The position numbers were made by a program, and so were the translations under genes. A stretch of 64,000 bases of DNA from positions 5,429 to 69,428 of the forward strand of contig JBBQXJ010000012.1 in the NCBI GenBank assembly GCA_038209745.1, read 5' to 3'. The stretch comes from Verrucomicrobiota bacterium. GTDB lineage: Bacteria > Verrucomicrobiota > Verrucomicrobiia > Limisphaerales > CANJSG01. The notes below the pieces were generated by a model, which was not told the DNA's origin, did not search any database, and saw only the letters and a program-made list of their open reading frames with translations. This document shows, one piece after another, positions 1-64,000 of this stretch (the stretch's first letter is position 1; each line of letters begins with the position of its first letter).

Positions 1-215
1 GCGGCATCGGCACCGTTCATGGAACGCTCCTCGGAGTGGCCGCCATCGCCGTCCTGAGCAACGGCCTCGTCCACGCCCGGGCGCCCCGCGAAGTCGCCGG
101 CATGTTGACCGGAGCCCTCTTGATCCTGGCTCTGGTCAGCAGTGCGGTGCCGAAATGGTTCAGCCAATGGCGCGCCAAACGCCGGTCCGCCGCCGCAAAG
201 CCCGCTTCCACCTGA
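1..215 (+). CDS. C-terminal end of a sugar ABC-transporter permease; the 5' part lies off the window
   Basis: Frame 3 is open from the window edge to TGA at 213-215. The translation GIGTVHGTLLGVAAIAVLSNGLVHARAPREVAGMLTGALLILALVSSAVPKWF... looks like the last TM helices of an RbsC/RhaP/RhaQ-type permease. It is absent from the ORF track because it has no start in the window. It lies directly upstream of the binding-protein gene. Confidence 0.55.
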   Translation, partial: GIGTVHGTLLGVAAIAVLSNGLVHARAPREVAGMLTGALLILALVSSAVPKWFSQWRAKRRSAAAKPAST

Positions 216-272
216 CTCCAGGGCTGACAGCAAGGCACCAGAACCTTTAGACCAAACGCACCCAGCACGTTT

Positions 273-1277
273 ATGCAAAAACTCATCTCCTTCCTGGTCC
301 TTTGCGGTCTCCTCGCGACCACCGGCTGCAACAAGTCGTCCGAATCCGGCGCCGCTTCCGCTTCCGGCAAGAAGCTGACTATCGCGCTCATGCCCAAGTC
401 CAAGGGCAACGCCTATTTCATCTCCTGCAAGAAGGGCGCGGAGAAGGCCGCCACCGAGCTCGGCGCCGACCTCATCTTCGACGGCCCGACCGATCCCGAT
501 CCCGCCAAGCAGAACGAGATCATCGAGAACTGGATCACCCTCGGCGTGGACGTCATCGCCGCCGCGTGTGAGAACAAGGACGGCATCTCCACCGCCCTCC
601 GCAAGGCCCGGCAAAAGGGCATCAAGGTCATTACCTACGATTCCGACGCGCAGACCGACGCCCGTTCGTTCTTCGTCAATCAAGCTACGCCCGCGGGCAT
701 CGGCTACGCCCTCATGGACGAAGCCGCGCGCCTTACCGGCGGCAAGGGCGACTACGCCATCATCACCGCCAGCCTGACCGCCGCGAACATGAACGAGTGG
801 CAGAAGCACATCGCCGCCCGCAACGCCGAGAAGTATCCCGAGATGAAGAGGGTCGCCCTCCGTCCCTGCGACGACCTCAAGGACAAGGCCCAGTCCGAAG
901 CCACCGCCCTCCTCAGCACCTACCCCAATCTCAAGCTCATCATGAACATCTGCTCCCCCGCCGTGCCCGGAGCCGCCGAAGCCGTCAAGCAAGCCGGCAA
1001 GACCGGGATGGTGAAGGTCATCGGCCTCGGTCTGCCCAATGAAAACAAGCGCTACGTCCACGAAGGCGTGACCGACAGCGTCATCCTCTGGAACACCGAA
1101 GACCTCGGCTACCTCACCGTCCAAGCCGCCGCCGCCCTGGCCAAAGGCACCCTCAAGGTCGGCGAGAAGACCTTCAAAGCCGGCACACTCGGCGAGTTCC
1201 AGATCGAGGGCGACAACATCCTCCTCGGCAAGCCCTTCATCTTCAACAAGGGCAACATCGACCAGTTCAACTTCTGA
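273..1277 (+). CDS. rhaS: Periplasmic sugar-binding lipoprotein of an ABC transporter (rhamnose RhaS-like / LsrB-like)
   Basis: 334-aa ORF with ATG at 273 and a lipobox (LLATTGC). It has a type-I periplasmic binding protein pattern (KLTIALMPKSKGNAYF, VDVIAAACENKDG, KVITYDSDA). The rhamnose specificity is inferred only from linkage to rhaB/rhaM. Confidence 0.75.
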   Translation: MQKLISFLVLCGLLATTGCNKSSESGAASASGKKLTIALMPKSKGNAYFISCKKGAEKAATELGADLIFDGPTDPDPAKQNEIIENWITLGVDVIAAACENKDGISTALRKARQKGIKVITYDSDAQTDARSFFVNQATPAGIGYALMDEAARLTGGKGDYAIITASLTAANMNEWQKHIAARNAEKYPEMKRVALRPCDDLKDKAQSEATALLSTYPNLKLIMNICSPAVPGAAEAVKQAGKTGMVKVIGLGLPNENKRYVHEGVTDSVILWNTEDLGYLTVQAAAALAKGTLKVGEKTFKAGTLGEFQIEGDNILLGKPFIFNKGNIDQFNF

Positions 1278-1283
1278 GTCGGG

Positions 1284-1311
1284 GCGAGTTGAACCGCAGA
1301 TCAACGCGGAA
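1284..1311 (+). repeat. Degenerate copy of the 28-nt, 10-bp-phased repeat (CCGCAGATCAACGCGGAAGATCGCAGAT)
   Basis: 21/28 identity to CCACAGATGAACACGGATGGACACAGAT at 7861-7888, with the same three-unit, 10-nt periodic architecture. It lies 7 nt after the rhaS stop. Confidence 0.5.
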
Positions 1312-1357
1312 GATCGCAGATAAAAGGCAGACCAAGACCAGCGCCGAATCCGCCTCT

Positions 1358-1956
1358 GCCCAAGGCAACGCTCTGGGTCCATCGCCCGCCAAACAACCTA
1401 AGACCTGAAAGGGCGACCTAACCAAACCTCCTGATGCCCCAGTCTCTCGCCTCGCTCCTGACGCACTTGGTCTTCAGCACCAAGCACGACGAGCCGTTGA
1501 TCCACGTCGGCGTCCGGGACGAACTTTACCGCTACGCCGCGACGATCCTTCAGGATCTGGACTCACCTGCCATCCTGATCAACTCGGTCGAGGACCACGT
1601 CCACGCGCTGTTCGCCCTGTCGAAGAACCACGCGCTGAAGGATGTAGTGGAGAAACTGAAGACCGGGACGTCCAAGTGGATCAAACGACGCGATCTGATG
1701 CTGGCGAACTTCTATTGGCAGGCCGGCTACGGCCCCTTCTCCGTCAGCCAGTCGAACGGGGCGGCGGTAACGCGCTACATCGCCGGACAAAAGGAACACC
1801 ACACCAAGGTGTCGTTTCAGGACGAGGTGCGGTTGGTCTTCCGGAAGCACCGGATGGATTTCGATGAACGATATGTGTGGAATTGAACCTCGGTTAAACC
1901 GCCCTTTCACGGCTCGTCCAAAGGCAAACGTGGCGACCCAGGGCGTTGGCCTGGGC
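1358..1956 (+). mobile_element. RAYT/IS200-like unit: a Y1 transposase gene flanked by ~58-nt imperfect inverted REP-like arms
   Basis: Left arm 1358-1415 (GCCCAAGGCAACGCTCTGGGTC...TGAAAGGGCG). Right arm 1900-1956 (CGCCCTTTCA...GACCCAGGGCGTTGGCCTGGGC). The inner 10-mers are perfect inverted repeats, and the outer 22-mers match 19/22 in inverted orientation. The internal spacers are 26 and 25 nt. Confidence 0.7.
1434..1886 (+). CDS. IS200/IS605-family Y1 (HUH) transposase, REP-associated tyrosine transposase (RAYT)-like
   Basis: 150-aa ORF with an HUH motif (VEDHVHALF) and a catalytic-Tyr region (TRYIAGQKEHH). The size and layout are typical of TnpA-IS200/RAYT proteins. Confidence 0.85.
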   Translation: MPQSLASLLTHLVFSTKHDEPLIHVGVRDELYRYAATILQDLDSPAILINSVEDHVHALFALSKNHALKDVVEKLKTGTSKWIKRRDLMLANFYWQAGYGPFSVSQSNGAAVTRYIAGQKEHHTKVSFQDEVRLVFRKHRMDFDERYVWN

Positions 1957-2031
1957 TCCATTAAGGCCGGCCCGTTGGGCCTCGCCACCGGCCGCCTCGC
2001 GGCGTGCCTCACAACCTGCCGCCTCACGGTG

Positions 2032-2922
2032 ATGGTCGTTACCCTGCTGATCGGAAGCCTTGGTCCGGCATTTGCCGAAACCACCGCCAGCCCCTCCACC
2101 AACGACTGGCTCTTCATCGACAACGGCGAGGTCCGCCTCGGCGTCATCCGTTCGTCCGGCGCGGGCATCGCGTGGTTCGCGCCGAGCGGCTCGACCAACA
2201 ACCTCGTCAACCACTGGGATCGCGGCCGTCTGATCCAGCAGTCCTACTATGGCGACGAAGACGGTTCGCTCTGGAACAAACAACCTTGGCGCTGGAATCC
2301 GGTCCAAGGCGGCGATTGGCAGGGCAAACCCGCCACCGTGCTGGAGCTGACGCACACCACGAATTCGCTCTACGCAAAAACCGTCGCCCGCCATTGGGCG
2401 TCCGGAGCCGAGTTGACCAACGTCGTCTTCGAGGAATGGATCTCGCTCACCGGACGACTGGCGCAGGTGCGCTTCCGCATGACCTATTCCGGCACGAATT
2501 CCCATGCCTCCCGCGACCACGAAATCCCCGCCGTCTTCGTCGCGCCGGAGCTCGATTCGCTCGTGCTCTATGAGGGCGACCAGCCCTGGACCGGCGGCGA
2601 TCTCCACCGCTCCAAGCCCGGTTGGCCCAATGAATCGCGGCGCATGACCGAGCACTGGGCCGCCTACGTCGGAACCAACGACGTCGGTCTCGGCGTCTGC
2701 GTGCCCGTGAGCGACCACCTGACCTGCTACCGCTTCGGCGACGGTCGGCCGGACCACGGATCCTGCTCCTACTTCGCCCCGCTCACGAACTTCGCGATCA
2801 CGCCTGGCAAGATCTTTACCTACGACGTGTACCTCTTCGCCGGCTCGGTTCCCGAAATCCGCCAAACGTTCTCCACCCGTTCAGGGCTATTGCCGGCCAC
2901 GGCTCCGGCGGGCGACCATTGA
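2032..2922 (+). CDS. Secreted hypothetical protein in the rhamnose cluster
   Basis: The ORF-track start at 1864 overlaps the transposase and the right REP arm. The ATG at 2032 gives a signal-peptide-like N-terminus (MVVTLLIGSLGPAFA). Codon usage matches the neighbouring genes. No family was recognised by eye. Confidence 0.6.
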   Translation: MVVTLLIGSLGPAFAETTASPSTNDWLFIDNGEVRLGVIRSSGAGIAWFAPSGSTNNLVNHWDRGRLIQQSYYGDEDGSLWNKQPWRWNPVQGGDWQGKPATVLELTHTTNSLYAKTVARHWASGAELTNVVFEEWISLTGRLAQVRFRMTYSGTNSHASRDHEIPAVFVAPELDSLVLYEGDQPWTGGDLHRSKPGWPNESRRMTEHWAAYVGTNDVGLGVCVPVSDHLTCYRFGDGRPDHGSCSYFAPLTNFAITPGKIFTYDVYLFAGSVPEIRQTFSTRSGLLPATAPAGDH

Positions 2923-2939
2923 CCCGGAAACTGTTGGCA

Positions 2940-4457
2940 ATGCCCGAACAAATCTATCTTGGAATCGACCTCGGCGCCGAAAGCGGCCGCGTCATGGCCG
3001 GCCTTTGGAACGGCTCCGAAATGCGGCTCGACGAGCTGCACCGTTTTCCCAACGTCACCGTCGATCTCGGCGGCTCGCTCCGCTGGGACCTGCTTCGTCT
3101 GTGGAGCGACATCCAGCACGGACTCGCCCTCGCCGCCCGTCGCTACGGCAACGCCATCATCTCCATCGGCGTCGACACCTGGGCCCTCGACTACGTGCTC
3201 CTGTCCAAGTCCGGCGAAATGCTCGGCCAGCCCCACTGCTACCGCGACCACCGGACCCAGGGCGTGATGGAGGAGGTGCTGCGCTCGGTCGGCCGCGAAG
3301 AAGTCTTTGCCCAGAGCGGCCTCCAGTTCCTCCCCTTCAACACGCTCTACCAGCTCGTCGCCCATCAGCGCCAGAGCCCGGAAACGCTCGCCGCCGCCGA
3401 GACGCTCCTGATGATTCCCGACTTCATCAATTGGTGCCTGTCCGGCGCCAAGACGGTCGAGTTCACCAACGCCACGACGACCCAGTTCTTTCACCCGACC
3501 AAGCGCGACTGGTCGCTCGATCTGCTCCATCGCCTCGGACTTCCCACGAAGATCTTCCCGGAGATCATCCTGCCCGGCTCCATCGTCGGCAGCCTGCGCC
3601 AGAGCGTCATCGACCGCACCGGATTGCGTCGCTTGCCGATCATCGCCCCGGCCACGCACGACACCGGTTCCGCCGTCGCCGCCGTGCCCACGCTGAACAC
3701 CGGCCGGACGAACTGGGCCTACATCAGCTCCGGCACCTGGTCGCTCATGGGCGTCGAGACCCCATCGGCCGTCCTCGGTCCCAAGGCGCTCGAGTTCAAT
3801 GTCACCAACGAAGGCGGCGTCGACGGTACCTATCGGGTGTTGAAGAACATCATGGGCCTCTGGCTCGTGCAGCGGTGCAAACACTCCTTCGACGCGCGCG
3901 GCCTGACCCACGACTACGGCCAGCTCGTCACCTTGGCCGAACAGGCCCAGCCCCTCCGGTCGTTGATCGACCCCGACGACCGCCGCTTCCTCAGTCCGGC
4001 CGACATGCCGAATGCCATCCAGGAATTCTGCCGCGAAACCGGCCAGCCCGTTCCCACGACGGAAGGCCAGCTCGTCCGCTGCTGCCTCGAAAGCCTCGCG
4101 CTGAAATACGCCGTGGTGCTCGACCAGTTGGAACAGCTCACCGGCGAACGCGCCGAGGTCATCCACATCGTGGGCGGAGGTTCGCGCAACATCCTGCTGA
4201 ATCTCCTCGCCGCGAACGCCTGCCAGCGCCCCGTTCTCGCCGGCCCGGTCGAGGCCACCGTCCTGGGCAACCTGCTCGTCCAGGCCCGTGCCGCCGGCGA
4301 AGTCGCGTCCCTCGCCGAGATCCGTGAATCGATCTACCACTCCGTCGTCCCGGCGTCGTCCGAGCCCGTGCCGGCGGAGACCGCGATGTGGCAGCAGGCC
4401 CGGCAACGCTTCGCGAAGTTGCTTCAGCCCGCCGGCCCCGACAAAGTCTTCGCGTGA
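2940..4457 (+). CDS. rhaB: Rhamnulokinase (FGGY carbohydrate kinase)
   Basis: FGGY motifs are present: [37 protein letters not shown] and HIVGGGSRN. The ORF-track start at 2919 is TTG, and the first ATG is at 2940. Confidence 0.9.
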
Positions 4458-4771
4458 TCCGCAAAGCCTTTGTCATGTCCGTCCATCCCGGCCAAGAAGC
4501 CGAGTATGGGCGGCGTCACAATCCCGTCTGGCCCGAGCTGGAAGCCGTCCTGAAGGATCACGGCGTGGCCCACTACTCCATCTTCCTCCACGCCGAAACC
4601 CGCCAGCTCTTCGCCTACGCCGAGATCGAGGACGAAGCCCGTTGGGCCGCCATCGCCCAGACCGGAGTTTGCCGCAAATGGTGGCACCACATGGCCGACC
4701 TGATGCCGGCCCATCCGGACAACAGCCCGGTTTCGGTTGAATTGCAGGAAGTCTTCCACATCGAGAAATGA
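4454..4771 (+). CDS. rhaM: L-rhamnose mutarotase
   Basis: GTG at 4454 overlaps the rhaB stop (GTGA). [29 protein letters not shown]...HYSIFL fits the RhaM/YiiL family at about 105 aa. Confidence 0.9.
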
Positions 4772-4808
4772 GCCACCGTCTTCAATCCCGAGGAGATTGT
4801 GTCCCTCA

Positions 4809-4973
4809 GCCCAAGGTTGCCGCGCAGCGGCTACTCTGGGTCACGATTGGAAACGACCATCAACCCCAACCGGGTTGCGTCTTTGGTCGGTCGCCAATGG
4901 ACACAACCCCTTCAAGGTTGGCTCAATCGTGGACCCCGATTCCCGGGGTAGCTCGTGCCTCGCAACCCTGGGC
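4809..4973. repeat. REPIN-like doublet: two inverted REP-like units related to the arms of the RAYT unit
   Basis: Unit L is 4809-4842 (GCCCAAGGTTGCCGCGCAGCGGCTACTCTGGGTC). The reverse complement of unit R (4942-4973) is GCCCAGGGTTGCGAGGCACGAGCTACCCCGGG, which matches unit L at 23/32. Unit L shares GCCCAAGG...CTCTGGGTC exactly with the left RAYT arm at 1358-1379. Confidence 0.6.
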
Positions 4974-5126
4974 TAAGTGCGGGGGTCCCGTCGGGATTCA
5001 CCGGAAGGACGAAATTCTCCACGCCGTGTCGGCGGGCCTCTTTGCGCCTCTTGTGCTTCTTTGCGGCCATCGCCTTCCCCCTTTCTCCCCCGCTCCCCTG
5101 CACCCCGTGCTCCGCCCAATCACCCC

Positions 5127-5846
5127 ATGATCGTCTCCCTCTTCATCCCGTGCTTCGTCGACCTGATGTATCCCAAGGTGGGCATCAGCATCGTCGAAAT
5201 CCTCGAACGTCTCGGCCACCGCATCGACTACCCGGAAGACCTCACCTGCTGCGGGCAGCCCGCCTTCAACTCCGGCTTTTGGGACGAAGCCCGCCAGGTC
5301 GCCCTGCCCGTCCTGCAACGACTGAAGAACTCCGAGGCCGTCGTCATCGCCTCCGGTTCCTGCGGCGCCATGCTCAAGGTCTTCTACCCGGAACTCTTCG
5401 CCGGCACCCCGCACGCCGCCGCCGCCAAGGAACTCTCGGCCAAGTGCTACGAGTTCTCCGACTTCCTCGTCACCAAGCTGGGCGTGACCGACCTCGGCGC
5501 CGCCTTCCCGCACAAGGTCACCATCCACGACGGTTGCCACGGCCTGCGTGAACTCGGACTGAAGAAAGGCGCCCGAGACTTGCTCGGCAAAGTGCGCGGA
5601 CTCGAACTCGTCGAGATGAAGGAGGCGGAAACCTGCTGCGGTTTCGGAGGCACCTTCGCGGCCAAGTTCCCCATGATCTCCACCGCGATGGGCGAGGTGA
5701 AATGCGCCTCGGCCTTCGACACCGGAGCCGACTACATCGTGTCGAACGACTCCAGTTGCCTGATGCAGGTCCAAGGACTGTTGAGCAAACAGGGCAACGG
5801 GCTGAAGACGATCCACTTGGCGGAGATCCTGAACTCAAGGGACTGA
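5127..5846 (+). CDS. lutA: Lactate utilization protein A, (Fe-S)-binding CCG-domain oxidoreductase
   Basis: 239 aa counted from the ATG at 5127. It carries two cysteine-rich CCG motifs ([12 protein letters not shown] and [10 protein letters not shown]). It lies in the gene order lutA-lutB-lutC. Confidence 0.9.
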
Positions 5847-6397
5847 TGCCGGATGCCGGATTCCAGACAAGAACAGAGAACGCGAAATGAGCGCGACCAA
5901 CTACAACGACGGAGCACGAGACGGCTCGGACGACGCGTTTGTGCTCAATAACGCCACGCCGGCGATGGGCTATCGCGCTCTGCAGATTTGGCAGCTCGCA
6001 AGGGACACGACCGTGACGGTCCACCGCATGACCTTGGAAAAGCAACCCCGCTTCGAGCTGCACGAAGAAGGCAGCCAAATACGCCGCTCCGCGAAGTCAG
6101 TTCGATCCAACATCGTCGAAGGCTTTGGTCGGCGGCGTTACAAGCAGGATTTCATCGAACACCTCGTCTACGCCGAAGCCTCCTGCGACGAGATCCGCGA
6201 CCATCTCGACACCTTGAACGAGACCGCTTCTCTGACCGACAAGCCATTCTACGACGGGTTGGTTCAGCAAGTGAACGAACTGGCCCGAAAGATCATCCGC
6301 TTCATCACCGCCGTGGAACAAAACCACCAGAGCCCGAAATGATCGTCACGATTTCATCCTTCGCTTCCTTTCGCCGCCATCCGGCATCCGGAATCAG
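5843..6397. mobile_element. Cassette bounded by 19-bp inverted repeats, carrying the four-helix-bundle gene
   Basis: CTGATGCCGGATGCCGGAT at 5843-5861 matches the reverse complement of 6379-6397 (CTGATTCCGGATGCCGGAT) at 18/19. The left repeat contains the lutA stop codon. Removing the insert would leave about 40 nt between lutA and lutB. Confidence 0.6.
5887..6342 (+). CDS. Four-helix-bundle protein (23S rRNA intervening-sequence protein / Avd-like family)
   Basis: Family signature ...[43 protein letters not shown]... is present. An alternative ATG lies at 5965. GC content is slightly lower than in the flanks. Confidence 0.85.
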
Positions 6398-6421
6398 GCA
6401 TCCTGGATCACCCCTTCTCCC

Positions 6422-7816
6422 ATGACCACCGAAGTCCAAGAATTCAAACAGCAGGCCACCAAGGTCGCCGCCGATCTCCGCCACCGGAAGCACATCCAGA
6501 CCGCGCTCGGCAAATACGAGGTCGTCCGCGACAAGCGCAAGAACGCCTTCCAGAGCTGGAACGACGCCCGCCAGATCGCCGCCGAGACCAAGTGGGAGGC
6601 CATCAACCACCTCGACGAACACCTCGTCTCCTTCGCCGACAAGCTGGAGGCCCGCGGCACCCATGTCCATTGGGCCACCACCGCCACCCAGGCCCGCAAC
6701 ATCATCCTCGGCCTCATCCAGGCGAAGGGCGCCAAATCCATCATCAAGTCCAAGGCCATGACCGCCGAGGAGATCCACCTCAACCCCGCGCTGGAGAAGG
6801 CCGGCTTCGAGGTCGTTGAATCCGATCTCGGCGAATACATCGTCCAGCTCCGCAACGAGCCGCCCTACCACATCGTCTTCCCGGCGATGCACCTCGACCG
6901 GCACCAGATCAGCGAGCTCTTTGAGAAGCACCTCGGCAGCGCGAAGACCGACAGTCCCGAGGAACTCACCATGATCGCCCGGCGCGCCCTCCGGGAAAAA
7001 TACATCACCGCCGACGTCGGCATCACCGGGGCCAACTTCGCCATCGCCGAGACCGGCATGGTTTCCATCACGGAAAACGAGGGCAACGCCCGCCTCACCG
7101 CCGCGCTGCCCAGGACCATGATCACTCTGCTCGGCATCGAGAAGGTGCTCCCGCGCATGGCCGATCTCGCGCTTTTCCTGCCCATGCTCGCCACCGCCGG
7201 CGCCGGCCAGCAGATCACCGGCTACAACACCATGTATTCCGGCCCGCGCCAGCCCGGCGAAGCCGACGGACCCGAGGAATACCACGTCGTCCTCATCGAC
7301 AACCACCGCACCGAGCTCCTGGCCGATCCCGAACAGCGCGACACCCTCCACTGCATCCGTTGCGGCGCCTGCCTGAACGTCTGCCCCATCTTCAAGAACG
7401 TCGGCGGCCACACCTACGGCACCACCTACAGCGGCCCCATCGGCTCCGTCATCACCCCGCACCTGCGCGGGTTGCAGAACTGGAAACACCTCTCCTTCTC
7501 CTCCTCCCTCTGCGGCGCCTGCACCGAAGCCTGCCCGGTGAAGATCAACCTCCACCACCACCTCCTGCACAACCGCCGCAACTCGGTGAAACAGGAACCC
7601 GACCCGCAGGAACGCGTCGCCTTCAAGCTCTTCGCCTGGGGCATGAACAGCCCCGGTGTCTATGCCGCCGGCAAGAGCGTCGCCCGCTGGCTCGCCCCGC
7701 TGCACAAGCTGGTCATGGGAACCTTCCTCGACCCCGCCAAATCCTGGACCAAGACCCGCGACCTCCCGCCCATCGCCGAGACGACCTTCAAGGAATATTG
7801 GAAGAACCGGCAGTGA
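6422..7816 (+). CDS. lutB: Lactate utilization protein B (4Fe-4S ferredoxin-type)
   Basis: 464 aa with two Fe-S motifs (CIRCGACLNVCP and CGACTEACP) plus an LUD-type domain. Confidence 0.95.
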   Translation: MTTEVQEFKQQATKVAADLRHRKHIQTALGKYEVVRDKRKNAFQSWNDARQIAAETKWEAINHLDEHLVSFADKLEARGTHVHWATTATQARNIILGLIQAKGAKSIIKSKAMTAEEIHLNPALEKAGFEVVESDLGEYIVQLRNEPPYHIVFPAMHLDRHQISELFEKHLGSAKTDSPEELTMIARRALREKYITADVGITGANFAIAETGMVSITENEGNARLTAALPRTMITLLGIEKVLPRMADLALFLPMLATAGAGQQITGYNTMYSGPRQPGEADGPEEYHVVLIDNHRTELLADPEQRDTLHCIRCGACLNVCPIFKNVGGHTYGTTYSGPIGSVITPHLRGLQNWKHLSFSSSLCGACTEACPVKINLHHHLLHNRRNSVKQEPDPQERVAFKLFAWGMNSPGVYAAGKSVARWLAPLHKLVMGTFLDPAKSWTKTRDLPPIAETTFKEYWKNRQ

Positions 7817-7866
7817 CCGTGGGGTAGGATTGCAGCCCAGCCGCCCAACTGATTTCTTAACCACAG

Positions 7867-8271
7867 ATGAACACGGATGGACACAGATCAGCCAAGCTTC
7901 GCCTGCTTGGGGATTATCGCGGCAACCCGGCTGAACTGTTCGATGGTTTTGAGCCTGATCAGCTACCGTTCAATCCAGATGCCTTTGGAATAACCGGCTA
8001 TGAAACGGTTGATTTGGTGAAGAGCGCATTGTCGGCTCCGCCTCCGGGTTCTTCCGAAAAGGAACTTCTTGATACGATCTGTTCGTCTGTTTCACCCAGG
8101 GTCCAAGTTTGGAACAAGTCAGCCGGATGCATCGAATCGCGTTCCGGCTACTACGCATTCTCGGCTTCACAAAGCGACTCGGGACGACTCGCCATCTTGT
8201 ATTCGTTCTTCGAGGTCTCACCGATGAGGTACCACGCCTACCTGCACGCCATTCTTCAGATCGATTTTTGA
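7867..8271 (+). CDS. Hypothetical protein (cassette ORF 1)
   Basis: 134-aa ORF whose ATG lies inside the left repeat, so the N-terminal MNTDGHRS is repeat-encoded. It has no recognisable family. It may be coding or may be spurious. Confidence 0.35.
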   Translation: MNTDGHRSAKLRLLGDYRGNPAELFDGFEPDQLPFNPDAFGITGYETVDLVKSALSAPPPGSSEKELLDTICSSVSPRVQVWNKSAGCIESRSGYYAFSASQSDSGRLAILYSFFEVSPMRYHAYLHAILQIDF

Positions 8272-8320
8272 TGAATCGCCTGAGAGAAACGTAATCGAAC
8301 TGACTTCATCTCAACCGCAC

Positions 8321-8668
8321 ATGAACACCTTCAACGAAACCTTCGGCTTCATCTTCGCCTTGTGCGCCGGAGTCATGATCTTGGCCGTCTTCTTCACGGC
8401 TCTTGGCTATCTCAAGAGAGGGGTTCGTGGTCCTGGGGTGCTGAAGATGAAGGGCTTTGTCCGGGAGGGTAAGCGGATCAACGTCCATCTGGCTGGCGGC
8501 CGCACCTTGGAAAACTTTCAGTTCGTCGGCTTCACCGAGCAGAACTCAGCCAAAGGAGTGATCCCCTATCAGTTGGCCAGCATGGCCGTCTTCGAGTGCG
8601 AAACGGGATCGAGAGCCATGGTCCGAGCCGATTCGATCCGTATGATCGAGGAAATAGACGCCACCTAA
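8321..8668 (+). CDS. Hypothetical small membrane-anchored protein (cassette ORF 2)
   Basis: 115 aa with one N-terminal TM helix (FGFIFALCAGVMILAVFFTALGYL). This is followed by an ~85-aa beta-rich domain (KRINVHLAGGRTLENFQFVGF...). Confidence 0.45.
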   Translation: MNTFNETFGFIFALCAGVMILAVFFTALGYLKRGVRGPGVLKMKGFVREGKRINVHLAGGRTLENFQFVGFTEQNSAKGVIPYQLASMAVFECETGSRAMVRADSIRMIEEIDAT

Positions 8669-8680
8669 TCGCTCCGCCTT

Positions 8681-8743
8681 GTTCCCTATCTGTGTGAATC
8701 TGTGTCCATCTGTGGTTGTCCTCTTCCCCCATGACTGAACGCG
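8681..8743 (-). repeat. Direct repeat copy A: the 28-nt repeat fused to a copy of the lutC start region
   Basis: ATCTGTGTGAATCTGTGTCCATCTGTGG (8688-8715) is followed by TTGTCCTCTTCCCCCATGACTGAACGCG. The last 13 nt are identical to the real lutC start at 9128-9140. Confidence 0.8.
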
Positions 8744-8997
8744 CTTCAACGCCCCAACCCAAACCAGCGGCAGCCATTAGCTGGAGGTCGAGGAGCGCGT
8801 TGCGCGACGACACCTCCGATTCGCCGCCCAAACATTCACGACCCCATCGGGATCGCAGCAGGCCGCCAACCTCCAATTCCGCTGGCATCCTTTCCGGATG
8901 CGTCCCGTGGCTCCGCCCGGTCCGGGCGTGTCGCTCCGCTCAACCCCCGGCCAATCGCTGTCAGCCTTCCAGGCTGAAGACAGACCGATCCTTCGTC

Positions 8998-9058
8998 GTT
9001 TCCCATCTGTGTGAATCTGTGTCCATCTGTGGTTTCTCCACTTCCCCGACTGAACGCG
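8998..9058 (-). repeat. Direct repeat copy B: the 28-nt repeat fused to a degraded copy of the lutC start region
   Basis: 9005-9032 is 28/28 identical to 8688-8715. It is followed by TTTCTCCACTTCCCC-GACTGAACGCG, in which the ATG has been lost. Confidence 0.8.
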
Positions 9059-9127
9059 TAGCGACTCCCGCTACCTTTCCCCGTCTGCGTCCTTCCGCAT
9101 TTTCCGCGGTTAACTCCCCCTTCTCCC

Positions 9128-9835
9128 ATGACTGAACGCGAAAAAATCCTCGGCCGCATCCGCGAAGCCCTGACCCTCTCCGCCCCGCCTCCCGGCGAAC
9201 ACGGACCGGACACCGACGCCCACGGCGGGCACCCGATCCAATTCGCCCCGCGTGCCGCCGCCACCCACGCCCGCGAGTGGTTGCCCAAGGCCGCGGAGAC
9301 CTTCGAGGCGCAGGTCGAGCAGTTCCGCGCCTGCTCGGACGATCTCAAGACCGAGTTCATCGTCGCCGATTCGTTGGCCGACTTGCCCAAGATCCTCGGC
9401 GATCTCCGCCAACGCGAAGGCTGGAAGGGAGCCGCCGCGCACAAGGGCGAATTGACCGACGCCGCCGTCCACGCCTTGGGCCTGCCCACGCTGACCGTCG
9501 ACGGCGGCTACGACGTCCACGCGCTGGAGCGTTGCGACGTCGGCATCACCGAATGCGACGCGCTCGTGGCCCAGACCGGCACGCTCGTCGTCAACTCCCG
9601 CACCTCCGGCGGACGCGCCCTGTCCATTCTGCCGCCGCACCACCTGGTCATCGCCCGGCGCGACCAGCTCATGGCCGATCTCCCCGCCGCCTTCGAGGCC
9701 ATCCAGGCCAAATACGCGCCGGACTTTCCCAGCATGATCTCCCTCGTCACCGGCCCCAGCCGCACCGGCGACATCGAGCGCATCCTCGTCCTCGGCGCCC
9801 ACGGCCCGAAGAAACTGACCGTCGTGCTGGTCTGA
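9128..9835 (+). CDS. lutC: Lactate utilization protein C (LUD domain)
   Basis: 235 aa with YkgG/LutC-type LUD-domain motifs (DVGITECDALVAQTGTLVV and LPPHHLVIARRDQL). Confidence 0.9.
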   Translation: MTEREKILGRIREALTLSAPPPGEHGPDTDAHGGHPIQFAPRAAATHAREWLPKAAETFEAQVEQFRACSDDLKTEFIVADSLADLPKILGDLRQREGWKGAAAHKGELTDAAVHALGLPTLTVDGGYDVHALERCDVGITECDALVAQTGTLVVNSRTSGGRALSILPPHHLVIARRDQLMADLPAAFEAIQAKYAPDFPSMISLVTGPSRTGDIERILVLGAHGPKKLTVVLV

Positions 9836-10078
9836 ATGGTCGATCAGCCACAGCACCGTCGCGGTGAGCGTGCTCCGCGCCGATTGCGCCCAAGCCGATG
9901 CTTGGGGCGCGGCTCTCAATGTCCTCGGGGCCGATCACGGACTTGCCGCCGCGGACAAGCTTGGGCTTGCCGTCCAGTTCACCGTCGAGGATGAAGACGG
10001 GGCGCTGTGGCTGGTTCCAAGCCATTGGCGGCCCGCCCGATAAGCGAAACTTCATCCGATTCAACCGCGTCTACCCGC

Positions 10079-12337
10079 ATGGTGCGTCTGCTCCGAACAC
10101 GTCTCTGGATCGTCCCGTTGATCATCGCCGGGCTGGTGGCGGCATTTGGCTGGTGGGGCAACGGCCGGCTCCGGCAGGTCATCGTCACAGACCTGCAGGG
10201 CGACCTTTCGACGGCCATCAATGCCAACGTGACCGCGTTGGAGATCTGGACCACCAACCAGATGAAGCTGGCCACCGCGCTGGCGGATGAGCCCAGATTC
10301 CGCCAGCTCGCCGATCAAACTCTCGAGCAGTTCGCCGCGAATCCCCGGCCAAACCAGGGATCCTCCAGTGCCGAGGAGTTGGCGACGTATCTCCGTCCGA
10401 GACTGAACAAGATCGGCTATGAGATCGCCGAGCTGGTGAGCACGAACTTCTCCTTCGCCGCCAATACGATGAGCCCGCGCGGCCGGAGCCGCCGCAACTC
10501 GACGGTGCTGGACGAGCACATGGCGAAGTTCGCCGAGCTGTTCACCCACGGTGAGCCGATTCTGATCACGCCGTTCAAACCGAAACGGCCACCGGGGCCC
10601 TCTCCGTTTCAAGGACGCCGCGACGGACCGGCGCGCCCCGAAGGAGGACCCGGACGAGGCTTAGACGACCGCCCACCGTCCCGGCGGACCAATGAGCCGC
10701 CCGCCCGGATCGGCGCGGCCCTGAACCGCGCCCGCATGGGCGACCGGACGTTGATGCAGGTCGCGGCGCCGGTGCGGAACGACGACGGCGTGATCCTTGG
10801 GGCGTTGGCCCTGATCATCAATCCGGACGAGGAGTTCACCCGGATCCTGTCGGTCGCCAGGTCGGGTCGCTCGGGGGAAACGTATGCGTTCGACCAGCAC
10901 GGTCTGATGATTTCACGCAGCCGTTTCGACGATACGCTCAAGCAGCTTGGGCTCATCGAAAACCGTGCCGGAGCCAGTTCCGCGCTGAATCTGCGGCTCA
11001 GCGATCCAGGCAGGGACTTCCCGACCCGGGTCGAGCCCGAGGAGACCAATTCGATCACGCGCCCCCTGATCCAACTCGTGTCCTCGGCCTTCGCGACGAA
11101 CCAAGGTGTGAGCATCTCCGCAGCGCGCGACTACCGCGGAGTGCCCGTGATCGGAGCGTGGCACTGGCTGCCGCACCTGGGCTTCGGCGTGATCACGCAG
11201 ATCGACGCGGAGGAGGCCTTCCGCCCGTTGAACGTCCTCAAATCGATCTTCCTGATCCTCGTTCTGCTGTTGCTGCTGTGTTCCATCGGCATGTTCGTCT
11301 TTTCCTATCTCGGCTCGATTTCCAGACGGCGTCTGACCGAGGTGGAGCTGAAGCTGAAACAGCTCGGCCAATACACGCTGGAGGAGAAGATCGGCGAGGG
11401 AGGCATGGGCGTCGTCTACCGCGCCCGCCATGCGCTCATGCGCCGCGACACCGCCGTGAAGCTGCTCCCGCCCGACAAGGCCCATCCCGAGGCCATCGCC
11501 CGTTTCGAGCGCGAAGTCTGCCTCACCTGCCAGCTCACCCATCCGAACACCATCCAGGTCTACGACTACGGCCACACGCCCGAAGGCGTCTTCTACTTCG
11601 CCATGGAGTATCTCAACGGCCTGAACCTCCACGATCTGGTCGATCGCTTCGGCCCGCTGCCCGAAGGCCGCGTGATCCACATCCTGACGCAGGTCTGCGC
11701 CTCCCTCGCCGAAGCCCACGCGCTCGGCCTCGTCCACCGCGACATCAAGCCGGCCAATGTCTTCCTCTGCGACCGGGGTGGCCTGCCCGATCTCGTGAAG
11801 GTGCTGGATTTCGGCCTCGTGCGACAGTTCCTGAAAGCCGATGGCGCCGTGCCCGACGCGACCCCCGAGAGGGGCGCGGTCGGCACGCCCTCGTTCATGT
11901 CTCCGGAGGCGATCCGCGATCCCAACCGCAGCGATCCCCGCAGCGACATCTACGCGATCGGCGCGCTCGGCTACTTCCTCCTCACCGCCCACAACGTCTT
12001 CGAAGGCGACAATCTCGTCGACCTCTACGCCCGCCACTTGAAGGAGCGCCCAGCCCAGCCCAGCAGCCGCACCGACAACAAGATCACGCCCGAGCTCGAA
12101 CAGATCTTGCTGAAATGCCTGGAGAAAGATCCCGCTAACCGCCCGCCCCACGTCGTCCGTCTGCGCGAACAATTTGCGACCAGCCCGGCGGCGGCCGATT
12201 GGAGCCCGGTCGCCCGCTCCAGCTGGTGGAACCAATACCATCGCGAAGCCGGCAACGAAGAGGCTTCGCGCCGCCACCCCACCCCGATCGCCGACGCCAC
12301 GGTCCTGATCGATTTCGCGACCCGGATCCACGAGTGA
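10079..12337 (+). CDS. Transmembrane Ser/Thr protein kinase with an N-terminal Cache-like extracytoplasmic sensor
   Basis: Hanks kinase motifs are present (GEGGMGVVYRA, HRDIKPANV, DFG, SPE). The kinase is preceded by a TM helix, a ~380-aa ectodomain and a second TM helix. The ATG at 10079 (MVRLLRTRLWIVPLIIAG) is preferred over the ORF-track start at 10007. Confidence 0.85.
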   Translation: MVRLLRTRLWIVPLIIAGLVAAFGWWGNGRLRQVIVTDLQGDLSTAINANVTALEIWTTNQMKLATALADEPRFRQLADQTLEQFAANPRPNQGSSSAEELATYLRPRLNKIGYEIAELVSTNFSFAANTMSPRGRSRRNSTVLDEHMAKFAELFTHGEPILITPFKPKRPPGPSPFQGRRDGPARPEGGPGRGLDDRPPSRRTNEPPARIGAALNRARMGDRTLMQVAAPVRNDDGVILGALALIINPDEEFTRILSVARSGRSGETYAFDQHGLMISRSRFDDTLKQLGLIENRAGASSALNLRLSDPGRDFPTRVEPEETNSITRPLIQLVSSAFATNQGVSISAARDYRGVPVIGAWHWLPHLGFGVITQIDAEEAFRPLNVLKSIFLILVLLLLLCSIGMFVFSYLGSISRRRLTEVELKLKQLGQYTLEEKIGEGGMGVVYRARHALMRRDTAVKLLPPDKAHPEAIARFEREVCLTCQLTHPNTIQVYDYGHTPEGVFYFAMEYLNGLNLHDLVDRFGPLPEGRVIHILTQVCASLAEAHALGLVHRDIKPANVFLCDRGGLPDLVKVLDFGLVRQFLKADGAVPDATPERGAVGTPSFMSPEAIRDPNRSDPRSDIYAIGALGYFLLTAHNVFEGDNLVDLYARHLKERPAQPSSRTDNKITPELEQILLKCLEKDPANRPPHVVRLREQFATSPAAADWSPVARSSWWNQYHREAGNEEASRRHPTPIADATVLIDFATRIHE

Positions 12338-12392
12338 GAGCAAGAGGCGGGGCGACGGCTCCCGCCGAACCGCCCGGGGACGAACTCCTCTC

Positions 12393-12677
12393 TTGCATGC
12401 GATTCTGGCAACTCCGGAGCGTTCCGGAGTCGCCGTGAAGTGCCGAGGACGCGAATATCTGCGGATCATCTACGGACCGGAATACACCGCGCCGGAGAAG
12501 CTTGAACGCCTCCGTTCGCGCGGCCTGAAGACCAAGCGCTCGCTGGCTCTGCGCGAGTTTGCCCCGGGCATTGAAGGACTAGGGAGTTTCGTCGCCAAGG
12601 GAGCGCTCCGGCGTCTCCATGAATGCGTCTTCGGAGTGCAGGCGTTGGAAAGCGAACCCGTGGACCCCGGACTCTAG
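12393..12677 (+). pseudogene. Orphan C-terminal fragment of a polynucleotide kinase-phosphatase (Pnkp, RNA repair)-like gene
   Basis: ...VKCRGREYLRIIYGPEYTAPEKLERLRSRGLKTKRSLALREF...HECVFGVQALESEPVDPGL resembles, from memory, the extreme C-terminus of bacterial Pnkp proteins (~850 aa). Only about 85 codons are present. The ORF has a TTG pseudo-start and there is no hen1 nearby. Confidence 0.5.
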
Positions 12678-12684
12678 CCGAACG

Positions 12685-15375
12685 TCAGACGATATGCCTG
12701 CCGCCGCCGTCGTGACCTTCTCCGTCCAGGTCGATGAGGACGTCGCGTGCCTTGGCGCCGTTGGACGGGCCGATGATGCCCATGTCCTCCAACTGGTCCA
12801 TGATCCGCGCAGCGCGGCCGTAGCCGAGGCCGAGCCGGCGCTGGAGGAGCGAGGTGCTGGCCTTCTGTTCCTCACGGAGAATCTGGATGCACTTGTCGAT
12901 GAGCTCCTCGTCCTCGCCGGAGCCTTCCCCGTCGAGATCGAGATCGCGCGAGGGTTTCTGGAGCTGCTTATGGATCTCCATCTCGTAGCTCGGCTTGCCC
13001 TGCTTCGCGATGTGGTCGACGAGCTGCTGGAGCTCTTCGTCGGTGATGAGCACGCCCTGGATGCGGGTGAGCTTCGCGGAGCCGGGAGGCAGAAAAAGCA
13101 TGTCGCCCTTGCCCAGCAGCTTGTCCGCGCCCATCTGGTCCAGAATGGTGCGGGAGTCGACCTTGCTGGCGACCTGGAAGGCGATGCGCGCGGGGATGTT
13201 CGCCTTGATCACGCCGGTGATGACGTCGACGGAAGGACGCTGCGTGGCGACGATGCAGTGGATGCCGGCGGCGCGGGCCATCTGGGTGATGCGGGCAATG
13301 GCCATCTCCACGTCGGCGGGGGCGACCAGCATCAGGTCCGCGAGCTCGTCGATGATGACGACGATGTACGAGAGCTTGTCGGGAATGACGATGTCCTCGT
13401 CGCGGGGGACGACGATCTCCTCGTCGAGCTCGACGGCAAAACCTTCGGAACTGATCTCCACCTTCTCCTTGTTGGAGGTGAGCAGAAGTTCGGGTTCGGA
13501 AACCTTGGGCGGGGGAGGCGTCTTGGGGCGGTCGTTGAACGACTTGATGTTCCGGACCCCCACCTTGGCGAAGATCTGGTAGCGCTTCTCCATCTCGTTC
13601 ACCACCCAGCGCAGCGCGAGGACGACCTTCTTGGGATCGGTGACGACGGGGACGACCAAGTGCGGGAGGGCGTTGTATTGCTGCAGCTCGACGACCTTGG
13701 GATCGATCATCACGAAGCGGAGCTGGTCGGGGGCGAAGCGGTAGAGCAACGACGCGATGATGGCGTTGATGCAGACCGATTTTCCCGAGCCGGTGCTGCC
13801 GGCGACCAGCATGTGCGGCATGTCGGAAAGGTCCGCGATGACGGGATGACCGTAGACGTCTTTGCCCAGGGCGATGGGGAGACGCGCCTTGGACTTGTGC
13901 CATTCGTCCGACTCCAACAGATCGCGCATGATGACCTTCGTCTTCACGGCGTTGGCCACTTCGATGCCGACGGAGGACTTGCCGGGAACAGGCGCCAGGA
14001 TGTTGATGCGCTCGGCTTTGAGCGCGGCGGCGATGTTGTTCGAGAGGGCGGAGATCTTCTCCAGCTTCACGCCGGGCGCGGGATGCAGCTCGTAGCGGGT
14101 GATGGTGGGGCCGCGGGTGATGTCGCCGAGGGCGACCTCGATGCCGAACTGCGCCAGGGTCTGTTGCATGAGCCGCGCGTTGGCCAGGAGCAGCTCCTTG
14201 CTTTCGCCGGCCTGCACGGTGGTGTCCGGGAAATTGAGAAAATCCACCGTGGGCAGCTCGTAGTTCCCGATCGAAGGGGTCGCGGCCACGGTGATGCGCT
14301 TGGGCTTGCGGGCCGTAAGCCTCGGCTTGGCCGACGAACCGGCGCCACGAGGCGAAGAGTCCCCTTCCCCGTCTTCGTCGAACATCGGCGCGGCACCTTC
14401 ATCGTCCGGGTTCCAAGGCGGAGCGCCTTCTTCCGACCGACCCGACACCGGGTCTCCGGTGGCGGCCGCCCGCACTTCGGCGGCGGGAATGGTTTCCCCT
14501 TCTTCCAGCTTGGCGGACCGGTTTTCAGAGCTGCCTTCATCGGATCGCTTACGGGCGAGCGCGGCGGCAGGTCGGGGCACAGGAATGCTGTGGTCGCGGA
14601 TGGTCGGCTCGGGCACGGGCTGGAGGTCGGCACCCAATCCGGACCGGGCTTCGTCGGGTTCGGGCTCGGCATCTTTGGCGCCCTTCGTCTTGCGGGCGCT
14701 CTTTTGCATCTGCTTCTCTAGGTCCTTGGCCTGCTTCTCCAGATCGCGACGGCGACGGGCGAGCTCGCGCTCTTCGGGAGTGGCTTCGGGATCGATCTTC
14801 TCACGGCTGGTAATGGAGTGGATCCAATCACGCAGGTGGAAGTTCGTGAGGAACAGGAGGCTGATCCCGTAGAGGGTGGCGAGGACGATGATCCCGCCCA
14901 CCTTGCCGACGGTCATCAGGGAGCCGCCTTTCAGGGAGGTGCCGATGATGCCGCCGGAGCTGGGAGCCCCGAGGCTGGACCTGATGTTCTGGAGCACGGT
15001 CCAGTCGATCTCGAACAGGCTGAGCATTCCCATCGCGCTGGCCAGCAGGCCCAATATCCAGGGCCAGCGTCGGGTCAACCAGGCGAAGCGCTCAAAGAAG
15101 CAACCAAGCGCGGCGGCGAACATCCCGAAGGGTACGAGGAAGCCGACCGCACCGAAGACGTTGAACATCACCACGGAGAGCGTCGCTCCGATGGGGCCCA
15201 CCAGGTTGTGCGGGTTGGCGTTCGGCGTGGAGACGTTGAAGCCCGAATCCGCCTTGTCGTGGGACATGAGGGCGATCAACAGCAGGAGCCCGAGCGCGAT
15301 CAGCACGATCCCGACGACTTCGTGCGTTTGGCGCTTGGGTTCCGATTCCACCGTCTTTTCTGCTCCGCGAGGCAT
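12685..15375 (-). CDS. ftsK: DNA translocase FtsK
   Basis: 896 aa with N-terminal TM helices, a Pro/Glu/Ala-rich linker, a motor domain with Walker A (GSTGSGKS), and a C-terminal gamma winged-helix (LLQRRLGLGYGRAARIMDQLE). Confidence 0.95.
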   Translation of the reverse strand: MPRGAEKTVESEPKRQTHEVVGIVLIALGLLLLIALMSHDKADSGFNVSTPNANPHNLVGPIGATLSVVMFNVFGAVGFLVPFGMFAAALGCFFERFAWLTRRWPWILGLLASAMGMLSLFEIDWTVLQNIRSSLGAPSSGGIIGTSLKGGSLMTVGKVGGIIVLATLYGISLLFLTNFHLRDWIHSITSREKIDPEATPEERELARRRRDLEKQAKDLEKQMQKSARKTKGAKDAEPEPDEARSGLGADLQPVPEPTIRDHSIPVPRPAAALARKRSDEGSSENRSAKLEEGETIPAAEVRAAATGDPVSGRSEEGAPPWNPDDEGAAPMFDEDGEGDSSPRGAGSSAKPRLTARKPKRITVAATPSIGNYELPTVDFLNFPDTTVQAGESKELLLANARLMQQTLAQFGIEVALGDITRGPTITRYELHPAPGVKLEKISALSNNIAAALKAERINILAPVPGKSSVGIEVANAVKTKVIMRDLLESDEWHKSKARLPIALGKDVYGHPVIADLSDMPHMLVAGSTGSGKSVCINAIIASLLYRFAPDQLRFVMIDPKVVELQQYNALPHLVVPVVTDPKKVVLALRWVVNEMEKRYQIFAKVGVRNIKSFNDRPKTPPPPKVSEPELLLTSNKEKVEISSEGFAVELDEEIVVPRDEDIVIPDKLSYIVVIIDELADLMLVAPADVEMAIARITQMARAAGIHCIVATQRPSVDVITGVIKANIPARIAFQVASKVDSRTILDQMGADKLLGKGDMLFLPPGSAKLTRIQGVLITDEELQQLVDHIAKQGKPSYEMEIHKQLQKPSRDLDLDGEGSGEDEELIDKCIQILREEQKASTSLLQRRLGLGYGRAARIMDQLEDMGIIGPSNGAKARDVLIDLDGEGHDGGGRHIV

Positions 15376-15410
15376 GCCGCGAGCCTAAGAGGGCACGGGG
15401 TCGGGTCAAA

Positions 15411-18365
15411 ATGAAACTTCCACGCGTGCAAAGATCGGGCCGAAGATTTCCCCTTCCAGAAGGATCGATCCTGCCGATGCCATGGAAGATGACCGTTTCT
15501 GTGCCCGCCGACGATGCGAGGCGACTGGCTGCCCTTCGCCGGTATGACATCCTCGACACCGGACCGGAGGAGGCCTTCGACGAAATCACGCGGACCGCCG
15601 CGCGGATGTTCGAGGTGCCGATCTCACTGGTCTCGCTCGACGACGGCTGCCGGCATTGGTTCAAGTCGCACACTGGATGGGAGCAGACCGAGATCGCCCC
15701 GGAAATCTCGTTCTGCAGCCACGCGCTGCTCACGGGTGACATCATGGAAGTCCCGGACGCAACCCTGGACGAACGGTTCAGCTCCAATCCATTGGTCAGC
15801 GGCGCTTTCGGGGTCCGGTTCTATGCCGGGGCGCCCTTGGTCACCCAAGATGGTTTCCCCGTCGGCACCCTGTGTCTCGTCGACGTCCGCCCCAAGCTCC
15901 TGACCCCACAGGAAAGGGATCTTCTCCGGTTCATGGGGAACCAGGTGGTGGCCCTTCTGGAACTGCGACGAAAAGCAACCGAGCTCGCTCGTCGCGAGGA
16001 ACAGCTGGAGAACGCCTTCGACGCGGCAGGACTCGGCGTCTGGGAGTGGGACATCGACTCGGGGACCGTCAACTGGTCTTCGCAGGCCAAGACGCTGCTC
16101 GGGCTGCCCGCGTCCGACGAATTGTTCTCGCTCGAATCGCTCCGGACCCAGTTTCTCGCCGAAGACGTCGACCAGGCGGAGCCGTCTTTCAATGCCTGCA
16201 TCTCGGGCACGGCGGATCGACTTCGGATCGAGCTGCGGGCCTTCGTCGGTGGCTCGGCGCCGCGCTGGTTTCAGTTCGAGGGACGAACCCATCGCAACCG
16301 GGACTCCGATCGACGCCGCATGACCGGGGTCATCCGCGACGTGACCGCCCAAAAGGCGCGCGACGAGGTGATCCGGACGAGCGAACGCCACTTCCGCAGC
16401 TACTTCGAGATGCCGCTGGTCGGCTTTGCCGAATCGACACCGGACATGCGCTGGATCGAGGCCAACCCAAGGTTTTGCGAGATGATGGGCTACACGTGGG
16501 ACGAGCTCCACGGCCGATCATGGGCGTCGCTGACCCATCCAGAAGATCTCGCCTCCGATCTGGGACCCTTCGAGGAGGTCATCGCCGGAAGATCGGATGG
16601 CTATTCACTCGAGAAACGATACGTCCGGAAGGACGGTTCCATCCTTCACGCCGAGATCTCAGTCCGCTGCCTGCGCCGGCCCGACGGTTCCGCGGAATCC
16701 TTCGCCGCCATGGTGCAGGACATATCGGAGCGCAAACAAACCGAACTGGCCCTGCGCGAAAACGAACGGCGGCTCTCCCTCATCTTCAACAACGCGACCG
16801 ATGCAATGGTCTTGATCCGGGTTCAGGCCAAGACGGAATTCCATATCGTATCGGCGAACGCCCGCTTCGTGGAACGCCTCTCCGGCCAAGCCGGCGATCT
16901 CTACGACGAAGACATCGTGGGCCGCCCCGTGACGGAGCTGACCGGATCCATCTTCGGAGTCGACGCCGCCACGGGTCGTTCCACGGTGGAGCGGCTGGCC
17001 CGCATCGCCGAAGAGTGCGTCCCCGAGACGTTCGAAGAGCGGATCCAAGGGGCCGCGGGGATGCAGTCCGGTGAAACCGTGCTCACCCCGGTGTCCGATT
17101 CATCGGGCCGCTGCGTGTTCATCCTCTATTCGTCCCGCGACATCACCGAGCGGGACCAGGCCCGGGACGAGCGCGACCTGCTGGAAGCCCAACTCCGCCA
17201 AGCCCAAAAAATGGAGGCCATGGGCACCCTTGCCGGCGGCATTGCCCACGATTTCAACAACATCCTCGGCGCCATCATGGCGTATACCGATCTGGCCTTG
17301 ATGGACCAAGGCGATCATGCCGCCCAGAAGGAGGACTTCGCGCAGATCATGAAAGGCAGCGACCGGGCCAGGAAACTCGTCGAGCAGATCCTGTCCTTCA
17401 GCCAGCAACAAAAGCAGGAGCGGCGCCCCGTCCGGCTCAAACCCGTGCTCACTGAAGTGTTGCGCCTGCTCCGTTCCACCCTGCCCGCTTCGGTCAACCT
17501 CGACGTCTTGATCCAGCCCGATACGCCCACCGTTCTGGCAGATCCGACCCAGATCCATCAAATCATCATAAACCTCTCGACCAACGCCTCCCACGCCATG
17601 CGCGGCGAAGGCACGCTGGGCATCAGACTGGAAGGCGTTTGGGTGGACCAGAACACGGCCGCAGACACCCCCGATCTCCGCGTCGGCCCCTACGCGCTCC
17701 TGACCCTCACGGATACCGGTCATGGGATGCCCGCACAGACCATGAAACGGATCTTCGAGCCCTTTTTCACGACGAAACCACCGGGCGAAGGCACTGGCCT
17801 CGGACTGTCGGTCACCCATGGCATCGTCAAGGAACATGAAGGCGCCATCACCGTCGCCAGCCAACCCGGCCACGGAACGACGTTCCGCATCTATTTCCCC
17901 GAGCATGCGGTCCCGGCCGCGAACGACCTCTCGGCCCACCCGGCGATCCTTGGCGGCCAAGGAGCACTCGTGCTGGTGGTGGACGACGAACCCGCCATCT
18001 GCCACGCCGTGGGCGGCTCTCTCCAACGCATCGGCTACGAAGTCGCCCTGGCCAACTCCGCCCGTCAGGGCCTCGAAATTTTCAGCGCGGCCCCGGAAGC
18101 GTTCGACGCTGTCATCACGGACCTCAACATGCCGGGCATGACCGGTCCCGACCTCGCGGCAAGATTGTTTGAAATCCGTCCCGGGATCCCGGTCTTCCTC
18201 GCCACCGGATTCAGCGCGCAGTGGAACCAAAAAGCAGCCCTTGAGTTCGGCTTCCGCGACATCCTCCACAAACCCGTCTCCATCACGACCCTGGCCCAAT
18301 CGCTCCATCGCGTGCTCCATCACGACGCTCCCTCCGATCCTGTCCTCGCAGACCCCGTCATCTGA
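15411..18365 (+). CDS. Hybrid sensor histidine kinase / response regulator (GAF-PAS-PAS-PAS-HisKA-HATPase-REC)
   Basis: GAF N-terminus ([14 protein letters not shown]), repeated PAS modules, an H-box ([13 protein letters not shown]), a G2 box (GTGLGLS) and a receiver domain (VLVVDDE...DLNMPGMTG). An alternative ATG lies at 15477. Confidence 0.9.
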
Positions 18366-18529
18366 AACGGACGGATCCAGCCGGAACGAGGAAGTGACTT
18401 CGTCGAACTCGGATCGGGCGGAACGTAAACACCACGATCCTCCGCCTGTGCCCCCAACGGAAGGGTCCGCACGACAACCTCCACGAAGCGACCTCCCACC
18501 TTGGGGTTCCAATGGCTTCGAGTCCGCGT

Positions 18530-19096
18530 TCAGCGCCGGAGCCGCTTCTTGGTCTCCGCCTGCAAGTCGTCCAGATCCTCCCGGATCTTGTCCTTGTCCG
18601 GCAGGCTCATGCGGTCGATGAAGAGAATCCCGTTCAGATGATCCACCTCGTGCTGGACCGCGCGGCCGAGCAATCCCCCGGCGCGAAATTTTACCTCGCG
18701 CCCCTCCACGTCGATCGCGGACACCTCCACCGATTCGAGCCGGGTCACGTCCGAATAGATCTCGGGAAAGCTCAGACAACCTTCGGGACCCTTCGCGGGA
18801 TTTCCGAACGGGGCCACCTCCGGATTGAGGAGCACCAGCGGCATGTGCTTCTCCGGATCCACCGACTTGCCGCCGACCTCCATCGTGGAGGGACGGTCGG
18901 TCACATCCGTGACGTCGATGACGGTCAACAGGAGCGCCTCACCGACCTGCTGGGCGGCAAGACCGACGCCGTGCGCGTCATACATCGTCTCGATCATGTC
19001 CGCCACGAGGGCCTTGATCCGCGGGGTGATTTCCTCGATCCGCGCCCCTTTCTTGCGCAGGACGGGATGGCCGTATTTGACGATTGGCAGGATCAT
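18530..19096 (-). CDS. def: Peptide deformylase
   Basis: Three canonical motifs are present: GVGLAAQQ, EGCLSFP and HEVDHLNG. Confidence 0.95.
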   Translation of the reverse strand: MILPIVKYGHPVLRKKGARIEEITPRIKALVADMIETMYDAHGVGLAAQQVGEALLLTVIDVTDVTDRPSTMEVGGKSVDPEKHMPLVLLNPEVAPFGNPAKGPEGCLSFPEIYSDVTRLESVEVSAIDVEGREVKFRAGGLLGRAVQHEVDHLNGILFIDRMSLPDKDKIREDLDDLQAETKKRLRR

Positions 19097-19106
19097 CGTG
19101 TCGCGT

Positions 19107-20246
19107 TCACTCCGTGGGCCAGTTGTTCATCAACGCGGCCAAGTCCGCCACGGTCGGGCTCTGCGCGTTGCGGACGTAATGCCCGCTGGTGGACACGCCG
19201 CAGAGCACGCTGGCTGCATTGTCCAGGCCCAGCAACTTGCCGAGGCAGAAGCCGCTGTTGAAATGGTCGCCCGCACCGGTCGTGATCCTGGGGTTCTTGC
19301 AGGTCGGTCCCTGGACCACGTCCGCCCGGCCGTCGGAAACCGCCAGTGCGAAGGACACCGGATGGACGACGAGGGTCTCTACCGGCACCCGCTGCTGGAT
19401 CCGCATCGAAAGATCGGTGAGCCCGTTCCAATCGGTTCCTTTCGACGGAAGCCCCAGCACCTTGGCGATCTCGTAGGCTTCCTTCTCGTTCAAGCCCAGG
19501 ATCACGTCGAACTTCTCCTGGAATTTCACGATCAGATCCAACGCACGCTCGATGTCCTTGGCCACCCGCTTCTCGGGATCGGCCAGGTCGAAGAAGATCC
19601 GCCGTTTCGATCCGTCGAGCCCGGGGAAAAGCTCGGAGTCGATGCTGGACCAGATGTCGCTCATGAACGGAAGCATCGTCCAGTTGACGAAGGCCACGAG
19701 GCTCGAAGAACCCAGCTTGGCCGCGAACCTGGCGTGCCCGAACCGCTCGCCGATCGTCGCCCAGTTGATCTCCTTCAACGACTCGTGCTTGCCCTGCATG
19801 ATCTTGCCGTCGGCGAACTCGATCGCGTCCGTGTAGCCCGGCTCCGCGATGCTGTGGACCTCGGCGCGCGTGGCGAAATCCGCGAAAACAGGATGAAGGT
19901 TCGGATACCCAAGATTCCCCAGATAGGCCACCTGGAGGCCGAAGCTTGCGAGGGCGTTCGCCATGATCGGACCGTTGCCCCCCAGCTTGGGGTTGGGCGC
20001 GATGTTCGCGTTCCGCACGAACTCGACGTTCGTGCTCCGGCCGGCCGCCTCGACGAGGCGTTCGCCGTAGGCCCGGATCGTCGGGATCTCGGTGTATTTC
20101 TCGAAGTCGATCCGCTTGTCCACTACGCGGAAGATTTCATCGACGAAGCCATCCAGACCCACGAAGGCGGTCAGTGCTGGAACCTGGCTGGAGGCGGCTA
20201 GAAGGCGCGCGGCTACTCCGCTGCGGAATGTCTGGGAACTCTGCAT
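19107..20246 (-). CDS. PfkB-family carbohydrate kinase
   Basis: 379 aa with a C-terminal PfkB signature (TTGAGDHFNSG). The substrate is unknown. Confidence 0.7.
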   Translation of the reverse strand: MQSSQTFRSGVAARLLAASSQVPALTAFVGLDGFVDEIFRVVDKRIDFEKYTEIPTIRAYGERLVEAAGRSTNVEFVRNANIAPNPKLGGNGPIMANALASFGLQVAYLGNLGYPNLHPVFADFATRAEVHSIAEPGYTDAIEFADGKIMQGKHESLKEINWATIGERFGHARFAAKLGSSSLVAFVNWTMLPFMSDIWSSIDSELFPGLDGSKRRIFFDLADPEKRVAKDIERALDLIVKFQEKFDVILGLNEKEAYEIAKVLGLPSKGTDWNGLTDLSMRIQQRVPVETLVVHPVSFALAVSDGRADVVQGPTCKNPRITTGAGDHFNSGFCLGKLLGLDNAASVLCGVSTSGHYVRNAQSPTVADLAALMNNWPTE

Positions 20247-20255
20247 GGGATTGGA

Positions 20256-21185
20256 TCAATCAACACTGACACCGACGATGCCGAGGATTCGGCCGAGTTC
20301 GTCGTCGTCGTGAAATCGGACTTCGAGCGCGCCCTTGCCGGCACGGTAGCGGATGATGACCTTCGTTCCGAACCGCTCCTGGAGCTTGCTCTCCAGATCG
20401 AGGACGTGCGCGTCGCGCGAGACCGGCTTTCCCGGGCCCTTGGCCGGGGAGGCCGAACTCCGGGGGGTCGACCAATGGGCGATCAGGACCTCCGTCTGCC
20501 GCACGTTCAACGCCTCCCGCAAAACCTTTTCGGCGGCCAGTTCCTGCTCCGGCCCGGTGGGCAGTCCGAGAATGACCTTCGCGTGGCCGACGCTGAGGCG
20601 GCCCTGCCGGAGATGCGTCCGAATCGACTCGGGCAGTTTCAGCAGCCGCAGCGCATTGGCCACGGAGGCACGGCTCTTGCCAACCTTCTGCGCGGCCTGC
20701 TCCTGGGTGAGCCCGAACTGCTCGATCAACTGCTGGAAACCCAGCGACTCCTCCAGGGGATTGAGGTTCTCGCGCTGGAGATTCTCGACGAGCGCAAGTT
20801 CCAGAACCGTCGCATCGTCGGCCTCGCGCACGATCACCGGCAGCTCGACCAAGCCCGCCAATTGCGCGGCCCGCCAACGCCGTTCACCGGCGATGATCTC
20901 GAAACCGTCCAGGCTCGTCCGGACGATCAACGGCTGCATCACGCCCTGTTCACGGATGGATGCGGCCAGCTCTTCCATGGCCGCGGCGGGGAAATCTTTG
21001 CGTGGCTGGAACGGGCACGGCCGGAGCTTGATGACCGCGACTCTTTGGACCCGTTCCCCGGCCGGAACGACCGATCCGGACGCGATCGAAATCGATCCGG
21101 GCACGGCGGGAGCCGGCGGCTTCGGCTGGGCGTTTTGCCCACCGAGCAGCGCTCCCAAACCCCGTCCTAGAGCCGATTTCGACAT
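20256..21185 (-). CDS. parB: Chromosome partitioning protein ParB
   Basis: MSKSALGRGLGALL N-terminus, a ParB box (IIAGERRWRAA) and an HTH region. The ATG at 21185 is preferred over the ORF-track start at 21254. No parA is adjacent. Confidence 0.9.
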   Translation of the reverse strand: MSKSALGRGLGALLGGQNAQPKPPAPAVPGSISIASGSVVPAGERVQRVAVIKLRPCPFQPRKDFPAAAMEELAASIREQGVMQPLIVRTSLDGFEIIAGERRWRAAQLAGLVELPVIVREADDATVLELALVENLQRENLNPLEESLGFQQLIEQFGLTQEQAAQKVGKSRASVANALRLLKLPESIRTHLRQGRLSVGHAKVILGLPTGPEQELAAEKVLREALNVRQTEVLIAHWSTPRSSASPAKGPGKPVSRDAHVLDLESKLQERFGTKVIIRYRAGKGALEVRFHDDDELGRILGIVGVSVD

Positions 21186-21700
21186 GACGGCCAGACTGCG
21201 AAACAGGGTTTCAAAAGTCCAGAATCGGTTTGGAACCAACGCACACACGAGCATCTATGCTGCCGCTCTAACAGGGGCGCTTGGCGTGACGCTGACCCTT
21301 CAAAAACGACTCGGCGAACCGCGTTTCCTTCTCCGCATCGAACGGGGGGAGCGATTAGGGGCAGCGCGGTTCTGAACAAGCCGACTAGCTGTGGAGGCAC
21401 AACCGGCCATTTCAGGCTGACACGGGTGGGATCCACCCGGACATCCTTGCCGGGTGGCGAGGTTTGGCAGGAAACTCTTTCACCTTCGTCCGGTGCCTCG
21501 CGGTCATTTCCAGCGCGTTGCCGTGATGGCACGGTTCCGGTTAAGCACGGGATCGATAGCCTGTTCGTTGTTCGTTGGCCCAGCCGTGCTGAGCCGGGGA
21601 GATGGCGTGAAGTCGTGCCGGCCATTGGACTGGATTCCCGATAACAAACCGCTGTGGGCTTCGCCCGGCGCGGTCTCGGTAACCCAATGAGGAAAAAATC

Positions 21701-21907
21701 ATGAGCCTGATCAAACTGGGCCTCAACCGCCTGTCCGTGTCCGACAAAACCCAATTCGGCCGCCAAATCGTGCGGGCGATGACGGCCGCCCGCGCAGCCG
21801 GCAAAGCCAGAACGACGGTGCAGGGCGACGCGGCGAAGGAGGTGGACTGGGAGATCGCGCAGCTGGCATCCACTCGCCAGTTGCAGCGCCGGAAGGCTTT
21901 CCCGTAG
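21701..21907 (+). CDS. Small hypothetical protein (68 aa)
   Basis: A good Shine-Dalgarno sequence (GAGGAAAAAATCATG) precedes MSLIKLGLNRLSVSDKTQFGRQIVRAMT. It is possibly a truncated gene. No family was recognised. Confidence 0.35.
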   Translation: MSLIKLGLNRLSVSDKTQFGRQIVRAMTAARAAGKARTTVQGDAAKEVDWEIAQLASTRQLQRRKAFP

Positions 21908-21921
21908 TTTCCGCGCGGCGA

Positions 21922-22794
21922 ATGAAGATCTATATCGACGGCCAGTTTTACGACGAAGCGAACGCGAAGATTTCCGTGTTCGATCATGGACTGCTCTATG
22001 GCGACGGCATCTTCGAGGGCATCCGCGCCTACAACGGGCGCGTCTTCAAGCTGAAGGAGCACATCGACCGACTCTTTTGTTCCGCCAAAGCCCTCCTTCT
22101 CGAAATCCCGCTCTCGCATGCCGAGATTTCCAAGACCGTGGTCGAGACCTGCCGGGTCAACGACCTCCGCGACGGCTACATCCGCCTCATAGTCACCCGC
22201 GGAGTCGGCACTCTCGGCCTCAATCCCAACCGTTGCAAAAGTCCCTCGGTCATCGTCATCGCCGGAAAGGTCCAGCTCTACCCCGAGGAAATGTATGAGA
22301 AGGGAATGGCCATCGTCACCGTGCCGACCGTGCGCAATCTCCACAGTGCGCTGAACCCGGCCATCAAGTCGCTCAACTACCTGAACAACATCCTCGCCAA
22401 GATCGAAGCCAACAACGCGGGCGTGGAGGAGGCCATCATGCTCAACTCCGAAGGCTTCGTTGCGGAGTGCACCGCCGACAACATCTTCATCTTGAAGGAC
22501 GGGAAGCTCTTCACCCCGCCCCTTTCCGCCGGCGCCCTCTACGGCATCACCCGCGGCACCGTAATCGACCTGGCCAAGCAGGCTGGCATCGATGTGTCAG
22601 AGCCCAATCTGACGCGCTACGACGTCTTCAACGCGGACGAGTGCTTCCTCACCGGCTCCGGGGCCGAGATCATCCCGGTGATCAAAGTGGACGGCCGCAT
22701 CGTGGGAGACGGACATCCCGGTGCGGTGAGCAGGAAGTTGATTGGTGACTACCGCGCCTTGACCCAGAGCACTGGGGAGCCGATATACTTCTGA
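21922..22794 (+). CDS. ilvE: Branched-chain amino acid aminotransferase (class IV PLP enzyme)
   Basis: 290 aa with ISVFDHGLLYGDGIFEGIRAYNGRVFKL and GYIRLIVTRG, typical of IlvE. Confidence 0.85.
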   Translation: MKIYIDGQFYDEANAKISVFDHGLLYGDGIFEGIRAYNGRVFKLKEHIDRLFCSAKALLLEIPLSHAEISKTVVETCRVNDLRDGYIRLIVTRGVGTLGLNPNRCKSPSVIVIAGKVQLYPEEMYEKGMAIVTVPTVRNLHSALNPAIKSLNYLNNILAKIEANNAGVEEAIMLNSEGFVAECTADNIFILKDGKLFTPPLSAGALYGITRGTVIDLAKQAGIDVSEPNLTRYDVFNADECFLTGSGAEIIPVIKVDGRIVGDGHPGAVSRKLIGDYRALTQSTGEPIYF

Positions 22795-22798
22795 GCTT

Positions 22799-23308
22799 AT
22801 GCAGTGCATGGTTTGCAAACAAAACGTCGCCAAGGTGCATCTCACCCAGATCGTCGGGGACAAGATGCAAAAGGTCGACCTGTGCGAGGCGTGTGCCAAG
22901 GAGAAGGGCGTCAATGATCCCGCAGGTTTCTCTTTGGCCGATCTGCTTCTTGGTCTCGGCGCCAGCCAGGAGATCGACCAAGGCAGCGAAGGCGCGGAAT
23001 TGAAGTGTCCCCGCTGTGGCTTTACCCAGGCGGACTTCAAGAAAAACGGCCGGCTGGGCTGTTCCGAGTGCTACGTCACCTTCGCGGAAGGCCTGGAGAC
23101 GCTCCTCAAAACCATGCACAAAGGCACCCATCATGCCGGCAAGGTCCCTGCCGCCCTTCGCCGGAAGGTCGACTTTTCCGAGCGCCTGACCTCGCTCGAC
23201 AAGAAGCTCAAAGACGCCATTCAGAAGGAGGACTACGAGAGCGCTGCCCGCCTTCGGGACGAGATGAACGAAATGAAGGAGAAACTGGCCTCCACGGCCG
23301 AGACGTGA
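22799..23308 (+). CDS. mcsA: Protein-arginine kinase activator McsA-like (zinc fingers + UVR motif)
   Basis: CxxC pairs (CMVCK...CEAC and CPRCG...CSEC) and a UVR motif (EDYESAARLRDEMNEMK). It sits immediately upstream of mcsB. Confidence 0.85.
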   Translation: MQCMVCKQNVAKVHLTQIVGDKMQKVDLCEACAKEKGVNDPAGFSLADLLLGLGASQEIDQGSEGAELKCPRCGFTQADFKKNGRLGCSECYVTFAEGLETLLKTMHKGTHHAGKVPAALRRKVDFSERLTSLDKKLKDAIQKEDYESAARLRDEMNEMKEKLASTAET

Positions 23309-23311
23309 ACC

Positions 23312-24424
23312 ATGGACATCCATACCTTTCTGAGTTCCCCCGCTGATTTCACCCGCCGCACCGGTCCGAACGACCGGATCGTTCTCTCGAGCCGCGTCCG
23401 ACTGGCCCGCAACATCAACGGATTCACCTTTCCCGGTTTTGCCAAAAAAGCCGAGCGCATCCGGGCTCTCGAAATCCTCCGGCCCGCCGTCGAGTCCGCG
23501 CCCCTCATGACCAGCCGGTTCTCCGACTCGATGGAGAATCTTACGGCCCTCGACAAGCAGGTCTTGGTCGAACGGCACCTGATCAGCCGGGAGCACGCGG
23601 CCAAAAGCCAGGGTTCCGGAATCATCTTCAATCGAACGGAAACCCTCTGTGTCATGATCAACGAGGAGGACCACCTGAGAATGCAGGCGCTCCTGCCCGG
23701 TCTCCAGCTCCGACAGGCCTGGACGGAAATCGACGCGCTCGATTCCCAGCTCGAAGCCAATCTCGACTACGCCTTCAACCGGGAATTCGGCTACCTCACC
23801 GCCTGCCCCACCAACCTGGGGACCGGTATCCGCGTCAGCGCCATGCTCCACCTGCCCGGCTTGGTCCTCGGAGAGCAGATCAACCAGATCATCCAGTCGG
23901 TCAACAAGCTGGGTCTCGCGGTCCGCGGCCTCTACGGGGAAGGCACCGAAGCGCTGGGAAACATCTTCCAAGTCTCCAACCAGATGACCCTCGGCGAGAC
24001 CGAGTTGGACATCGTCGCCCGGCTCGAAAAGGTCCTCGCGCAAATCATCGACCACGAGGAGAACTGCCGGGCGTCGCTCCTGGAAAAGAAGCCGAAAGTC
24101 GTCTTCAACCACATAGGCCGCGCCTACGGAATCCTTTCCAACGCCTATAGCATCTCCTCGAAGGAGACGATGAACCTCTTGTCGCTGCTCCGGCTCGGCT
24201 ACGACTACGGGTATTTCCCGACCGCCGAGCGCGCGGTGTTCGACGAGATGTTCATCACCACCCAACCGGCCCACCTCCGGAAGAAGTTCTCGGACAAGCT
24301 GGATGCGGAGGAACGCGACCTTCATCGCGCCGACATGTTGCGGGAACGGCTTGCTTCCGTTCCCCGCCCAGAATGCCGCGGACCCGCCGGTTCAGAAGGC
24401 CCGCTGGACAAACCGACCGAGTAA
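23312..24424 (+). CDS. mcsB: Protein arginine kinase McsB (ATP:guanido phosphotransferase)
   Basis: Phosphagen-kinase catalytic domain motifs are present (NEEDHLRMQ and CPTNLGTGIR). Confidence 0.9.
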   Translation: MDIHTFLSSPADFTRRTGPNDRIVLSSRVRLARNINGFTFPGFAKKAERIRALEILRPAVESAPLMTSRFSDSMENLTALDKQVLVERHLISREHAAKSQGSGIIFNRTETLCVMINEEDHLRMQALLPGLQLRQAWTEIDALDSQLEANLDYAFNREFGYLTACPTNLGTGIRVSAMLHLPGLVLGEQINQIIQSVNKLGLAVRGLYGEGTEALGNIFQVSNQMTLGETELDIVARLEKVLAQIIDHEENCRASLLEKKPKVVFNHIGRAYGILSNAYSISSKETMNLLSLLRLGYDYGYFPTAERAVFDEMFITTQPAHLRKKFSDKLDAEERDLHRADMLRERLASVPRPECRGPAGSEGPLDKPTE

Positions 24425-24443
24425 ACACAGGTTCAAAAAGAGT

Positions 24444-26948
<2,505 letters not shown>

Positions 26949-26976
26949 TCGGAGCTTCCGATCGAAACTCTCCATA

Positions 26977-27005
26977 AGCCGTCCGGATTTCCGGACGGCT
27001 TTTTC
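26977..27005 (+). terminator. Rho-independent terminator after clpC
   Basis: AGCCGTCCGG-ATTT-CCGGACGGCT forms a perfect 10-bp stem and is followed by TTTTT. Confidence 0.85.
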
Positions 27006-27110
27006 GTTGTTCCAAAAGACACCCGACCCTGGCTGTGCGCTTGACGATGCGTTTGCCCCAAAAGTGGCTTGGCATCCGCCTTCGACGCTCCATCTTGGAG
27101 TCGCCCCACG

Positions 27111-30100
27111 ATGAAAGCCCGGACACCTGGAATCCTTGTTGTAGTTTCGGTCCTGCTGCATGCCGTCTTGTCCTCGCCCGTGACATTGCGCGCAGCCTCG
27201 CCGTCGCCAACCCCGGCCCACGTCGACTTCGCCAAGGAACTCCTTCCGATCTTCGAGGAACGTTGCTTCGAGTGCCACGGTCCAAAAAAGGAGGAGTCCG
27301 CCATGCGGGCCGACAGCCGAGAGTCCCTGCTCAAAGGCGGCGACAACGGCCCGTCCATCGTCCCCGGCAACAGCGCCAACAGCATTCTGGTCCAGGTGCT
27401 GACGGGCACTCATGAGACCATCGCGGCGATGCCGAAAAAGAAGAAGAAGCTCTCGGCCGATCAAATCGCACTCATCCGTACCTGGATCGATCAAGGCGCC
27501 GTCTGGGAAGGCGCCTCCGTCGCTTCAAAGCGTGCCTACGCTACGAACCATTGGGCCTTCATACCTCCTCTCCGTCCCTCCACACCCACGGTGGCCCGCC
27601 GATCGTGGACCCGTGATCCGATCGACGCCTTCGTTGCGGCCCGCCTCGAGAAGGAAGGGCTGAGACCCTCGCCCGAAGCGGACAAGGCCATCCTGCTCCG
27701 CCGACTCAGCCTCGACCTCATCGGTTTGCCGCCGACTCCCGCCGAGCTTGATGCTTTCCTCTCCGACCGATCCTCCGACGCCTACGAACGCCAAGTCGAT
27801 CGTCTCCTAGCCTCCCCACACTATGGCGAACGCTGGGGCCGCCATTGGCTGGACGCCGCCCGTTACGCAGACACGGACGGCTACGAAAAGGACAAGACCC
27901 GCTTCGTCTGGTTCTACCGCGACTGGGTCGTCAACGCCTTCAACCAGGACATGCCCTACGACCAGTTCATCGTCCGCCAGATCGCCGGCGACGAACTGCC
28001 CAACGCAACCCAGGACGACGTTGTTGCCACCGGTTTTCTGCGCAATTCGATGCTCAACGAAGAAGGAGCCATCGACCCGGAGCAGTTCCGCATGGAGGCC
28101 ATGTTTGACCGCATGGACGCCATCGGGAAAAGCGTGCTCGGCGTCACCATCCAGTGCGCCCAGTGCCACAACCACAAGTTTGACCCGATTTCGCAGGAGG
28201 AATATTATCGGCTGTTCGCCTTCCTCAACAACGACAACGAATCGTCTCCCGTCGTCTATACCCCCTCTGAGCAGATGAAGGCGGATGAACTCCGGCGCAA
28301 GATCCACGAGATCGAGGCCCGTCTGCAGCACGGCACGCCCGACTGGGAGTCCCGGATGGACGCCTGGGGCAATGCCACCCTTGCCGCCCAGCCGAAATGG
28401 ACGACTGCTGCGATGGAGTTTCAGGGAGAAAAATCGGAACGCTACTTCCTCCAGAACGATGGCTCGTTCCTAGCACAAGGCTACGCTCCGACCAAGTCCA
28501 GCCCCCGCTGGCGCTCTACCAACCAGCTCTCCGAGATCCGCGGTTTCCGACTCGACCTGTTGAACGACGACAACCTGCCGCGCAGCGGTCCGGGACGTTC
28601 CATCTTTGGCACCGCCGGACTGACTGAATTCGAGGTCGATGTCGCTCCCCTGTCCGATCCGGGTAAACGCACTAGGGTCAAGCTCACCAAAGCCGTCGCG
28701 GACGTCGAGATGCCGGAGACGCCGCTCCCCGCGACCTATGACGACAAGAGCAACCGCAAGCGCGTCCTCGGCCCCGCTTCCTACGCGCTCGACGGCAAGG
28801 ACGAGACCGCATGGAGCTTCGACAACGGGGCGGGTCGAAGAAACCAGCCCCACGCCGTCGTCTTCCAAGCGGAGACCAACGTCGCCTTCCCGGGCGGCAC
28901 GGTCGTGGACTTCATCATTCGGGAGAACCACGGCGGCAATAACAGCGACGACAACCAGAACAACAACGTCGGTCGCTTCCGGATATCCGTTTCCTCCGGG
29001 GCCAACGCGGCCGATCAACCCGCCCTTCCCGACCAGGTCCTTGCCGCGCTGAAGACCCCCGCCCGCCAGCGGACCCCCGACCAGAAGTCCGTTCTCTTCA
29101 CCGCGTGGCGCACCACCGTGCCCGAATGGTCCAAGGCGAACGCAGAAATCGACGCGTTGCATCGAGAGTGGCCCGAAGGCACCACCCAACTCACGCTCAC
29201 TCCGCGCGAAGGAGGCCGCACCACGTCCATCCTCCGCCGCGGCGATTGGTTGAAGCCCGCCGATCCCGTGACCGCCGCCTTTCCCTCCGTCCTCAATCCT
29301 CCGCCGGCCAACGCGGGCAATTCCCGCCTGACGCTGGCCAAGTGGCTGGTCGATCGCCAGAGCCCGACCACGGCCCGCGTCTTCGTGAACCGGATCTGGC
29401 AGGCCTATTTCGGCCGGGGCATCGTCAGCACCCCGGAAGACTTCGGCACCCAGTCGCCGCCTCCGAGCCATCCCGAACTGCTGGACTGGCTCGCCGTCGA
29501 GTTCATGGAACACGGCTGGAGCATCAAACACATCCAACGCCTCATCGTCACCTCGGCCACCTATCGCCAATCGTCCCGGGTTTCCCCCGCGCTGCTGGAA
29601 CGCGACCCGTTGAACGACCTTCTCGCCCGCTCTTCACGATTCCGGGTCGACAGCGAAATCGTCCGCGACATCGCCCTCGCCAGCAGCGGGTTGTTGTCCG
29701 AAACGCTCGGCGGTCCACCGATCTATCCGCCGATCCCCGAATTCATGAACCAGCCACCCGTCAGCTACGGCCCCTTCCCCTGGCATGAAGCCCAAGGCAA
29801 AGACCGCTACCGACGTGGCCTGTATGTCTTCCGCCGCCGCAACCAACTGCACCCGTCCATGTCGGTCTTCGACGCGCCCACGGGCGACTTCTCCTGCGTG
29901 CGCCGCTCCCGCTCCGACACGCCGCTCCAGGCGCTCACCACGTTGAACGAAACCATCTTCAACGAAGCGGCCCGGGCGCTCGCGCTCCGATCCCTGCAAT
30001 CGGGTGGCACCAGCGATGACGACCGCATCAGCTTCGCCTTCCGTTGTGTCACCAGCCGGGCGCCGTCCCGCACGGAACGCGCGGATCTGCGCCAGTTCCT

Positions 30101-30275
30101 CGAACGCCAAAAGACCCGGCTCGCCGACGGCTGGCTCGACATCCGCAAGCTTGGCGCCATCGACGGCGACAAGACCTCGGAGCTTCCTTCTGGCACGACG
30201 CCCAACCAGCTCGCCGCCTACACCGCGCTCTCCCGCGTGCTGCTCAACCTCGATGAAACGCTGACTCGAGAATAG
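27111..30275 (+). CDS. PSCyt/PSD-family protein (planctomycete cytochrome c + DUF1549 + DUF1553)
   Basis: Signal peptide from the ATG at 27111, a heme motif (CFECHG), and the long DUF1549/DUF1553 pattern. It is paired with the downstream DUF1501 gene, as is typical in PVC genomes. Confidence 0.85.
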
Positions 30276-30277
30276 CC

Positions 30278-31714
30278 ATGAACTGCCAATCCCATCTCCT
30301 CCGCGGACAGGACCCACGCTGGGTCACCCGCCGCTGGTTTTTCCAGCAGTGCGCCGTCGGCCTCGGTGCCGTCGCCTTGAACGCGCTGCTCCAGCAGGAC
30401 GGACTCGCCCGCGCCGTGGCCGGCACCGATCCAATGGCTCCAAAGAAGCCGCATCACGCCGCCAAAGCCAAACGCGTCATCCACCTCTTCATGGGCGGTG
30501 GTCCCAGCCATCTGGAGCTCTTCGACAACAAACCCGAGCTGACCAAATGGGACGGCAAGCTGCCGCCCGCCGAACTGCTGAAAGGCTACCGATCCGCCTT
30601 CATCGACCCGAACTCCTCGCTCCTCGGGCCCAAGTTCAAGTTTGCCCGCTACGGCCAATCCGGCGCGGAGGTGAGCGAACTCCTGCCGCATTTCAGCGGG
30701 ATCGTGGACGACTGCTGCATCGTGAAGGGGATGGTCAGCGACGCCTTCAACCACGCGCCCGCGCAGCTCTTCATGAGCACCGGCTCGCAGATCGCCGGCC
30801 GGCCCAGCTTCGGTGCCTGGAGCACCTACGGCCTCGGCAGCGAGACCAAGGATCTGCCCGGCTTCGTCGTGCTCCAGTCGGGAGCCAAGGGTCCCAGCGG
30901 CGGTTCGGCCAACTGGGGTTCAGGCTTCCTGCCCACCGTCCACGCCGGCGTGCCCTTCCGCTCTTCCGGCGATCCGGTCATGTATCTGGCCAATCCGTCC
31001 GGGGTCGATCCGGAGCTGCAGAAGGATTCCATCGACACCATCAACCGCCTCAACCGCCGCCGCCTCGACGTGGTCGGCGATCCCGAGATCGCCACCCGGG
31101 TCAGCGCCTACGAGATGGCCTACCGCATGCAGACCAGCGCGCCCGAACTCATGGATCTTTCCAAGGAGTCGCAGGCGACGTTGGACATGTATGGCGCCGT
31201 TCCGGGCAAAGCCTCCTTCGCGAACAATTGCCTTCTCGCCCGCCGCCTGATCGAGCGGGGCGTCCGCTTCGTCGAGCTCTTCCACGAGAGCTGGGACCAG
31301 CACGGCGACCTGACCAACGGCCTGAAGAACAACTGCCGCGACACCGACCAGGCCTCCGCTGCACTGGTGAAGGACCTGAAACAGCGCGGCCTGCTGGAGG
31401 ACACGCTCGTGATCTGGGGCGGCGAATTTGGACGAACCCCGATGGTCCAGGGCGGCAACGACGGTCGCGACCATCATCCCAACGCCTTCACCATGTGGTT
31501 CGCCGGCGGCGGCGTGAAACCCGGTCTGACCCTCGGCGAATCCGACGAATTCGGGTTCAACGTGATCAAGGACCGGGTCCACGTCCACGACCTGCACGCC
31601 ACCCTCCTGCACCTCCTCGGCTTCGACCACACCAAGCTCACCTACCGCTTCCAAGGCCGCGACTTCCGCCTGACGGACGTGAGCGGCGAAGTGGCGACGA
31701 AGATGGTTGCGTAG
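30278..31714 (+). CDS. DUF1501 (sulfatase-like) protein with a Tat-type signal
   Basis: [17 protein letters not shown] Tat-like N-terminus. 478 aa, starting 3 nt after the PSD gene stop. Confidence 0.85.
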
Positions 31715-31771
31715 TAAAAATTTTGGGCTTCAAACACCCGTCCATCGGCCGAGGTCGAACCCCACCGTCGT

Positions 31772-33385
31772 TCACGGCTGCTCCAGCCGGTAGAACCGGG
31801 CCCCGTTGCTGATTCCGATGGTTGTCGGATTCGTCGCGCCACTGGCGGCCGTGCTCCAGTTTGCGGTCACGAGATTGGAGCTGTGTCGCAGCACGAAGCC
31901 AGCCGTCGTAGGTGTCCACGAAAGGGTCGCGGTGCCAGCCGTGCCGGGACTGATCGACAGGAGTGGCGGCGCGTTGGGAATCACATACACCGTGCGTTGG
32001 ATCATGCCACCGCCGCCCAGGTAGTTCTGGGTTTGGTAGGTCAGCTCGTAGCTGCCCACCGTGTTGGTGTCCACCTCCCCGCTGATCGTTACCGCGCCCG
32101 GCATCACATCGCTGAGCCCGGCCGGAGCGGTGCTCTGTCCGTAGTCGTTCCGGCCCCACCCGATGATCGTGCCGTCCAAGGTGCGGGCAAGGCTGTGATA
32201 GCCCCCGGCGGCGACGGCCACGACGACCACGTTGGACAACGAAACGGGCACGTTGGTCTGGCCGTCTTTGTTCAAGCCCCAGGCGACGATCGATCCATCG
32301 GCACACAGGGCGAGGTTGTGGTAGAAGCCGGCGGCGATGGCCACGACGTTGGTCAATCCGGGCGGCACGTTGGTCTGGCCGGAACCGCCCAAGCCCCAAG
32401 CCCTGACCGTTCCCTCGGCCGTGAGCGCGAGACCGTGGTTGCGCCCGCTTGCGACGGCCACCGCGTTGGTCAACTCGGCCGGGATACGGGTCTGTCCGGC
32501 ATCGTTCGCACCCCATCCCGTCACGGTGCCGTCCGAGCGCAGCGCGAGGCAATGATACTGGCCCGCCGCCACGGCCACGGCGTTCGTCAGGTCGGGGGGA
32601 ACGGTTGTCTGCTGATAGTTGGTGCTGCCCCACGCCTGAACGGTTCCATCGGCGCGCAGCGCCATGCTGTGGTATTCGCCCGCCGATACGGCGACGCCAT
32701 TGGTCAGATCCGGCGGAACGTGGGTCTGGCCTTGAAGTCCCAAACCCCAGGCAAGGACGGCGCCATCGTCCCTCACGGCCAAGCTGTGGAGAAACCCTCC
32801 GGAAACCCCGACGATATTGGTCAGTCCGGGGAAGTTCGTCGCTTGGCCATAGGTGTTGAGGCCTCGGCCCACGACGGTGCCATCGGCCTTGACGAAGAGG
32901 GTGTGCGAGAAGCCCGCACCCATGACGATCGACGGTGTGGACCCGGAAAGCCCCGCGTCCACATACGGGCGGCCGAGGATGTTCGTCGTTGGATTCCCGC
33001 CCTTGAGAGCGAGAACCGGAGAGATGAAGAACCGGTCCCGGCCGGTGAAACGTCCCGCCTCATTCGTCGCCACCGCCCTGAAGTGATAGAGCCGCGCCGG
33101 CAGAAGGTCGGTCAATCCGGCTTCGAACAACACCGCTTCGTCCCCCTGCCCCAGCTCGACCGGTGGCGTATTGGATCCATAGGCGGGTGAGGCACCCCAC
33201 TCAAACCAAGCGGCCGTTGCGAAGCCCTCCGGCCGGACGCTGCCTCGCAGGACCGCGTTGGTTGCGCCCGGAGCGGAGGCGGACACCGTCGCGATCTCAG
33301 CTCCCCCGGCGGGCCCGCATGCCAGGGCGGCGAGGGCAAAAAGAAGCCGCAGCGTGGAACCGGTCATTTGTCCGCCGCGGCTCAT
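31772..33385 (-). CDS. Secreted RCC1-repeat (beta-propeller) protein with a C-terminal F-Y-R-L module
   Basis: Tandem RCC1-type repeats (V.AWG.N.YGQ/AGQT..P) and an FN3-like N-terminal domain. The tail is ...FVLRHSSNLVTANW...GARFYRLEQP. The start at 33385 (or 33367) lies downstream of the neighbour's stop at 33403. Confidence 0.85.
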   Translation of the reverse strand: MSRGGQMTGSTLRLLFALAALACGPAGGAEIATVSASAPGATNAVLRGSVRPEGFATAAWFEWGASPAYGSNTPPVELGQGDEAVLFEAGLTDLLPARLYHFRAVATNEAGRFTGRDRFFISPVLALKGGNPTTNILGRPYVDAGLSGSTPSIVMGAGFSHTLFVKADGTVVGRGLNTYGQATNFPGLTNIVGVSGGFLHSLAVRDDGAVLAWGLGLQGQTHVPPDLTNGVAVSAGEYHSMALRADGTVQAWGSTNYQQTTVPPDLTNAVAVAAGQYHCLALRSDGTVTGWGANDAGQTRIPAELTNAVAVASGRNHGLALTAEGTVRAWGLGGSGQTNVPPGLTNVVAIAAGFYHNLALCADGSIVAWGLNKDGQTNVPVSLSNVVVVAVAAGGYHSLARTLDGTIIGWGRNDYGQSTAPAGLSDVMPGAVTISGEVDTNTVGSYELTYQTQNYLGGGGMIQRTVYVIPNAPPLLSISPGTAGTATLSWTPTTAGFVLRHSSNLVTANWSTAASGATNPTTIGISNGARFYRLEQP

Positions 33386-33402
33386 CCCGGAACGCCCTCG
33401 GC

Positions 33403-34524
33403 TTACTCGGACAGGTTCACCAGTTGGAGCGTGCCGATGCCGCCGGGATTCCAGTTGGTGAAGACGACGAAAACCTTCTGCTTGTCGCCCTTGCCGGTGA
33501 CATACCAGCACGCGTCATGGATGTGCTGGGCGTCCTCGTAGCCGAGGTCTTCCTTCGCCTTGATGGTGGCGACCACGGCCCGCTTCTTCAGGTTGATGAT
33601 GTAGATGGGCCCGGCGCTCTGATTCGCCCCGTCCAGGCAAGGGGCCAACGCGTAGTCGCCCCAGATGTCGAAGCCACACACGGTGCTGCCGGGAGGCAGT
33701 CCATCGATCTCGTCCACCACGCCGTCCTTCAGCGGGAAGCGCTTCATCAGACCCTCGGGCCGGGCGGCCACAAGCAGCGACTTTTCCTCGGGCCGATAGG
33801 TGATCCCGTGGGGTGTCCCGGAGAGAGTTTTTCCGCCATAGAATCGGCCCTGATATTCGAAAGGATCGACGTTGACCGGCATGAGCCACGCCTGCGCGTA
33901 TCCATCGGTGAACCAGACTTCCTTGGAGCTGACGAAGGCCGCGTCGGTGGGGGCGAAGTTCTTCTTGAGATTGTAGGGCGCGCCCTGCGGCACGGACAGC
34001 ACCTGCGCGTGCTGGAAGGTCGTGTCGGTCAGGTAGAGCTTGCCGGACACGTTGTCGGCGGCGGCCACGAGCGGCGGCTTGCCCGGGCGTTGGAGGATGT
34101 CGGCTCCGTGGACCGTGCCGGCATCGAAGACGGAGTCGCCCTTGATGATCCAGGCGGTCGCCAACTGGTTGGTATATCCGATCCAGCCCACTCCGACCAA
34201 CGGCCAGTAGAGATTGCCATTGGCCTTGTCGACAATGAGCGTGTTGTGCGCCTTGGTTCGACTCGGCATGGCGGCTTCGGGGGTCGGAGTCAGGTCCCGG
34301 CGGGCGATGAATTTCCAGTAGCCGCTCCCGCTGACCCTGGTGCCGGGCTCCAGTTTGGTGGACGCCACTTTGACCGGGCCGGCCTGTTCGACGATGAAGG
34401 GAAAGGCCTTGGCCGTGACGACCGGATGCTCGTGGCCTACGCCCGCGTCATGGGCGCGAAGGGCGGAACCTGAGGCGGCAAAAACGGCGGCGATGATCAG
34501 CGTGCGAAAGCGGGTTGGATTCAT
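33403..34524 (-). CDS. Secreted hypothetical protein (possible beta-propeller)
   Basis: 373 aa counted from the ATG at 34524, with a signal peptide (MNPTRFRTLIIAAVFAASGSALRA). No family was recognised. It is co-directional with, and 18 nt upstream of, the RCC1 gene. Confidence 0.65.
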   Translation of the reverse strand: MNPTRFRTLIIAAVFAASGSALRAHDAGVGHEHPVVTAKAFPFIVEQAGPVKVASTKLEPGTRVSGSGYWKFIARRDLTPTPEAAMPSRTKAHNTLIVDKANGNLYWPLVGVGWIGYTNQLATAWIIKGDSVFDAGTVHGADILQRPGKPPLVAAADNVSGKLYLTDTTFQHAQVLSVPQGAPYNLKKNFAPTDAAFVSSKEVWFTDGYAQAWLMPVNVDPFEYQGRFYGGKTLSGTPHGITYRPEEKSLLVAARPEGLMKRFPLKDGVVDEIDGLPPGSTVCGFDIWGDYALAPCLDGANQSAGPIYIINLKKRAVVATIKAKEDLGYEDAQHIHDACWYVTGKGDKQKVFVVFTNWNPGGIGTLQLVNLSE

Positions 34525-34774
34525 GTCGTGGAGGATTGTCGGTGGGCGACTGGACCCTCTCAAATCGATCCATCGCTGCCAATGCAAAGTTCCCGGCCAC
34601 GCGGCCGGGTTGCGCCTTGACAGGGCAAACCGGACCGGCAGCAATCGAATGGGTGTGGACCGAGACCGGAGTTAGTCCATCCCGTAGCCGGATCGAACTG
34701 GACAAGCCCTGTGAACCCGGCCGGATGTCGAGCTTCGACGAGTCAACCAACCCGGCACTGCGGCCCTTCAAATC

Positions 34775-37132
34775 ATGAAACCTCCAAGGTGCGCCCTCCT
34801 GGCGCGGATTCTCCTGCTGTCCTTCGCTTCCATCGCGGGGAACGCCGCGCATGCCCAATCGATCTACACGCCGTATGCCTTCACCAACTTCGTCGGCCAA
34901 CCCGGCGCCATCGGTTCCGCCGACGGAGCCGGAACGGCGGCCGGTTTTAACATTCCCCACAGCCTGGCCGTCGATTCGTCCGGCAACGTCTATGTCGCCG
35001 ACACCTTCAACCATTCCATCCGCAAGATAACGCCCGCCGGAGTCTCGACGACGATCGCGGGGAGCCCCGGAAACAAGGGCTACGGTGACGGCGTCGGCAA
35101 CGCGGAAGCGCCGCGTTTCAACAGCCCGATCGGTCTGTCGTCCGACAGCGCCGGAAACATCTACGTCGCCGACAACGGAAACCAATCGATCCGAAAGGTC
35201 ACGCCCACCGGAGTGGTGAGCCTCTTTGCGGGCCAGATCGGGATCAAGGGGAGCCAGAGCGGTCCACGCATCGGGGCCACCTTCAACAGTCCCAATTCCA
35301 CTGCGGTGGACAGCGCCGGAAACATCTACGTTTCGGACCTGGTCAACCGGGTCATCCGGAAGATCGAACCTGACGGGATTGTCGGCATCTTCGCCGGCAC
35401 GGTTGGATTGCAGGGCACGAACGATGGCGTGGGTTCCATCGCCAGGTTCACGGCTCCGATGGGTCTGGCCGTGGACCGCGCGAACAATCTCTACGTGGCC
35501 GACCAGGGCGGCGACACGATCCGCAAGATCGCTCCCGGCGGAACGGTGACCACCTTGGCCGGCACGGGCAAGAAGAGCGGCTCCACCGACGGTGTCGGTG
35601 CCGATGCCCGCTTCACCGGCCCCGAAAACCTCGCGGTTGATTCGGCCGGCAACGTCTATGTGTCCGACACGGGCAACCAGACCATCCGGAAGGTCACACC
35701 GGACGGAGTCGTCACCACCTTGGCCGGCTCGCCCGGACTGAAGGGCACCGCCGACGGCACGAACGACGTGGCGCGCTTCAGCACTCCCCGTGGCATCGTC
35801 GTGGACAGGTCGAACATCGTCTTCGTGGCCGATTCGGGCAACTCCGCCATCCGCAAGCTCGTCGTCACCGGCGGGGACAGAGTCGTCACCACCTTCGCCG
35901 GCACTTTGAGCCAGAACGGCAGCGTGGACGCCACGGGCAACGCCGCGCAGTTCCATTTCCCCTATGGCCTGGCCTTCGACCCCGATGGCAACCTCTATGC
36001 CGCTGACCGGAGCAACCAGGACATCCGCAAGATCACGCCGGACGGCATCGTCACGACGTTCGCGGGATTGCCCGGAGAGGCCGGCAGCGCCGACGGCTCG
36101 GGCGGAGGCGCCCAGTTCTACGGCCCGGAGGAACTGAAGGTGGACTCTTCCGGCAACATCTACGTGGTCGAGTTCTTCAACAACACGGTCCGCAAGATCG
36201 CCCCGGTCGGTGCCAACTGGGTCGTCACCACTCTCGCGGGCTGTCCCACTTGTCCGGCCGGAACCAACGACGGTCCGGGAATCGAGGCGAGGTTCAGCGG
36301 TCCATTCGGGCTAACCGTGGACAGCTCGGGCAACGTCTTCGTCGCCGACACCGGGAACCAGACGATCCGCAAGCTCACGCCGTCGGGCGACGCGTGGACC
36401 GTAACGACCTTCGCCGGTGCCCCGAAGGTCGGAGGCGCTTCCGACGGCGTCGGCACAGCGGCACGGTTCGGGTCGCCGATCGGCCTGGCCGCCGACCGTC
36501 ACGGCAACATTTTCGTCGTCGATGGATTCAGCGTCCGCATGATCACCTCCGACGCGACGGTCACGACGCTCGCGGGACACCCCGGAATCGGCAGCGCCGA
36601 CGGAGACGGGAGCGTCGCCACTTTCTGGGTTCCACGGGGTATCGCGGTCGACGCCGCTGGCAACCTCTTCGTGGCCGACACCGCGAACCACCTCATCCGC
36701 GAGCTCGCCTCCACCGGCGGGGCCTGGAACGTCACGACGCTCGCAGGTAGTCCCGGAATGACCGGCACCAACGACGGGGCCGGCTCGGAGGCCCGCTTCA
36801 ACCAGCCGAGCGGCATCACCGTGGACGCGTTGGGCAACCTCTACGTGGTCGATTCCAACAACCACCGAATCACCAAGGGAATCTCGCCCGACGGAGGGAT
36901 GGGGATCTCGGTCGGGTTCGACAGCGGCGGCGGCGGCTTGTCAGTCGCTGAAGGATCCTTTTCCATGCGCGTGACGGGGCCGATGACGGGCTCCGTGGTC
37001 CTGGAAGCTTCCACCGATCTGGTCCTGTGGCTGCCGATCCAGACCAACTCCCTCTCGGCCCCGCCGGTGACCCTCTCGGTTCCGATCGAGCGGGGCGCGG
37101 ACTCGTTCTTCCGGCTAAGGCTCACTCCATAG
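34775..37132 (+). CDS. Secreted NHL-repeat protein with a C-terminal F-F-R-L module
   Basis: A dozen or more repeats of the pattern SAGN(I/V)YV(A/S)D.GN..IRK(I/V)TP.G.V(T/S)T.AG. The tail is ...VVLEASTDLVLWLPIQ...ADSFFRLRLTP. Confidence 0.9.
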   Translation: MKPPRCALLARILLLSFASIAGNAAHAQSIYTPYAFTNFVGQPGAIGSADGAGTAAGFNIPHSLAVDSSGNVYVADTFNHSIRKITPAGVSTTIAGSPGNKGYGDGVGNAEAPRFNSPIGLSSDSAGNIYVADNGNQSIRKVTPTGVVSLFAGQIGIKGSQSGPRIGATFNSPNSTAVDSAGNIYVSDLVNRVIRKIEPDGIVGIFAGTVGLQGTNDGVGSIARFTAPMGLAVDRANNLYVADQGGDTIRKIAPGGTVTTLAGTGKKSGSTDGVGADARFTGPENLAVDSAGNVYVSDTGNQTIRKVTPDGVVTTLAGSPGLKGTADGTNDVARFSTPRGIVVDRSNIVFVADSGNSAIRKLVVTGGDRVVTTFAGTLSQNGSVDATGNAAQFHFPYGLAFDPDGNLYAADRSNQDIRKITPDGIVTTFAGLPGEAGSADGSGGGAQFYGPEELKVDSSGNIYVVEFFNNTVRKIAPVGANWVVTTLAGCPTCPAGTNDGPGIEARFSGPFGLTVDSSGNVFVADTGNQTIRKLTPSGDAWTVTTFAGAPKVGGASDGVGTAARFGSPIGLAADRHGNIFVVDGFSVRMITSDATVTTLAGHPGIGSADGDGSVATFWVPRGIAVDAAGNLFVADTANHLIRELASTGGAWNVTTLAGSPGMTGTNDGAGSEARFNQPSGITVDALGNLYVVDSNNHRITKGISPDGGMGISVGFDSGGGGLSVAEGSFSMRVTGPMTGSVVLEASTDLVLWLPIQTNSLSAPPVTLSVPIERGADSFFRLRLTP

Positions 37133-37145
37133 AGCCTTCTTCGCA

Positions 37146-38033
37146 TCAAGGTGCCTTTGCCTTCGAAGGCACAGTGTTGGTGGAAAACTGGACGTAGGCG
37201 AAGCACTCGGGGATGTGCGAGTCCCAGACCCCGTGACGGGTCCAAAACCAGCCGCCGGAATCCTTCGCGGGAAGCGGGGCCTTGTAGGAGTTGAAGCGCG
37301 AAAAATCCATCCGCCACACATCGCCTTCCTTCGGCGGGAGCGCGCGTCCATCGGTCGCGAGCCACTTCATGCTCTTCCACGGAAACGCCAGCTCGACGGT
37401 CCAGCCTTGGTCCACGTCGGAGTCGTCGTTGACCGTGCCGTCGAGATGCACCGCGTTCTTCCGTCCGGGAAACTCCCACTTGAAATTCCCGACCCGACCG
37501 CCCCGCGGATGGTTGGTGAAACCGACGCCGTTGAACGGAACCATCAAGGGTTTGGCGAACCCGGGCATGGCCGGGAAGCCCGACTTCTCATAGGCGTCGT
37601 CCCAGACGAAGGCCACTTCGTAGACGGTGTTGTAGCCGTTGATCTCGAACTCGTAGTAGGCGTCGCGTCCGGCCACGAAGAACTCCACGTCGTTGTCGTA
37701 GTAGATGGGGTCGTTGTGCGTCTTGTATTTGGCGTGGAGCTTCGGCTCCTCCGCCCGGTAGGCCACGTAGAGGTAGTCGTCGTCCCACAGCACCATCGCC
37801 CTCGTGTCGTGGATCGTGGCGTCTCCGGAAATGATGTCCACGAAGCGCGGCGACGTGGGCGCGTTCTGCCAGTCCGCCTCGTCCAGCTTTCCGTCCACCT
37901 TGATCGGATGGTTCACCCGGAGCGCGGTGTAGTGCGCGATCTCGTTGCTCGGACACGGGAAAGCCCAACCGCCCTCCGCCGCCCGGACGGATTGGACGAG
38001 ACACAGCGCGACGAGGAGCAGGAAGCGTTTCAT
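37146..38033 (-). CDS. Carbohydrate-binding family 9 (CBM9/DOMON-like) protein
   Basis: Signal peptide, then IKVDGKLDEADW...RAMVLWDDDYLYVAYRAEEP...NDVEFFV..YYEFEING, typical of CBM9-like proteins. Confidence 0.75.
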   Translation of the reverse strand: MKRFLLLVALCLVQSVRAAEGGWAFPCPSNEIAHYTALRVNHPIKVDGKLDEADWQNAPTSPRFVDIISGDATIHDTRAMVLWDDDYLYVAYRAEEPKLHAKYKTHNDPIYYDNDVEFFVAGRDAYYEFEINGYNTVYEVAFVWDDAYEKSGFPAMPGFAKPLMVPFNGVGFTNHPRGGRVGNFKWEFPGRKNAVHLDGTVNDDSDVDQGWTVELAFPWKSMKWLATDGRALPPKEGDVWRMDFSRFNSYKAPLPAKDSGGWFWTRHGVWDSHIPECFAYVQFSTNTVPSKAKAP

Positions 38034-38050
38034 GACAATGGGCGGTCCGA

Positions 38051-40510
38051 TCAGCGGGTCTGTTTGGCGACGGTCAACCGGTCGGAGTCTCCGTTCTTCC
38101 GGATCGCGATCGAGGCCGCGAAGGCCAGTTCAGGATCGCCCCGGCGCGCCATGGTCTCGCAGAGGATGCGTAGACTGGGCGCCACCTTGACGGCCGTGGT
38201 CGCGCCGTTCAGCTCCACGTCCACGGGCTGGGTGAGATCGACCAACCGCGAATCCAGGAGCACGTCCACCGAGGCGACGTCGCTGCTGGCGGTCACCACC
38301 ACGCGATTGTCGCGGCAGCTGGCGAGCACCTGCTTCTTCTTTGCGGGATCGTCCACGTGCAGCCAGAAGAAGTCGTGGATCACCGGGTCGGTCATCAGCC
38401 ACGAGAGTTCACGCGGCACGGGGTTGCGCACGGCTGGAGCCATCTCCGGGATCAGATCGCGGTCCGGCAGTCCGCCGTGGCCGAAGCCCTGCTTGATGTC
38501 CACCGTCACCGGGTAAATGTCCTTCCGAGTTCCACGCAGTGTCTCGATCTCCGCGAGGAAGCGTTCGTTGCGTTCCCTGCGGCCATACATGGTGTCCTTC
38601 TCTCCGACCATCACGCTGAAGACCGTGTTCCGCAGGTTCATCGCGGCGGTCTCCCCTTCCGTGGCCGCCGCCGCCGAAGCGTGGATCGCCGCGAAATGGT
38701 CCGGCATCTTCGGCCCGATGGCGTAGGCGCCGTAGCCGCCATGGGAATAGCCCATGATGAAGACCTTGTTCGGGTCGACATCCGCGAAGAACAGCTCGCT
38801 CCGGATCAACTGCCCGATCAACGGATAGACGTAATCGTCGTAGAAGCCGTTCCAGGTGTCGTTCGGCGCCCGCAGCGCGACATACAGATAGCCGCCGGCT
38901 TCCGGATGATCCTTGTAGTAGCGCTGCATGATCTCCCATTGGCTGTCGTTCACCGCCTTCGGCGCGCCGCCACCACCGTGCATCGCGATGAAGAGCGACC
39001 AGCCATTGGCCGGGCGTTCTCCAATGGTCTTCACGGTGTAGTGACTGAGATACTCGCCGAAGCGGACCTGGTTCCCGTCGAAATCCGCCTTCTCCGCCGC
39101 GTGGATCTTGGCCCCTAGGAACGCCTCCCACACCCCGTGCCGCGCCGCCGGCTCATTTTGCCCGAGCAGCGTGTCCAGCTTGCCGTCGAACTTCCACTCC
39201 GCCCGTCCTGCGGCATCCGCCATGAAATACCCGTTCACCGCCGCCGACAGTTCGCTCAAGGCAGCCGCGGACAAGGCCTTCTCGATCTTCTGCGGCACAT
39301 AGCACGCCATCGATGGCGCTCGGACGACCGGTGTAGGATCCAGCAGCAGCGTCACGACCTGCGACGCGTTGGTGCCGAATGCGACATCGTCCATCACGAT
39401 CTTCGCTCCCGAGTCGGCCGTGATCCGGTAGCGATGCGAAGGCGACGCCTTGAACGCGGCGAAATCGTTTTGGTCGGCCGTCTCGGCCCGGCTGCGATCC
39501 ACCTGCATCGAGGAAGGATCTCCCAGATCGGCCACGCTCAAGTCCGCGGCCACCCGCTTGCCGCCCGGAGCATCCAGCACCTTCACCAGCAGGCGCGGAC
39601 CCGCCAGCGCCGAGAACTGCGGACGAGCGGCATAGCGTTCGGTCACGTTGACCGCCGGCACCGATTGGTTGCCAGGCGCCCAGATCAAGGGAAAGGCCAC
39701 ACCCGTCCGCTTGAAGCTCGACGCATAGATCGAGTGCTGCGCCACATCCGCCCGCGCCTCCGAGGCATCGTGCACGAACCAACCGTGGTCCAACCCCTTC
39801 TCATCCGGTTCCGCCGCCCCCGCGAAGTGCCAACCCTCGTCCCAGACTTCCATCCAGGTGTGGTTGCCCCGCATGTTCGACCACATCGGCGTGCCCACGA
39901 CCCGCGCCGGGATCCCGACCGAACGGCATGCGTCCACCAGCAGGATGGAAAGCCCCGTGCAGGTGGCGACACCGCTCGACATCGTCTCCGTCGGGTTTTG
40001 ATCTGGACGCCTGCGGCCGGTGGAATACTTGACCTTGAGGAGGGGAAAGAGCTTTTGGTTCAGCCGATGGGCCGCTTCGCCCGGCGTCTTGCAGTCGGCG
40101 ATGAGGGGCAGGCTGATGGCCCTGAGCTTGGTCCGCCATTCGTCCCGCTCCTCGTTCACGCTGGCGTAGGGCAGCACATCGTTCAGGAAGATCTTGCGCG
40201 GCACGGAGTCCTTCCACGGAGCGGCGTCCATCGCCTCGGTCGCGAGGCGGACGTTCGAGACCAGGAAGTCGGCGCCGAGAGTCCGCGCATCCTCCGCCGG
40301 CATGTTTTCGATCAGGAACAGCAGAGACTCCCGATCGGCACCGCGCAAAGTCGCCAGTGCTTTTTCCAACTGCGGACGGTTCGTTCCCGCATCCGTCATC
40401 CGGCTTTCCGCCGTCGCCGTCAACGCCACCGGTTCATCCGACACCGCGCCGCTGCGACACCCGGCCAAAGCGCCCGCCACGATCAGTAGAAATGCGACTC
40501 GCAACAACAT
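38051..40510 (-). CDS. Lipoprotein fusing a transglutaminase-like cysteine protease domain to an alpha/beta-hydrolase (S9/esterase-like) domain
   Basis: ATG at 40510 with a lipobox (LAGC). The transglutaminase core is VATCTGLSILLVDACRSVGIPARVV...GNHTWMEVWDEGWHF. The hydrolase nucleophile elbow is IMGYSHGGYGA, with a C-terminal GFGHGG. Confidence 0.75.
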   Translation of the reverse strand: MLLRVAFLLIVAGALAGCRSGAVSDEPVALTATAESRMTDAGTNRPQLEKALATLRGADRESLLFLIENMPAEDARTLGADFLVSNVRLATEAMDAAPWKDSVPRKIFLNDVLPYASVNEERDEWRTKLRAISLPLIADCKTPGEAAHRLNQKLFPLLKVKYSTGRRRPDQNPTETMSSGVATCTGLSILLVDACRSVGIPARVVGTPMWSNMRGNHTWMEVWDEGWHFAGAAEPDEKGLDHGWFVHDASEARADVAQHSIYASSFKRTGVAFPLIWAPGNQSVPAVNVTERYAARPQFSALAGPRLLVKVLDAPGGKRVAADLSVADLGDPSSMQVDRSRAETADQNDFAAFKASPSHRYRITADSGAKIVMDDVAFGTNASQVVTLLLDPTPVVRAPSMACYVPQKIEKALSAAALSELSAAVNGYFMADAAGRAEWKFDGKLDTLLGQNEPAARHGVWEAFLGAKIHAAEKADFDGNQVRFGEYLSHYTVKTIGERPANGWSLFIAMHGGGGAPKAVNDSQWEIMQRYYKDHPEAGGYLYVALRAPNDTWNGFYDDYVYPLIGQLIRSELFFADVDPNKVFIMGYSHGGYGAYAIGPKMPDHFAAIHASAAAATEGETAAMNLRNTVFSVMVGEKDTMYGRRERNERFLAEIETLRGTRKDIYPVTVDIKQGFGHGGLPDRDLIPEMAPAVRNPVPRELSWLMTDPVIHDFFWLHVDDPAKKKQVLASCRDNRVVVTASSDVASVDVLLDSRLVDLTQPVDVELNGATTAVKVAPSLRILCETMARRGDPELAFAASIAIRKNGDSDRLTVAKQTR

Positions 40511-40712
40511 TTCGAGACCTTGGCGGCAGGTCCGCGAGAACGCATCGCCAAACTGGGACCCGACCAAAATCGGGGGTCCAACCCGGACCCGCCGACCATC
40601 CGGGTTTCTGGAACGCGGCGCCTCCCCGGAATCCCAGGCTCCCCGCCAGTCAACCCGTCCGACACCACGCCGCTCGTTGACAGGATTCGCCCGGCCGGTC
40701 ATTCAAGCGCCG

Positions 40713-41354
40713 ATGAATCCTCTCAAATACTGTCTGACCCTGCTGGCCCCGGCACTGCTGCTGGCCGGCTGTGTTTCGGCCCAGAACTCCGGTCACTGGG
40801 TCTCCCTCTTCAACGGCAAGAACCTCGACGGCTGGACCGCCAACGAGAGTCCCGAGACCTTCTCCGTGAAAGATGGAGAACTGGTTGTCCGGGGCAACCG
40901 CGCCCATCTCTTCTACACCGGTCCGGTCAACGGCGGGAACTTCACCAACTTCGTCATCAAGCTCGAGATCAAGACCTATCCCAAGGCCAACTCCGGCGTT
41001 TATTTCCATACCCAGTTCCAGAAAGACGGCTGGCCAGCCAAGGGCTACGAGATCCAGGTCAACAACTCCCATTCCGACCTCAAGCGCACCGCCGGAGTCT
41101 ACGGCATCGACGACAACTACGACGCCGTCGCCAAGGACGGCGAATGGTTCACCATGGAGATCAAGGTCCAGGGCAAGCACATCGTCACCATGATCAACGA
41201 CAAGGTCATCAAGAACTACATCGAACCTGAAGGCGTGAAGCGCCCGGACAGCTTCATCGGCCGGCTGATCAGCCACGGCACCTTCGCCCTCCAGGGCCAT
41301 GACCCCGGGAGCGAAGTCCACTACAAGAGCGTCATGGTGCAGGTCCTGCCTTGA
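40713..41354 (+). CDS. DUF1080 / 3-keto-disaccharide hydrolase-like lipoprotein
   Basis: Lipobox (LLLAGC), then WVSLFNGKNLDGW...FSVKDGELV...GYEIQV..., which is the DUF1080 pattern. Confidence 0.8.
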   Translation: MNPLKYCLTLLAPALLLAGCVSAQNSGHWVSLFNGKNLDGWTANESPETFSVKDGELVVRGNRAHLFYTGPVNGGNFTNFVIKLEIKTYPKANSGVYFHTQFQKDGWPAKGYEIQVNNSHSDLKRTAGVYGIDDNYDAVAKDGEWFTMEIKVQGKHIVTMINDKVIKNYIEPEGVKRPDSFIGRLISHGTFALQGHDPGSEVHYKSVMVQVLP

Positions 41355-41380
41355 GCAGCACGCCTCCAGGAAGCCCACGA

Positions 41381-41406
41381 AAAGGCCCGCTTCGGCGGGC
41401 TTTTTT
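41381..41406 (+). terminator. Rho-independent terminator after the DUF1080 gene
   Basis: GCCCGC-TTCG-GCGGGC (GNRA-like tetraloop stem) followed by TTTTTT. Confidence 0.85.
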
Positions 41407-41662
41407 GTTTGTCCACCTCCGCCTGGCCCACTGGCCGGGCAGGTGGGCGGAGCGATGCTCCCGCGAGCCGCACCAAGGTTCCGCTCCCCGAAGCCGGGAA
41501 TGCGGCGGCTCTCCAATCAATGAAGGTCGGGGAATTTCACCACGCTCTGCGCCGGGAACCCCAAAGGCGTTTCTTGATTCCGTCCAGGATCGGGCGAGAT
41601 AGCCGCAAACGGTTCCGCCACTTTCCACTTCGCTCTTCGCCGTTCCGCTCTACCGTTTCGTC

Positions 41663-42529
41663 ATGACGATCATCACCGATGAACGCTGTGCCGGATACGG
41701 CTCGGCCGGGCATCCTGAGAGGCCTTCCCGCATCACCGGCACTTTGGCTCGGTTGCGTTCCCAGACGGATCTCCCGCTGGAATGGACCGAACCGGCCGCC
41801 GTCGCCGATGAGCAACTGCTCCGCGCCCATTCGGCCGAACACCTCCGGGCCATCGCCGAAGCAAGGGCCGCGTTCGACGCCGACACGCCGGCCCATCTGG
41901 ACATCGACGCTCACGCCCGTCGCTCCGTAGGCGGCGCGTTGCGGGCTCTGTCCTTGGCCCGCGAAGGCAAACAGTCGTTCAGCCTGTTGCGTCCGCCCGG
42001 CCATCATGCCACGCGGACCCAGGCGATGGGGTTCTGCTACTTCAACTCCATCGCCGTGGCCGCGCTCGAAGCCCTGGCCACGGGCACCAACCGGGTGGCG
42101 GTCTTCGACTTCGACGTGCATCACGGGAACGGCACCGAAGCCATCTTGCTGGACCACCCCGGCGCGGTCTTCCATTCCATCCATCAGAGCCCCTGCTATC
42201 CCGGCACCGGCGCGTCGAACCTGGGCCGAAACTGCTTCAACCATCCCGTGCCGCCGCGCTACCCGCGTGACGACTACCGCAAGGTCCTGGCCGGAGCGCT
42301 GGCCCGAGTGGCGTCGTTCCAGCCCGGCTTGATCGCCGTCTCCGCCGGGTTCGACGCCTACGCCCGCGATCCCATCGCGCAGGAGACGCTGGAAGCGGAG
42401 GATTTCCATTGGCTCGGCGGCGAGATCCGCAAGGTCGGCATTCCCTTCTTCAGCATCCTTGAAGGCGGCTACAGCGACGACCTCCCGGAACTGGTCCTCG
42501 CGTATCTGACGGGAATCGCTTCCGATTGA
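41663..42529 (+). CDS. Histone deacetylase-family (HDAC/AcuC-like) amidohydrolase
   Basis: RPPGHHA and FDFDVHHGNGTE active-site motifs in a 288-aa protein. Confidence 0.85.
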   Translation: MTIITDERCAGYGSAGHPERPSRITGTLARLRSQTDLPLEWTEPAAVADEQLLRAHSAEHLRAIAEARAAFDADTPAHLDIDAHARRSVGGALRALSLAREGKQSFSLLRPPGHHATRTQAMGFCYFNSIAVAALEALATGTNRVAVFDFDVHHGNGTEAILLDHPGAVFHSIHQSPCYPGTGASNLGRNCFNHPVPPRYPRDDYRKVLAGALARVASFQPGLIAVSAGFDAYARDPIAQETLEAEDFHWLGGEIRKVGIPFFSILEGGYSDDLPELVLAYLTGIASD

Positions 42530-42584
42530 CGGACGATGAACAGCCCGATCCATCGAAGCTCGCCGCCCGGAAACCACCCACTGG

Positions 42585-42767
42585 ATGAAGGCATATCTGA
42601 GCACCATCGGCACGGTCTCCGGCCTGATCACGGCGGCGCCCATCGGGCGGGTTTCCTTGGAAGGAACCCAACTGGCGACGGATCCTTTGCTCATCCTGCT
42701 AACTCTCTTGTCCGTCGCGCTCTGCGTTTGGGCGTTTTGGCGGCTCAAGCAAGTGCGCCGCATGTGA
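42585..42767 (+). CDS. Possible small membrane protein (60 aa) upstream of copA
   Basis: ATG start and one clear TM helix (LLILLTLLSVALCVWAFW). There is no other support. Confidence 0.25.
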   Translation: MKAYLSTIGTVSGLITAAPIGRVSLEGTQLATDPLLILLTLLSVALCVWAFWRLKQVRRM

Positions 42768-42859
42768 TACAGTGAACCTCCTCGCTCGACGAGACGACGA
42801 CGGCGACAGTCCGAACGGGCCGGGCGATACCGGCCCCATCTTGGAAGCGAGAAACGACC

Positions 42860-45370
<2,511 letters not shown>

Positions 45371-45398
45371 CCCCGGTCGGCTCTGCGAAAGAGAACGG

Positions 45399-46334
45399 TC
45401 AGCGGAGGTAGTCGAGCAGGGACTGGCTGAGGATCTTGCCGCCGGACTGGAGAGCGGCCTTGTAGGCCGTCTGGGTCTGGTTGAGCTTCACCAGAGTGTC
45501 TGCGAGGTCCGCATCGGCCTCCTTCGACACCAGCTTGGTGAGCGAATCACTCCGTTGCTTGACGATCGCGGTGGTGGCTTCGAGCCGGGACTGGACGACG
45601 CCGTTGGTCCCGATATGGAAAAGAAAGCTGTTCTCGTCTTTCTGAAGGTTGGCCAGGTCCGTCTTGTTGATCGCGGCGGCGTTCCCGGAGTTGAGATTGT
45701 CACGGAGGGAGATGAGGTGCTGGAAGATGTCGGCTCCGGAGGCAGAATCGACAAACAGACCGCGTCCGCCGGATCCGGTGCTGTTGGCCCCGATCGTCTG
45801 CGAGCTCAGCAGAACTTTTTCGGAGATCTCGCTGGACGGGAGCTCGGTGTTGCCTCCGTAGGACACACCGGTGATGGAGCCCGAAGCGTCCCGGGTCACG
45901 GTAAAGGGTTCCTTGTCCGGAACGGTGCCACCGAAGATGTAGTCGCCGCGGTTCTTCGTGTTGCTGAGCTGCACCGCCTGGGCCAGCAGGGAGTCGACCT
46001 CGATGCCGAGGGTTTTCAGGGTCTCGGGGGACTTGGTGCCGTCGGCCAGAGTGGCGATCTCGGCGGCCCGGTCGACGAGGGACTTGCTCTGTTTGATCGC
46101 CGTGAACGACGCGGAAGCGAGCTCCTGGTGACGGGAGATATTGCGCTGGTATTGATCGAGAGTCTTGGTCTCGCCCTGCATGTCGAGCACGCGCCGGACC
46201 GATGCCGGGTCGTCCTCGGCATTGGTGATGCGCTGCCCGGTGGCGGTCTCCGCCTGGAAGCCGTTCTGCTGGGTGTTGAGCCGGCTCAACTGGTCGATCA
46301 GCCCATTGGGGAAGGTGTTGAAGGTGACTCGCAT
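45399..46334 (-). CDS. flgL: Flagellar hook-associated protein 3, FlgL
   Basis: 311 aa with a flagellin-like N-terminus (GQRITNAEDDPASV) and C-terminus (LSQSLLDYLR). It lies downstream of flgK. Confidence 0.85.
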   Translation of the reverse strand: MRVTFNTFPNGLIDQLSRLNTQQNGFQAETATGQRITNAEDDPASVRRVLDMQGETKTLDQYQRNISRHQELASASFTAIKQSKSLVDRAAEIATLADGTKSPETLKTLGIEVDSLLAQAVQLSNTKNRGDYIFGGTVPDKEPFTVTRDASGSITGVSYGGNTELPSSEISEKVLLSSQTIGANSTGSGGRGLFVDSASGADIFQHLISLRDNLNSGNAAAINKTDLANLQKDENSFLFHIGTNGVVQSRLEATTAIVKQRSDSLTKLVSKEADADLADTLVKLNQTQTAYKAALQSGGKILSQSLLDYLR

Positions 46335-46376
46335 GAGGGTCGGATTGGGGGTTCAACAGGCACCGGTCGGATTCGA

Positions 46377-47774
46377 TCACCGTTTCAGGTTCATCACGAT
46401 GTCGAGCATCTGGTCGATGGTGGAGATCAGCTTGGCGGAGGCCTGGAAGGCTCTCTGGTATTTGATGAGGTCGGTCATCTCCTCGTCGACGGAGACGCCC
46501 ATGACGGCGTCGCGCTGGCGCACGAGCATGCTCTGGACGATGTCCTGGTTGCCGATCTGTGTGTTGATCGACGAAAGGTCCTGCCCCATGGCGGCGACGG
46601 CCTGGTTGTAGGAGCCGGACAAGGTCTGGTCCTTGAGGCCGGCCTGGCTCTCCGAAGCGAGCTGGGCCAACTGCAGGACGACCTTGTTGTTGCCGGCGGC
46701 CCCGGCGGTGTCTGACGCCTGGATGAGACGGGGATCCCCCGCGACCGTGGCATTGACCTTGATGGAAGTGGCATCGGTGCCGGTGAAGAGGTTTTCGCCG
46801 GTCGAACCGGTGAGGCTGAAGCCGGCCGAGTGGATGGCGTTGACCCGGCTGATCAGCGTGGAGGCGATCTGGTCGAGGTTGCCCCGGACGGAGGCCAGAT
46901 CCGTGTCCCGCGAGTCGATGCTGCCGCGGATGGTGCCGCCCGCGGCGTCCAGCGGAGTCTGGGACGTGGTGGTGCGGAGCAGCAGTTTGCCACCGCCCGA
47001 ATCGAAGGTTTCGAGCGTGTCGGAAAGGACGGCGCCGCTGATCAGCGTCTGGCCGTCGACGCTGATTTGAACGGAGCCGTTCGAGGCCTCGGAGGCGGTG
47101 AACTTCAAGAGCGACGCCAGCGACTCCATCTGCGTCTGCCGGACATCGCGCAGGTCGTTGGCGCGCCCGCCCGCGCCCTGCTCGGTCTTGGTGATCTCGC
47201 CGTTGAGCTTGGCGATGTCGGTCAAGATGAGGTTGGCCTTTTTGGTGTCGACGTTGATCGAGTCGTTGAGCCCGGCCGCCACGTTGTCGAGGCGGGCCCC
47301 GACTTGGTTGAACTGGGTCGCCAGATTCTGCGCCTTGAGGATGAGGATCTGGCGTTCCGCAAGGTCGGTGGGACTGCTCGAGACGCTCTGGAACGCGGTG
47401 AAGAGGCCCGACATTTCCTCGGCGATGCCGTGTTGGCCGCCGGACCCGGCGGTGTCGATCTGCTGCCCGAGGCTGGCCTGGGCGAATTGGAGTCCCTTTT
47501 GCTGGGCGCTGAGCTGACCCTTGATGCTCGCCTCGCTGAGGATCTGGCGATCAAGCACCACGTCGCGGAGCTGTGCGATGCCGACCCCGTCCGCGCCCGA
47601 GCCCTGGGGGCCGAGGGCGGAGGGCACGGTGATGCTGGTCTGGATCTGGACGCGCTGGCGGGCGTAGCCGGGCGTGTTGACGTTCGCCAGGTTGTTGCCG
47701 GCGACTTCGGTCCCCAGCTGCTGGGTAGCCAGCGAGCGGGTTCCCATGTTGAGGGTGCCGAATAGTCCGAGCAT
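46377..47774 (-). CDS. flgK: Flagellar hook-associated protein 1, FlgK
   Basis: MLGLFGTLNMGTRSLATQQLGTEVAGNNLANVNTPGYARQRV N-terminus and a conserved C-terminal MTDLIKYQRAFQASAK. Confidence 0.9.
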   Translation of the reverse strand: MLGLFGTLNMGTRSLATQQLGTEVAGNNLANVNTPGYARQRVQIQTSITVPSALGPQGSGADGVGIAQLRDVVLDRQILSEASIKGQLSAQQKGLQFAQASLGQQIDTAGSGGQHGIAEEMSGLFTAFQSVSSSPTDLAERQILILKAQNLATQFNQVGARLDNVAAGLNDSINVDTKKANLILTDIAKLNGEITKTEQGAGGRANDLRDVRQTQMESLASLLKFTASEASNGSVQISVDGQTLISGAVLSDTLETFDSGGGKLLLRTTTSQTPLDAAGGTIRGSIDSRDTDLASVRGNLDQIASTLISRVNAIHSAGFSLTGSTGENLFTGTDATSIKVNATVAGDPRLIQASDTAGAAGNNKVVLQLAQLASESQAGLKDQTLSGSYNQAVAAMGQDLSSINTQIGNQDIVQSMLVRQRDAVMGVSVDEEMTDLIKYQRAFQASAKLISTIDQMLDIVMNLKR

Positions 47775-47782
47775 GGATTCTA

Positions 47783-48286
47783 TCAGCCGACGGCGTCGTA
47801 GAGCGGCCGGAACGCGGGGATTCCGGACGGCAACGAGCCGCGGCCATTATAGGTCTGGGTGTCGTCTCTCGGGAAAAGGCTCGAGAGGAAACTCTGCATC
47901 AGGTCGAGGGAACGGCGCATGAGCAGGTGGTTCTGTCGGCTGCGCTGCTGCACGCGGACGAGGAGCTGGTTGTTCTCGTCGACGAGAGCCTGCACGAGCG
48001 GTCGATAATCGGCGGGCAGCACCGGGACGAGTTCACTGAACGGAGCGTCGGAAGCGCGGCCGACCCACCGGGCGAACGCGCCGCGACAGGCTTCGCGGCG
48101 ATTGCGCGCCTGCTCGACGTCACGCATCTGGGTCTGGATCTGCTGGGCTGCGGAGACGACGCCGTCGGACTGCCGGTTCATGACCGACTCCTGCTGCTGA
48201 TCCAGCAGCGCGAGGATGCCGCCGTAGGTGGTAAGCTCCTCGCGGAGAGCGCCGACCAGATCGTTGATGGACTGCATGGAATTCAT
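47783..48286 (-). CDS. flgN: FlgN-family flagellar chaperone
   Basis: 167-aa helical protein. Its position upstream of flgK and its LxxLLxxQ-rich N-terminus fit FlgN. Confidence 0.65.
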   Translation of the reverse strand: MNSMQSINDLVGALREELTTYGGILALLDQQQESVMNRQSDGVVSAAQQIQTQMRDVEQARNRREACRGAFARWVGRASDAPFSELVPVLPADYRPLVQALVDENNQLLVRVQQRSRQNHLLMRRSLDLMQSFLSSLFPRDDTQTYNGRGSLPSGIPAFRPLYDAVG

Positions 48287-48639
48287 TTCTGTGGGTTGCC
48301 GGAGGCGGAATCCGCGTGACGGCCGGAATTGGGGATCTGCCGGAGAAGCTGCGCCTGGAGACTGGAGGCGACGCCGATGCCGCCACTGTGGGTGATGGAG
48401 TCGGCCAGGCGGTCGGTGACCATGTCGGTGTAGGCGCGGGTCTCGGAGGAACCGCCCCCGAGGGCGGGGTCGGTCATGGGCTGCCGGGCCTCGCGGAGCA
48501 TCTGGCGGATCATCACCCCTTCGAACTGGCGGGCGAGCTCGGCCACCTTCTGCTGCTCGGTGATCACCGAACTGGTGGAAAGCTGCTCGACGGAGAGGTC
48601 GGAGGCCCGGACGCCGGAATTGGTTGCACCGATATTCAT
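48283..48639 (-). CDS. flgJ: Flagellar rod-binding protein (FlgJ N-terminal-domain type, no muramidase domain)
   Basis: AELARQFEGVMIRQMLREAR rod-binding motif in an ~118-aa protein. The ATG at 48639 overlaps the flgI stop. Confidence 0.75.
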   Translation of the reverse strand: MNIGATNSGVRASDLSVEQLSTSSVITEQQKVAELARQFEGVMIRQMLREARQPMTDPALGGGSSETRAYTDMVTDRLADSITHSGGIGVASSLQAQLLRQIPNSGRHADSASGNPQK

Positions 48640-49745
48640 CAACGAAGAATCAGCTCAGCTTGAAGTGCGCCAGCCTGTTTCATGGCCTGAAAGATGGACA
48701 TCATGTCGCGTGGAGTGACACCCAGGGAGTTCAACGACTGGGCGACCTTTTCCACGGTGGGCATTTCCTGCAGGGGGATCAGGGCACCCTTTTCCTCATG
48801 GAGGGCGGTGTCGGTCTGCTGGGTCACCGTGGTGTTCCCGGTTTTGCTGAAGGCGTTCGGCTGCGAGACGTTCGCGTTGTTCGCGATGGTGATGGTGATG
48901 TTGCCGTGGGAAACGGCGCAGGCCGCGATGCGGATGCGGGCCGTGGCGACGATGGTGCCGGTGCGTTCGTTGATGATGATGCGGGCCGGAAGGTCCGACT
49001 CGACCTCGACCGCTTCCAGCGCGGCGATGAAGTCCACCGAAGCGGAGCGGAACTCTTCCGGCACTTCGACGCGCACGGTCGTGGAGTCCAGCGCGCGGGA
49101 GATGGCGTTGGTAAACCGCAGGTTGAGCGCCGCGGCCAAGCGGGAGGCCGAGGTGAAGTCGGGTTCGCGGAGGAGAACGTCGAGAGTGTTGTCATGGACC
49201 AGGGTGAACGGGATCTCCCGCTCAACGATGGCCCCGCCGACGATCTGACCGACGGTGGGATGGTTCTTCTGGACGGAAGCCACCTCGTTGCCGGCGCTGA
49301 AGCCGCCGATCGACATGTTGCCCTGGGCGACGGCGTAGACGACGTCGTCCGCGCCGAACAGGGGGGTCTGGAGAAGGACACCACCCTGGAGGGTCTTGGC
49401 GTCGCCAATGGAGCTGATGGTGACGTCGATCCTGCTCCCCTCTTTCTTGAAGGCGGGGATGTCCGCGGTCACGAGCACGAGGGCGACGTTCTTGGAGGAG
49501 AGGGCGGCGGGCGGGACCTTGATGCCGCGGCGCTCCAGGGCGCTGGCAAAGGCTTGGAGGGTGTAGAGAGGATTCTTGTCGCCATCGCCATTGATGCCGG
49601 TGACGAGTCCGATGCCGGTGAGCTGGTTGTCCCGGACGCCGCCGACGACGGCGATGTCCTTCACCCGCGACAGCAGGGCGGCCCCCGTGGACCAGGGTCC
49701 AACAAGGGCGACCACCACAAAACCGACCAGAATCCGGGTCATCAT
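48639..49745 (-). CDS. flgI: Flagellar P-ring protein FlgI
   Basis: 368 aa with RVKDIAVVGGVRDNQLTGIGLVTGINGDGD and LQGGVLLQTPL. Confidence 0.95.
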   Translation of the reverse strand: MMTRILVGFVVVALVGPWSTGAALLSRVKDIAVVGGVRDNQLTGIGLVTGINGDGDKNPLYTLQAFASALERRGIKVPPAALSSKNVALVLVTADIPAFKKEGSRIDVTISSIGDAKTLQGGVLLQTPLFGADDVVYAVAQGNMSIGGFSAGNEVASVQKNHPTVGQIVGGAIVEREIPFTLVHDNTLDVLLREPDFTSASRLAAALNLRFTNAISRALDSTTVRVEVPEEFRSASVDFIAALEAVEVESDLPARIIINERTGTIVATARIRIAACAVSHGNITITIANNANVSQPNAFSKTGNTTVTQQTDTALHEEKGALIPLQEMPTVEKVAQSLNSLGVTPRDMMSIFQAMKQAGALQAELILR

Positions 49746-49754
49746 GTCAGGCGA

Positions 49755-50534
49755 TCAAAACGGGGTGACCTTGTCCCAGACACGGGTGAGCCATCCCTTG
49801 TTCTGCGAATCCGTCACGGTGCCGCTCGACTTGAAGGTGATCGCCGCGTCGGCCACGTCATAGCTCATCACGGTGTTGACCGAGGTGACGTCCTCGGTGC
49901 GGACGACGCCCCGGAGGATGACCTCCTGCTTCTCACCGGAGAACCCGGTGCGCTTGCGGCCCTCGACGATCAACACCTTGTTCGGCAGGACGTCCACGAC
50001 GCGGACGGCGATGCGGGCGGTGATCTGTTCCGAGTTGTTGATCTGGCCGCCACCGTTGTGGTCGACCTTCGCTCCGTACTTGAGAGCGGGCAGGCTGCCA
50101 CCCTTGGTCAGGGCTCCGTAGCTGCTCGCCGGGTAGAGGAAGCTGCTGATGCTCGCATCCAGACCGCTGGACTTGGAGGTCTTGGTGTTGTTGTTCTTGG
50201 AGGCCGAATTGTTCTCCTGAACGATGATCGTCAGGATGTCGCCCACGGCGGTCGCCTTCTTGTCGGCGACCAACGGGCGGGCCGTCTCTGATTTCCAAAG
50301 CGAATCGGCCGATGCGAGGAACGGCAGGCCGGCGACGAGGGCGACGGCCGCGACCAGCCGCAAAGACTCTTCCACCGTCTTGCGCGGCCGAAAGCGGACT
50401 TCGAGGCGACGCGACTTCTTCACTTCGCTCTCCAACGACTCGTCGGTCTCGGCCGGAGCCGCTCCGCCCTTGCGGGCTTTCTTCCCCGCCCAGTGGTGGG
50501 CGCGTTCAAAGATAAAGGACAATGGTTTGTTCAT
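49755..50534 (-). CDS. flgH: Flagellar L-ring protein FlgH
   Basis: SLWKSE...ADKKATAVGDILTIIVQEN...VLPNKVLIVEG fits the FlgH family pattern. Confidence 0.9.
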   Translation of the reverse strand: MNKPLSFIFERAHHWAGKKARKGGAAPAETDESLESEVKKSRRLEVRFRPRKTVEESLRLVAAVALVAGLPFLASADSLWKSETARPLVADKKATAVGDILTIIVQENNSASKNNNTKTSKSSGLDASISSFLYPASSYGALTKGGSLPALKYGAKVDHNGGGQINNSEQITARIAVRVVDVLPNKVLIVEGRKRTGFSGEKQEVILRGVVRTEDVTSVNTVMSYDVADAAITFKSSGTVTDSQNKGWLTRVWDKVTPF

Positions 50535-51639
50535 TTTGGACCTTTCCCAGCATTTCCCGTCTTGTTTTTAAGTTTCTAACCCGGAGGTTCTGGCCGACGA
50601 CGCCGTCTTCGAGGACCTCCACCTTGATTGAAATAGTCATCGCTCCGTCCGCCACCAGCCCATCGACGATCGTCCCGCGGGTAACGGCGGGGCGGACCCG
50701 CAGGGCCCGGCCGGTGACCAGTTGCCCCCGGCTGACGCTGGTGACGAACTCGAGGGAACCTTTCTCCAACGCTTCGGGCGTGATGTAGTCGCGGGTGAGG
50801 AGAAGATCCCGCCGCTCGGAGCGGACATCGGCGCCGACCAGCGGCTGGCCCTTGACCAGGGTCGATCCCGCCACCAGCACGTCGCGCCAGATCTTGGCCT
50901 GGACCATCACGGGCCACGTGCCGATCCGGGTCTCGCCGCAATCCACGGCGACGCGGGCGATGAAACTCGATCCGATACCGTTCAAAGGAAGATCCACCAC
51001 CCGGAACTTCAGCGGCTCGTCGGGCACGGCGACCGGCTTCCATTGTCCGGTGATCCGGAGCTCCAGTTCACCGCGGTCGCGGACCTGTTCGCGCTGGAGC
51101 GCATCGGTGAGCCATCCGCGGATTTCATCCTCACCTAGTGGGCGGGATTTGCGCTGCACCTTGACGGAGCCCGCTCCCGTCCAGTTCGTGACCGTGATCC
51201 CCGGAGCCTGCTCGCGGAGCAGCGCCTCGATGGCGGTCCGCTCCACGGTGATCATCCGGCCAAATTCCGGCGAGTCGGCCACCTTCAAACCACCGGAAGG
51301 CTCCGAGGCGAGAGAGGGAACGAGGGCACCCAAAAGCACGCCCGAAGAATCCACCTCCACCTCCGCAGCGACCTCCAGCGTCCGAGCCGAAAGCCTCGCA
51401 GCGACCATGGAGAAGGCGATGGCCAGAAGGCTCATCGCAGAGGCGAAACTGCGCCGCCGCAAATACCCCGAACGCCGGGGCTGTTCGGGATTGAAGCTGA
51501 ACCGCGGGTCCGTGGCGCGGGCCACCGGCGCGTCCGCCGTGGGCGCTCCAGAATCCGGTGCGGTCTGGGCCAGAGCCGGTTTGGGTCGGTGGGGTTTGCC
51601 GGCGATGCGGTGGCGAGTCTTCATGGAGGGGACGATCAT
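50506..51639 (-). CDS. flgA: Flagellar basal-body P-ring formation protein FlgA (SAF domain)
   Basis: C-terminal SAF/FlgA pattern (V.RGTIVDGLV..GAMTISIKVEVLEDGVVGQNLRVRNLKTRREMLGKV). The start overlaps the flgG stop. Confidence 0.8.
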   Translation of the reverse strand: MIVPSMKTRHRIAGKPHRPKPALAQTAPDSGAPTADAPVARATDPRFSFNPEQPRRSGYLRRRSFASAMSLLAIAFSMVAARLSARTLEVAAEVEVDSSGVLLGALVPSLASEPSGGLKVADSPEFGRMITVERTAIEALLREQAPGITVTNWTGAGSVKVQRKSRPLGEDEIRGWLTDALQREQVRDRGELELRITGQWKPVAVPDEPLKFRVVDLPLNGIGSSFIARVAVDCGETRIGTWPVMVQAKIWRDVLVAGSTLVKGQPLVGADVRSERRDLLLTRDYITPEALEKGSLEFVTSVSRGQLVTGRALRVRPAVTRGTIVDGLVADGAMTISIKVEVLEDGVVGQNLRVRNLKTRREMLGKVQNEQTIVLYL

Positions 51640-52415
51640 CGGGTGAGATTGCCGGCGATCTGCAACATCTCGTCGGCCGCCTTGACCGACTTCGAGTTCA
51701 CCTCGTAGGCGCGCTGGGCGACGATCATGTTCACCATCTCCTCGACCACCTTGACGTTCGAGAGTTCGAGGTAGTTCTGCTGGAGAGAACCGAAGCCATT
51801 GGCGTCCGGTTTGCCGACGTCCGGAGTTCCAGACGCGCCGGTCGCGGTGAAGAGATTGCCGCCGATGCTCTTCAAGCCCGAAGGATTGGTGAACCGGGCC
51901 AAAGGGATCTCGAAGGTGCTCGTTCCGCTCGGACCGGTCAGGGAAACGGTGCCGCCCGGGGCGATCGAGATACCGGTGGTGCCGGCGGGCACGGCTCCGA
52001 AGCCCGTAAATTTGAGGCCCTGGCTGGTGACGAACTCACCGCTGCTGTTCAGTTTGAAGGAGCCGTCCCGGGTGTAGGCCGAGGTGCCGTCGGGCAACTG
52101 CACCTCGAAGAACCCGTCGCCGTTGATCGCCACGTCGAGCTTCTCCCCGGTGTTGCTCAGATCGCCTGCCGTGAAGATCCGGCCGGTGCCGGCGACGCGC
52201 GAACCGTGGCCGACCTCGACGCCGGTGGCGAGCTGGGTGTTGTTTCCCTGCTCCGCACCCGCTGCACGCTCGGTCTGGTAGAGGAGGTCCTGGAACTCGA
52301 TCTTGTTCTTCTTGAAACCCGTCGTGTTGACGTTCGCCAGGTTGTTCGAGATGACGTCCAGGTTCATCTGCTGCGACTGCATGCCGGAGGCGGAGGTGTA
52401 AAGTGCGCGAATCAT
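51636..52415 (-). CDS. flgG: Flagellar distal rod protein FlgG
   Basis: MIRALYTSASGMQSQQMNLDVISNNLANVNTTGFKK N-terminus and C-terminal VAQRAYEVNSK. Confidence 0.95.
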   Translation of the reverse strand: MIRALYTSASGMQSQQMNLDVISNNLANVNTTGFKKNKIEFQDLLYQTERAAGAEQGNNTQLATGVEVGHGSRVAGTGRIFTAGDLSNTGEKLDVAINGDGFFEVQLPDGTSAYTRDGSFKLNSSGEFVTSQGLKFTGFGAVPAGTTGISIAPGGTVSLTGPSGTSTFEIPLARFTNPSGLKSIGGNLFTATGASGTPDVGKPDANGFGSLQQNYLELSNVKVVEEMVNMIVAQRAYEVNSKSVKAADEMLQIAGNLTR

Positions 52416-52430
52416 AGGGTCGGATCAGGG

Positions 52431-53168
52431 TTACGAAGCGGGAGAAAGCTGGCTGATCGCGCGCGACATGCGTTCGTCGCTGATACGGATCACCTTTTGG
52501 TTGGCCTCGAAGGAGCGCATGGCCTGGATCATCTCGGCCATCTCGTTGACCACGGAGGTGTTGGAACCCTCCAGATAGCCCTGGCGCACCGTGGACGTGG
52601 AGGGTCGCTCGGTGGCGGAGCCGGCTTCGAAGACGCCGTCCCCGGCCAATGTCAGCTTCGAGACGTCGGCGAATTCAACGACCTTGATCTTGCCCTTCTT
52701 GTCGGCGCCCTGGCTGACTTCACCGCTGGTGGCGATGGTGAAGGCGCCAGACTTGTTCGGATCCTTCTGGATCGCCCCGGTGGTGCCCACCACCTCGTAG
52801 CCCTGCTTGGTCATCAGCCGGCCGTCGGGGCTGAAATGGAATTCGCCGTCACGGGTGTATCCCTTGGTGTTGTCGGGACGGGACACCTCGAAGAATCCGC
52901 TGCCTTCAATGGCAACGTCTTCCGGTCCACCCGGCCGGATCGCCCCGGCGGAGAAGTTGTAGGAAGTGACGACCTGCGGAGCCGCCATGCTGACCAAGGC
53001 GGAACCGTTGTTGGACATCTGGCCGGCCTGACCGGCGACGGACTGGAACGAAACGTCCTGATGCCGGTAACCGGGCACCGACGCGGCCGCCAGATTCTCG
53101 GAGATGACCTCCTGCCATCGACTGTTCGCGTTCATCGCGGCGGCGGCTTGGAAGAGACTTACGTTCAT
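52431..53168 (-). CDS. flgF: Flagellar proximal rod protein FlgF
   Basis: From the ATG at 53168: MNVSLFQAAAAMNANSRWQEVISENLAAASVPGYR. The C-terminus is MIQAMRSFEANQK. Confidence 0.85.
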   Translation of the reverse strand: MNVSLFQAAAAMNANSRWQEVISENLAAASVPGYRHQDVSFQSVAGQAGQMSNNGSALVSMAAPQVVTSYNFSAGAIRPGGPEDVAIEGSGFFEVSRPDNTKGYTRDGEFHFSPDGRLMTKQGYEVVGTTGAIQKDPNKSGAFTIATSGEVSQGADKKGKIKVVEFADVSKLTLAGDGVFEAGSATERPSTSTVRQGYLEGSNTSVVNEMAEMIQAMRSFEANQKVIRISDERMSRAISQLSPAS

Positions 53169-53335
53169 CGCTCTCCCTGCCCAGCAACGCCGATGCCATC
53201 CGGTATTTCGGCCGCTTTTCCCCTGTTTTGCCCTTTTGAGATCCAACGATGCCGGCAATTGCTTCCCGTCCCGGACAAATTTGCCGACCTACTGGCAGGT
53301 CTTTGGGATAGGCTACCCTCTTGAATCAAGGAGGG

Positions 53336-54543
53336 TAAACTTCGTGACGAAGGCCGATGGCCGCACTTTGAAGCATAGGACGCTGGAGCTCATCCGTCGG
53401 TTGGGCGTGAAGCGGGTAGTGGAAGCGGGCGAGGCCCGAGCGTCGCAGCAAGTTTCTTGGGCTGTGCCGCACGAGCATCTACCCTGGGTTGGGAAGATTC
53501 AAAGGGGGCGGATGGAACGCGTTGGCGGAAAGCATTGCGGAAGGCCCTTCCTCCAAACTCTCAGCCGGAACAATGCAGTGGAGACGCCTGGGACTCCCAG
53601 CCGCCCCCGCTGCCGTCCGGCGCGCCCCGAGACTGGCACGAACGCGGTTCGGACACACCAGCCGGCGAATCGTTTCCTGCGCCTCCTCTGGACCGCGAGG
53701 GCGCGATCGACTGCGCCTGGGACGGGCGCGCTCCCCTCATCCCCACTGCAAGGTTCTGGCTCAGAGAAGCAGCGCCAGCAGGTGGGTCGCTGGATCCTCG
53801 GCCAGGATCCACGGCGGCTCGGGTTTGATTTTCGCCTGTGGACCCGGCGAATTATCCATGCATTCGAGAAACCGAAGATGGGCATCAAACCCGGGTTGAC
53901 GGCCGTGGCTCGCTTATTGGCGAGTTTGGACACCACCCCTCAGAACGCCGCTACGCCGGGCCTACGATCGAGACCCTCTCGCGGGCGCCCAGCTGGATGG
54001 AAGAGCCCTGCCCAAGACTCAGGAAGCGTGCGCGCAAGACGGGGGGCGATGATCCTCGTCCCGGATGAGGCAGGATTTTAATCCAACCCGCCGTCGGGCC
54101 GAACTTACGGGTTCAAGGGAACGACCCAAGTCGTCACAACTTCCGCCCAACGGCAATGCATCCACTTGAACAGCGCGGTCAATGCGGGAGGCAAGTTCTG
54201 GGCGGCAAGGTATGGCGGGAAGCTCAACGCCGGATCGTTCGTCTTGTTTCTCTCGAAATTTATGAAGGGACGCAATGGAAAGGTCTTCCTGGTAGCGGAC
54301 GGACATCAGGCCCGCAAAGCCAATGCGGGCAAGGACCGCCTTGCGCCTCTCAACAATCAGTTGGACCTTCACGCACTGCCGCCCTCAGCACCCGACTTCA
54401 ATCCCAACGGGCTCGCGTGGAGACATCTGAAGAGCAACGGAATCTCCAAAAAACCGCGGATGGAAAACGAGCGGAACAAGACTCCTTCGCAATTTAGAGG
54501 GACAAGGATGTGGTCCGCTCCTTCCTCGGAGCCAAAAGCGTAG
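53336..54543 (+). pseudogene. Decayed IS630/Tc1-mariner-family transposase (multiple frameshifts)
   Basis: Family-typical segments are scattered over at least 3 frames. These include an HTH part (LELIRRLGVKRVVEAGEA), ...DPRRLGFDFRLWTRRII...GIKPGLTAVARLL..., AMILVPDEAGF (the DDE D region) and ...KVFLVADGHQARKA...APDFNPNGLAWRHLKSNGISKK. GC content is lower than in the flanks. Confidence 0.8.
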
Positions 54544-54586
54544 CAGATGCCACGGACTGATCATGGGGCGAACCAAAACGGAAAAG

Positions 54587-54615
54587 TGGCGGGAGTGGCG
54601 GGACTCGAACCCGCC
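54587..54615 (-). other. Orphan tRNA 3'-end fragment (T-arm + 3' acceptor strand + encoded CCA) with no 5' half
   Basis: The reverse complement reads GGCGGGTTCGAGTCCCGCCACTCCCGCCA. This parses as T-stem GCGGG, loop TTCGAGT, stem CCCGC, acceptor CACTCCC, discriminator G, then CCA. The required 5' strand GGGRGTG is absent within ~400 nt. The motif GTGGCGGGA is locally duplicated. Confidence 0.6.
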
Positions 54616-55013
54616 CAATAGTTCTTCGTCTGTTTTCGCATCCGTTCGCATCAGTTTCCTCCAAAACGCTTTACTTCGTCTTCCTTGGATCGCCCTCAAA
54701 TCTCCCTTTGCGCAAGCAAGCGCATCGATCCGAACGAACTCTGTCAGGAATTGTCAGGCAATCCATGCAACTTCTACGAAGCCCCGGAAGAAGCCCCCTG
54801 CTCACCTTGTAAGACCCCCGCAGGGTTCTTGGCTAAGCTTTCAGATCGTTCCGGTGAGATACGATTGAATAATTTGGGACGTCTGACGGGTCAGCGTCCG
54901 AGGACCGGAAGATTTGCGAGATACTCTGGAATCCGACTCGCCAATCACCCACCCCACCCGAGACTGCAGCCGGATGTCGTTGAGCAGTTCGGCATCTCCG
55001 TCAAAGGGCAATC

Positions 55014-55775
55014 ATGCGCGAAGCACGTCACAACGAACCTTTGCCTGAAAGACCCGGCTGGTTCGCCACCACCCATTGGACCGTCGTGCTCCGCGCCAAG
55101 TCGGATAACGCGCCCGAGGCTGCCACTGCGCTAAGTTCTCTGTGCGAGACCTACTGGACGCCAGTCTTCGCCCTCATCAAACGAGGAGGACGTTGTCTAG
55201 CTGACACCGAGGATCTCACACAGCAGTTCTTCGCGCGGTTTCTGGCCAAAGAGCAATATCGGCTGGCGATGAGGGAACGGGGGCGATTCCGCTCCTTTCT
55301 CCTGACGGCCGTCAAAAACTTCCTGATCAACGAGCGGGAGCGTGCGTCGGCTCAAAAGAGAGGCGGCGGTCGCATTCCGGAGTCATTGGATGAGTTGGTC
55401 CCCGAGGGCGACCGAGCCCGGATCGAGCCTGCGGATGAGCGCACCGCCGAGCTGCTCTTCGAACAATCCTGGGCGTTGACGTTGTTGGCAAAAGTGCGCG
55501 ACCAGCTCGCGAATGAATACTCGGTTGAAGGCAAGGCGGAGCGGTTTGCCGAATTGGAGAAGTTCCTTCCTGGCGAAGACAGTGCCGACACCTATGCCAA
55601 GGCGGCCGCCCGTCTCGGAGTGGCCGAGGGCACGATCAAATCCGACATGCATCGCTTGAAGCGGCGCTACCGAGAGCTGCTGCGGGCAGAGATCGCCCAC
55701 ACCGTAGAAACCGCGGAGGAGGTGGACGACGAACTGCGCCACCTGATGGCGGTCCTAAGCCAGCCACGAGGATGA
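55014..55775 (+). CDS. ECF-type RNA polymerase sigma factor of the Ser/Thr-kinase-associated type (ECF43-like)
   Basis: 253 aa with the N-terminal FATTHWTVV motif, a sigma-2 region (DLTQQFFARFL) and a sigma-4 HTH (AAARLGVAEGTIKSDMHRLKRRYRELL). There is no adjacent anti-sigma gene. An STK gene lies 107 nt downstream. Confidence 0.85.
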   Translation: MREARHNEPLPERPGWFATTHWTVVLRAKSDNAPEAATALSSLCETYWTPVFALIKRGGRCLADTEDLTQQFFARFLAKEQYRLAMRERGRFRSFLLTAVKNFLINERERASAQKRGGGRIPESLDELVPEGDRARIEPADERTAELLFEQSWALTLLAKVRDQLANEYSVEGKAERFAELEKFLPGEDSADTYAKAAARLGVAEGTIKSDMHRLKRRYRELLRAEIAHTVETAEEVDDELRHLMAVLSQPRG

Positions 55776-55882
55776 TTCTCCGCGCGCTCCTCGCCGGCAC
55801 CGCCAACTTTCTTTGCAACCATTCAGGCGATTTCCGGCAATGAAAGGGTGACGGATGCCACGACGGCGTCTCTCGACCACCT

Positions 55883-58800
55883 ATGAACCGATGTTGCAAC
55901 CAATGCGGGGACGATCTGATCGATGGCACGGAGGGGCGGCGCTGTCCCAAGTGCATCCTCGCTCTGGCATTGGAACCGGAGGACGACGAACGGCCATCGT
56001 TCCTCGCCATCGGGACTCGCTTCGGCGGCTACGAATTGCTGGAGGAAATTGCCCGGGGAGGCATGGGCGTCGTCTATAAGGCGAAGCAGGTCGCGTTGAA
56101 CCGGGTCGTCGCGCTCAAACTCATCCTGTCGGGTCAATTCGCCAGCAAACAGGAGGTGCTGCGGTTCAGGTTGGAAGCCGAGGCGGCGGCCAACCTGCGG
56201 CATCCGAACATCGTCGCGATCTACGAGACCGGTGAGGAACTCGGCCAGCAGTTCTTCTCCATGGAATTCGTGGAGGGACGGACGCTGACGGACATCGTTC
56301 ACGACGGCCTGCTTCAGCCGAAGCGCGCCGCGACCTACGCCGAAACGATCGCCCGGGCGATCCAACACGCGCACGAACAGGGCACGGTGCATCGGGATCT
56401 GAAGCCTTCGAACGTGATGATCGACGTCGCCGGGCAGGTGCGCGTGACCGATTTCGGGCTGGCCAAGCGCCTTCAAGACGATCCCGAACTCACGGCCACC
56501 GGCCAAGTGATGGGGTCCCCGAGCTTCATGCCGCCGGAGCAGTCGTCCGGCGCCCGCTCGGCTTTGGGGCCGGCTGCCGACGTCTATGGGATCGGCGCGA
56601 TTCTCTATTATCTGCTCACAGGTCGGCCTCCGTTCCAGGCCGCGACGATGGCGGAAATCGTCCGGCAATTGCATGAGCAGGATCCGGTGCCGCCTCGCCT
56701 GCTCGTTCCAAACATTGCCCAGGATCTCCAGACGATCGTCCTGAAGTGCCTGGAGAAAGATCCGGCCAAGCGCTTCGCCACCGCCGCCGAACTGGCCGAA
56801 GAACTGGGTCGATTCCTGCGTGATGAACCGGTTCGGGCCCGGCCGGTCGGAGCGCTCGAAAAGGCGTGGCGCTGGTGTCGGCGCAAGCCGGTCGTGGCGG
56901 CTCTGCTGATCGCGCTCGGGCTTGCCCTGCTATCGGGGACCGGAGGCGTGCTCTGGCAGTGGCGTCATGCGACGACCAGCGCCCGGGCGCTCCGTCACGG
57001 GCTCTACTCGGCGGACATCAACCTGGCATCGCACCTTCGGACCGATCGGGACATAAACCGCGCCGTCGGCCTGCTCCTGCGGCATGTTCCAAAGCGAGGA
57101 GAAGAGGACCTGCGAGGGTTCGAGTGGCGTCTGTTGTGGGAGCAGTGCCAAGGCGAAGAAACGGATTCGATCATGGCCCATGACGGGGACGTCGACTCCC
57201 TCGCCTTGACCCCGGACGGTGAACACTTCCTGACGACCGGAAGCGACCACACCGCCAAGCTTTGGAACCTCCGGACGCTGAAGCTGGAGAGAATCTTGAA
57301 AACCCTGCCCGGAAAGCCGCCCCTACATTCCGTGGCGGTAAGCGCCGACGGCGGAAAAGCCGCAGTGTGCGACGGCCTAACCGTGACCGTATTGGAAACC
57401 AAGGGCTGGTCTGAAATCAAAACCCTGGCCGTGCCCACGTTGGCTGTGGCGTTTTCGCCGAAGACCGGTGCGCTGATGACCAGCGCCGGAGCCGACATCA
57501 AGGCGTGGGATCCCAACACCTGGATCGCGCAAACCTTGGTGGACGGCCCTCTGGAACTCTTCGCGTTCAGTCCGGACGGCCGCTTGCTGGCGGTTGCGCG
57601 GGGAGAAGACCTCGAACTGCACGATGGTTCGAACGGCCGACTGCTGGTTCGGTTGCCCGGGAAAATCGAGAACCATGCCTATGCCCTGGCCTTTTCGCCC
57701 GATGGCCGCTTCGTCGCCGCCGGAGGGATGTATGGCGGCGTGATCGTTTGGGACGTTGCTGCGGAAAAGGTCGTCGCGAAGGCCAGCGCCCACACCAGCT
57801 TCGTGAGCGGCCTCGCCTTCTCCCCGGACGGACGCTGGCTTGCCACCGGCGGAAGCGATCAGTTCCTGACAATCGGAAGGGTGTCCGATTGGCACAAGGA
57901 AGCGGATCTCTACGGTCACAAAAACGGCGTCTTCGATCTCACCTTCACTCCGGATGGTCGCCGCCTGGTTTCGGCCAGCCGCGACCACACGGTGAAGTTC
58001 TGGAAGGTCCCGGTGGAACCGAACGCCTCGATGTTGGGCGACGCGCAGGCCCTCATCGGGTTCACGGCGGACAGCAGGACGGCCGTCACGCTGGACACGG
58101 ATGCAACCCTCCGGCAGTGGGATGTGGCGTCCCTGGACGAAATCAAACGGAACAAGCTCTCCGCCCAAGTTCGGGCCACCGCCGGCACCGTCGCGCCTGA
58201 CGGAAAAACGGTGGCGATCGGCTATGAAGACGGCTTCGTGGAGTTTCGCGATCTGCCGACCTCCGATTTGCTCCATCGGGGGAACGGCGGGACCAACGCA
58301 GTTTGCTTACTGCAGTTTTCTCCCGACGGCAGAGTCGCCGCGGGCACCGGTATTTTCCTGCACGGCCTCCCGACCACCAGTGGAATTCTCGGACTCTGGG
58401 ACGTGGCCACCGGGGACCGGTTGACCAAACTCGAGGAGTCACTGGGCGGTTCGGCCAGCGGGATCTCTTTTTCCCACGACGGACAATTGATCGCGATCAG
58501 CCGGCCCGACCTATCGATCTTGATCTGGGACCGGGTCCGCAACAAACCACTCCGCACGCTCACCGGCCATACTTGGGATGTGTCGTCGGTAACGTTCTCG
58601 CCCGACGACCGGACGCTGGCCTCGTCGAGCTGGGACACCACCGTCCGGCTCTGGGATGTGGCCACGGGCCGGGAGATCGCGCAATTCGCCGGGCTGCCCG
58701 TGGGAGCGGGACCGGCGTGCTTTTCGCCGGACGGCCGGACCCTCGCCGCCACGTTCGTGGGCAACGCCATTGAACTCTGGCACATGTCGAACCAACAGGA

Positions 58801-58963
58801 GCTGCTCACGCTCAAATGGTCCGGGCGCTTCATCGGGCCGCTGCTGTTCTCGCCGGATGGCACGACGATGGGGGTGGGTCGGTTGCTACCCATTAGCCCC
58901 GACGGAGGGGTCCAGCTCTGGCGCGCCCCGGTCGTTAAATCCGCGGCCCTTCCGCCCCGCTGA
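55883..58963 (+). CDS. Ser/Thr protein kinase with an N-terminal zinc ribbon, one TM helix and a long WD40 beta-propeller array
   Basis: CCNQCG...CPKC zinc ribbon. Kinase motifs IARGGMGVVYKAKQ, HRDLKPSNV, DFG and PPE. TM helix VVAALLIALGLALL. Then at least 12 WD40-type repeats (e.g. GHTWDVSSVTFSPDDRTLASSSWDTTVRLWD). Confidence 0.9.
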   Translation: MNRCCNQCGDDLIDGTEGRRCPKCILALALEPEDDERPSFLAIGTRFGGYELLEEIARGGMGVVYKAKQVALNRVVALKLILSGQFASKQEVLRFRLEAEAAANLRHPNIVAIYETGEELGQQFFSMEFVEGRTLTDIVHDGLLQPKRAATYAETIARAIQHAHEQGTVHRDLKPSNVMIDVAGQVRVTDFGLAKRLQDDPELTATGQVMGSPSFMPPEQSSGARSALGPAADVYGIGAILYYLLTGRPPFQAATMAEIVRQLHEQDPVPPRLLVPNIAQDLQTIVLKCLEKDPAKRFATAAELAEELGRFLRDEPVRARPVGALEKAWRWCRRKPVVAALLIALGLALLSGTGGVLWQWRHATTSARALRHGLYSADINLASHLRTDRDINRAVGLLLRHVPKRGEEDLRGFEWRLLWEQCQGEETDSIMAHDGDVDSLALTPDGEHFLTTGSDHTAKLWNLRTLKLERILKTLPGKPPLHSVAVSADGGKAAVCDGLTVTVLETKGWSEIKTLAVPTLAVAFSPKTGALMTSAGADIKAWDPNTWIAQTLVDGPLELFAFSPDGRLLAVARGEDLELHDGSNGRLLVRLPGKIENHAYALAFSPDGRFVAAGGMYGGVIVWDVAAEKVVAKASAHTSFVSGLAFSPDGRWLATGGSDQFLTIGRVSDWHKEADLYGHKNGVFDLTFTPDGRRLVSASRDHTVKFWKVPVEPNASMLGDAQALIGFTADSRTAVTLDTDATLRQWDVASLDEIKRNKLSAQVRATAGTVAPDGKTVAIGYEDGFVEFRDLPTSDLLHRGNGGTNAVCLLQFSPDGRVAAGTGIFLHGLPTTSGILGLWDVATGDRLTKLEESLGGSASGISFSHDGQLIAISRPDLSILIWDRVRNKPLRTLTGHTWDVSSVTFSPDDRTLASSSWDTTVRLWDVATGREIAQFAGLPVGAGPACFSPDGRTLAATFVGNAIELWHMSNQQELLTLKWSGRFIGPLLFSPDGTTMGVGRLLPISPDGGVQLWRAPVVKSAALPPR

Positions 58964-59152
58964 GTTCATCGACTTGGTCGGTGCCGGTCCTCAAACCGAA
59001 TTCGCGTTGGGCTTGGTTTCCCCGGTAGAGCCGCGCCGCCGACTTTCTCCGACTCCCTGCAACCTTTGAGAAAGCTTCCTGTAACTCTCCCCAGAAGGCT
59101 TCGGGCCTTCGTTCTGCAAACAGACGCGTTTCAACCTGAAAACCCAACTGCC

Positions 59153-62100
59153 GTGAAAAACGTAGATTCAAGAACCAAGCTCGTCCGGCCGAGACGCCCT
59201 GGCTTCATTCACTGCCTCGTGGCCTCGCTGATCGTGGCGGCCTTGGTGGGAGCGCTGCCCGCCGCCGCCGCTCCTGCCTTCGACCACCCGGTTCGGTATT
59301 CGGCCGGTGGGTATCACAACTACGGCGTGGCCGTGGGCGATTTCAACGGGGACGGACGCCCAGATCTCGTCACGGTATCCGCTTTGTCGAGCGAGTTGTC
59401 GGTCCTGCTCAATCGCGGCGACGGAACCTACGATCCGGAGGTTCGTTTCCCTTCGGACAATGCGGACCGCCAGCTTCAGGCCGTGGGAGTGGCCGACATG
59501 AACGGCGACGGGAAGCTCGACGTGGTAGCAGTCGGCGAAAGTCCGGAGGGAGTGGTGGTTTTTCTGGGACGAGGCGACGGGACGTTTGATGTCGGACGAG
59601 GCTTTCCCTGTGGAAGCGTCAACAATCGCTTCTTGGCGATCGCGGATTTCAACGAGGATGGATCGCCGGATGTCGTGGTCGTCTCAAGCGGAAACTCCAT
59701 GGTCGCTGCGGCGGCGAGCCTGTTGTATGGCAGCAAGGACGGAACTTTTTTTCTCAAGGACACGTTTGTTTGGGCCCCAAACTCCCATCTTCCAGCGGGC
59801 ACCGGCGTGGCAGTGGCCGACTTCAATCGAGATGGTCACGCGGACCTGGCCATCGCCAATGCCTCTGGTCCGACGTCCGTTTTGTTGGGACACGGTGACG
59901 GAACCTTCAGTCTCCAGGCCGACTTGTCTGCGGATCCCGGCCTTTGGCAGGCCATCTGTGTGGCCGATCTGAATCGGGACGGGATTCCTGATCTTGCTGG
60001 CATCGCCCTCTTGTTGAATCCGGCCACGCAGTCTTTCCGGTCCGTTGTCGTCGCGGCCCTTGGGCATGGCGATGGAACGTTCGAGCCCGTTGCTCAGTAT
60101 TCCATCCTCTCTGATTCCAGGGCCGGCATTGCTGTCGGCGACTTTGACGGCGGTGGACCCGACATCGCCGTAGCCGGCTACGACGGACGGGTCGAGGTGT
60201 ATTCAAACCGAGGTGACGGCACTTTCCAGGACGGCACTTTCCGGCATCCGGCCGACAGTTTTTATCTGGGTGGTTCGCGGGCCGACAACCTCTTGGCGGT
60301 CGATCTGAACGGGGATGGGCGGCCCGACCTCGCCGTGTCCACGCAGGAACTTGCCGGCTCACCGGCCGGCCTGGTTGTTCTCAAAAACACCACGGCGAAA
60401 CGCCTCGCCAGTCTGGTTTTGACGAGCCCGGTCGCCGTTGAACTCGGCGCGAGATTCTCCATGACGGTCACGGCCTACGACCAGTTCGGAGCCCCATTTC
60501 CGGATTATCGCGGGACAGTCTATTTCTTCTCCTCGGACAAGTCGGACTGCGGACAGGTGCCGGCCGACTACACCTTCAACGCGGCCGACGGCGGCACCCA
60601 CGTCTTCACTGATGAGGCGACCCTGTTGAGCAGCGGCCAGCGGACGGTGACGGCCGTGGACGCGATGGTGCCCGCCTTGCAGGACTCCCGCGATGTCACA
60701 GTCTCCGAGGGTCTGACCGTCACGACGGCGTCCGATGAAACCTCGAACAACGGCCAGGTGTCGCTTCGCGAAGCGATCCTGCGGGCCAACCAAACGCCCC
60801 GGTCCGCAGTGAAGCCTGCGGTCATCCGGTTCAACCTCTGTCCCGCCACCGACGAGACGCTGGTGCTGGCTCCCCTGTCTGAATTGCCAGCGGTCCAAGG
60901 GGCCGTCGTGATCGACGGATTTTCCCAACCCGGGGCGAGGCCGAACACCTTGGCCATCGGTGACAACGCCTTGCGCCGCATCGTTCTCGAAGGCAAGCAG
61001 ACCGGCAGCGGAGCCAACGGTCTGACATTGGAGGGGGCGGCCGAGGTGCGCGGCCTGGAGATCCGTGCGTTCGATGCGAGGGGCATCCACGTGAACAAGA
61101 GCGATGGCGGCGTCATCCGGGGCAACCACATCCATGACAATCTGACCGACGGCATCGACCTCGAGTCCGGCAACTGGACGGTGGGCGGGAACCGGCCCGA
61201 AGACCGGAACCTCGTTTCCGGCAACCGCTCCTCGGGAATCCTGGTCCACGACGACGATCCCGGAAATCTGGGACACCGAATCCTGGGCAACTACATCGGC
61301 ACCGACCACCAAGGATCGAACGCGATTGCCGGCCAGTGGTCGGGCGGCATCGTGATCATCGGCTCTGCCAACACCGTGGTGGGAGGCAATGGTGCGTCGG
61401 CGCGGAACGTGATCTCCGGCAATTCCGGTCCCGGGATCGTCGTGACGGGGAACTCCACCGACACGGTCCTGCGTGGCAACTTCGTCGGCCCTTCCGCCAG
61501 CGGTGTTCTCGCCTTGGGCAACAGCATGGGCATCGTGGTCTCCAATGCTCTGCGGACGGTGGTCGGCGGTGCCACGCTGGGCGACGGAAACACTCTCTCG
61601 GGAAATGCCCTCCACGGTCTGGTCGTGGCGAGGGGTTCCCAGAACACGCTGATCCAGGGCAATCGGGTGGGGTTGGTCCCTTCCGGAAAGTTCGCCCTGC
61701 CAAACGGAGGCGACGGGATCGCGGTGCTGGAGAACGCGCTCGACACCATGATCGGTGGCGGACCCGAGACGGCAGTGAATCTGATCTCCGGAAACCACGC
61801 GAACGGCATCCGCCTGAGCGGGGGCAGCCGCACCCAGCTTCTTTGCAATGACATTGGTCCTGCCGACAAAGACGGTGCGGCGCTGGGCAATGGCGGCTAC
61901 GGCATCGCCATCGTGCCTGATCCGCTGCATCCGGGATCGCCCGATGGCAATGTGATCGGGGGCATTCTTCCCGGAATGCAAAACGTGATCGCGTTCAATG
62001 CCAGGGGAGGAATCGGAGCCACGACCGGATTGAAGAACAGCATCCGGGGCAACTCGATCTTCGGCAACGGCGGTCTGGGCATCGACCTCGGCACCGCCGG

Positions 62101-64000
62101 CGTGAACCTCAACGATTCCGACGACGGCGACTCAGGGCCAAACGATCTCCAGAACTTTCCTGTGCTCACCGGCGCAATCGGGGACGGGGCCAATCTGACG
62201 ATCATGGGGAACATGGCGGGACGCAGCGGCGCAACGCTGGCCCTGGATTTCTACTGGAGCCAGGACTGTGGCGCGTCCGGCTTCGGCGCGGGCACCGTCT
62301 ATCTCGGCTCGAAGACGATCACCTCGGACGCGACGGGGATGGCTGCTTTCAGCGCCGACTTCGCGGCTGCGGTTCCAGCGGGTGGAGTCGTCACGGCGAC
62401 GGCGACTTCCGCCGACGGCAACACATCGGAGTTCTCGCGATGCCAGCCAGTCTCGGAACGGATTTCCGTCCGGCCCTTCGCCGGTTTGGATTTCAACGGA
62501 CTGGGTGGAGGAAGGTTGTCGGACATGGGGGGAGTGCTCGCGGTCTCGAATGTCGGCGCGTCCGGCAACGACGGGTTGGGACTGGTGCTCGGACGGGCGG
62601 ACGGTTGGCGCGGCGAGTTCCGCTGGCCGACCGTGGATTCCCGCGGGATGCGCTTTACCACGACGGTCAGCGGCGACTCCGGAAGCATCACCGGCCAGGT
62701 CTTGGCCTCGACCTTCTACGAAGTGAAGGAACGGGACGGCAGCTTCAGGGTCGATTTCTCCGGCGTGGATTCCAAAACTTCGCGGATCGAACTGCGCGAT
62801 GTGGACGGCATCGTCATCGGTGCCGGCATCGTGGACAACGCCACGGCCTTCCTTTTCGACGGGGAAACCGGTGCAGGCCAAAGCGGGGTGATCCTTCCGG
62901 ATAAACTGACCACCATGGCGACTCCCGATGGAGTGTCGGTGTGCCTCGAGTTTTCAGAGGACGTGTTCATCCAAAACCTGCCCGCTGGCGTCCGGCAGGC
63001 GCTGAACCATCCGGGGCTGCGACGCCTGTTGCTCATGGGATTGGGCGGTCGACCGGTGAGTGCGATCTCCTCGGTGGATCTCCGGGCGGCGCTGCCCCCG
63101 ACGTTGAAGGGTGCCCCGACCGGCAGCTTCGAGATTGCCAGGTCTGAGGTGTCGTTGTTCGGATTGTTTCAACATTCCGGGGGGGTGAACCTGGAAGTGT
63201 CGAAGGGTTCCCCGACCGATGCAGCTTTGATCGGTCTTTTGAATCCGGTTCCCGACACATTGGCCACTGCCTCGATCGATCTTTCCAATGCGGGGAGTTG
63301 CCGTTTTTCCTGGCTGCCGTTCGGACCGGCTGACGTGCCGGCCGATGGACGCCTGCGTCTGGCATTCTCGGCGTTCACCGGCGGCGACAAGGGAGGGCGC
63401 AACATTCCCGTCGGTGAACTCACTCTGCAAAAGACGGGCTCCGGCCTCGAACTCTCCGGTGCAGCTGGCGTTTGGAGCGGTCCGATGGCGCGGGTGCAGG
63501 TCTTTCGCCAAGGCGCGGTGGCCTTTGACGAGCTTCGCCCGCTGGCCCAGCCGCTGGCCCGATTCGAGTCTTGGCCGACCGGAGCGGAAGCCAGCGGCAG
63601 GGGAGACGCGTCCATATACGGAATCCTCGTCGGCCTCCTCTTCCCTGCAGATCACCACTCCGTGATCGAGATCGGCGGTCTCAAGATCGACGGCGACGCC
63701 ATTCTTGTCTCAGCCGGACAGGCGACGGCGCCCGTCCGGTATCTGGAAACGGCGACCTTCGAGTTCAATCTGGGACGGATCAAACTGACCAACGAGCAAA
63801 TGGCTCCGGCGACGCTGCCTCCCTTGGACCTTGGGAGGGACGCCGATCAATCGATGCTCCGGATTCCGACCGACCCGGCCCGCCGATACAGGCTCATGTC
63901 GAGCGAGGATCCTGCCGCGACCGTCTGGGATCCAGTCTCCTCCTTTATGGGCGACGGGACAACCCGTGCGATCCCCATCACGACGAGCGGCGAAGCGAGT
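59153..64000 (+). CDS. Giant secreted FG-GAP/VCBS + Ig-like + CSLREA + right-handed beta-helix protein; the 3' end lies off the window
   Basis: Frame 2 has no stop from 58964 to the window end, so the ORF track does not list it. GTG at 59153 gives a signal peptide (RPRRPGFIHCLVASLIVAALVGALPAAAAPA). There are about 7 FG-GAP repeats (VGDFNGDGRPDLV, VADMNGDGKLDVV, IADFNEDGSPDVV...). The CSLREA motif (NGQVSLREAILRAN) lies at about 60750-60790. Many PbH1-type turns follow (ISGN...GI.V). Near 63880 an RYRLMSSEDP...W segment resembles the C-terminal module seen in the RCC1 and NHL proteins. Confidence 0.85.
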   Translation, partial: MKNVDSRTKLVRPRRPGFIHCLVASLIVAALVGALPAAAAPAFDHPVRYSAGGYHNYGVAVGDFNGDGRPDLVTVSALSSELSVLLNRGDGTYDPEVRFPSDNADRQLQAVGVADMNGDGKLDVVAVGESPEGVVVFLGRGDGTFDVGRGFPCGSVNNRFLAIADFNEDGSPDVVVVSSGNSMVAAAASLLYGSKDGTFFLKDTFVWAPNSHLPAGTGVAVADFNRDGHADLAIANASGPTSVLLGHGDGTFSLQADLSADPGLWQAICVADLNRDGIPDLAGIALLLNPATQSFRSVVVAALGHGDGTFEPVAQYSILSDSRAGIAVGDFDGGGPDIAVAGYDGRVEVYSNRGDGTFQDGTFRHPADSFYLGGSRADNLLAVDLNGDGRPDLAVSTQELAGSPAGLVVLKNTTAKRLASLVLTSPVAVELGARFSMTVTAYDQFGAPFPDYRGTVYFFSSDKSDCGQVPADYTFNAADGGTHVFTDEATLLSSGQRTVTAVDAMVPALQDSRDVTVSEGLTVTTASDETSNNGQVSLREAILRANQTPRSAVKPAVIRFNLCPATDETLVLAPLSELPAVQGAVVIDGFSQPGARPNTLAIGDNALRRIVLEGKQTGSGANGLTLEGAAEVRGLEIRAFDARGIHVNKSDGGVIRGNHIHDNLTDGIDLESGNWTVGGNRPEDRNLVSGNRSSGILVHDDDPGNLGHRILGNYIGTDHQGSNAIAGQWSGGIVIIGSANTVVGGNGASARNVISGNSGPGIVVTGNSTDTVLRGNFVGPSASGVLALGNSMGIVVSNALRTVVGGATLGDGNTLSGNALHGLVVARGSQNTLIQGNRVGLVPSGKFALPNGGDGIAVLENALDTMIGGGPETAVNLISGNHANGIRLSGGSRTQLLCNDIGPADKDGAALGNGGYGIAIVPDPLHPGSPDGNVIGGILPGMQNVIAFNARGGIGATTGLKNSIRGNSIFGNGGLGIDLGTAGVNLNDSDDGDSGPNDLQNFPVLTGAIGDGANLTIMGNMAGRSGATLALDFYWSQDCGASGFGAGTVYLGSKTITSDATGMAAFSADFAAAVPAGGVVTATATSADGNTSEFSRCQPVSERISVRPFAGLDFNGLGGGRLSDMGGVLAVSNVGASGNDGLGLVLGRADGWRGEFRWPTVDSRGMRFTTTVSGDSGSITGQVLASTFYEVKERDGSFRVDFSGVDSKTSRIELRDVDGIVIGAGIVDNATAFLFDGETGAGQSGVILPDKLTTMATPDGVSVCLEFSEDVFIQNLPAGVRQALNHPGLRRLLLMGLGGRPVSAISSVDLRAALPPTLKGAPTGSFEIARSEVSLFGLFQHSGGVNLEVSKGSPTDAALIGLLNPVPDTLATASIDLSNAGSCRFSWLPFGPADVPADGRLRLAFSAFTGGDKGGRNIPVGELTLQKTGSGLELSGAAGVWSGPMARVQVFRQGAVAFDELRPLAQPLARFESWPTGAEASGRGDASIYGILVGLLFPADHHSVIEIGGLKIDGDAILVSAGQATAPVRYLETATFEFNLGRIKLTNEQMAPATLPPLDLGRDADQSMLRIPTDPARRYRLMSSEDPAATVWDPVSSFMGDGTTRAIPITTSGEAS

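Follow-up and report, generated by a model that had tools for sequence, protein, structure and literature searches.

Inverted repeat arrays and two small genes between lutB and lutC: a probable composite locus related to nuclease-gene cassettes

REPINs are short intergenic repeats, mostly arranged as inverted doublets that form hairpins, and they show no target-site duplication. In their single-gene 'autonomous' form an enzyme gene, RAYT, encoding an IS200-like Y1 transposase, is bracketed by the same repeats, and REP families are lineage-specific. A second group of repeat-bounded elements resides in 23S rRNA, where intervening sequences (IVSs) with an ORF for an S23p, or four-helix-bundle, protein have been described in Coxiella, Leptospira and others (PMC4990558). 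The terminal inverted repeats of IVSs form a stem of ~28-30 bp and enclose one small ORF; the Coxiella IVS measures 428-444 nt, GC content lies below that of the host, and the sporadic distribution suggests horizontal transfer, with the origin and mobility of IVS-type elements standing as open questions since the 1990s (PMC4990558).

In the 64-kb stretch of DNA analysed here (the window), two small genes lie between inverted arrays at the junction of lutB and lutC. We consider it probable that in this verrucomicrobial lineage the junction is a slot colonised repeatedly by small, promoterless, array-ended cassettes, and that the locus is a composite, non-autonomous derivative of that cassette family.

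Layout of the locus and its repeat arms

The host genes form a lutABC operon, encoding LutA (CCG domains), LutB (LUD and 4Fe-4S, TIGR00273) and LutC (LUD) in an order also found in at least 40 relatives. An earlier note on this DNA had described a segment between lutB (stop at 7816) and lutC (start at 9128) with two ORFs and bounding repeats, and each of these parts was recovered in place. The features are as follows.

5843-6410, + strand: second cassette of the same architecture, between lutA and lutB, with its gene at 5887-6342
6422-7816, + strand: lutB, the upstream host gene (TIGR00273 E 1.4e-145, 485 bits; curated cut-off 445)
7859-7888, + strand: left arm, IR-L, AACC + CACAGATGAA / CACGGATGGA / CACAGAT, three heptamer units at 10-bp spacing
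7867-8271, + strand: ORF1, 134 aa, start inside the left arm
8321-8668, + strand: ORF2, 115 aa, N-terminal helix followed by a beta domain
8681-8717 (arm proper 8688-8717), + strand: right arm copy 1, IR-R1, ATCTGTGTGA / ATCTGTGTCC / ATCTGTGGTT
8720-8743, + strand: duplicated lutC leader and start, CCTCTTCCCCCATGACTGAACGCG, direct-repeat family D1, 92% identical to 9117-9140
8744-8997, no strand: GC-rich filler, 254 bp, GC 0.65, non-coding, between the two right-arm copies
8998-9058, + strand: right arm copy 2, IR-R2 (arm 9005-9034), with a degenerate lutC leader (9035-9058); D2 95%, D1 71% identical
9128-9835 (9117-9835 with the true leader), + strand: lutC, ATG at 9128, LUD_dom E 1e-28

LutB carries the Pfam domains LUD_dom, Fer4_8 and LutB_C, and lutC is 80-91% identical to the lutC genes of three relatives (L143, L005 and L012). 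The segment between the two genes is compositionally foreign: in 200-bp windows GC falls to 0.50-0.575 over 7800-8700, against 0.62-0.72 in lutB and lutC, a break that the earlier note had put at ~50% and whose trough lies mostly at 52-57%. GC3 is 0.56 in ORF1 and 0.75 in ORF2, as compared with 0.87-0.91 in lutA, lutB and lutC (lutB 0.91). The 254-bp filler has a GC3 of 0.57, which is not coding-like, and over its first ~115 bp it shares 83% identity with positions 3153-3268 of L143; no second copy of the filler or of the ORF1 segment occurs within the window. Rfam gave no match in 4500-10500 (E up to 1, rRNA included), the filler likewise, a scan of the locus for sigma-70 promoters and terminators returned nothing beyond chance, and a metagenome scan for exact matches to the lutC 5' end returned 0 matches. 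The effect of the finding on lactate metabolism is probably neutral; lutC retains its own leader.

IR-L and IR-R1 are complementary at 26/30 positions (87% over 30 nt), and the 28-bp inverted repeats first reported here are real, with 24/28 being the correct count for those 28-mers. Each arm is a tandem array of 2.7 units with a period of 10 bp, and the arms have the form by which we recognise an array cassette, namely at least two units of C[AG]CNGAT at 10-bp spacing, ending in AACC or GGTT; the terminal AACC of IR-L and its GAA/GGA spacers also agree with the family consensus. Allowing up to three mismatches, the 17-mer CACAGATGGACACAGAT matches six times in 64 kb, always within arms, where shuffles predict 0.11 matches, and all three arms found in the window sit at the lutB-lutC locus. 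The third of these, at 9005-9034, is identical to the right arm and was absent from the first account of the locus. It belongs to a 61-bp direct duplication (8681-8743 / 8998-9058) that takes in the arm together with the lutC leader and start, the ATG having become CCG in the leader at 9035-9058. Because arm and leader are duplicated, the right boundary is ambiguous, the span from IR-L being 859 bp to IR-R1 and 1176 bp to IR-R2. The flanks in the window, GATTTCTT|AACC on the left and GGTT|GTCCTCTT or GGTT|TCTCCACT on the right, share no direct repeat of the kind left by target-site duplication.

The two genes and their order of arrival

The first ORF does begin inside the repeat and does encode 134 aa: its ATG (7867) lies in CAGATGAAC of unit 1 of IR-L, such that the arm or the sequence beside it encodes the N-terminal ~10 residues (MNTDGHRSAK), which homologues lack. 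The homologues are 43-49% identical and share the motifs ELFDGFEP and ILFSFFEVSPMRYHAYLH. A search with a profile yielded only 21 matches at E <= 0.001 among 1.84 billion cluster representatives, one of them fused to a response-regulator receiver domain. The AF2 model (pLDDT 85, pTM 0.80; residues 1-6 disordered) found nothing below E 0.3 in a fold search of PDB and BFVD. ORF1 homologues occur in same-strand arrays of small ORFs. An integron-cassette reading, suggested by this arrangement, is not favoured, the arms at the locus having no attC-like layout.

ORF2 had been described as a 115-aa membrane-anchored protein with a beta-rich domain, and its AF2 model bears this out, with one helix (2-36) and five strands (pLDDT 77). 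The accompanying guess of an Sm/Hfq-like fold received weak backing from Foldseek, in which the best matches are indeed DUF903 lipoproteins and Hfq, at E 0.015-0.2 (none at 0.001), a target-normalised TM of 0.6-0.72 and a sequence identity of 11-17%. As the earlier note held, neither ORF is a transposase or integrase: there is no match for either in Pfam, NCBIfam, PADLOC or PHROG, nor to PDDEXK_3 or TIGR04256.

We compared the lut loci of 46 relatives. In most of them lutB and lutC abut or overlap, providing the empty site that an insertion between the two genes would predict; the relatives with such sites are the more distant ones. ORF2 also lies between lutB and lutC in L005 and L006 (92% identical) and in L012 (63%), with dN/dS values of 0.08 and 0.27, and 17 ORF2 homologues were found and aligned in all. 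In L005 and L006 the order is lutB, ORF2, a two-unit right arm and lutC, with neither ORF1 nor a left arm, such that the right arm of L005 is solitary; in L012 it is lutB, ORF2 and lutC, with no arrays. In L143, the closest named MAG, the slot beside the same right-hand repeat is taken by a gene for an unrelated lipoprotein of 143 aa. There, lutB is followed by a decayed left array at the ATG of the lipoprotein gene, then by the right arm with a pseudo-leader like that of the window, a homologous GC-rich filler, a decayed array and lutC. The right arms of L005 and L143 are thus homologous to that of the window and equivalently placed, and ORF1 is present in none of L005, L006, L012 and L143.

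Since ORF2 is conserved at the junction in relatives that do not have ORF1, it appears to be the older resident, and its dN/dS values place it under purifying selection. On the evidence of the structural model and of these comparisons, we regard ORF2 as a probable membrane-anchored small beta-barrel protein and a long-standing occupant of the lutB|lutC junction. Homologues at at least 40 other loci are neither array-flanked nor adjacent to lut genes; ORF2 as a typical array cargo is ruled out by these loci, more than 40 in number, and its own entry on a cassette is unsupported, because the homologues elsewhere are never array-flanked. By the same sequence comparisons, ORF1 appears to be a recent cargo gene and a later arrival, and the two genes between the arms would therefore have arrived at different times rather than as one unit, the branching order of window, L143, L005 and L012 not being fixed. 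Conservation of both ORFs at this junction without repeats, which would speak against insertion, holds for ORF2 (with no left arm in L005/L006 and no array at all in L012) and fails for ORF1.

The simplest alternative, and the one proposed in the earlier note, is that IR-L, ORF1, ORF2 and IR-R form a single 855-bp cargo-carrying, non-autonomous, MITE-like transposon that inserted once. No inverted repeat in the 64 kb is better than that of its arms, complementary at 26 of 30 positions, both ORFs have a GC content below that of host genes, empty junctions exist among relatives, and L005 could be a deletion derivative, given that the ORF1 segment lies between the copies of a 20-bp direct repeat (7855-7874 / 8309-8328, 85% identical). 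Against a single landing, ORF2 occupies the junction without ORF1 and IR-L in L005/L006 and without any arrays in L012, L143 has the same right arm beside a different gene, ORF1 and ORF2 homologues were never found together elsewhere, and GC3 differs between the two genes (0.56 vs 0.75). Moreover, the right arm is duplicated, target-site duplication is absent, and 859 bp is twice the usual family size (see below). Arrival as one element is contradicted by L005/L006, L012 and L143, and we judge this explanation very improbable.

In the composite history that we favour, ORF2, as a membrane-anchored Sm-like barrel, would have been established first at the lutB|lutC junction, a right-hand array standing beside the lutC leader; this array and leader would next have been duplicated around the 254-bp filler; and most recently ORF1 would have come to lie behind a left-hand array that supplied its start codon and ~10 N-terminal residues. 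If ORF2 and ORF1 arrived at different times in this way, the 'pair' of arms would bring together ends of two insertions, the left one from the newest and the right one from an older event. A simple-insertion reconstruction of the arrival of ORF1 fails, because no right-hand array follows ORF1 before ORF2, where the end of an ORF1 cassette would be expected.

Arrays are not confined to this junction. Among the 46 relatives' loci, 7 have arrays exactly at lut junctions, against 0.35 expected, and in two of these the arrays form a complete hairpin between lutA and lutB with no gene inside. In the window, the lutA|lutB junction holds a second cassette, whose gene (5887-6342) encodes a four-helix-bundle protein of the 23S rRNA IVS type (PF05635 E 1.9e-22, TIGR02436 E 1.2e-23) and is bracketed by inverted 7-bp arrays, GATGCCG at 5843-5867 and CCGGCAT at 6374-6410. 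The same four-helix-bundle cassette occurs at this junction in L143 and in L166, where the 7-bp array is expanded to at least 15 units; ORFs between 30-nt inverted repeats in L166 were considered as RAYT candidates and rejected, having no Pfam match. The locus can be read as a natural time series, in which the slot is empty, holds a gene-less hairpin, carries one gene or two, or has a different gene.

The array family and its nuclease gene

Arms of the wider family are built from the heptamer CACAGAT (or its variants CGCAGAT and CACGGAT), which recurs at 10-bp intervals up to a terminal AACC / GGTT. The pattern ATCTGTG-N3-ATCTGTG-N3-ATCTGTGG was found at more than 119 loci in many phyla, matching arrays occur in 33 viral contigs, and near-identical arrays surround unrelated genes in Cyanobacteria, Acidobacteria, Planctomycetes, NC10 and other groups. 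The repeats occur as inverted pairs around variable content, a point that the earlier note had put up for checking: 95/158 arms from other genomes have an inverted partner within 1.6 kb, as compared with none of the shuffled arms, and ~40% are solitary. Loops between paired arms are mostly <140 bp or 360-560 bp long, and all five pairs with a 380-480-bp interior, plus one further locus (L022), contain one gene of the PDDEXK_3 family.

Starting from the protein, we collected the 80 best GxxExxY (PDDEXK_3, TIGR04256) loci, ranked by similarity to an array-flanked query. Of these, 61/80 have an L-type array of two or more units with an R-type array 300-800 bp further on, as against 0/80 shuffles, a fraction that may overstate the family as a whole because the sampled loci are those closest to an array-flanked query; a general inverted-repeat finder detected an inverted repeat of at least 18 nt in 64/80. 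The cassettes span a median of 432 bp (range 335-800 bp), which the 859 bp of our locus exceeds. The ATG of the GxxExxY gene lies inside the arm, resulting in N-termini such as MNTD, MNAD and MHTD, TIGR04256 matches at E 5e-43, and genes for RhuM, XisI, HIUase and an MFS transporter likewise start in an arm. In a few archaeal MAGs, GxxExxY genes stand between related variants of the arrays. Identical 2-6-nt flanks were no commoner than in shuffles among 64 array-bounded GxxExxY cassettes, and no other mark of a defined insertion chemistry was found. The hairpins of six hairpin-bearing loci had no match in Rfam, literature searches under the motif, GxxExxY, PDDEXK_3 and the TIGR/Pfam accessions found no description of these arrays, and the literature on cyanobacterial 'small dispersed repeats' gave no useful lead.

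In the scheme that we favour, the canonical cassette would comprise ~430 bp, with two inverted arrays enclosing one GxxExxY (PDDEXK_3) gene that starts within the left array. Hairpins that lack a gene, and arrays joined to other small genes, would be derived from it. The arrays would then serve as sites of cassette entry or exchange, and a GxxExxY nuclease encoded elsewhere may act on them in trans. The earlier note had left the mobilising enzyme unnamed; the GxxExxY PD-(D/E)XK nuclease, the usual cargo of the arms, is now a candidate by association. We know of no transposition activity in this family. An HMM built from five cassette nucleases found no GxxExxY gene in the 64-kb window, so that trans-mobilisation has no candidate in hand there. 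In the operon transcript the arms may also pair into a ~30-bp stem, which RNase III could cut, as in 23S rRNA IVSs, freeing an ORF1-ORF2 mRNA that starts near the ATG. In silico, the arms form an RNA duplex of -40.4 kcal/mol, and a long-range stem appears in both the MFE and centroid folds of 7845-9045, where IR-L pairs with IR-R2. The complementarity of arm spacers (67%, vs 49% under the null) is weak for an RNA stem under selection.

The arrays could instead have arisen in place, without transposition at this locus, from native stop/start overlaps that resemble a unit: slippage would amplify the 10-bp unit and fold-back (template-switch) errors would produce the inverted copy. Consistent with this, the empty junctions GAACCACCGATGAGCAC (lutA|lutB) and GGAACCGCAAATGAGCGAACGCGAA (lutB|lutC) are close to the arm terminus GGAACC[A/G]CNGATGAAC, the terminus pattern has 12 matches where 2.2 are expected, 7/12 of them at empty lut junctions, and unit number varies, from two in L005 and three in the window to at least 15 in the 7-bp array of L166. 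However, such a process leaves unaccounted for the foreign genes that the arms enclose, the same arm sequence in unrelated phyla and its tight link to GxxExxY, and the window's own lutB end, GAACCGGCAGTGA, fits the consensus less well. We therefore consider an origin in place to be quite improbable.

A further alternative is that the arrays are host cis-regulatory or RNA-processing elements, acting as a phased protein-binding array or as a stem by which the lutC message is uncoupled or stabilised, with ORF1 and ORF2 as ordinary accessory genes. The RNA stem predicted for the arms (see above) is a stable one. Placement is compatible with a regulatory role, the right arm lying constantly 13 nt before a lutC-type ATG (two copies in the window, L005 and L143) and similar arrays 11-17 nt before lutB in L156 and L165, while 10-bp phasing sets the heptamers on one face of the helix. 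On the other hand, near-identical arrays bracket unrelated genes across phyla, with related variants around GxxExxY genes in archaeal MAGs and matching arrays in viral contigs, close relatives differ in whether a given junction has arrays, the arrays are tied to one specific nuclease family, and no regulator is known. A host regulatory function seems unlikely as an account of the arrays.

More boldly, the arms may be the ends of an undescribed class of ~430-bp mobile cassette, with the GxxExxY nuclease as its own gene and a range covering bacteria and some archaea, a proposal that we put forward tentatively and hold to be doubtful. Such cassettes would insert without target-site duplication and prefer stop/start overlaps resembling the arm terminus GGAACC[A/G]CNGATGA, with overlaps of the GGAACCGCAGATGA type serving as targets by mimicry. 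In a phased arm, successive ATG codons would fall 10 nt from one another and hence in different reading frames; such an arm could capture and express unrelated small genes, exchanging cargo at an occupied slot. If this is true, lutB|lutC would be a natural record of exchange, with close relatives holding ORF2, ORF1 with ORF2, or a lipoprotein gene there.

Few uncharacterised small proteins of soil and aquatic bacteria are as numerous as the GxxExxY and four-helix-bundle 'IVS' proteins. Cassettes of ~430 bp with a start codon in phased heptamer arms offer a defined nucleic-acid substrate for tests of the nuclease, and the arms a sequence signature for locating such elements. The arrays also matter for annotation, in that they yield spurious N-terminal extensions and ORFs (MNTDGHR and ICVHLW-type peptides) and split operons that are compact in relatives.

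Comparison with known systems

At the protein level, ORF2 shares with Hfq and DUF903 proteins (YgdI/YgdR) a five-stranded small-barrel core of ~60 residues. DUF903 proteins, like ORF2, are membrane-tethered; their anchor is a lipid and that of ORF2 a transmembrane helix, and ORF2 has no sequence-family match to DUF903 or Hfq.

With MITEs the locus shares terminal inverted repeats, the lack of a transposase inside, presence/absence polymorphism and the existence of gene-less short forms. In contrast to MITEs, the copy here is coding, with two conserved protein genes, and composite, and its right arm also occurs alone. The MITE-like label given to it earlier does not fit, because there is no target-site duplication and the right arm is duplicated here and solitary in L005. 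GxxExxY cassettes with the same arms are a possible autonomous partner, none being encoded in the 64-kb window.

The likeness to REPIN/RAYT systems extends to inverted doublets, an enzyme gene between the same repeats and the absence of target-site duplication. The associated enzyme is nevertheless a ~125-aa PD-(D/E)XK nuclease rather than an IS200-like Y1 transposase, a domain found among none of the ORFs of the locus, and the arm sequence is common to several phyla, whereas REP families are lineage-specific. Unlike REPIN/RAYT repeats, the arm holds the gene's start codon and can front unrelated genes.

IVSs differ in residing in 23S rRNA (helix 25 or 45), from which RNase III excises them, whereas the present element lies between lutB and lutC, and no fetched locus contained conserved 23S motifs. 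Their ends are unique complementary sequences, as opposed to phased heptamer arrays, and their cargo is S23p, as opposed to ORF1 and ORF2 here and a PD-(D/E)XK nuclease in the usual cargo of the arms. IVSs and GxxExxY cassettes nonetheless belong to the same size class (428-444 nt vs a median of 432 bp), and both have one small ORF inside, inverted-repeat ends able to form a ~28-30-bp stem (in silico here), a GC content below that of the host and a sporadic spread that suggests horizontal transfer. Furthermore, the neighbouring lutA|lutB cassette encodes an IVS-type four-helix-bundle protein between inverted arrays. If the arms do mark a mobile class, ORF-bearing 23S rRNA intervening sequences would be rRNA-resident cousins of the array cassettes.

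The lutB-lutC interval and its repeat arms

In the window, lutB and lutC are separated by 1311 bp that hold two small genes, ORF1 (134 aa) and ORF2 (115 aa), three repeat arms, a filler and copies of the lutC leader.

Features of the lut operon around the lutB-lutC junction

5127-5846: lutA (Pfam and NCBIfam)
6422-7816: lutB (Pfam and NCBIfam; above the TIGR00273 cut-off)
After lutB: spacer of 42 bp
7859-7888: left arm, AACCACAGATGAACACGGATGGACACAGAT, 30 nt
7867-8271: ORF1
8321-8668: ORF2
8688-8717: right arm, first copy, ATCTGTGTGAATCTGTGTCCATCTGTGGTT
8720-8743: copied lutC leader and first codons, directly after the first right arm
8744-8997: filler of 254 bp between the two right arms, GC-rich (0.65), non-coding-looking
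9005-9034: right arm, second copy, identical to the first
9035-9058: degenerate lutC leader copy attached to the second right arm, the genuine lutC leader with its ATG begins after a further 58 bp
9128-9835: lutC (Pfam and NCBIfam)

All arms in the window are tandem arrays whose period is 10 bp. The left and right arms are complementary at 26 of 30 positions, and their core 17-mer (up to 3 mismatches) has six matches in the 64 kb, all inside the three arms, where 0.11 would be expected. GC content falls to 0.50-0.575 over 7800-8700, against 0.62-0.72 in the flanking genes, and GC3 is 0.56 in ORF1 and 0.75 in ORF2, compared with 0.87-0.91 in the lut genes. An earlier note, which described a low-GC segment with two ORFs between inverted repeats, was correct on all three features, both ORFs being conserved; its repeat inventory included the arm pair but overlooked the third arm and its 61-bp duplication.

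The lutC leader and start (…CCCATGACTGAACGCG) occur in three copies (8681-8743, 8998-9058 and 9117-9140), two of them joined to a right arm, and recombination between the 61-bp repeats would restore the simple layout of the related locus L005. The filler has neither a coding signal nor an Rfam match, and the window contains no second copy of it; it is partly homologous to positions 3153-3480 of L143, the closest named MAG.

Two genes with different histories

We compared the junction across 46 loci from a LutC-anchored scan, almost all of them Verrucomicrobiota of the subdivision 3/Pedosphaera/Limisphaerales kind. In most of these, the three lut genes directly adjoin one another or share an ATGA overlap; these junctions are the empty sites for which the earlier note had looked to relatives. 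L012 has the order lutB-ORF2-lutC without arrays (LutC 86% identical, ORF2 63%), and L005/L006 read lutB-ORF2-ATCTGTGTCCATCTGCGGTT-lutC (LutB 89%, ORF2 92%), with no ORF1, left arm or duplication. In L143 (LutA 94%, LutB 92%) the slot is occupied by the gene of an unrelated lipoprotein of 143 aa, with a decayed array of two units, ATGAACTCAAACGAACGCAGATCTG, as its start; downstream lie the same right arm, a pseudo-leader, filler homologous to 8744-8859, a decayed array and lutC. Because L143 shares this duplicated layout, the leader/arm duplication predates the split between it and the window. At other loci, homologues of ORF1 and ORF2 never occur together, and those of ORF2 are neither near lut genes nor flanked by arrays. 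These layouts and separate homologues contradict the proposal that the 855 bp arrived as a single unit. ORF2 and the right arm appear to be older, with ORF1 and the left arm as the newest layer, an order drawn from four sequences in which L005 could be either ancestral or a deletion product.

Both ORFs are genuine genes, and their histories differ. ORF2, for which 17 homologues were found, has a dN/dS of 0.08 against L005 and 0.27 against L012, and its predicted structure, a single long helix followed by five strands, weakly resembles DUF903 lipoproteins and Hfq, lending some support to the earlier guess of an Sm-like domain, which is still unproven. The ORF1 family is rare, with two homologues by word search and 21 representatives at E <= 0.001 among 1.84 billion; its motifs are strongly conserved and its structure model is confident, and fold searches with the model gave no match. 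ORF1 homologues begin ~10 residues downstream of the ORF1 start, implying that MNTDGHRSAK is an extension supplied by the arm.

The sole functional hint for the ORF1 family is P0023, a 467-aa protein in which a family member is fused to a preceding response-regulator receiver domain and continues into a hydrophobic region at the C-terminus. Homologues in L002 (1500-4900) and L001 (3900-6850) lie among successive small ORFs on one strand, close to genes for IS-type rve integrases, HNH, methyltransferase, EVE and RadC. A similar motif precedes successive ORFs in L002 (…TTGACGTTCTGAAAATAAAATG and …TTTGACGTTATGAAAATATAATG), which suggests a cassette array.

Repeated colonisation of the lut operon

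The lut operon has been colonised repeatedly. In the window, a cassette at 5843-6410 separates lutA from lutB: a four-helix-bundle gene (23S rRNA IVS protein, PF05635/TIGR02436) framed by 7-bp arrays in inverted orientation (GATGCCG and CCGGCAT). L143 and L166 have this cassette at the same junction, the latter with an array expanded to at least 15 units. Among the 46 relatives, 7 carry CACAGAT-family arrays precisely at lut junctions (0.35 expected); in L153 (1995-2100) and L158 (1920-2062), the arrays are complete gene-less hairpins between lutA and lutB. Set against the empty site in L146, the hairpin insert follows the final codons of lutA and precedes the ATG of lutB, and it supplies lutA with a new stop codon. 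Further inserts at lut junctions of other relatives comprise DUF5069, a methyltransferase and a pair of ORFs enclosed by 30-nt inverted repeats. This last pair, at the lutB-lutC junction of L166 (2895-3475), is broken and has no Pfam match; with its near-perfect repeat (GGTGGGGCGAGACTCCGTCGAGCCCTGC / GCAGGGCTCGACGGAGTCTCGCCCCACC), it represents another type of insert bounded by inverted repeats in that slot. Upstream of lutA, the window has a GC-rich stretch with a spurious 120-aa ORF (4768-5130) and a 10-bp tandem array of a different family from CACAGAT (GCCTCTTTGC x3, especially 5036-5065).

The empty junctions GAACCACCGATGAGC and GGAACCGCAAATGAGCGAACGC resemble the arm terminus GGAACC[A/G]CNGATGAAC. 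With 0-1 mismatch, the terminus pattern GAACCRCNGATGA has 12 matches in 319 kb, against 2.2 expected by chance, and 7 of the 12 fall at empty lutA-lutB or lutB-lutC stop/start overlaps of relatives (L146 at 2101 and 3492; L149, L184 and L163 at 3492; L155 at 2101; L159 at 1861). This likeness could reflect a target preference, old footprints or an origin of the arms in place.

A cross-phylum array family and the GxxExxY nuclease

More than 119 stretches from unrelated genomes carry the three-unit pattern, among them Prevotella, Treponema, Acidobacteria, Cyanobacteria, Planctomycetes, Verrucomicrobia, Chloroflexi, NC10 and one archaeal MAG. It is also present in 33 viral contigs (L300-L332, IMG/VR), several with inverted pairs, making viruses possible vehicles of cross-phylum spread. 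An inverted partner lies within 1.6 kb for 95 of 158 arms (control, 0). The commonest terminus is AAC|CACAGAT, the commonest spacers are GAA, AAA and GGA, and the heptamer varies among CACAGAT, CGCAGAT, CGCGGAT, CGCCGAT and CACGGAT. Loops between paired arms are either short, giving gene-less hairpins, or 360-560 bp, each long loop holding a single PDDEXK_3 gene with its ATG inside the arm. In L038 (5340-5500) and L043 (2560-2720), CACAGAT hairpins are nested in other inverted ~10-bp-periodic arrays (CACCAAGG…, CACGGAG…), so that several array families coexist.

A second sample was chosen by protein rather than by repeat, as the 80 best loci for GxxExxY, a PD-(D/E)XK nuclease (PDDEXK_3, TIGR04256). 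At 61 of these, an L-type array is followed 300-800 bp on by an R-type array (shuffles, 0), with a median array-to-array span of 432 bp, and a general inverted-repeat finder was positive at 64; no target-site duplication was detectable at the array-bounded cassettes. These arms form a paired structure, conserved across phyla and linked to the gene of a PD-(D/E)XK nuclease, and the segments they bound come and go between relatives. Arms also front RhuM, XisI, HIUase and MFS transporter genes, and the left arm of the window, which contains the ORF1 ATG, conforms to this pattern of arms before small genes. Consecutive ATGs of an arm are spaced by 10 nt, so that they fall in different reading frames, which may let arms serve unrelated genes. 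The window locus agrees with the GxxExxY cassettes in arms and start codon and departs from them in cargo and size, and the 64-kb window contains no GxxExxY gene.

The GxxExxY nuclease would act on the arms, with non-nuclease cargo such as ORF1 presumably relying on it in trans. As RNA, the two arms are predicted to form a stem of -40 kcal/mol, retained in both the MFE and the centroid structure when the whole interval is folded; if cut as in the Coxiella IVS, which is excised by RNase III and has a 28-bp stem, 428-444 nt and one small ORF (PMC4990558), this stem could free an ORF1-ORF2 message. Since complementarity at spacer positions shows a modest excess (67% vs 49% by chance), we regard the 10-bp phasing of the invariant heptamer, a putative protein-binding signature, as more telling than the RNA stem.

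The literature searched, in which few subscription journals were covered so that an earlier description is possible, describes neither CACAGAT arrays nor their link with GxxExxY. The closest described systems are ORF-bearing 23S rRNA intervening sequences, REPIN/RAYT and MITEs, and the locus departs from each in at least one defining feature: unlike the first it is not in rRNA, unlike the second it has no Y1 transposase, and unlike MITEs it is coding and lacks a target-site duplication. We rate the window locus among the inverted-repeat-bounded selfish small-gene cassettes, a known kind, while the array/GxxExxY family as a whole stands a reasonable chance of being an undescribed class of mobile element.

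Follow-up and report, generated by a model that had tools for sequence, protein, structure and literature searches.

A candidate kinase-coupled ECF sigma factor circuit with a giant secreted protein gene as a putative adjacent target in a verrucomicrobial contig

Few types of regulator have expanded as strongly in PVC bacteria as the kinase-linked ECF sigma factors, and outside the ECF43 group no member has a known signal, mechanism or regulon. The locus described here raises the question of whether such a sigma factor, the receptor kinase encoded beside it and the giant secreted protein encoded next constitute one regulatory circuit, and which promoters that circuit would serve. In the window (the whole stretch of 64,000 nucleotides that was analysed), positions 55014–64000 hold three co-directional genes on the plus strand, separated by spacers of 107 nt (sigma–kinase) and 189 nt (kinase–giant), as an earlier note made from the sequence alone had read them (Table 1). 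What the analysis chiefly adds is a bipartite ECF-type motif, TGCAACC-N11-TTCCKGYA, with one copy in the sigma–kinase spacer and a second some 70 nt ahead of the giant gene. Because both genes, kinase and giant, have this motif in front of them, the locus probably represents a sense-and-respond circuit. A kinase-coupled ECF sigma circuit with its target gene encoded adjacently is considered the best explanation, with a probability of roughly 0.55.

Table 1. Features of the sigma–kinase–giant locus, in window coordinates unless residues (aa) are given.
Feature	Position	Strand	Basis or remark
ECF-like sigma factor, 253 aa	55014..55775	+	ORF, profile matches, AF2
Sigma-2 domain	aa 33–117		acidic D64xxD67-L-T69-Q motif kept
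Sigma linker KRGGG...SLD, disordered	aa 119–134		
Sigma-4 domain	aa 145–249		
Predicted ECF-type promoter of kinase gene, TGCAACC-ATTCAGGCGAT-TTCCGGCA	55814..55842	+	~40 nt before ATG
Receptor Ser/Thr kinase, 1026 aa	55883..58963	+	ORF, profile matches
CxxC-N12-CxxC Zn ribbon, N-terminal (aa 5–24)	55895..55954	+	pattern
Hanks-type kinase catalytic domain (aa 50–301)	56030..56785	+	Pkinase E 1e-51; K79, HRDLKPSN, DFG present
Single TM helix (aa 334–359)	56882..56959	+	only hydrophobic segment; flank charges
Predicted periplasmic sensor, 14 WD40-like blades, two propellers (aa 428–1014)	57164..58924	+	repeats, AF2
Predicted ECF-type promoter of giant gene, TGCAACC-TTTGAGAAAGC-TTCCTGTA	59058..59086	+	~70 nt before GTG
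Giant secreted protein, ~1625 aa (1616 codons within window)	59153..64000	+	ORF, L086 alignment
Signal-peptide-like N-terminus (one hydrophobic segment aa 15–44, AAA-PA)	59153..59272	+	
FG-GAP/VCBS-type beta-propeller	59273..60397	+	six FG-GAP_3 matches
VSLREA motif (aa 534–546, below family cutoff), then right-handed parallel beta-helix	60713..62152	+	
C-terminal region without family match	62153..64000	+	

The product of the first gene belongs to the ECF (group 4) sigma-70 family. The Pfam and NCBIfam profiles Sigma70_r2, Sigma70_ECF and r4_2 match it weakly, and none of the NCBIfam planctomycete or verrucomicrobial sigma models matches it. In its AF2 model a disordered linker joins two helical domains, and SigH, SigW, AlgU, RpoE and SigK are the best Foldseek matches of this model. 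The FATTHWTVV motif already recognised in the earlier note occupies residues 17–25 (N-terminal WFATTHWTVV), and no anti-sigma-like ORF was found among the neighbouring ORFs at the locus, in line with the lack of an anti-sigma partner stated there. The label "ECF43-type" does not hold, as sigma-2.2 has kept its acidic motif: the window sigma reads D64-T-E-D67-L-T-Q, and [DE]xxDL[TA]Q is present in at least 113 of its 120 closest homologues. An ECF43 identity was rejected on this ground.

The kinase encoded by the second gene is built from a Zn ribbon, a Hanks kinase domain, one TM helix and a 14-blade WD40 array. None of its Hanks-type residues (G59-G62, K79, H170-R-D172 and D190-F-G192) varies among 36 homologues, comprising orthologues and paralogues. 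Residues 428–1014 are all-beta and repeat with a period of about 42 aa, which gives 14 blades (AF2 mean pLDDT 86), so the earlier count of at least 12 WD40 repeats holds. The net charge flanking the single TM helix is +6 on the N side versus +2 on the C side, and the kinase domain is accordingly predicted to be cytoplasmic and the WD40 array to lie outside the cytoplasm, the topology that had been proposed for it.

The GTG start of the giant gene at 59153 was confirmed by alignment with the 1632-aa orthologue in the related contig L086, according to which the window copy is without only about nine C-terminal residues. The signal-peptide-like N-terminus agrees with the secretion predicted for this protein at first reading, and the FG-GAP propeller and beta-helix ascribed to it there are borne out, with Pfam matches to FG-GAP_3 (E 2.6e-48, six stretches), FG-GAP (E 1.6e-23) and Beta_helix (PF13229; 52.6 bits versus a cutoff of 25.9, three stretches). 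The CSLREA motif reported alongside them reads VSLREAILRAN and scores 18.7 bits against the cutoff of 25 for CSLREA (TIGR04214, NCBIfam), and neither the "Ig-like" segment (aa 416–520) nor the C-terminal 520 aa has a Pfam match at E ≤ 1. Against the PDB, the sequence yielded no more than a weak match of the FG-GAP part, to cartilage acidic protein 1. An exhaustive search of 1.84 billion representative proteins returned only two strong relatives for residues 1090–1616, and a word-index search with the C-terminus found nothing. A metagenome scan with the giant alignment, seeded on generic FG-GAP words (VAVGDFNG), retrieved 80 ordinary FG-GAP loci, which lack the beta-helix and the C-terminal part and have no sigma factor of the family nearby, a result that says nothing about this particular giant. 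The terms "adhesin" and "surface sensing" applied to the locus in the earlier note are not supported. The 5' leader of the giant gene folds no better than shuffled sequence (z = -0.55). In the same leader a GAAGGCTTCGG block is partly conserved and is missing from L173, another related contig.

Among 72 related genome loci, which include Pirellulaceae, Rhodopirellula, Fuerstiella and Gemmatales contigs, 60 carry a kinase gene directly 3' of the sigma gene on the same strand. The giant gene follows the orthologous sigma–kinase pair in three of about eight loci, namely the window, L086 and L173, the two further contigs sharing 53–69% protein identity in the trio and having different flanks. In the remaining five of these loci its place is taken by a thioredoxin-like gene, by small ORFs of unknown identity or by an S8-peptidase/HYR giant, so the giant is not an obligatory partner of the pair. 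The conserved neighbourhood looked for in the earlier note thus exists for the sigma–kinase pair and, in most loci, not for the giant gene; the pair does often adjoin unrelated genes (five of about eight loci), the very finding named there as damaging, while the trio is kept in the window, L086 and L173. Taken together, gene order and sequence comparison support the view that the three genes behave as a module.

The placement of the motif is closely conserved. Across six orthologous sigma–kinase spacers the conserved blocks are the motif and the ATG, and the copy before the giant gene is kept at the same place in L086 and L173; like the window, these two loci also have a copy before the kinase gene. 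In the alignment of the kinase–giant spacer between the window and L086, conservation begins at the -35 element. The pattern GCAAC-N15-CKGYA occurs exactly twice on both strands of the 64 kb, versus 0.47 expected, and both occurrences are on the plus strand in the two spacers. A motif matrix was built only from four orthologous loci without the giant gene (L081, L083, L088 and L091). Among 128,000 positions in the window, this matrix ranked the site at 55814 first (19.6 bits) and the site at 59058 second (18.4 bits), followed by a next match of 12.5 bits, and it ranked the giant-upstream site first in L086 and in L173. It had been suggested that an ECF-type motif would be shared by 58964–59152 and 54860–55013; the former stretch contains it and the latter does not, the second copy sitting in the sigma–kinase spacer instead, and no copy precedes the sigma gene in the window or its orthologues. 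In its general form, TGyAAC-N16-nGTA, the motif resembles classical ECF promoters, e.g. the B. subtilis sigma-W, -X and -M types.

These rankings bear directly on the alternative that the giant gene is an unrelated neighbour, whose adjacency and motif similarity would be coincidental. These genomes abound in large secreted repeat proteins, most orthologous loci have a different gene after the pair, and the 80 generic FG-GAP loci have no sigma factor of the family nearby, all of which would suit a chance arrangement. We nevertheless regard coincidence as very improbable, given that the matrix which picked out the giant-upstream site came from independent loci and that all three known copies of this very rare giant sit after the same orthologous pair despite differing flanks. 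A sigma-70 consensus scan of 54000–59400 revealed no housekeeping-type promoter, and no terminator-like site was found 3' of the kinase gene in a scan of the same region, so read-through from the kinase gene could also transcribe the giant gene. The sequencing runs that hold the locus are exclusively DNA runs from a sediment metagenome, with no RNA-seq run among them.

The motif was further traced across the family in 2.45 Mb of sequence at a threshold of at least 18 bits. The scan returned 99 matches, including 67 before kinase genes, 30 before other genes and one before a sigma gene, and 16 of the 30 sites before other genes lie at most 2.5 kb downstream of a kinase gene. Compared with the kinase site of the same locus, the extra sites agree at 19.4 of 29 positions (null 15.8 ± 0.5), and 10 of 23 extra sites find their best match, out of 58 loci, in their own. 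The motif-bearing neighbour genes mostly encode a signal-peptide-like N-terminus, and among the products that Pfam recognises, propeller, Ig, HYR and prepilin-type proteins predominate; such secreted-type products fit the proposal because they are expected for an extracytoplasmic-function regulon. As a separate observation, the base at position 3 of the -35 element is associated with sigma similarity (permutation, 0 of 2000 shuffles reaching the observed value), an association that is confounded by phylogeny and carries little weight.

The family-wide pattern also helps to judge whether the adjacent sigma factor or some other ECF sigma, a paralogue or a master regulator, reads the motif, in which case the kinase and giant genes would be co-regulated by a factor encoded elsewhere. 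The genomes of the group contain many paralogous sigma–kinase pairs with similar motifs, so cross-recognition is possible, and the lack of a motif before the sigma gene is atypical, as ECF sigma factors usually autoregulate (PMC7826278). Reading by another sigma factor nonetheless appears quite unlikely, since the motif almost always lies directly after a sigma gene of the family, its variants are locus-specific and common to the kinase site and the neighbour site of one locus, and the orthologous clade has its own variant, TGCAACC...TTCCKGYA, that travels with the orthologous sigma. From this position and co-variation we infer that the adjacent sigma factor probably reads the motif, although shared ancestry of duplicated promoters could produce the same pattern.

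In the circuit that we favour, the membrane kinase would sense something periplasmic through its double WD40 propeller and control the sigma factor from the cytoplasmic side, most likely by phosphorylating conserved Ser/Thr residues in the N-terminal TTHW, at T69 in sigma-2.2 or in the SLD linker. The active sigma factor would direct RNA polymerase to TGCAACC-N11-TTCCKGYA promoters, of which the one before the kinase gene would exert positive feedback on the sensor and the second would drive the giant FG-GAP/beta-helix secreted protein as the output. The sigma gene is probably transcribed independently of the circuit because it has no motif copy. 

The same wiring might also operate in the absence of an activating phospho-switch. 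The kinase could act like an anti-sigma factor, keeping the sigma factor at the membrane through its conserved N-terminal Zn ribbon or its kinase domain until a signal frees it, or phosphorylation could be inhibitory or act on another protein. Because the sigma factor keeps the acidic DxxD motif that core binding requires, it may be intrinsically competent; the CxxC...CxxC ribbon occurs in 65 of the 67 sigma-linked kinases of the family; and, according to a review, kinase-linked groups other than ECF43 may have a different mode of action (PMC8999054). However, at about 25 aa the ribbon falls far short of the size of known anti-sigma domains, and the conservation of all catalytic residues across the 36 orthologues and paralogues argues that catalysis matters. 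Such a mechanism is judged unlikely, though it deserves serious consideration, and we infer that the kinase probably acts by phosphorylating the sigma factor.

Beyond the single locus, the data tentatively suggest a general design rule, not described before, in the very large kinase-linked ECF family of Verrucomicrobiota and Planctomycetota, a reading judged somewhat less likely than not. The sigma factor would not be autoregulated, and promoters would precede the kinase gene and one or a few interchangeable secreted "cargo" genes (propeller, Ig or beta-helix). Each module would use its own promoter dialect, resulting in dozens of insulated sensor-to-surface-protein circuits per genome. It is also conceivable that the WD40 sensor monitors the protein whose expression its own circuit induces. 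Together with its two syntenic relatives, the locus provides a concrete candidate regulon of two promoters with a defined motif that can be tested without culturing, and the family-wide motif placement suggests a way to read the targets of hundreds of modules straight from sequence. As the motif precedes kinase and secreted-protein genes and almost never sigma genes, searches that assume autoregulation would miss it.

The locus is a further case of a known general kind, the target genes of which were previously undefined. The planctomycetal kinase-associated groups ECF59, ECF61, ECF62 and ECF217 were reportedly described by Jogler in 2012 and Casas-Pastor in 2021. They consist of PVC sigma factors co-encoded with Ser/Thr kinases, devoid of an anti-sigma factor and with the DAED-like motif kept, for which phosphorylation control is predicted only and no member is characterised (PMC7826278; PMC8999054). 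By this description the window sigma resembles them in its PVC origin, adjacent Ser/Thr kinase and retained DAED-like motif, a likeness that stops short of assignment to a numbered group. The texts on these groups considered here describe neither a promoter between the sigma and kinase genes nor motif-bearing neighbours, and an earlier description of the motif is possible.

The only experimentally proven phospho-switch is that of ECF43, represented by EcfP-PknT of Vibrio parahaemolyticus and EcfK-PknS of Xanthomonas citri, whose regulated genes lie nearby (polymyxin-resistance genes for EcfP and a T6SS cluster for EcfK) (PMC8999054; PMC13147305). As in these pairs, the window ECF sigma adjoins a single-pass receptor Hanks kinase and has no anti-sigma factor. 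In ECF43, the acidic DAED of sigma-2.2 is replaced by uncharged STTA or QTTA, in which Thr serves as the phospho-switch (PMC13147305; PMC8999054), whereas the window sigma keeps D64xxD67, so the proven switch is not simply transferable. Unlike the proteobacterial ECF43 group, the present family is mostly verrucomicrobial or planctomycetal and has a WFxTTHWS N-terminal extension, a kinase Zn ribbon and a WD40 sensor. Planctomycetota are known to have membrane Ser/Thr kinases whose periplasmic part is an array of WD40 or TPR repeats (Odelgard et al., 2024; PMC11032199). In the parts of that study considered here, they share the layout of the window kinase, in which the Pkinase domain is cytoplasmic and a single TM helix leads to a long WD40 array at the C-terminus, with a predicted periplasmic location; those parts draw no link to sigma factors or target promoters. 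With the RpoE-RseA and SigW-RsiW operons, the locus has in common a two-domain sigma factor, a bipartite 'AAC ... GT'-type promoter and extracytoplasmic targets. The cognate promoter 5' of the sigma gene that marks a canonical autoregulated operon is absent here, and just one of the 99 strong matches in the family precedes a sigma gene. Unlike RpoE-RseA and SigW-RsiW, the locus has no anti-sigma factor, and its sigma-type promoter is placed after the sigma gene and before the gene of the regulator.

The three co-directional ORFs of the trio, encoding an ECF-like sigma factor, a WD40 Ser/Thr kinase, and a giant protein, were confirmed, with spacers of 107 nt (sigma–kinase) and 189 nt (kinase–giant).

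Features of the window and of related loci, with coordinates
Feature	Location	Strand	Description
Second Ser/Thr kinase	window 10007–12337	+	776 aa; weak dCache-like N-terminal part, C-terminal Pkinase
P-type ATPase	window 42860–45370	+	copper-type heavy-metal ATPase with YHS and HMBD domains; adjoins flagellar genes
Flagellar cluster	window 45399–53258	-	flagellin-like/FlgL, FlgK, FlgI, FlgH, FlgA, two FlgF/G rod proteins; upstream of sigma
Transposase remnant	window 54166–54543	+	DDE_3 (IS630-type), E 1.8e-8; C-terminal part of domain, 125-aa ORF
tRNA/tmRNA 3'-end-like fragment	window 54588–54615	-	GCGGGTTCGAGTCCCGCCACTCCCGCCA; 28 nt; resembles T-arm, acceptor, CCA end
Sigma ORF	window 55014–55775	+	253 aa
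Kinase ORF	window 55883–58963	+	1026 aa
CxxC-N12-CxxC ribbon of kinase	window 55895–55954	+	aa 5–24; N-terminal, Zn-ribbon-like
Giant 5' leader block	window 59092–59104		CAGAAGGCTTCGG; identical in L086 4304–4316, absent from L173
Giant ORF	window 59153 to window end	+	1616 codons
Second motif copy of L088	L088 5353–5381		between kinase gene and ATG 5391
Rearranged module relative	L089 3155–10732		sigma 66% identical; 37 nt later, 661-aa FG-GAP/ASPIC protein
Tandem kinase genes	L020 5600–20700		four motif-preceded genes, ~15 kb; Limisphaerales MAG

A genome scan, limited to a single genome for each species, yielded 80 loci whose sigmas are 43–55% identical to that of the window, mostly from Verrucomicrobiota (Limisphaerales, Pedosphaera) and some from Planctomycetota and Acidobacteriota. 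Downstream sequence sufficed in 72 loci; in 60 of these, a kinase gene comes immediately after the sigma gene in the same orientation, and no relative of the giant was found within 10 kb in the scanned loci. True orthologues (sigma 61–75%, kinase 54–69%, and WD40 sensor 58–67% identical) came from metagenome and MAG contigs, on which the genes downstream of the pair vary: a thioredoxin-like gene (L081/L082), small unknown ORFs (L083, L174), a 1518-aa HYR/S8-peptidase protein (L088), or a 593-aa protein (P0180). The same trio recurs in L086, with a 1632-aa giant 66% identical to that of the window, and in L173, a Verrucomicrobiales MAG, with a 1633-aa giant 53% identical. The co-occurrence proposed for the trio thus holds for the sigma–kinase pairing and extends to the giant in these two loci, whereas other orthologues carry different downstream genes. 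Because the giant is very rare and the genes behind orthologous pairs differ, the pair is the stable unit and the giant its accessory; every known giant copy lies behind an orthologous pair. In L020, at least one of the tandem kinase genes follows a sigma gene, as presumably do the others, which shows local amplification of the sigma–kinase module.

The flagellar cluster ends ~1.7 kb before the sigma gene, and the transposase remnant sits in between. The tRNA/tmRNA-like fragment matches Rfam tmRNA positions 347–363 below the gathering threshold (E 0.0095), and no complete tRNA or tmRNA gene was found by ARAGORN in the 64-kb window; it may be the attachment-site scar of an integrated element. 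Together with the flanks of the L086 and L173 trios, which are unlike those of the window, the fragment and the transposase remnant suggest that the module sits at a junction prone to rearrangement.

The giant consists of a seven-blade-type FG-GAP propeller with six FG-GAP_3 matches, a ~100-aa unassigned segment, a right-handed beta-helix of ~480 aa, and ~600 residues almost without relatives; a search of 1.84 billion representative proteins gave only two relatives of residues 1090–1616 at E ≤ 1e-30. Alignment with the 1632-aa orthologue confirms the GTG start and shows that the window copy misses only ~9 residues. The propeller and beta-helix described earlier were recovered, but the reported CSLREA motif reads VSLREA and scores under the family cutoff, and Pfam gave no match for the "Ig-like" segment or the C-terminal 520 residues. 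As its only hydrophobic segment is an N-terminal signal peptide, the giant is predicted to be exported; no C-terminal anchor is recognisable in it. A binding role and an enzymatic one (beta-helix lyase/hydrolase-like) are both possible, and the term "adhesin" is a guess. Folding of the giant gene's 5' leader is no better than that of shuffled sequence.

Orthologous sigma–kinase spacers share, besides the start codon, a single block, TGCAACC, 11 nt, TTyCyGyA, which recurs ~70 nt ahead of the giant in the window (59058), L086, and L173. Conservation in the window/L086 alignment of the kinase–giant spacer starts at this motif, and GCAAC-N15-CKGYA occurs exactly twice in the 64-kb window, counting both strands (0.47 expected), at the two motif sites. 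To avoid circularity, a matrix was built from the kinase-upstream sites of four giant-less loci (L081, L083, L088, L091). It ranked 55814 first (19.6 bits) and 59058 second (18.4 bits) among ~128,000 window positions, with the next site at 12.5 bits, and placed the giant-upstream site at the top in both L086 and L173. In L088, a second site was found past the kinase gene, ahead of the S8/HYR gene's in-frame ATG (5391); this ATG is the more likely start, since the called GTG (5316; 1543 aa) would enclose the motif within the gene. Two sites were found in L089, one before the divergent operon (407 aa, 170 aa, kinase) that carries its WD40 kinase and one before a DUF3466-like gene. No second site was found in loci with a small downstream gene (L081, L083, L174), and the matrix scan found no motif upstream of sigma in any orthologue. 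The shared ECF-type motif sought before sigma and giant is accordingly present before the giant gene (58964–59152), but its partner lies in the sigma–kinase spacer instead of upstream of sigma.

At distant loci, a related motif, yGyAACCTTT-N9-TTTsCTTnnGTA, occupies the sigma–kinase spacer in 64 of 71 pairs. Classical ECF promoters share the form TGyAAC, ~16 nt, nGTA, which the motif also has. A family-wide scan of 2.45 Mb (threshold ≥ 18 bits) gave 99 matches; kinase genes directly follow 67 of them, other genes 30, and a sigma gene one, and 16 of the 30 lie ≤ 2.5 kb past a kinase gene on the same strand. The extra sites share peculiarities with the kinase site in the same locus (mean identity 19.4/29 vs 15.8 ± 0.5 for other loci), and for 10 of 23 sites this locus was the best match among 58, a similarity that could also reflect duplication history. 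The genes behind them mostly encode a signal-peptide-like N-terminus. Pfam matches, obtained for 11 of the 27 proteins scanned, include a DUF5122-propeller/Ig protein of 1580 aa, a protein ≥ 2058 aa long that combines NHL, BNR, and HYR domains, FG-GAP_2/S74 and SdrD_B/PPC proteins, and phytase-like/Big_7/HYR and prepilin-type proteins. The simplest reading, inferred from sequence, is that each family sigma would read the promoter before its own kinase gene and those before one or a few neighbouring exported-protein genes, with the window trio as one instance.

The Hanks domain of the window kinase is complete (E 1e-51), and Lys79, HRD, and DFG are invariant across 36 homologues. A single hydrophobic helix (aa 334–359), more positive on its N-terminal flank, precedes an all-beta region (aa 428–1014) of 14 blades repeating every ~42 residues (AF2 mean pLDDT 86.4), which bears out the earlier count of at least 12 WD40 repeats. 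As the kinase domain requires ATP and the helix is single, the array should be periplasmic; its proposed location outside the cytoplasm agrees with these features and with the flanking charge. For Planctomycetota kinases of this architecture, a periplasmic array has likewise been predicted (PMC11032199). Of the 67 kinases following a sigma of this family (L001–L080), 65 begin with a CxxC-N(6–25)-CxxC zinc-ribbon-like motif, which could serve as a docking element for sigma. The 776-aa second kinase of the window has the opposite layout and is preceded neither by a sigma gene (a LUD-domain protein is encoded there) nor by a strong promoter motif.

The window sigma matches Sigma70_r2, Sigma70_ECF, and r4_2 weakly in the family-profile search, and its family is very large (5680 proteins at E ≤ 1e-5 among the candidates scored). 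A structure prediction built on a 33-sequence alignment (mean pLDDT 77.6) comprises sigma-2 (aa 33–117), a disordered linker (119–134), and sigma-4 (145–249), and the structures closest to it all belong to ECF sigmas (SigH, SigW, AlgU, RpoE, SigK). The kinase could activate, sequester, or inhibit sigma. Conservation, the only basis of selection, points to T20 of the WFxTTHWS motif (~109/120 homologues), T69, and S124 in the linker SLD (72/120) as candidate phospho-acceptors.

Members of ECF43 are the only experimentally understood kinase-coupled sigmas; in these, the acidic DAED motif of sigma-2.2 is missing and core binding is restored once a Thr at that position is phosphorylated, and EcfK also uses a linker Thr (PMC8999054, PMC13147305). 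In contrast, the window sigma retains D64-T-E-D67-L-T69-Q, and at least 113 of the 120 homologues nearest to it keep [DE]xxDL[TA]Q, which rules out the ECF43 type named in the earlier note. The promoter motif of the trio is newly defined here, though an earlier description may exist in the literature, and its definition makes the regulon directly testable. The interpretation in the earlier note holds in part: the trio is plausibly a self-contained circuit whose general kind is already known, in which a kinase-coupled ECF sigma would act on nearby targets.
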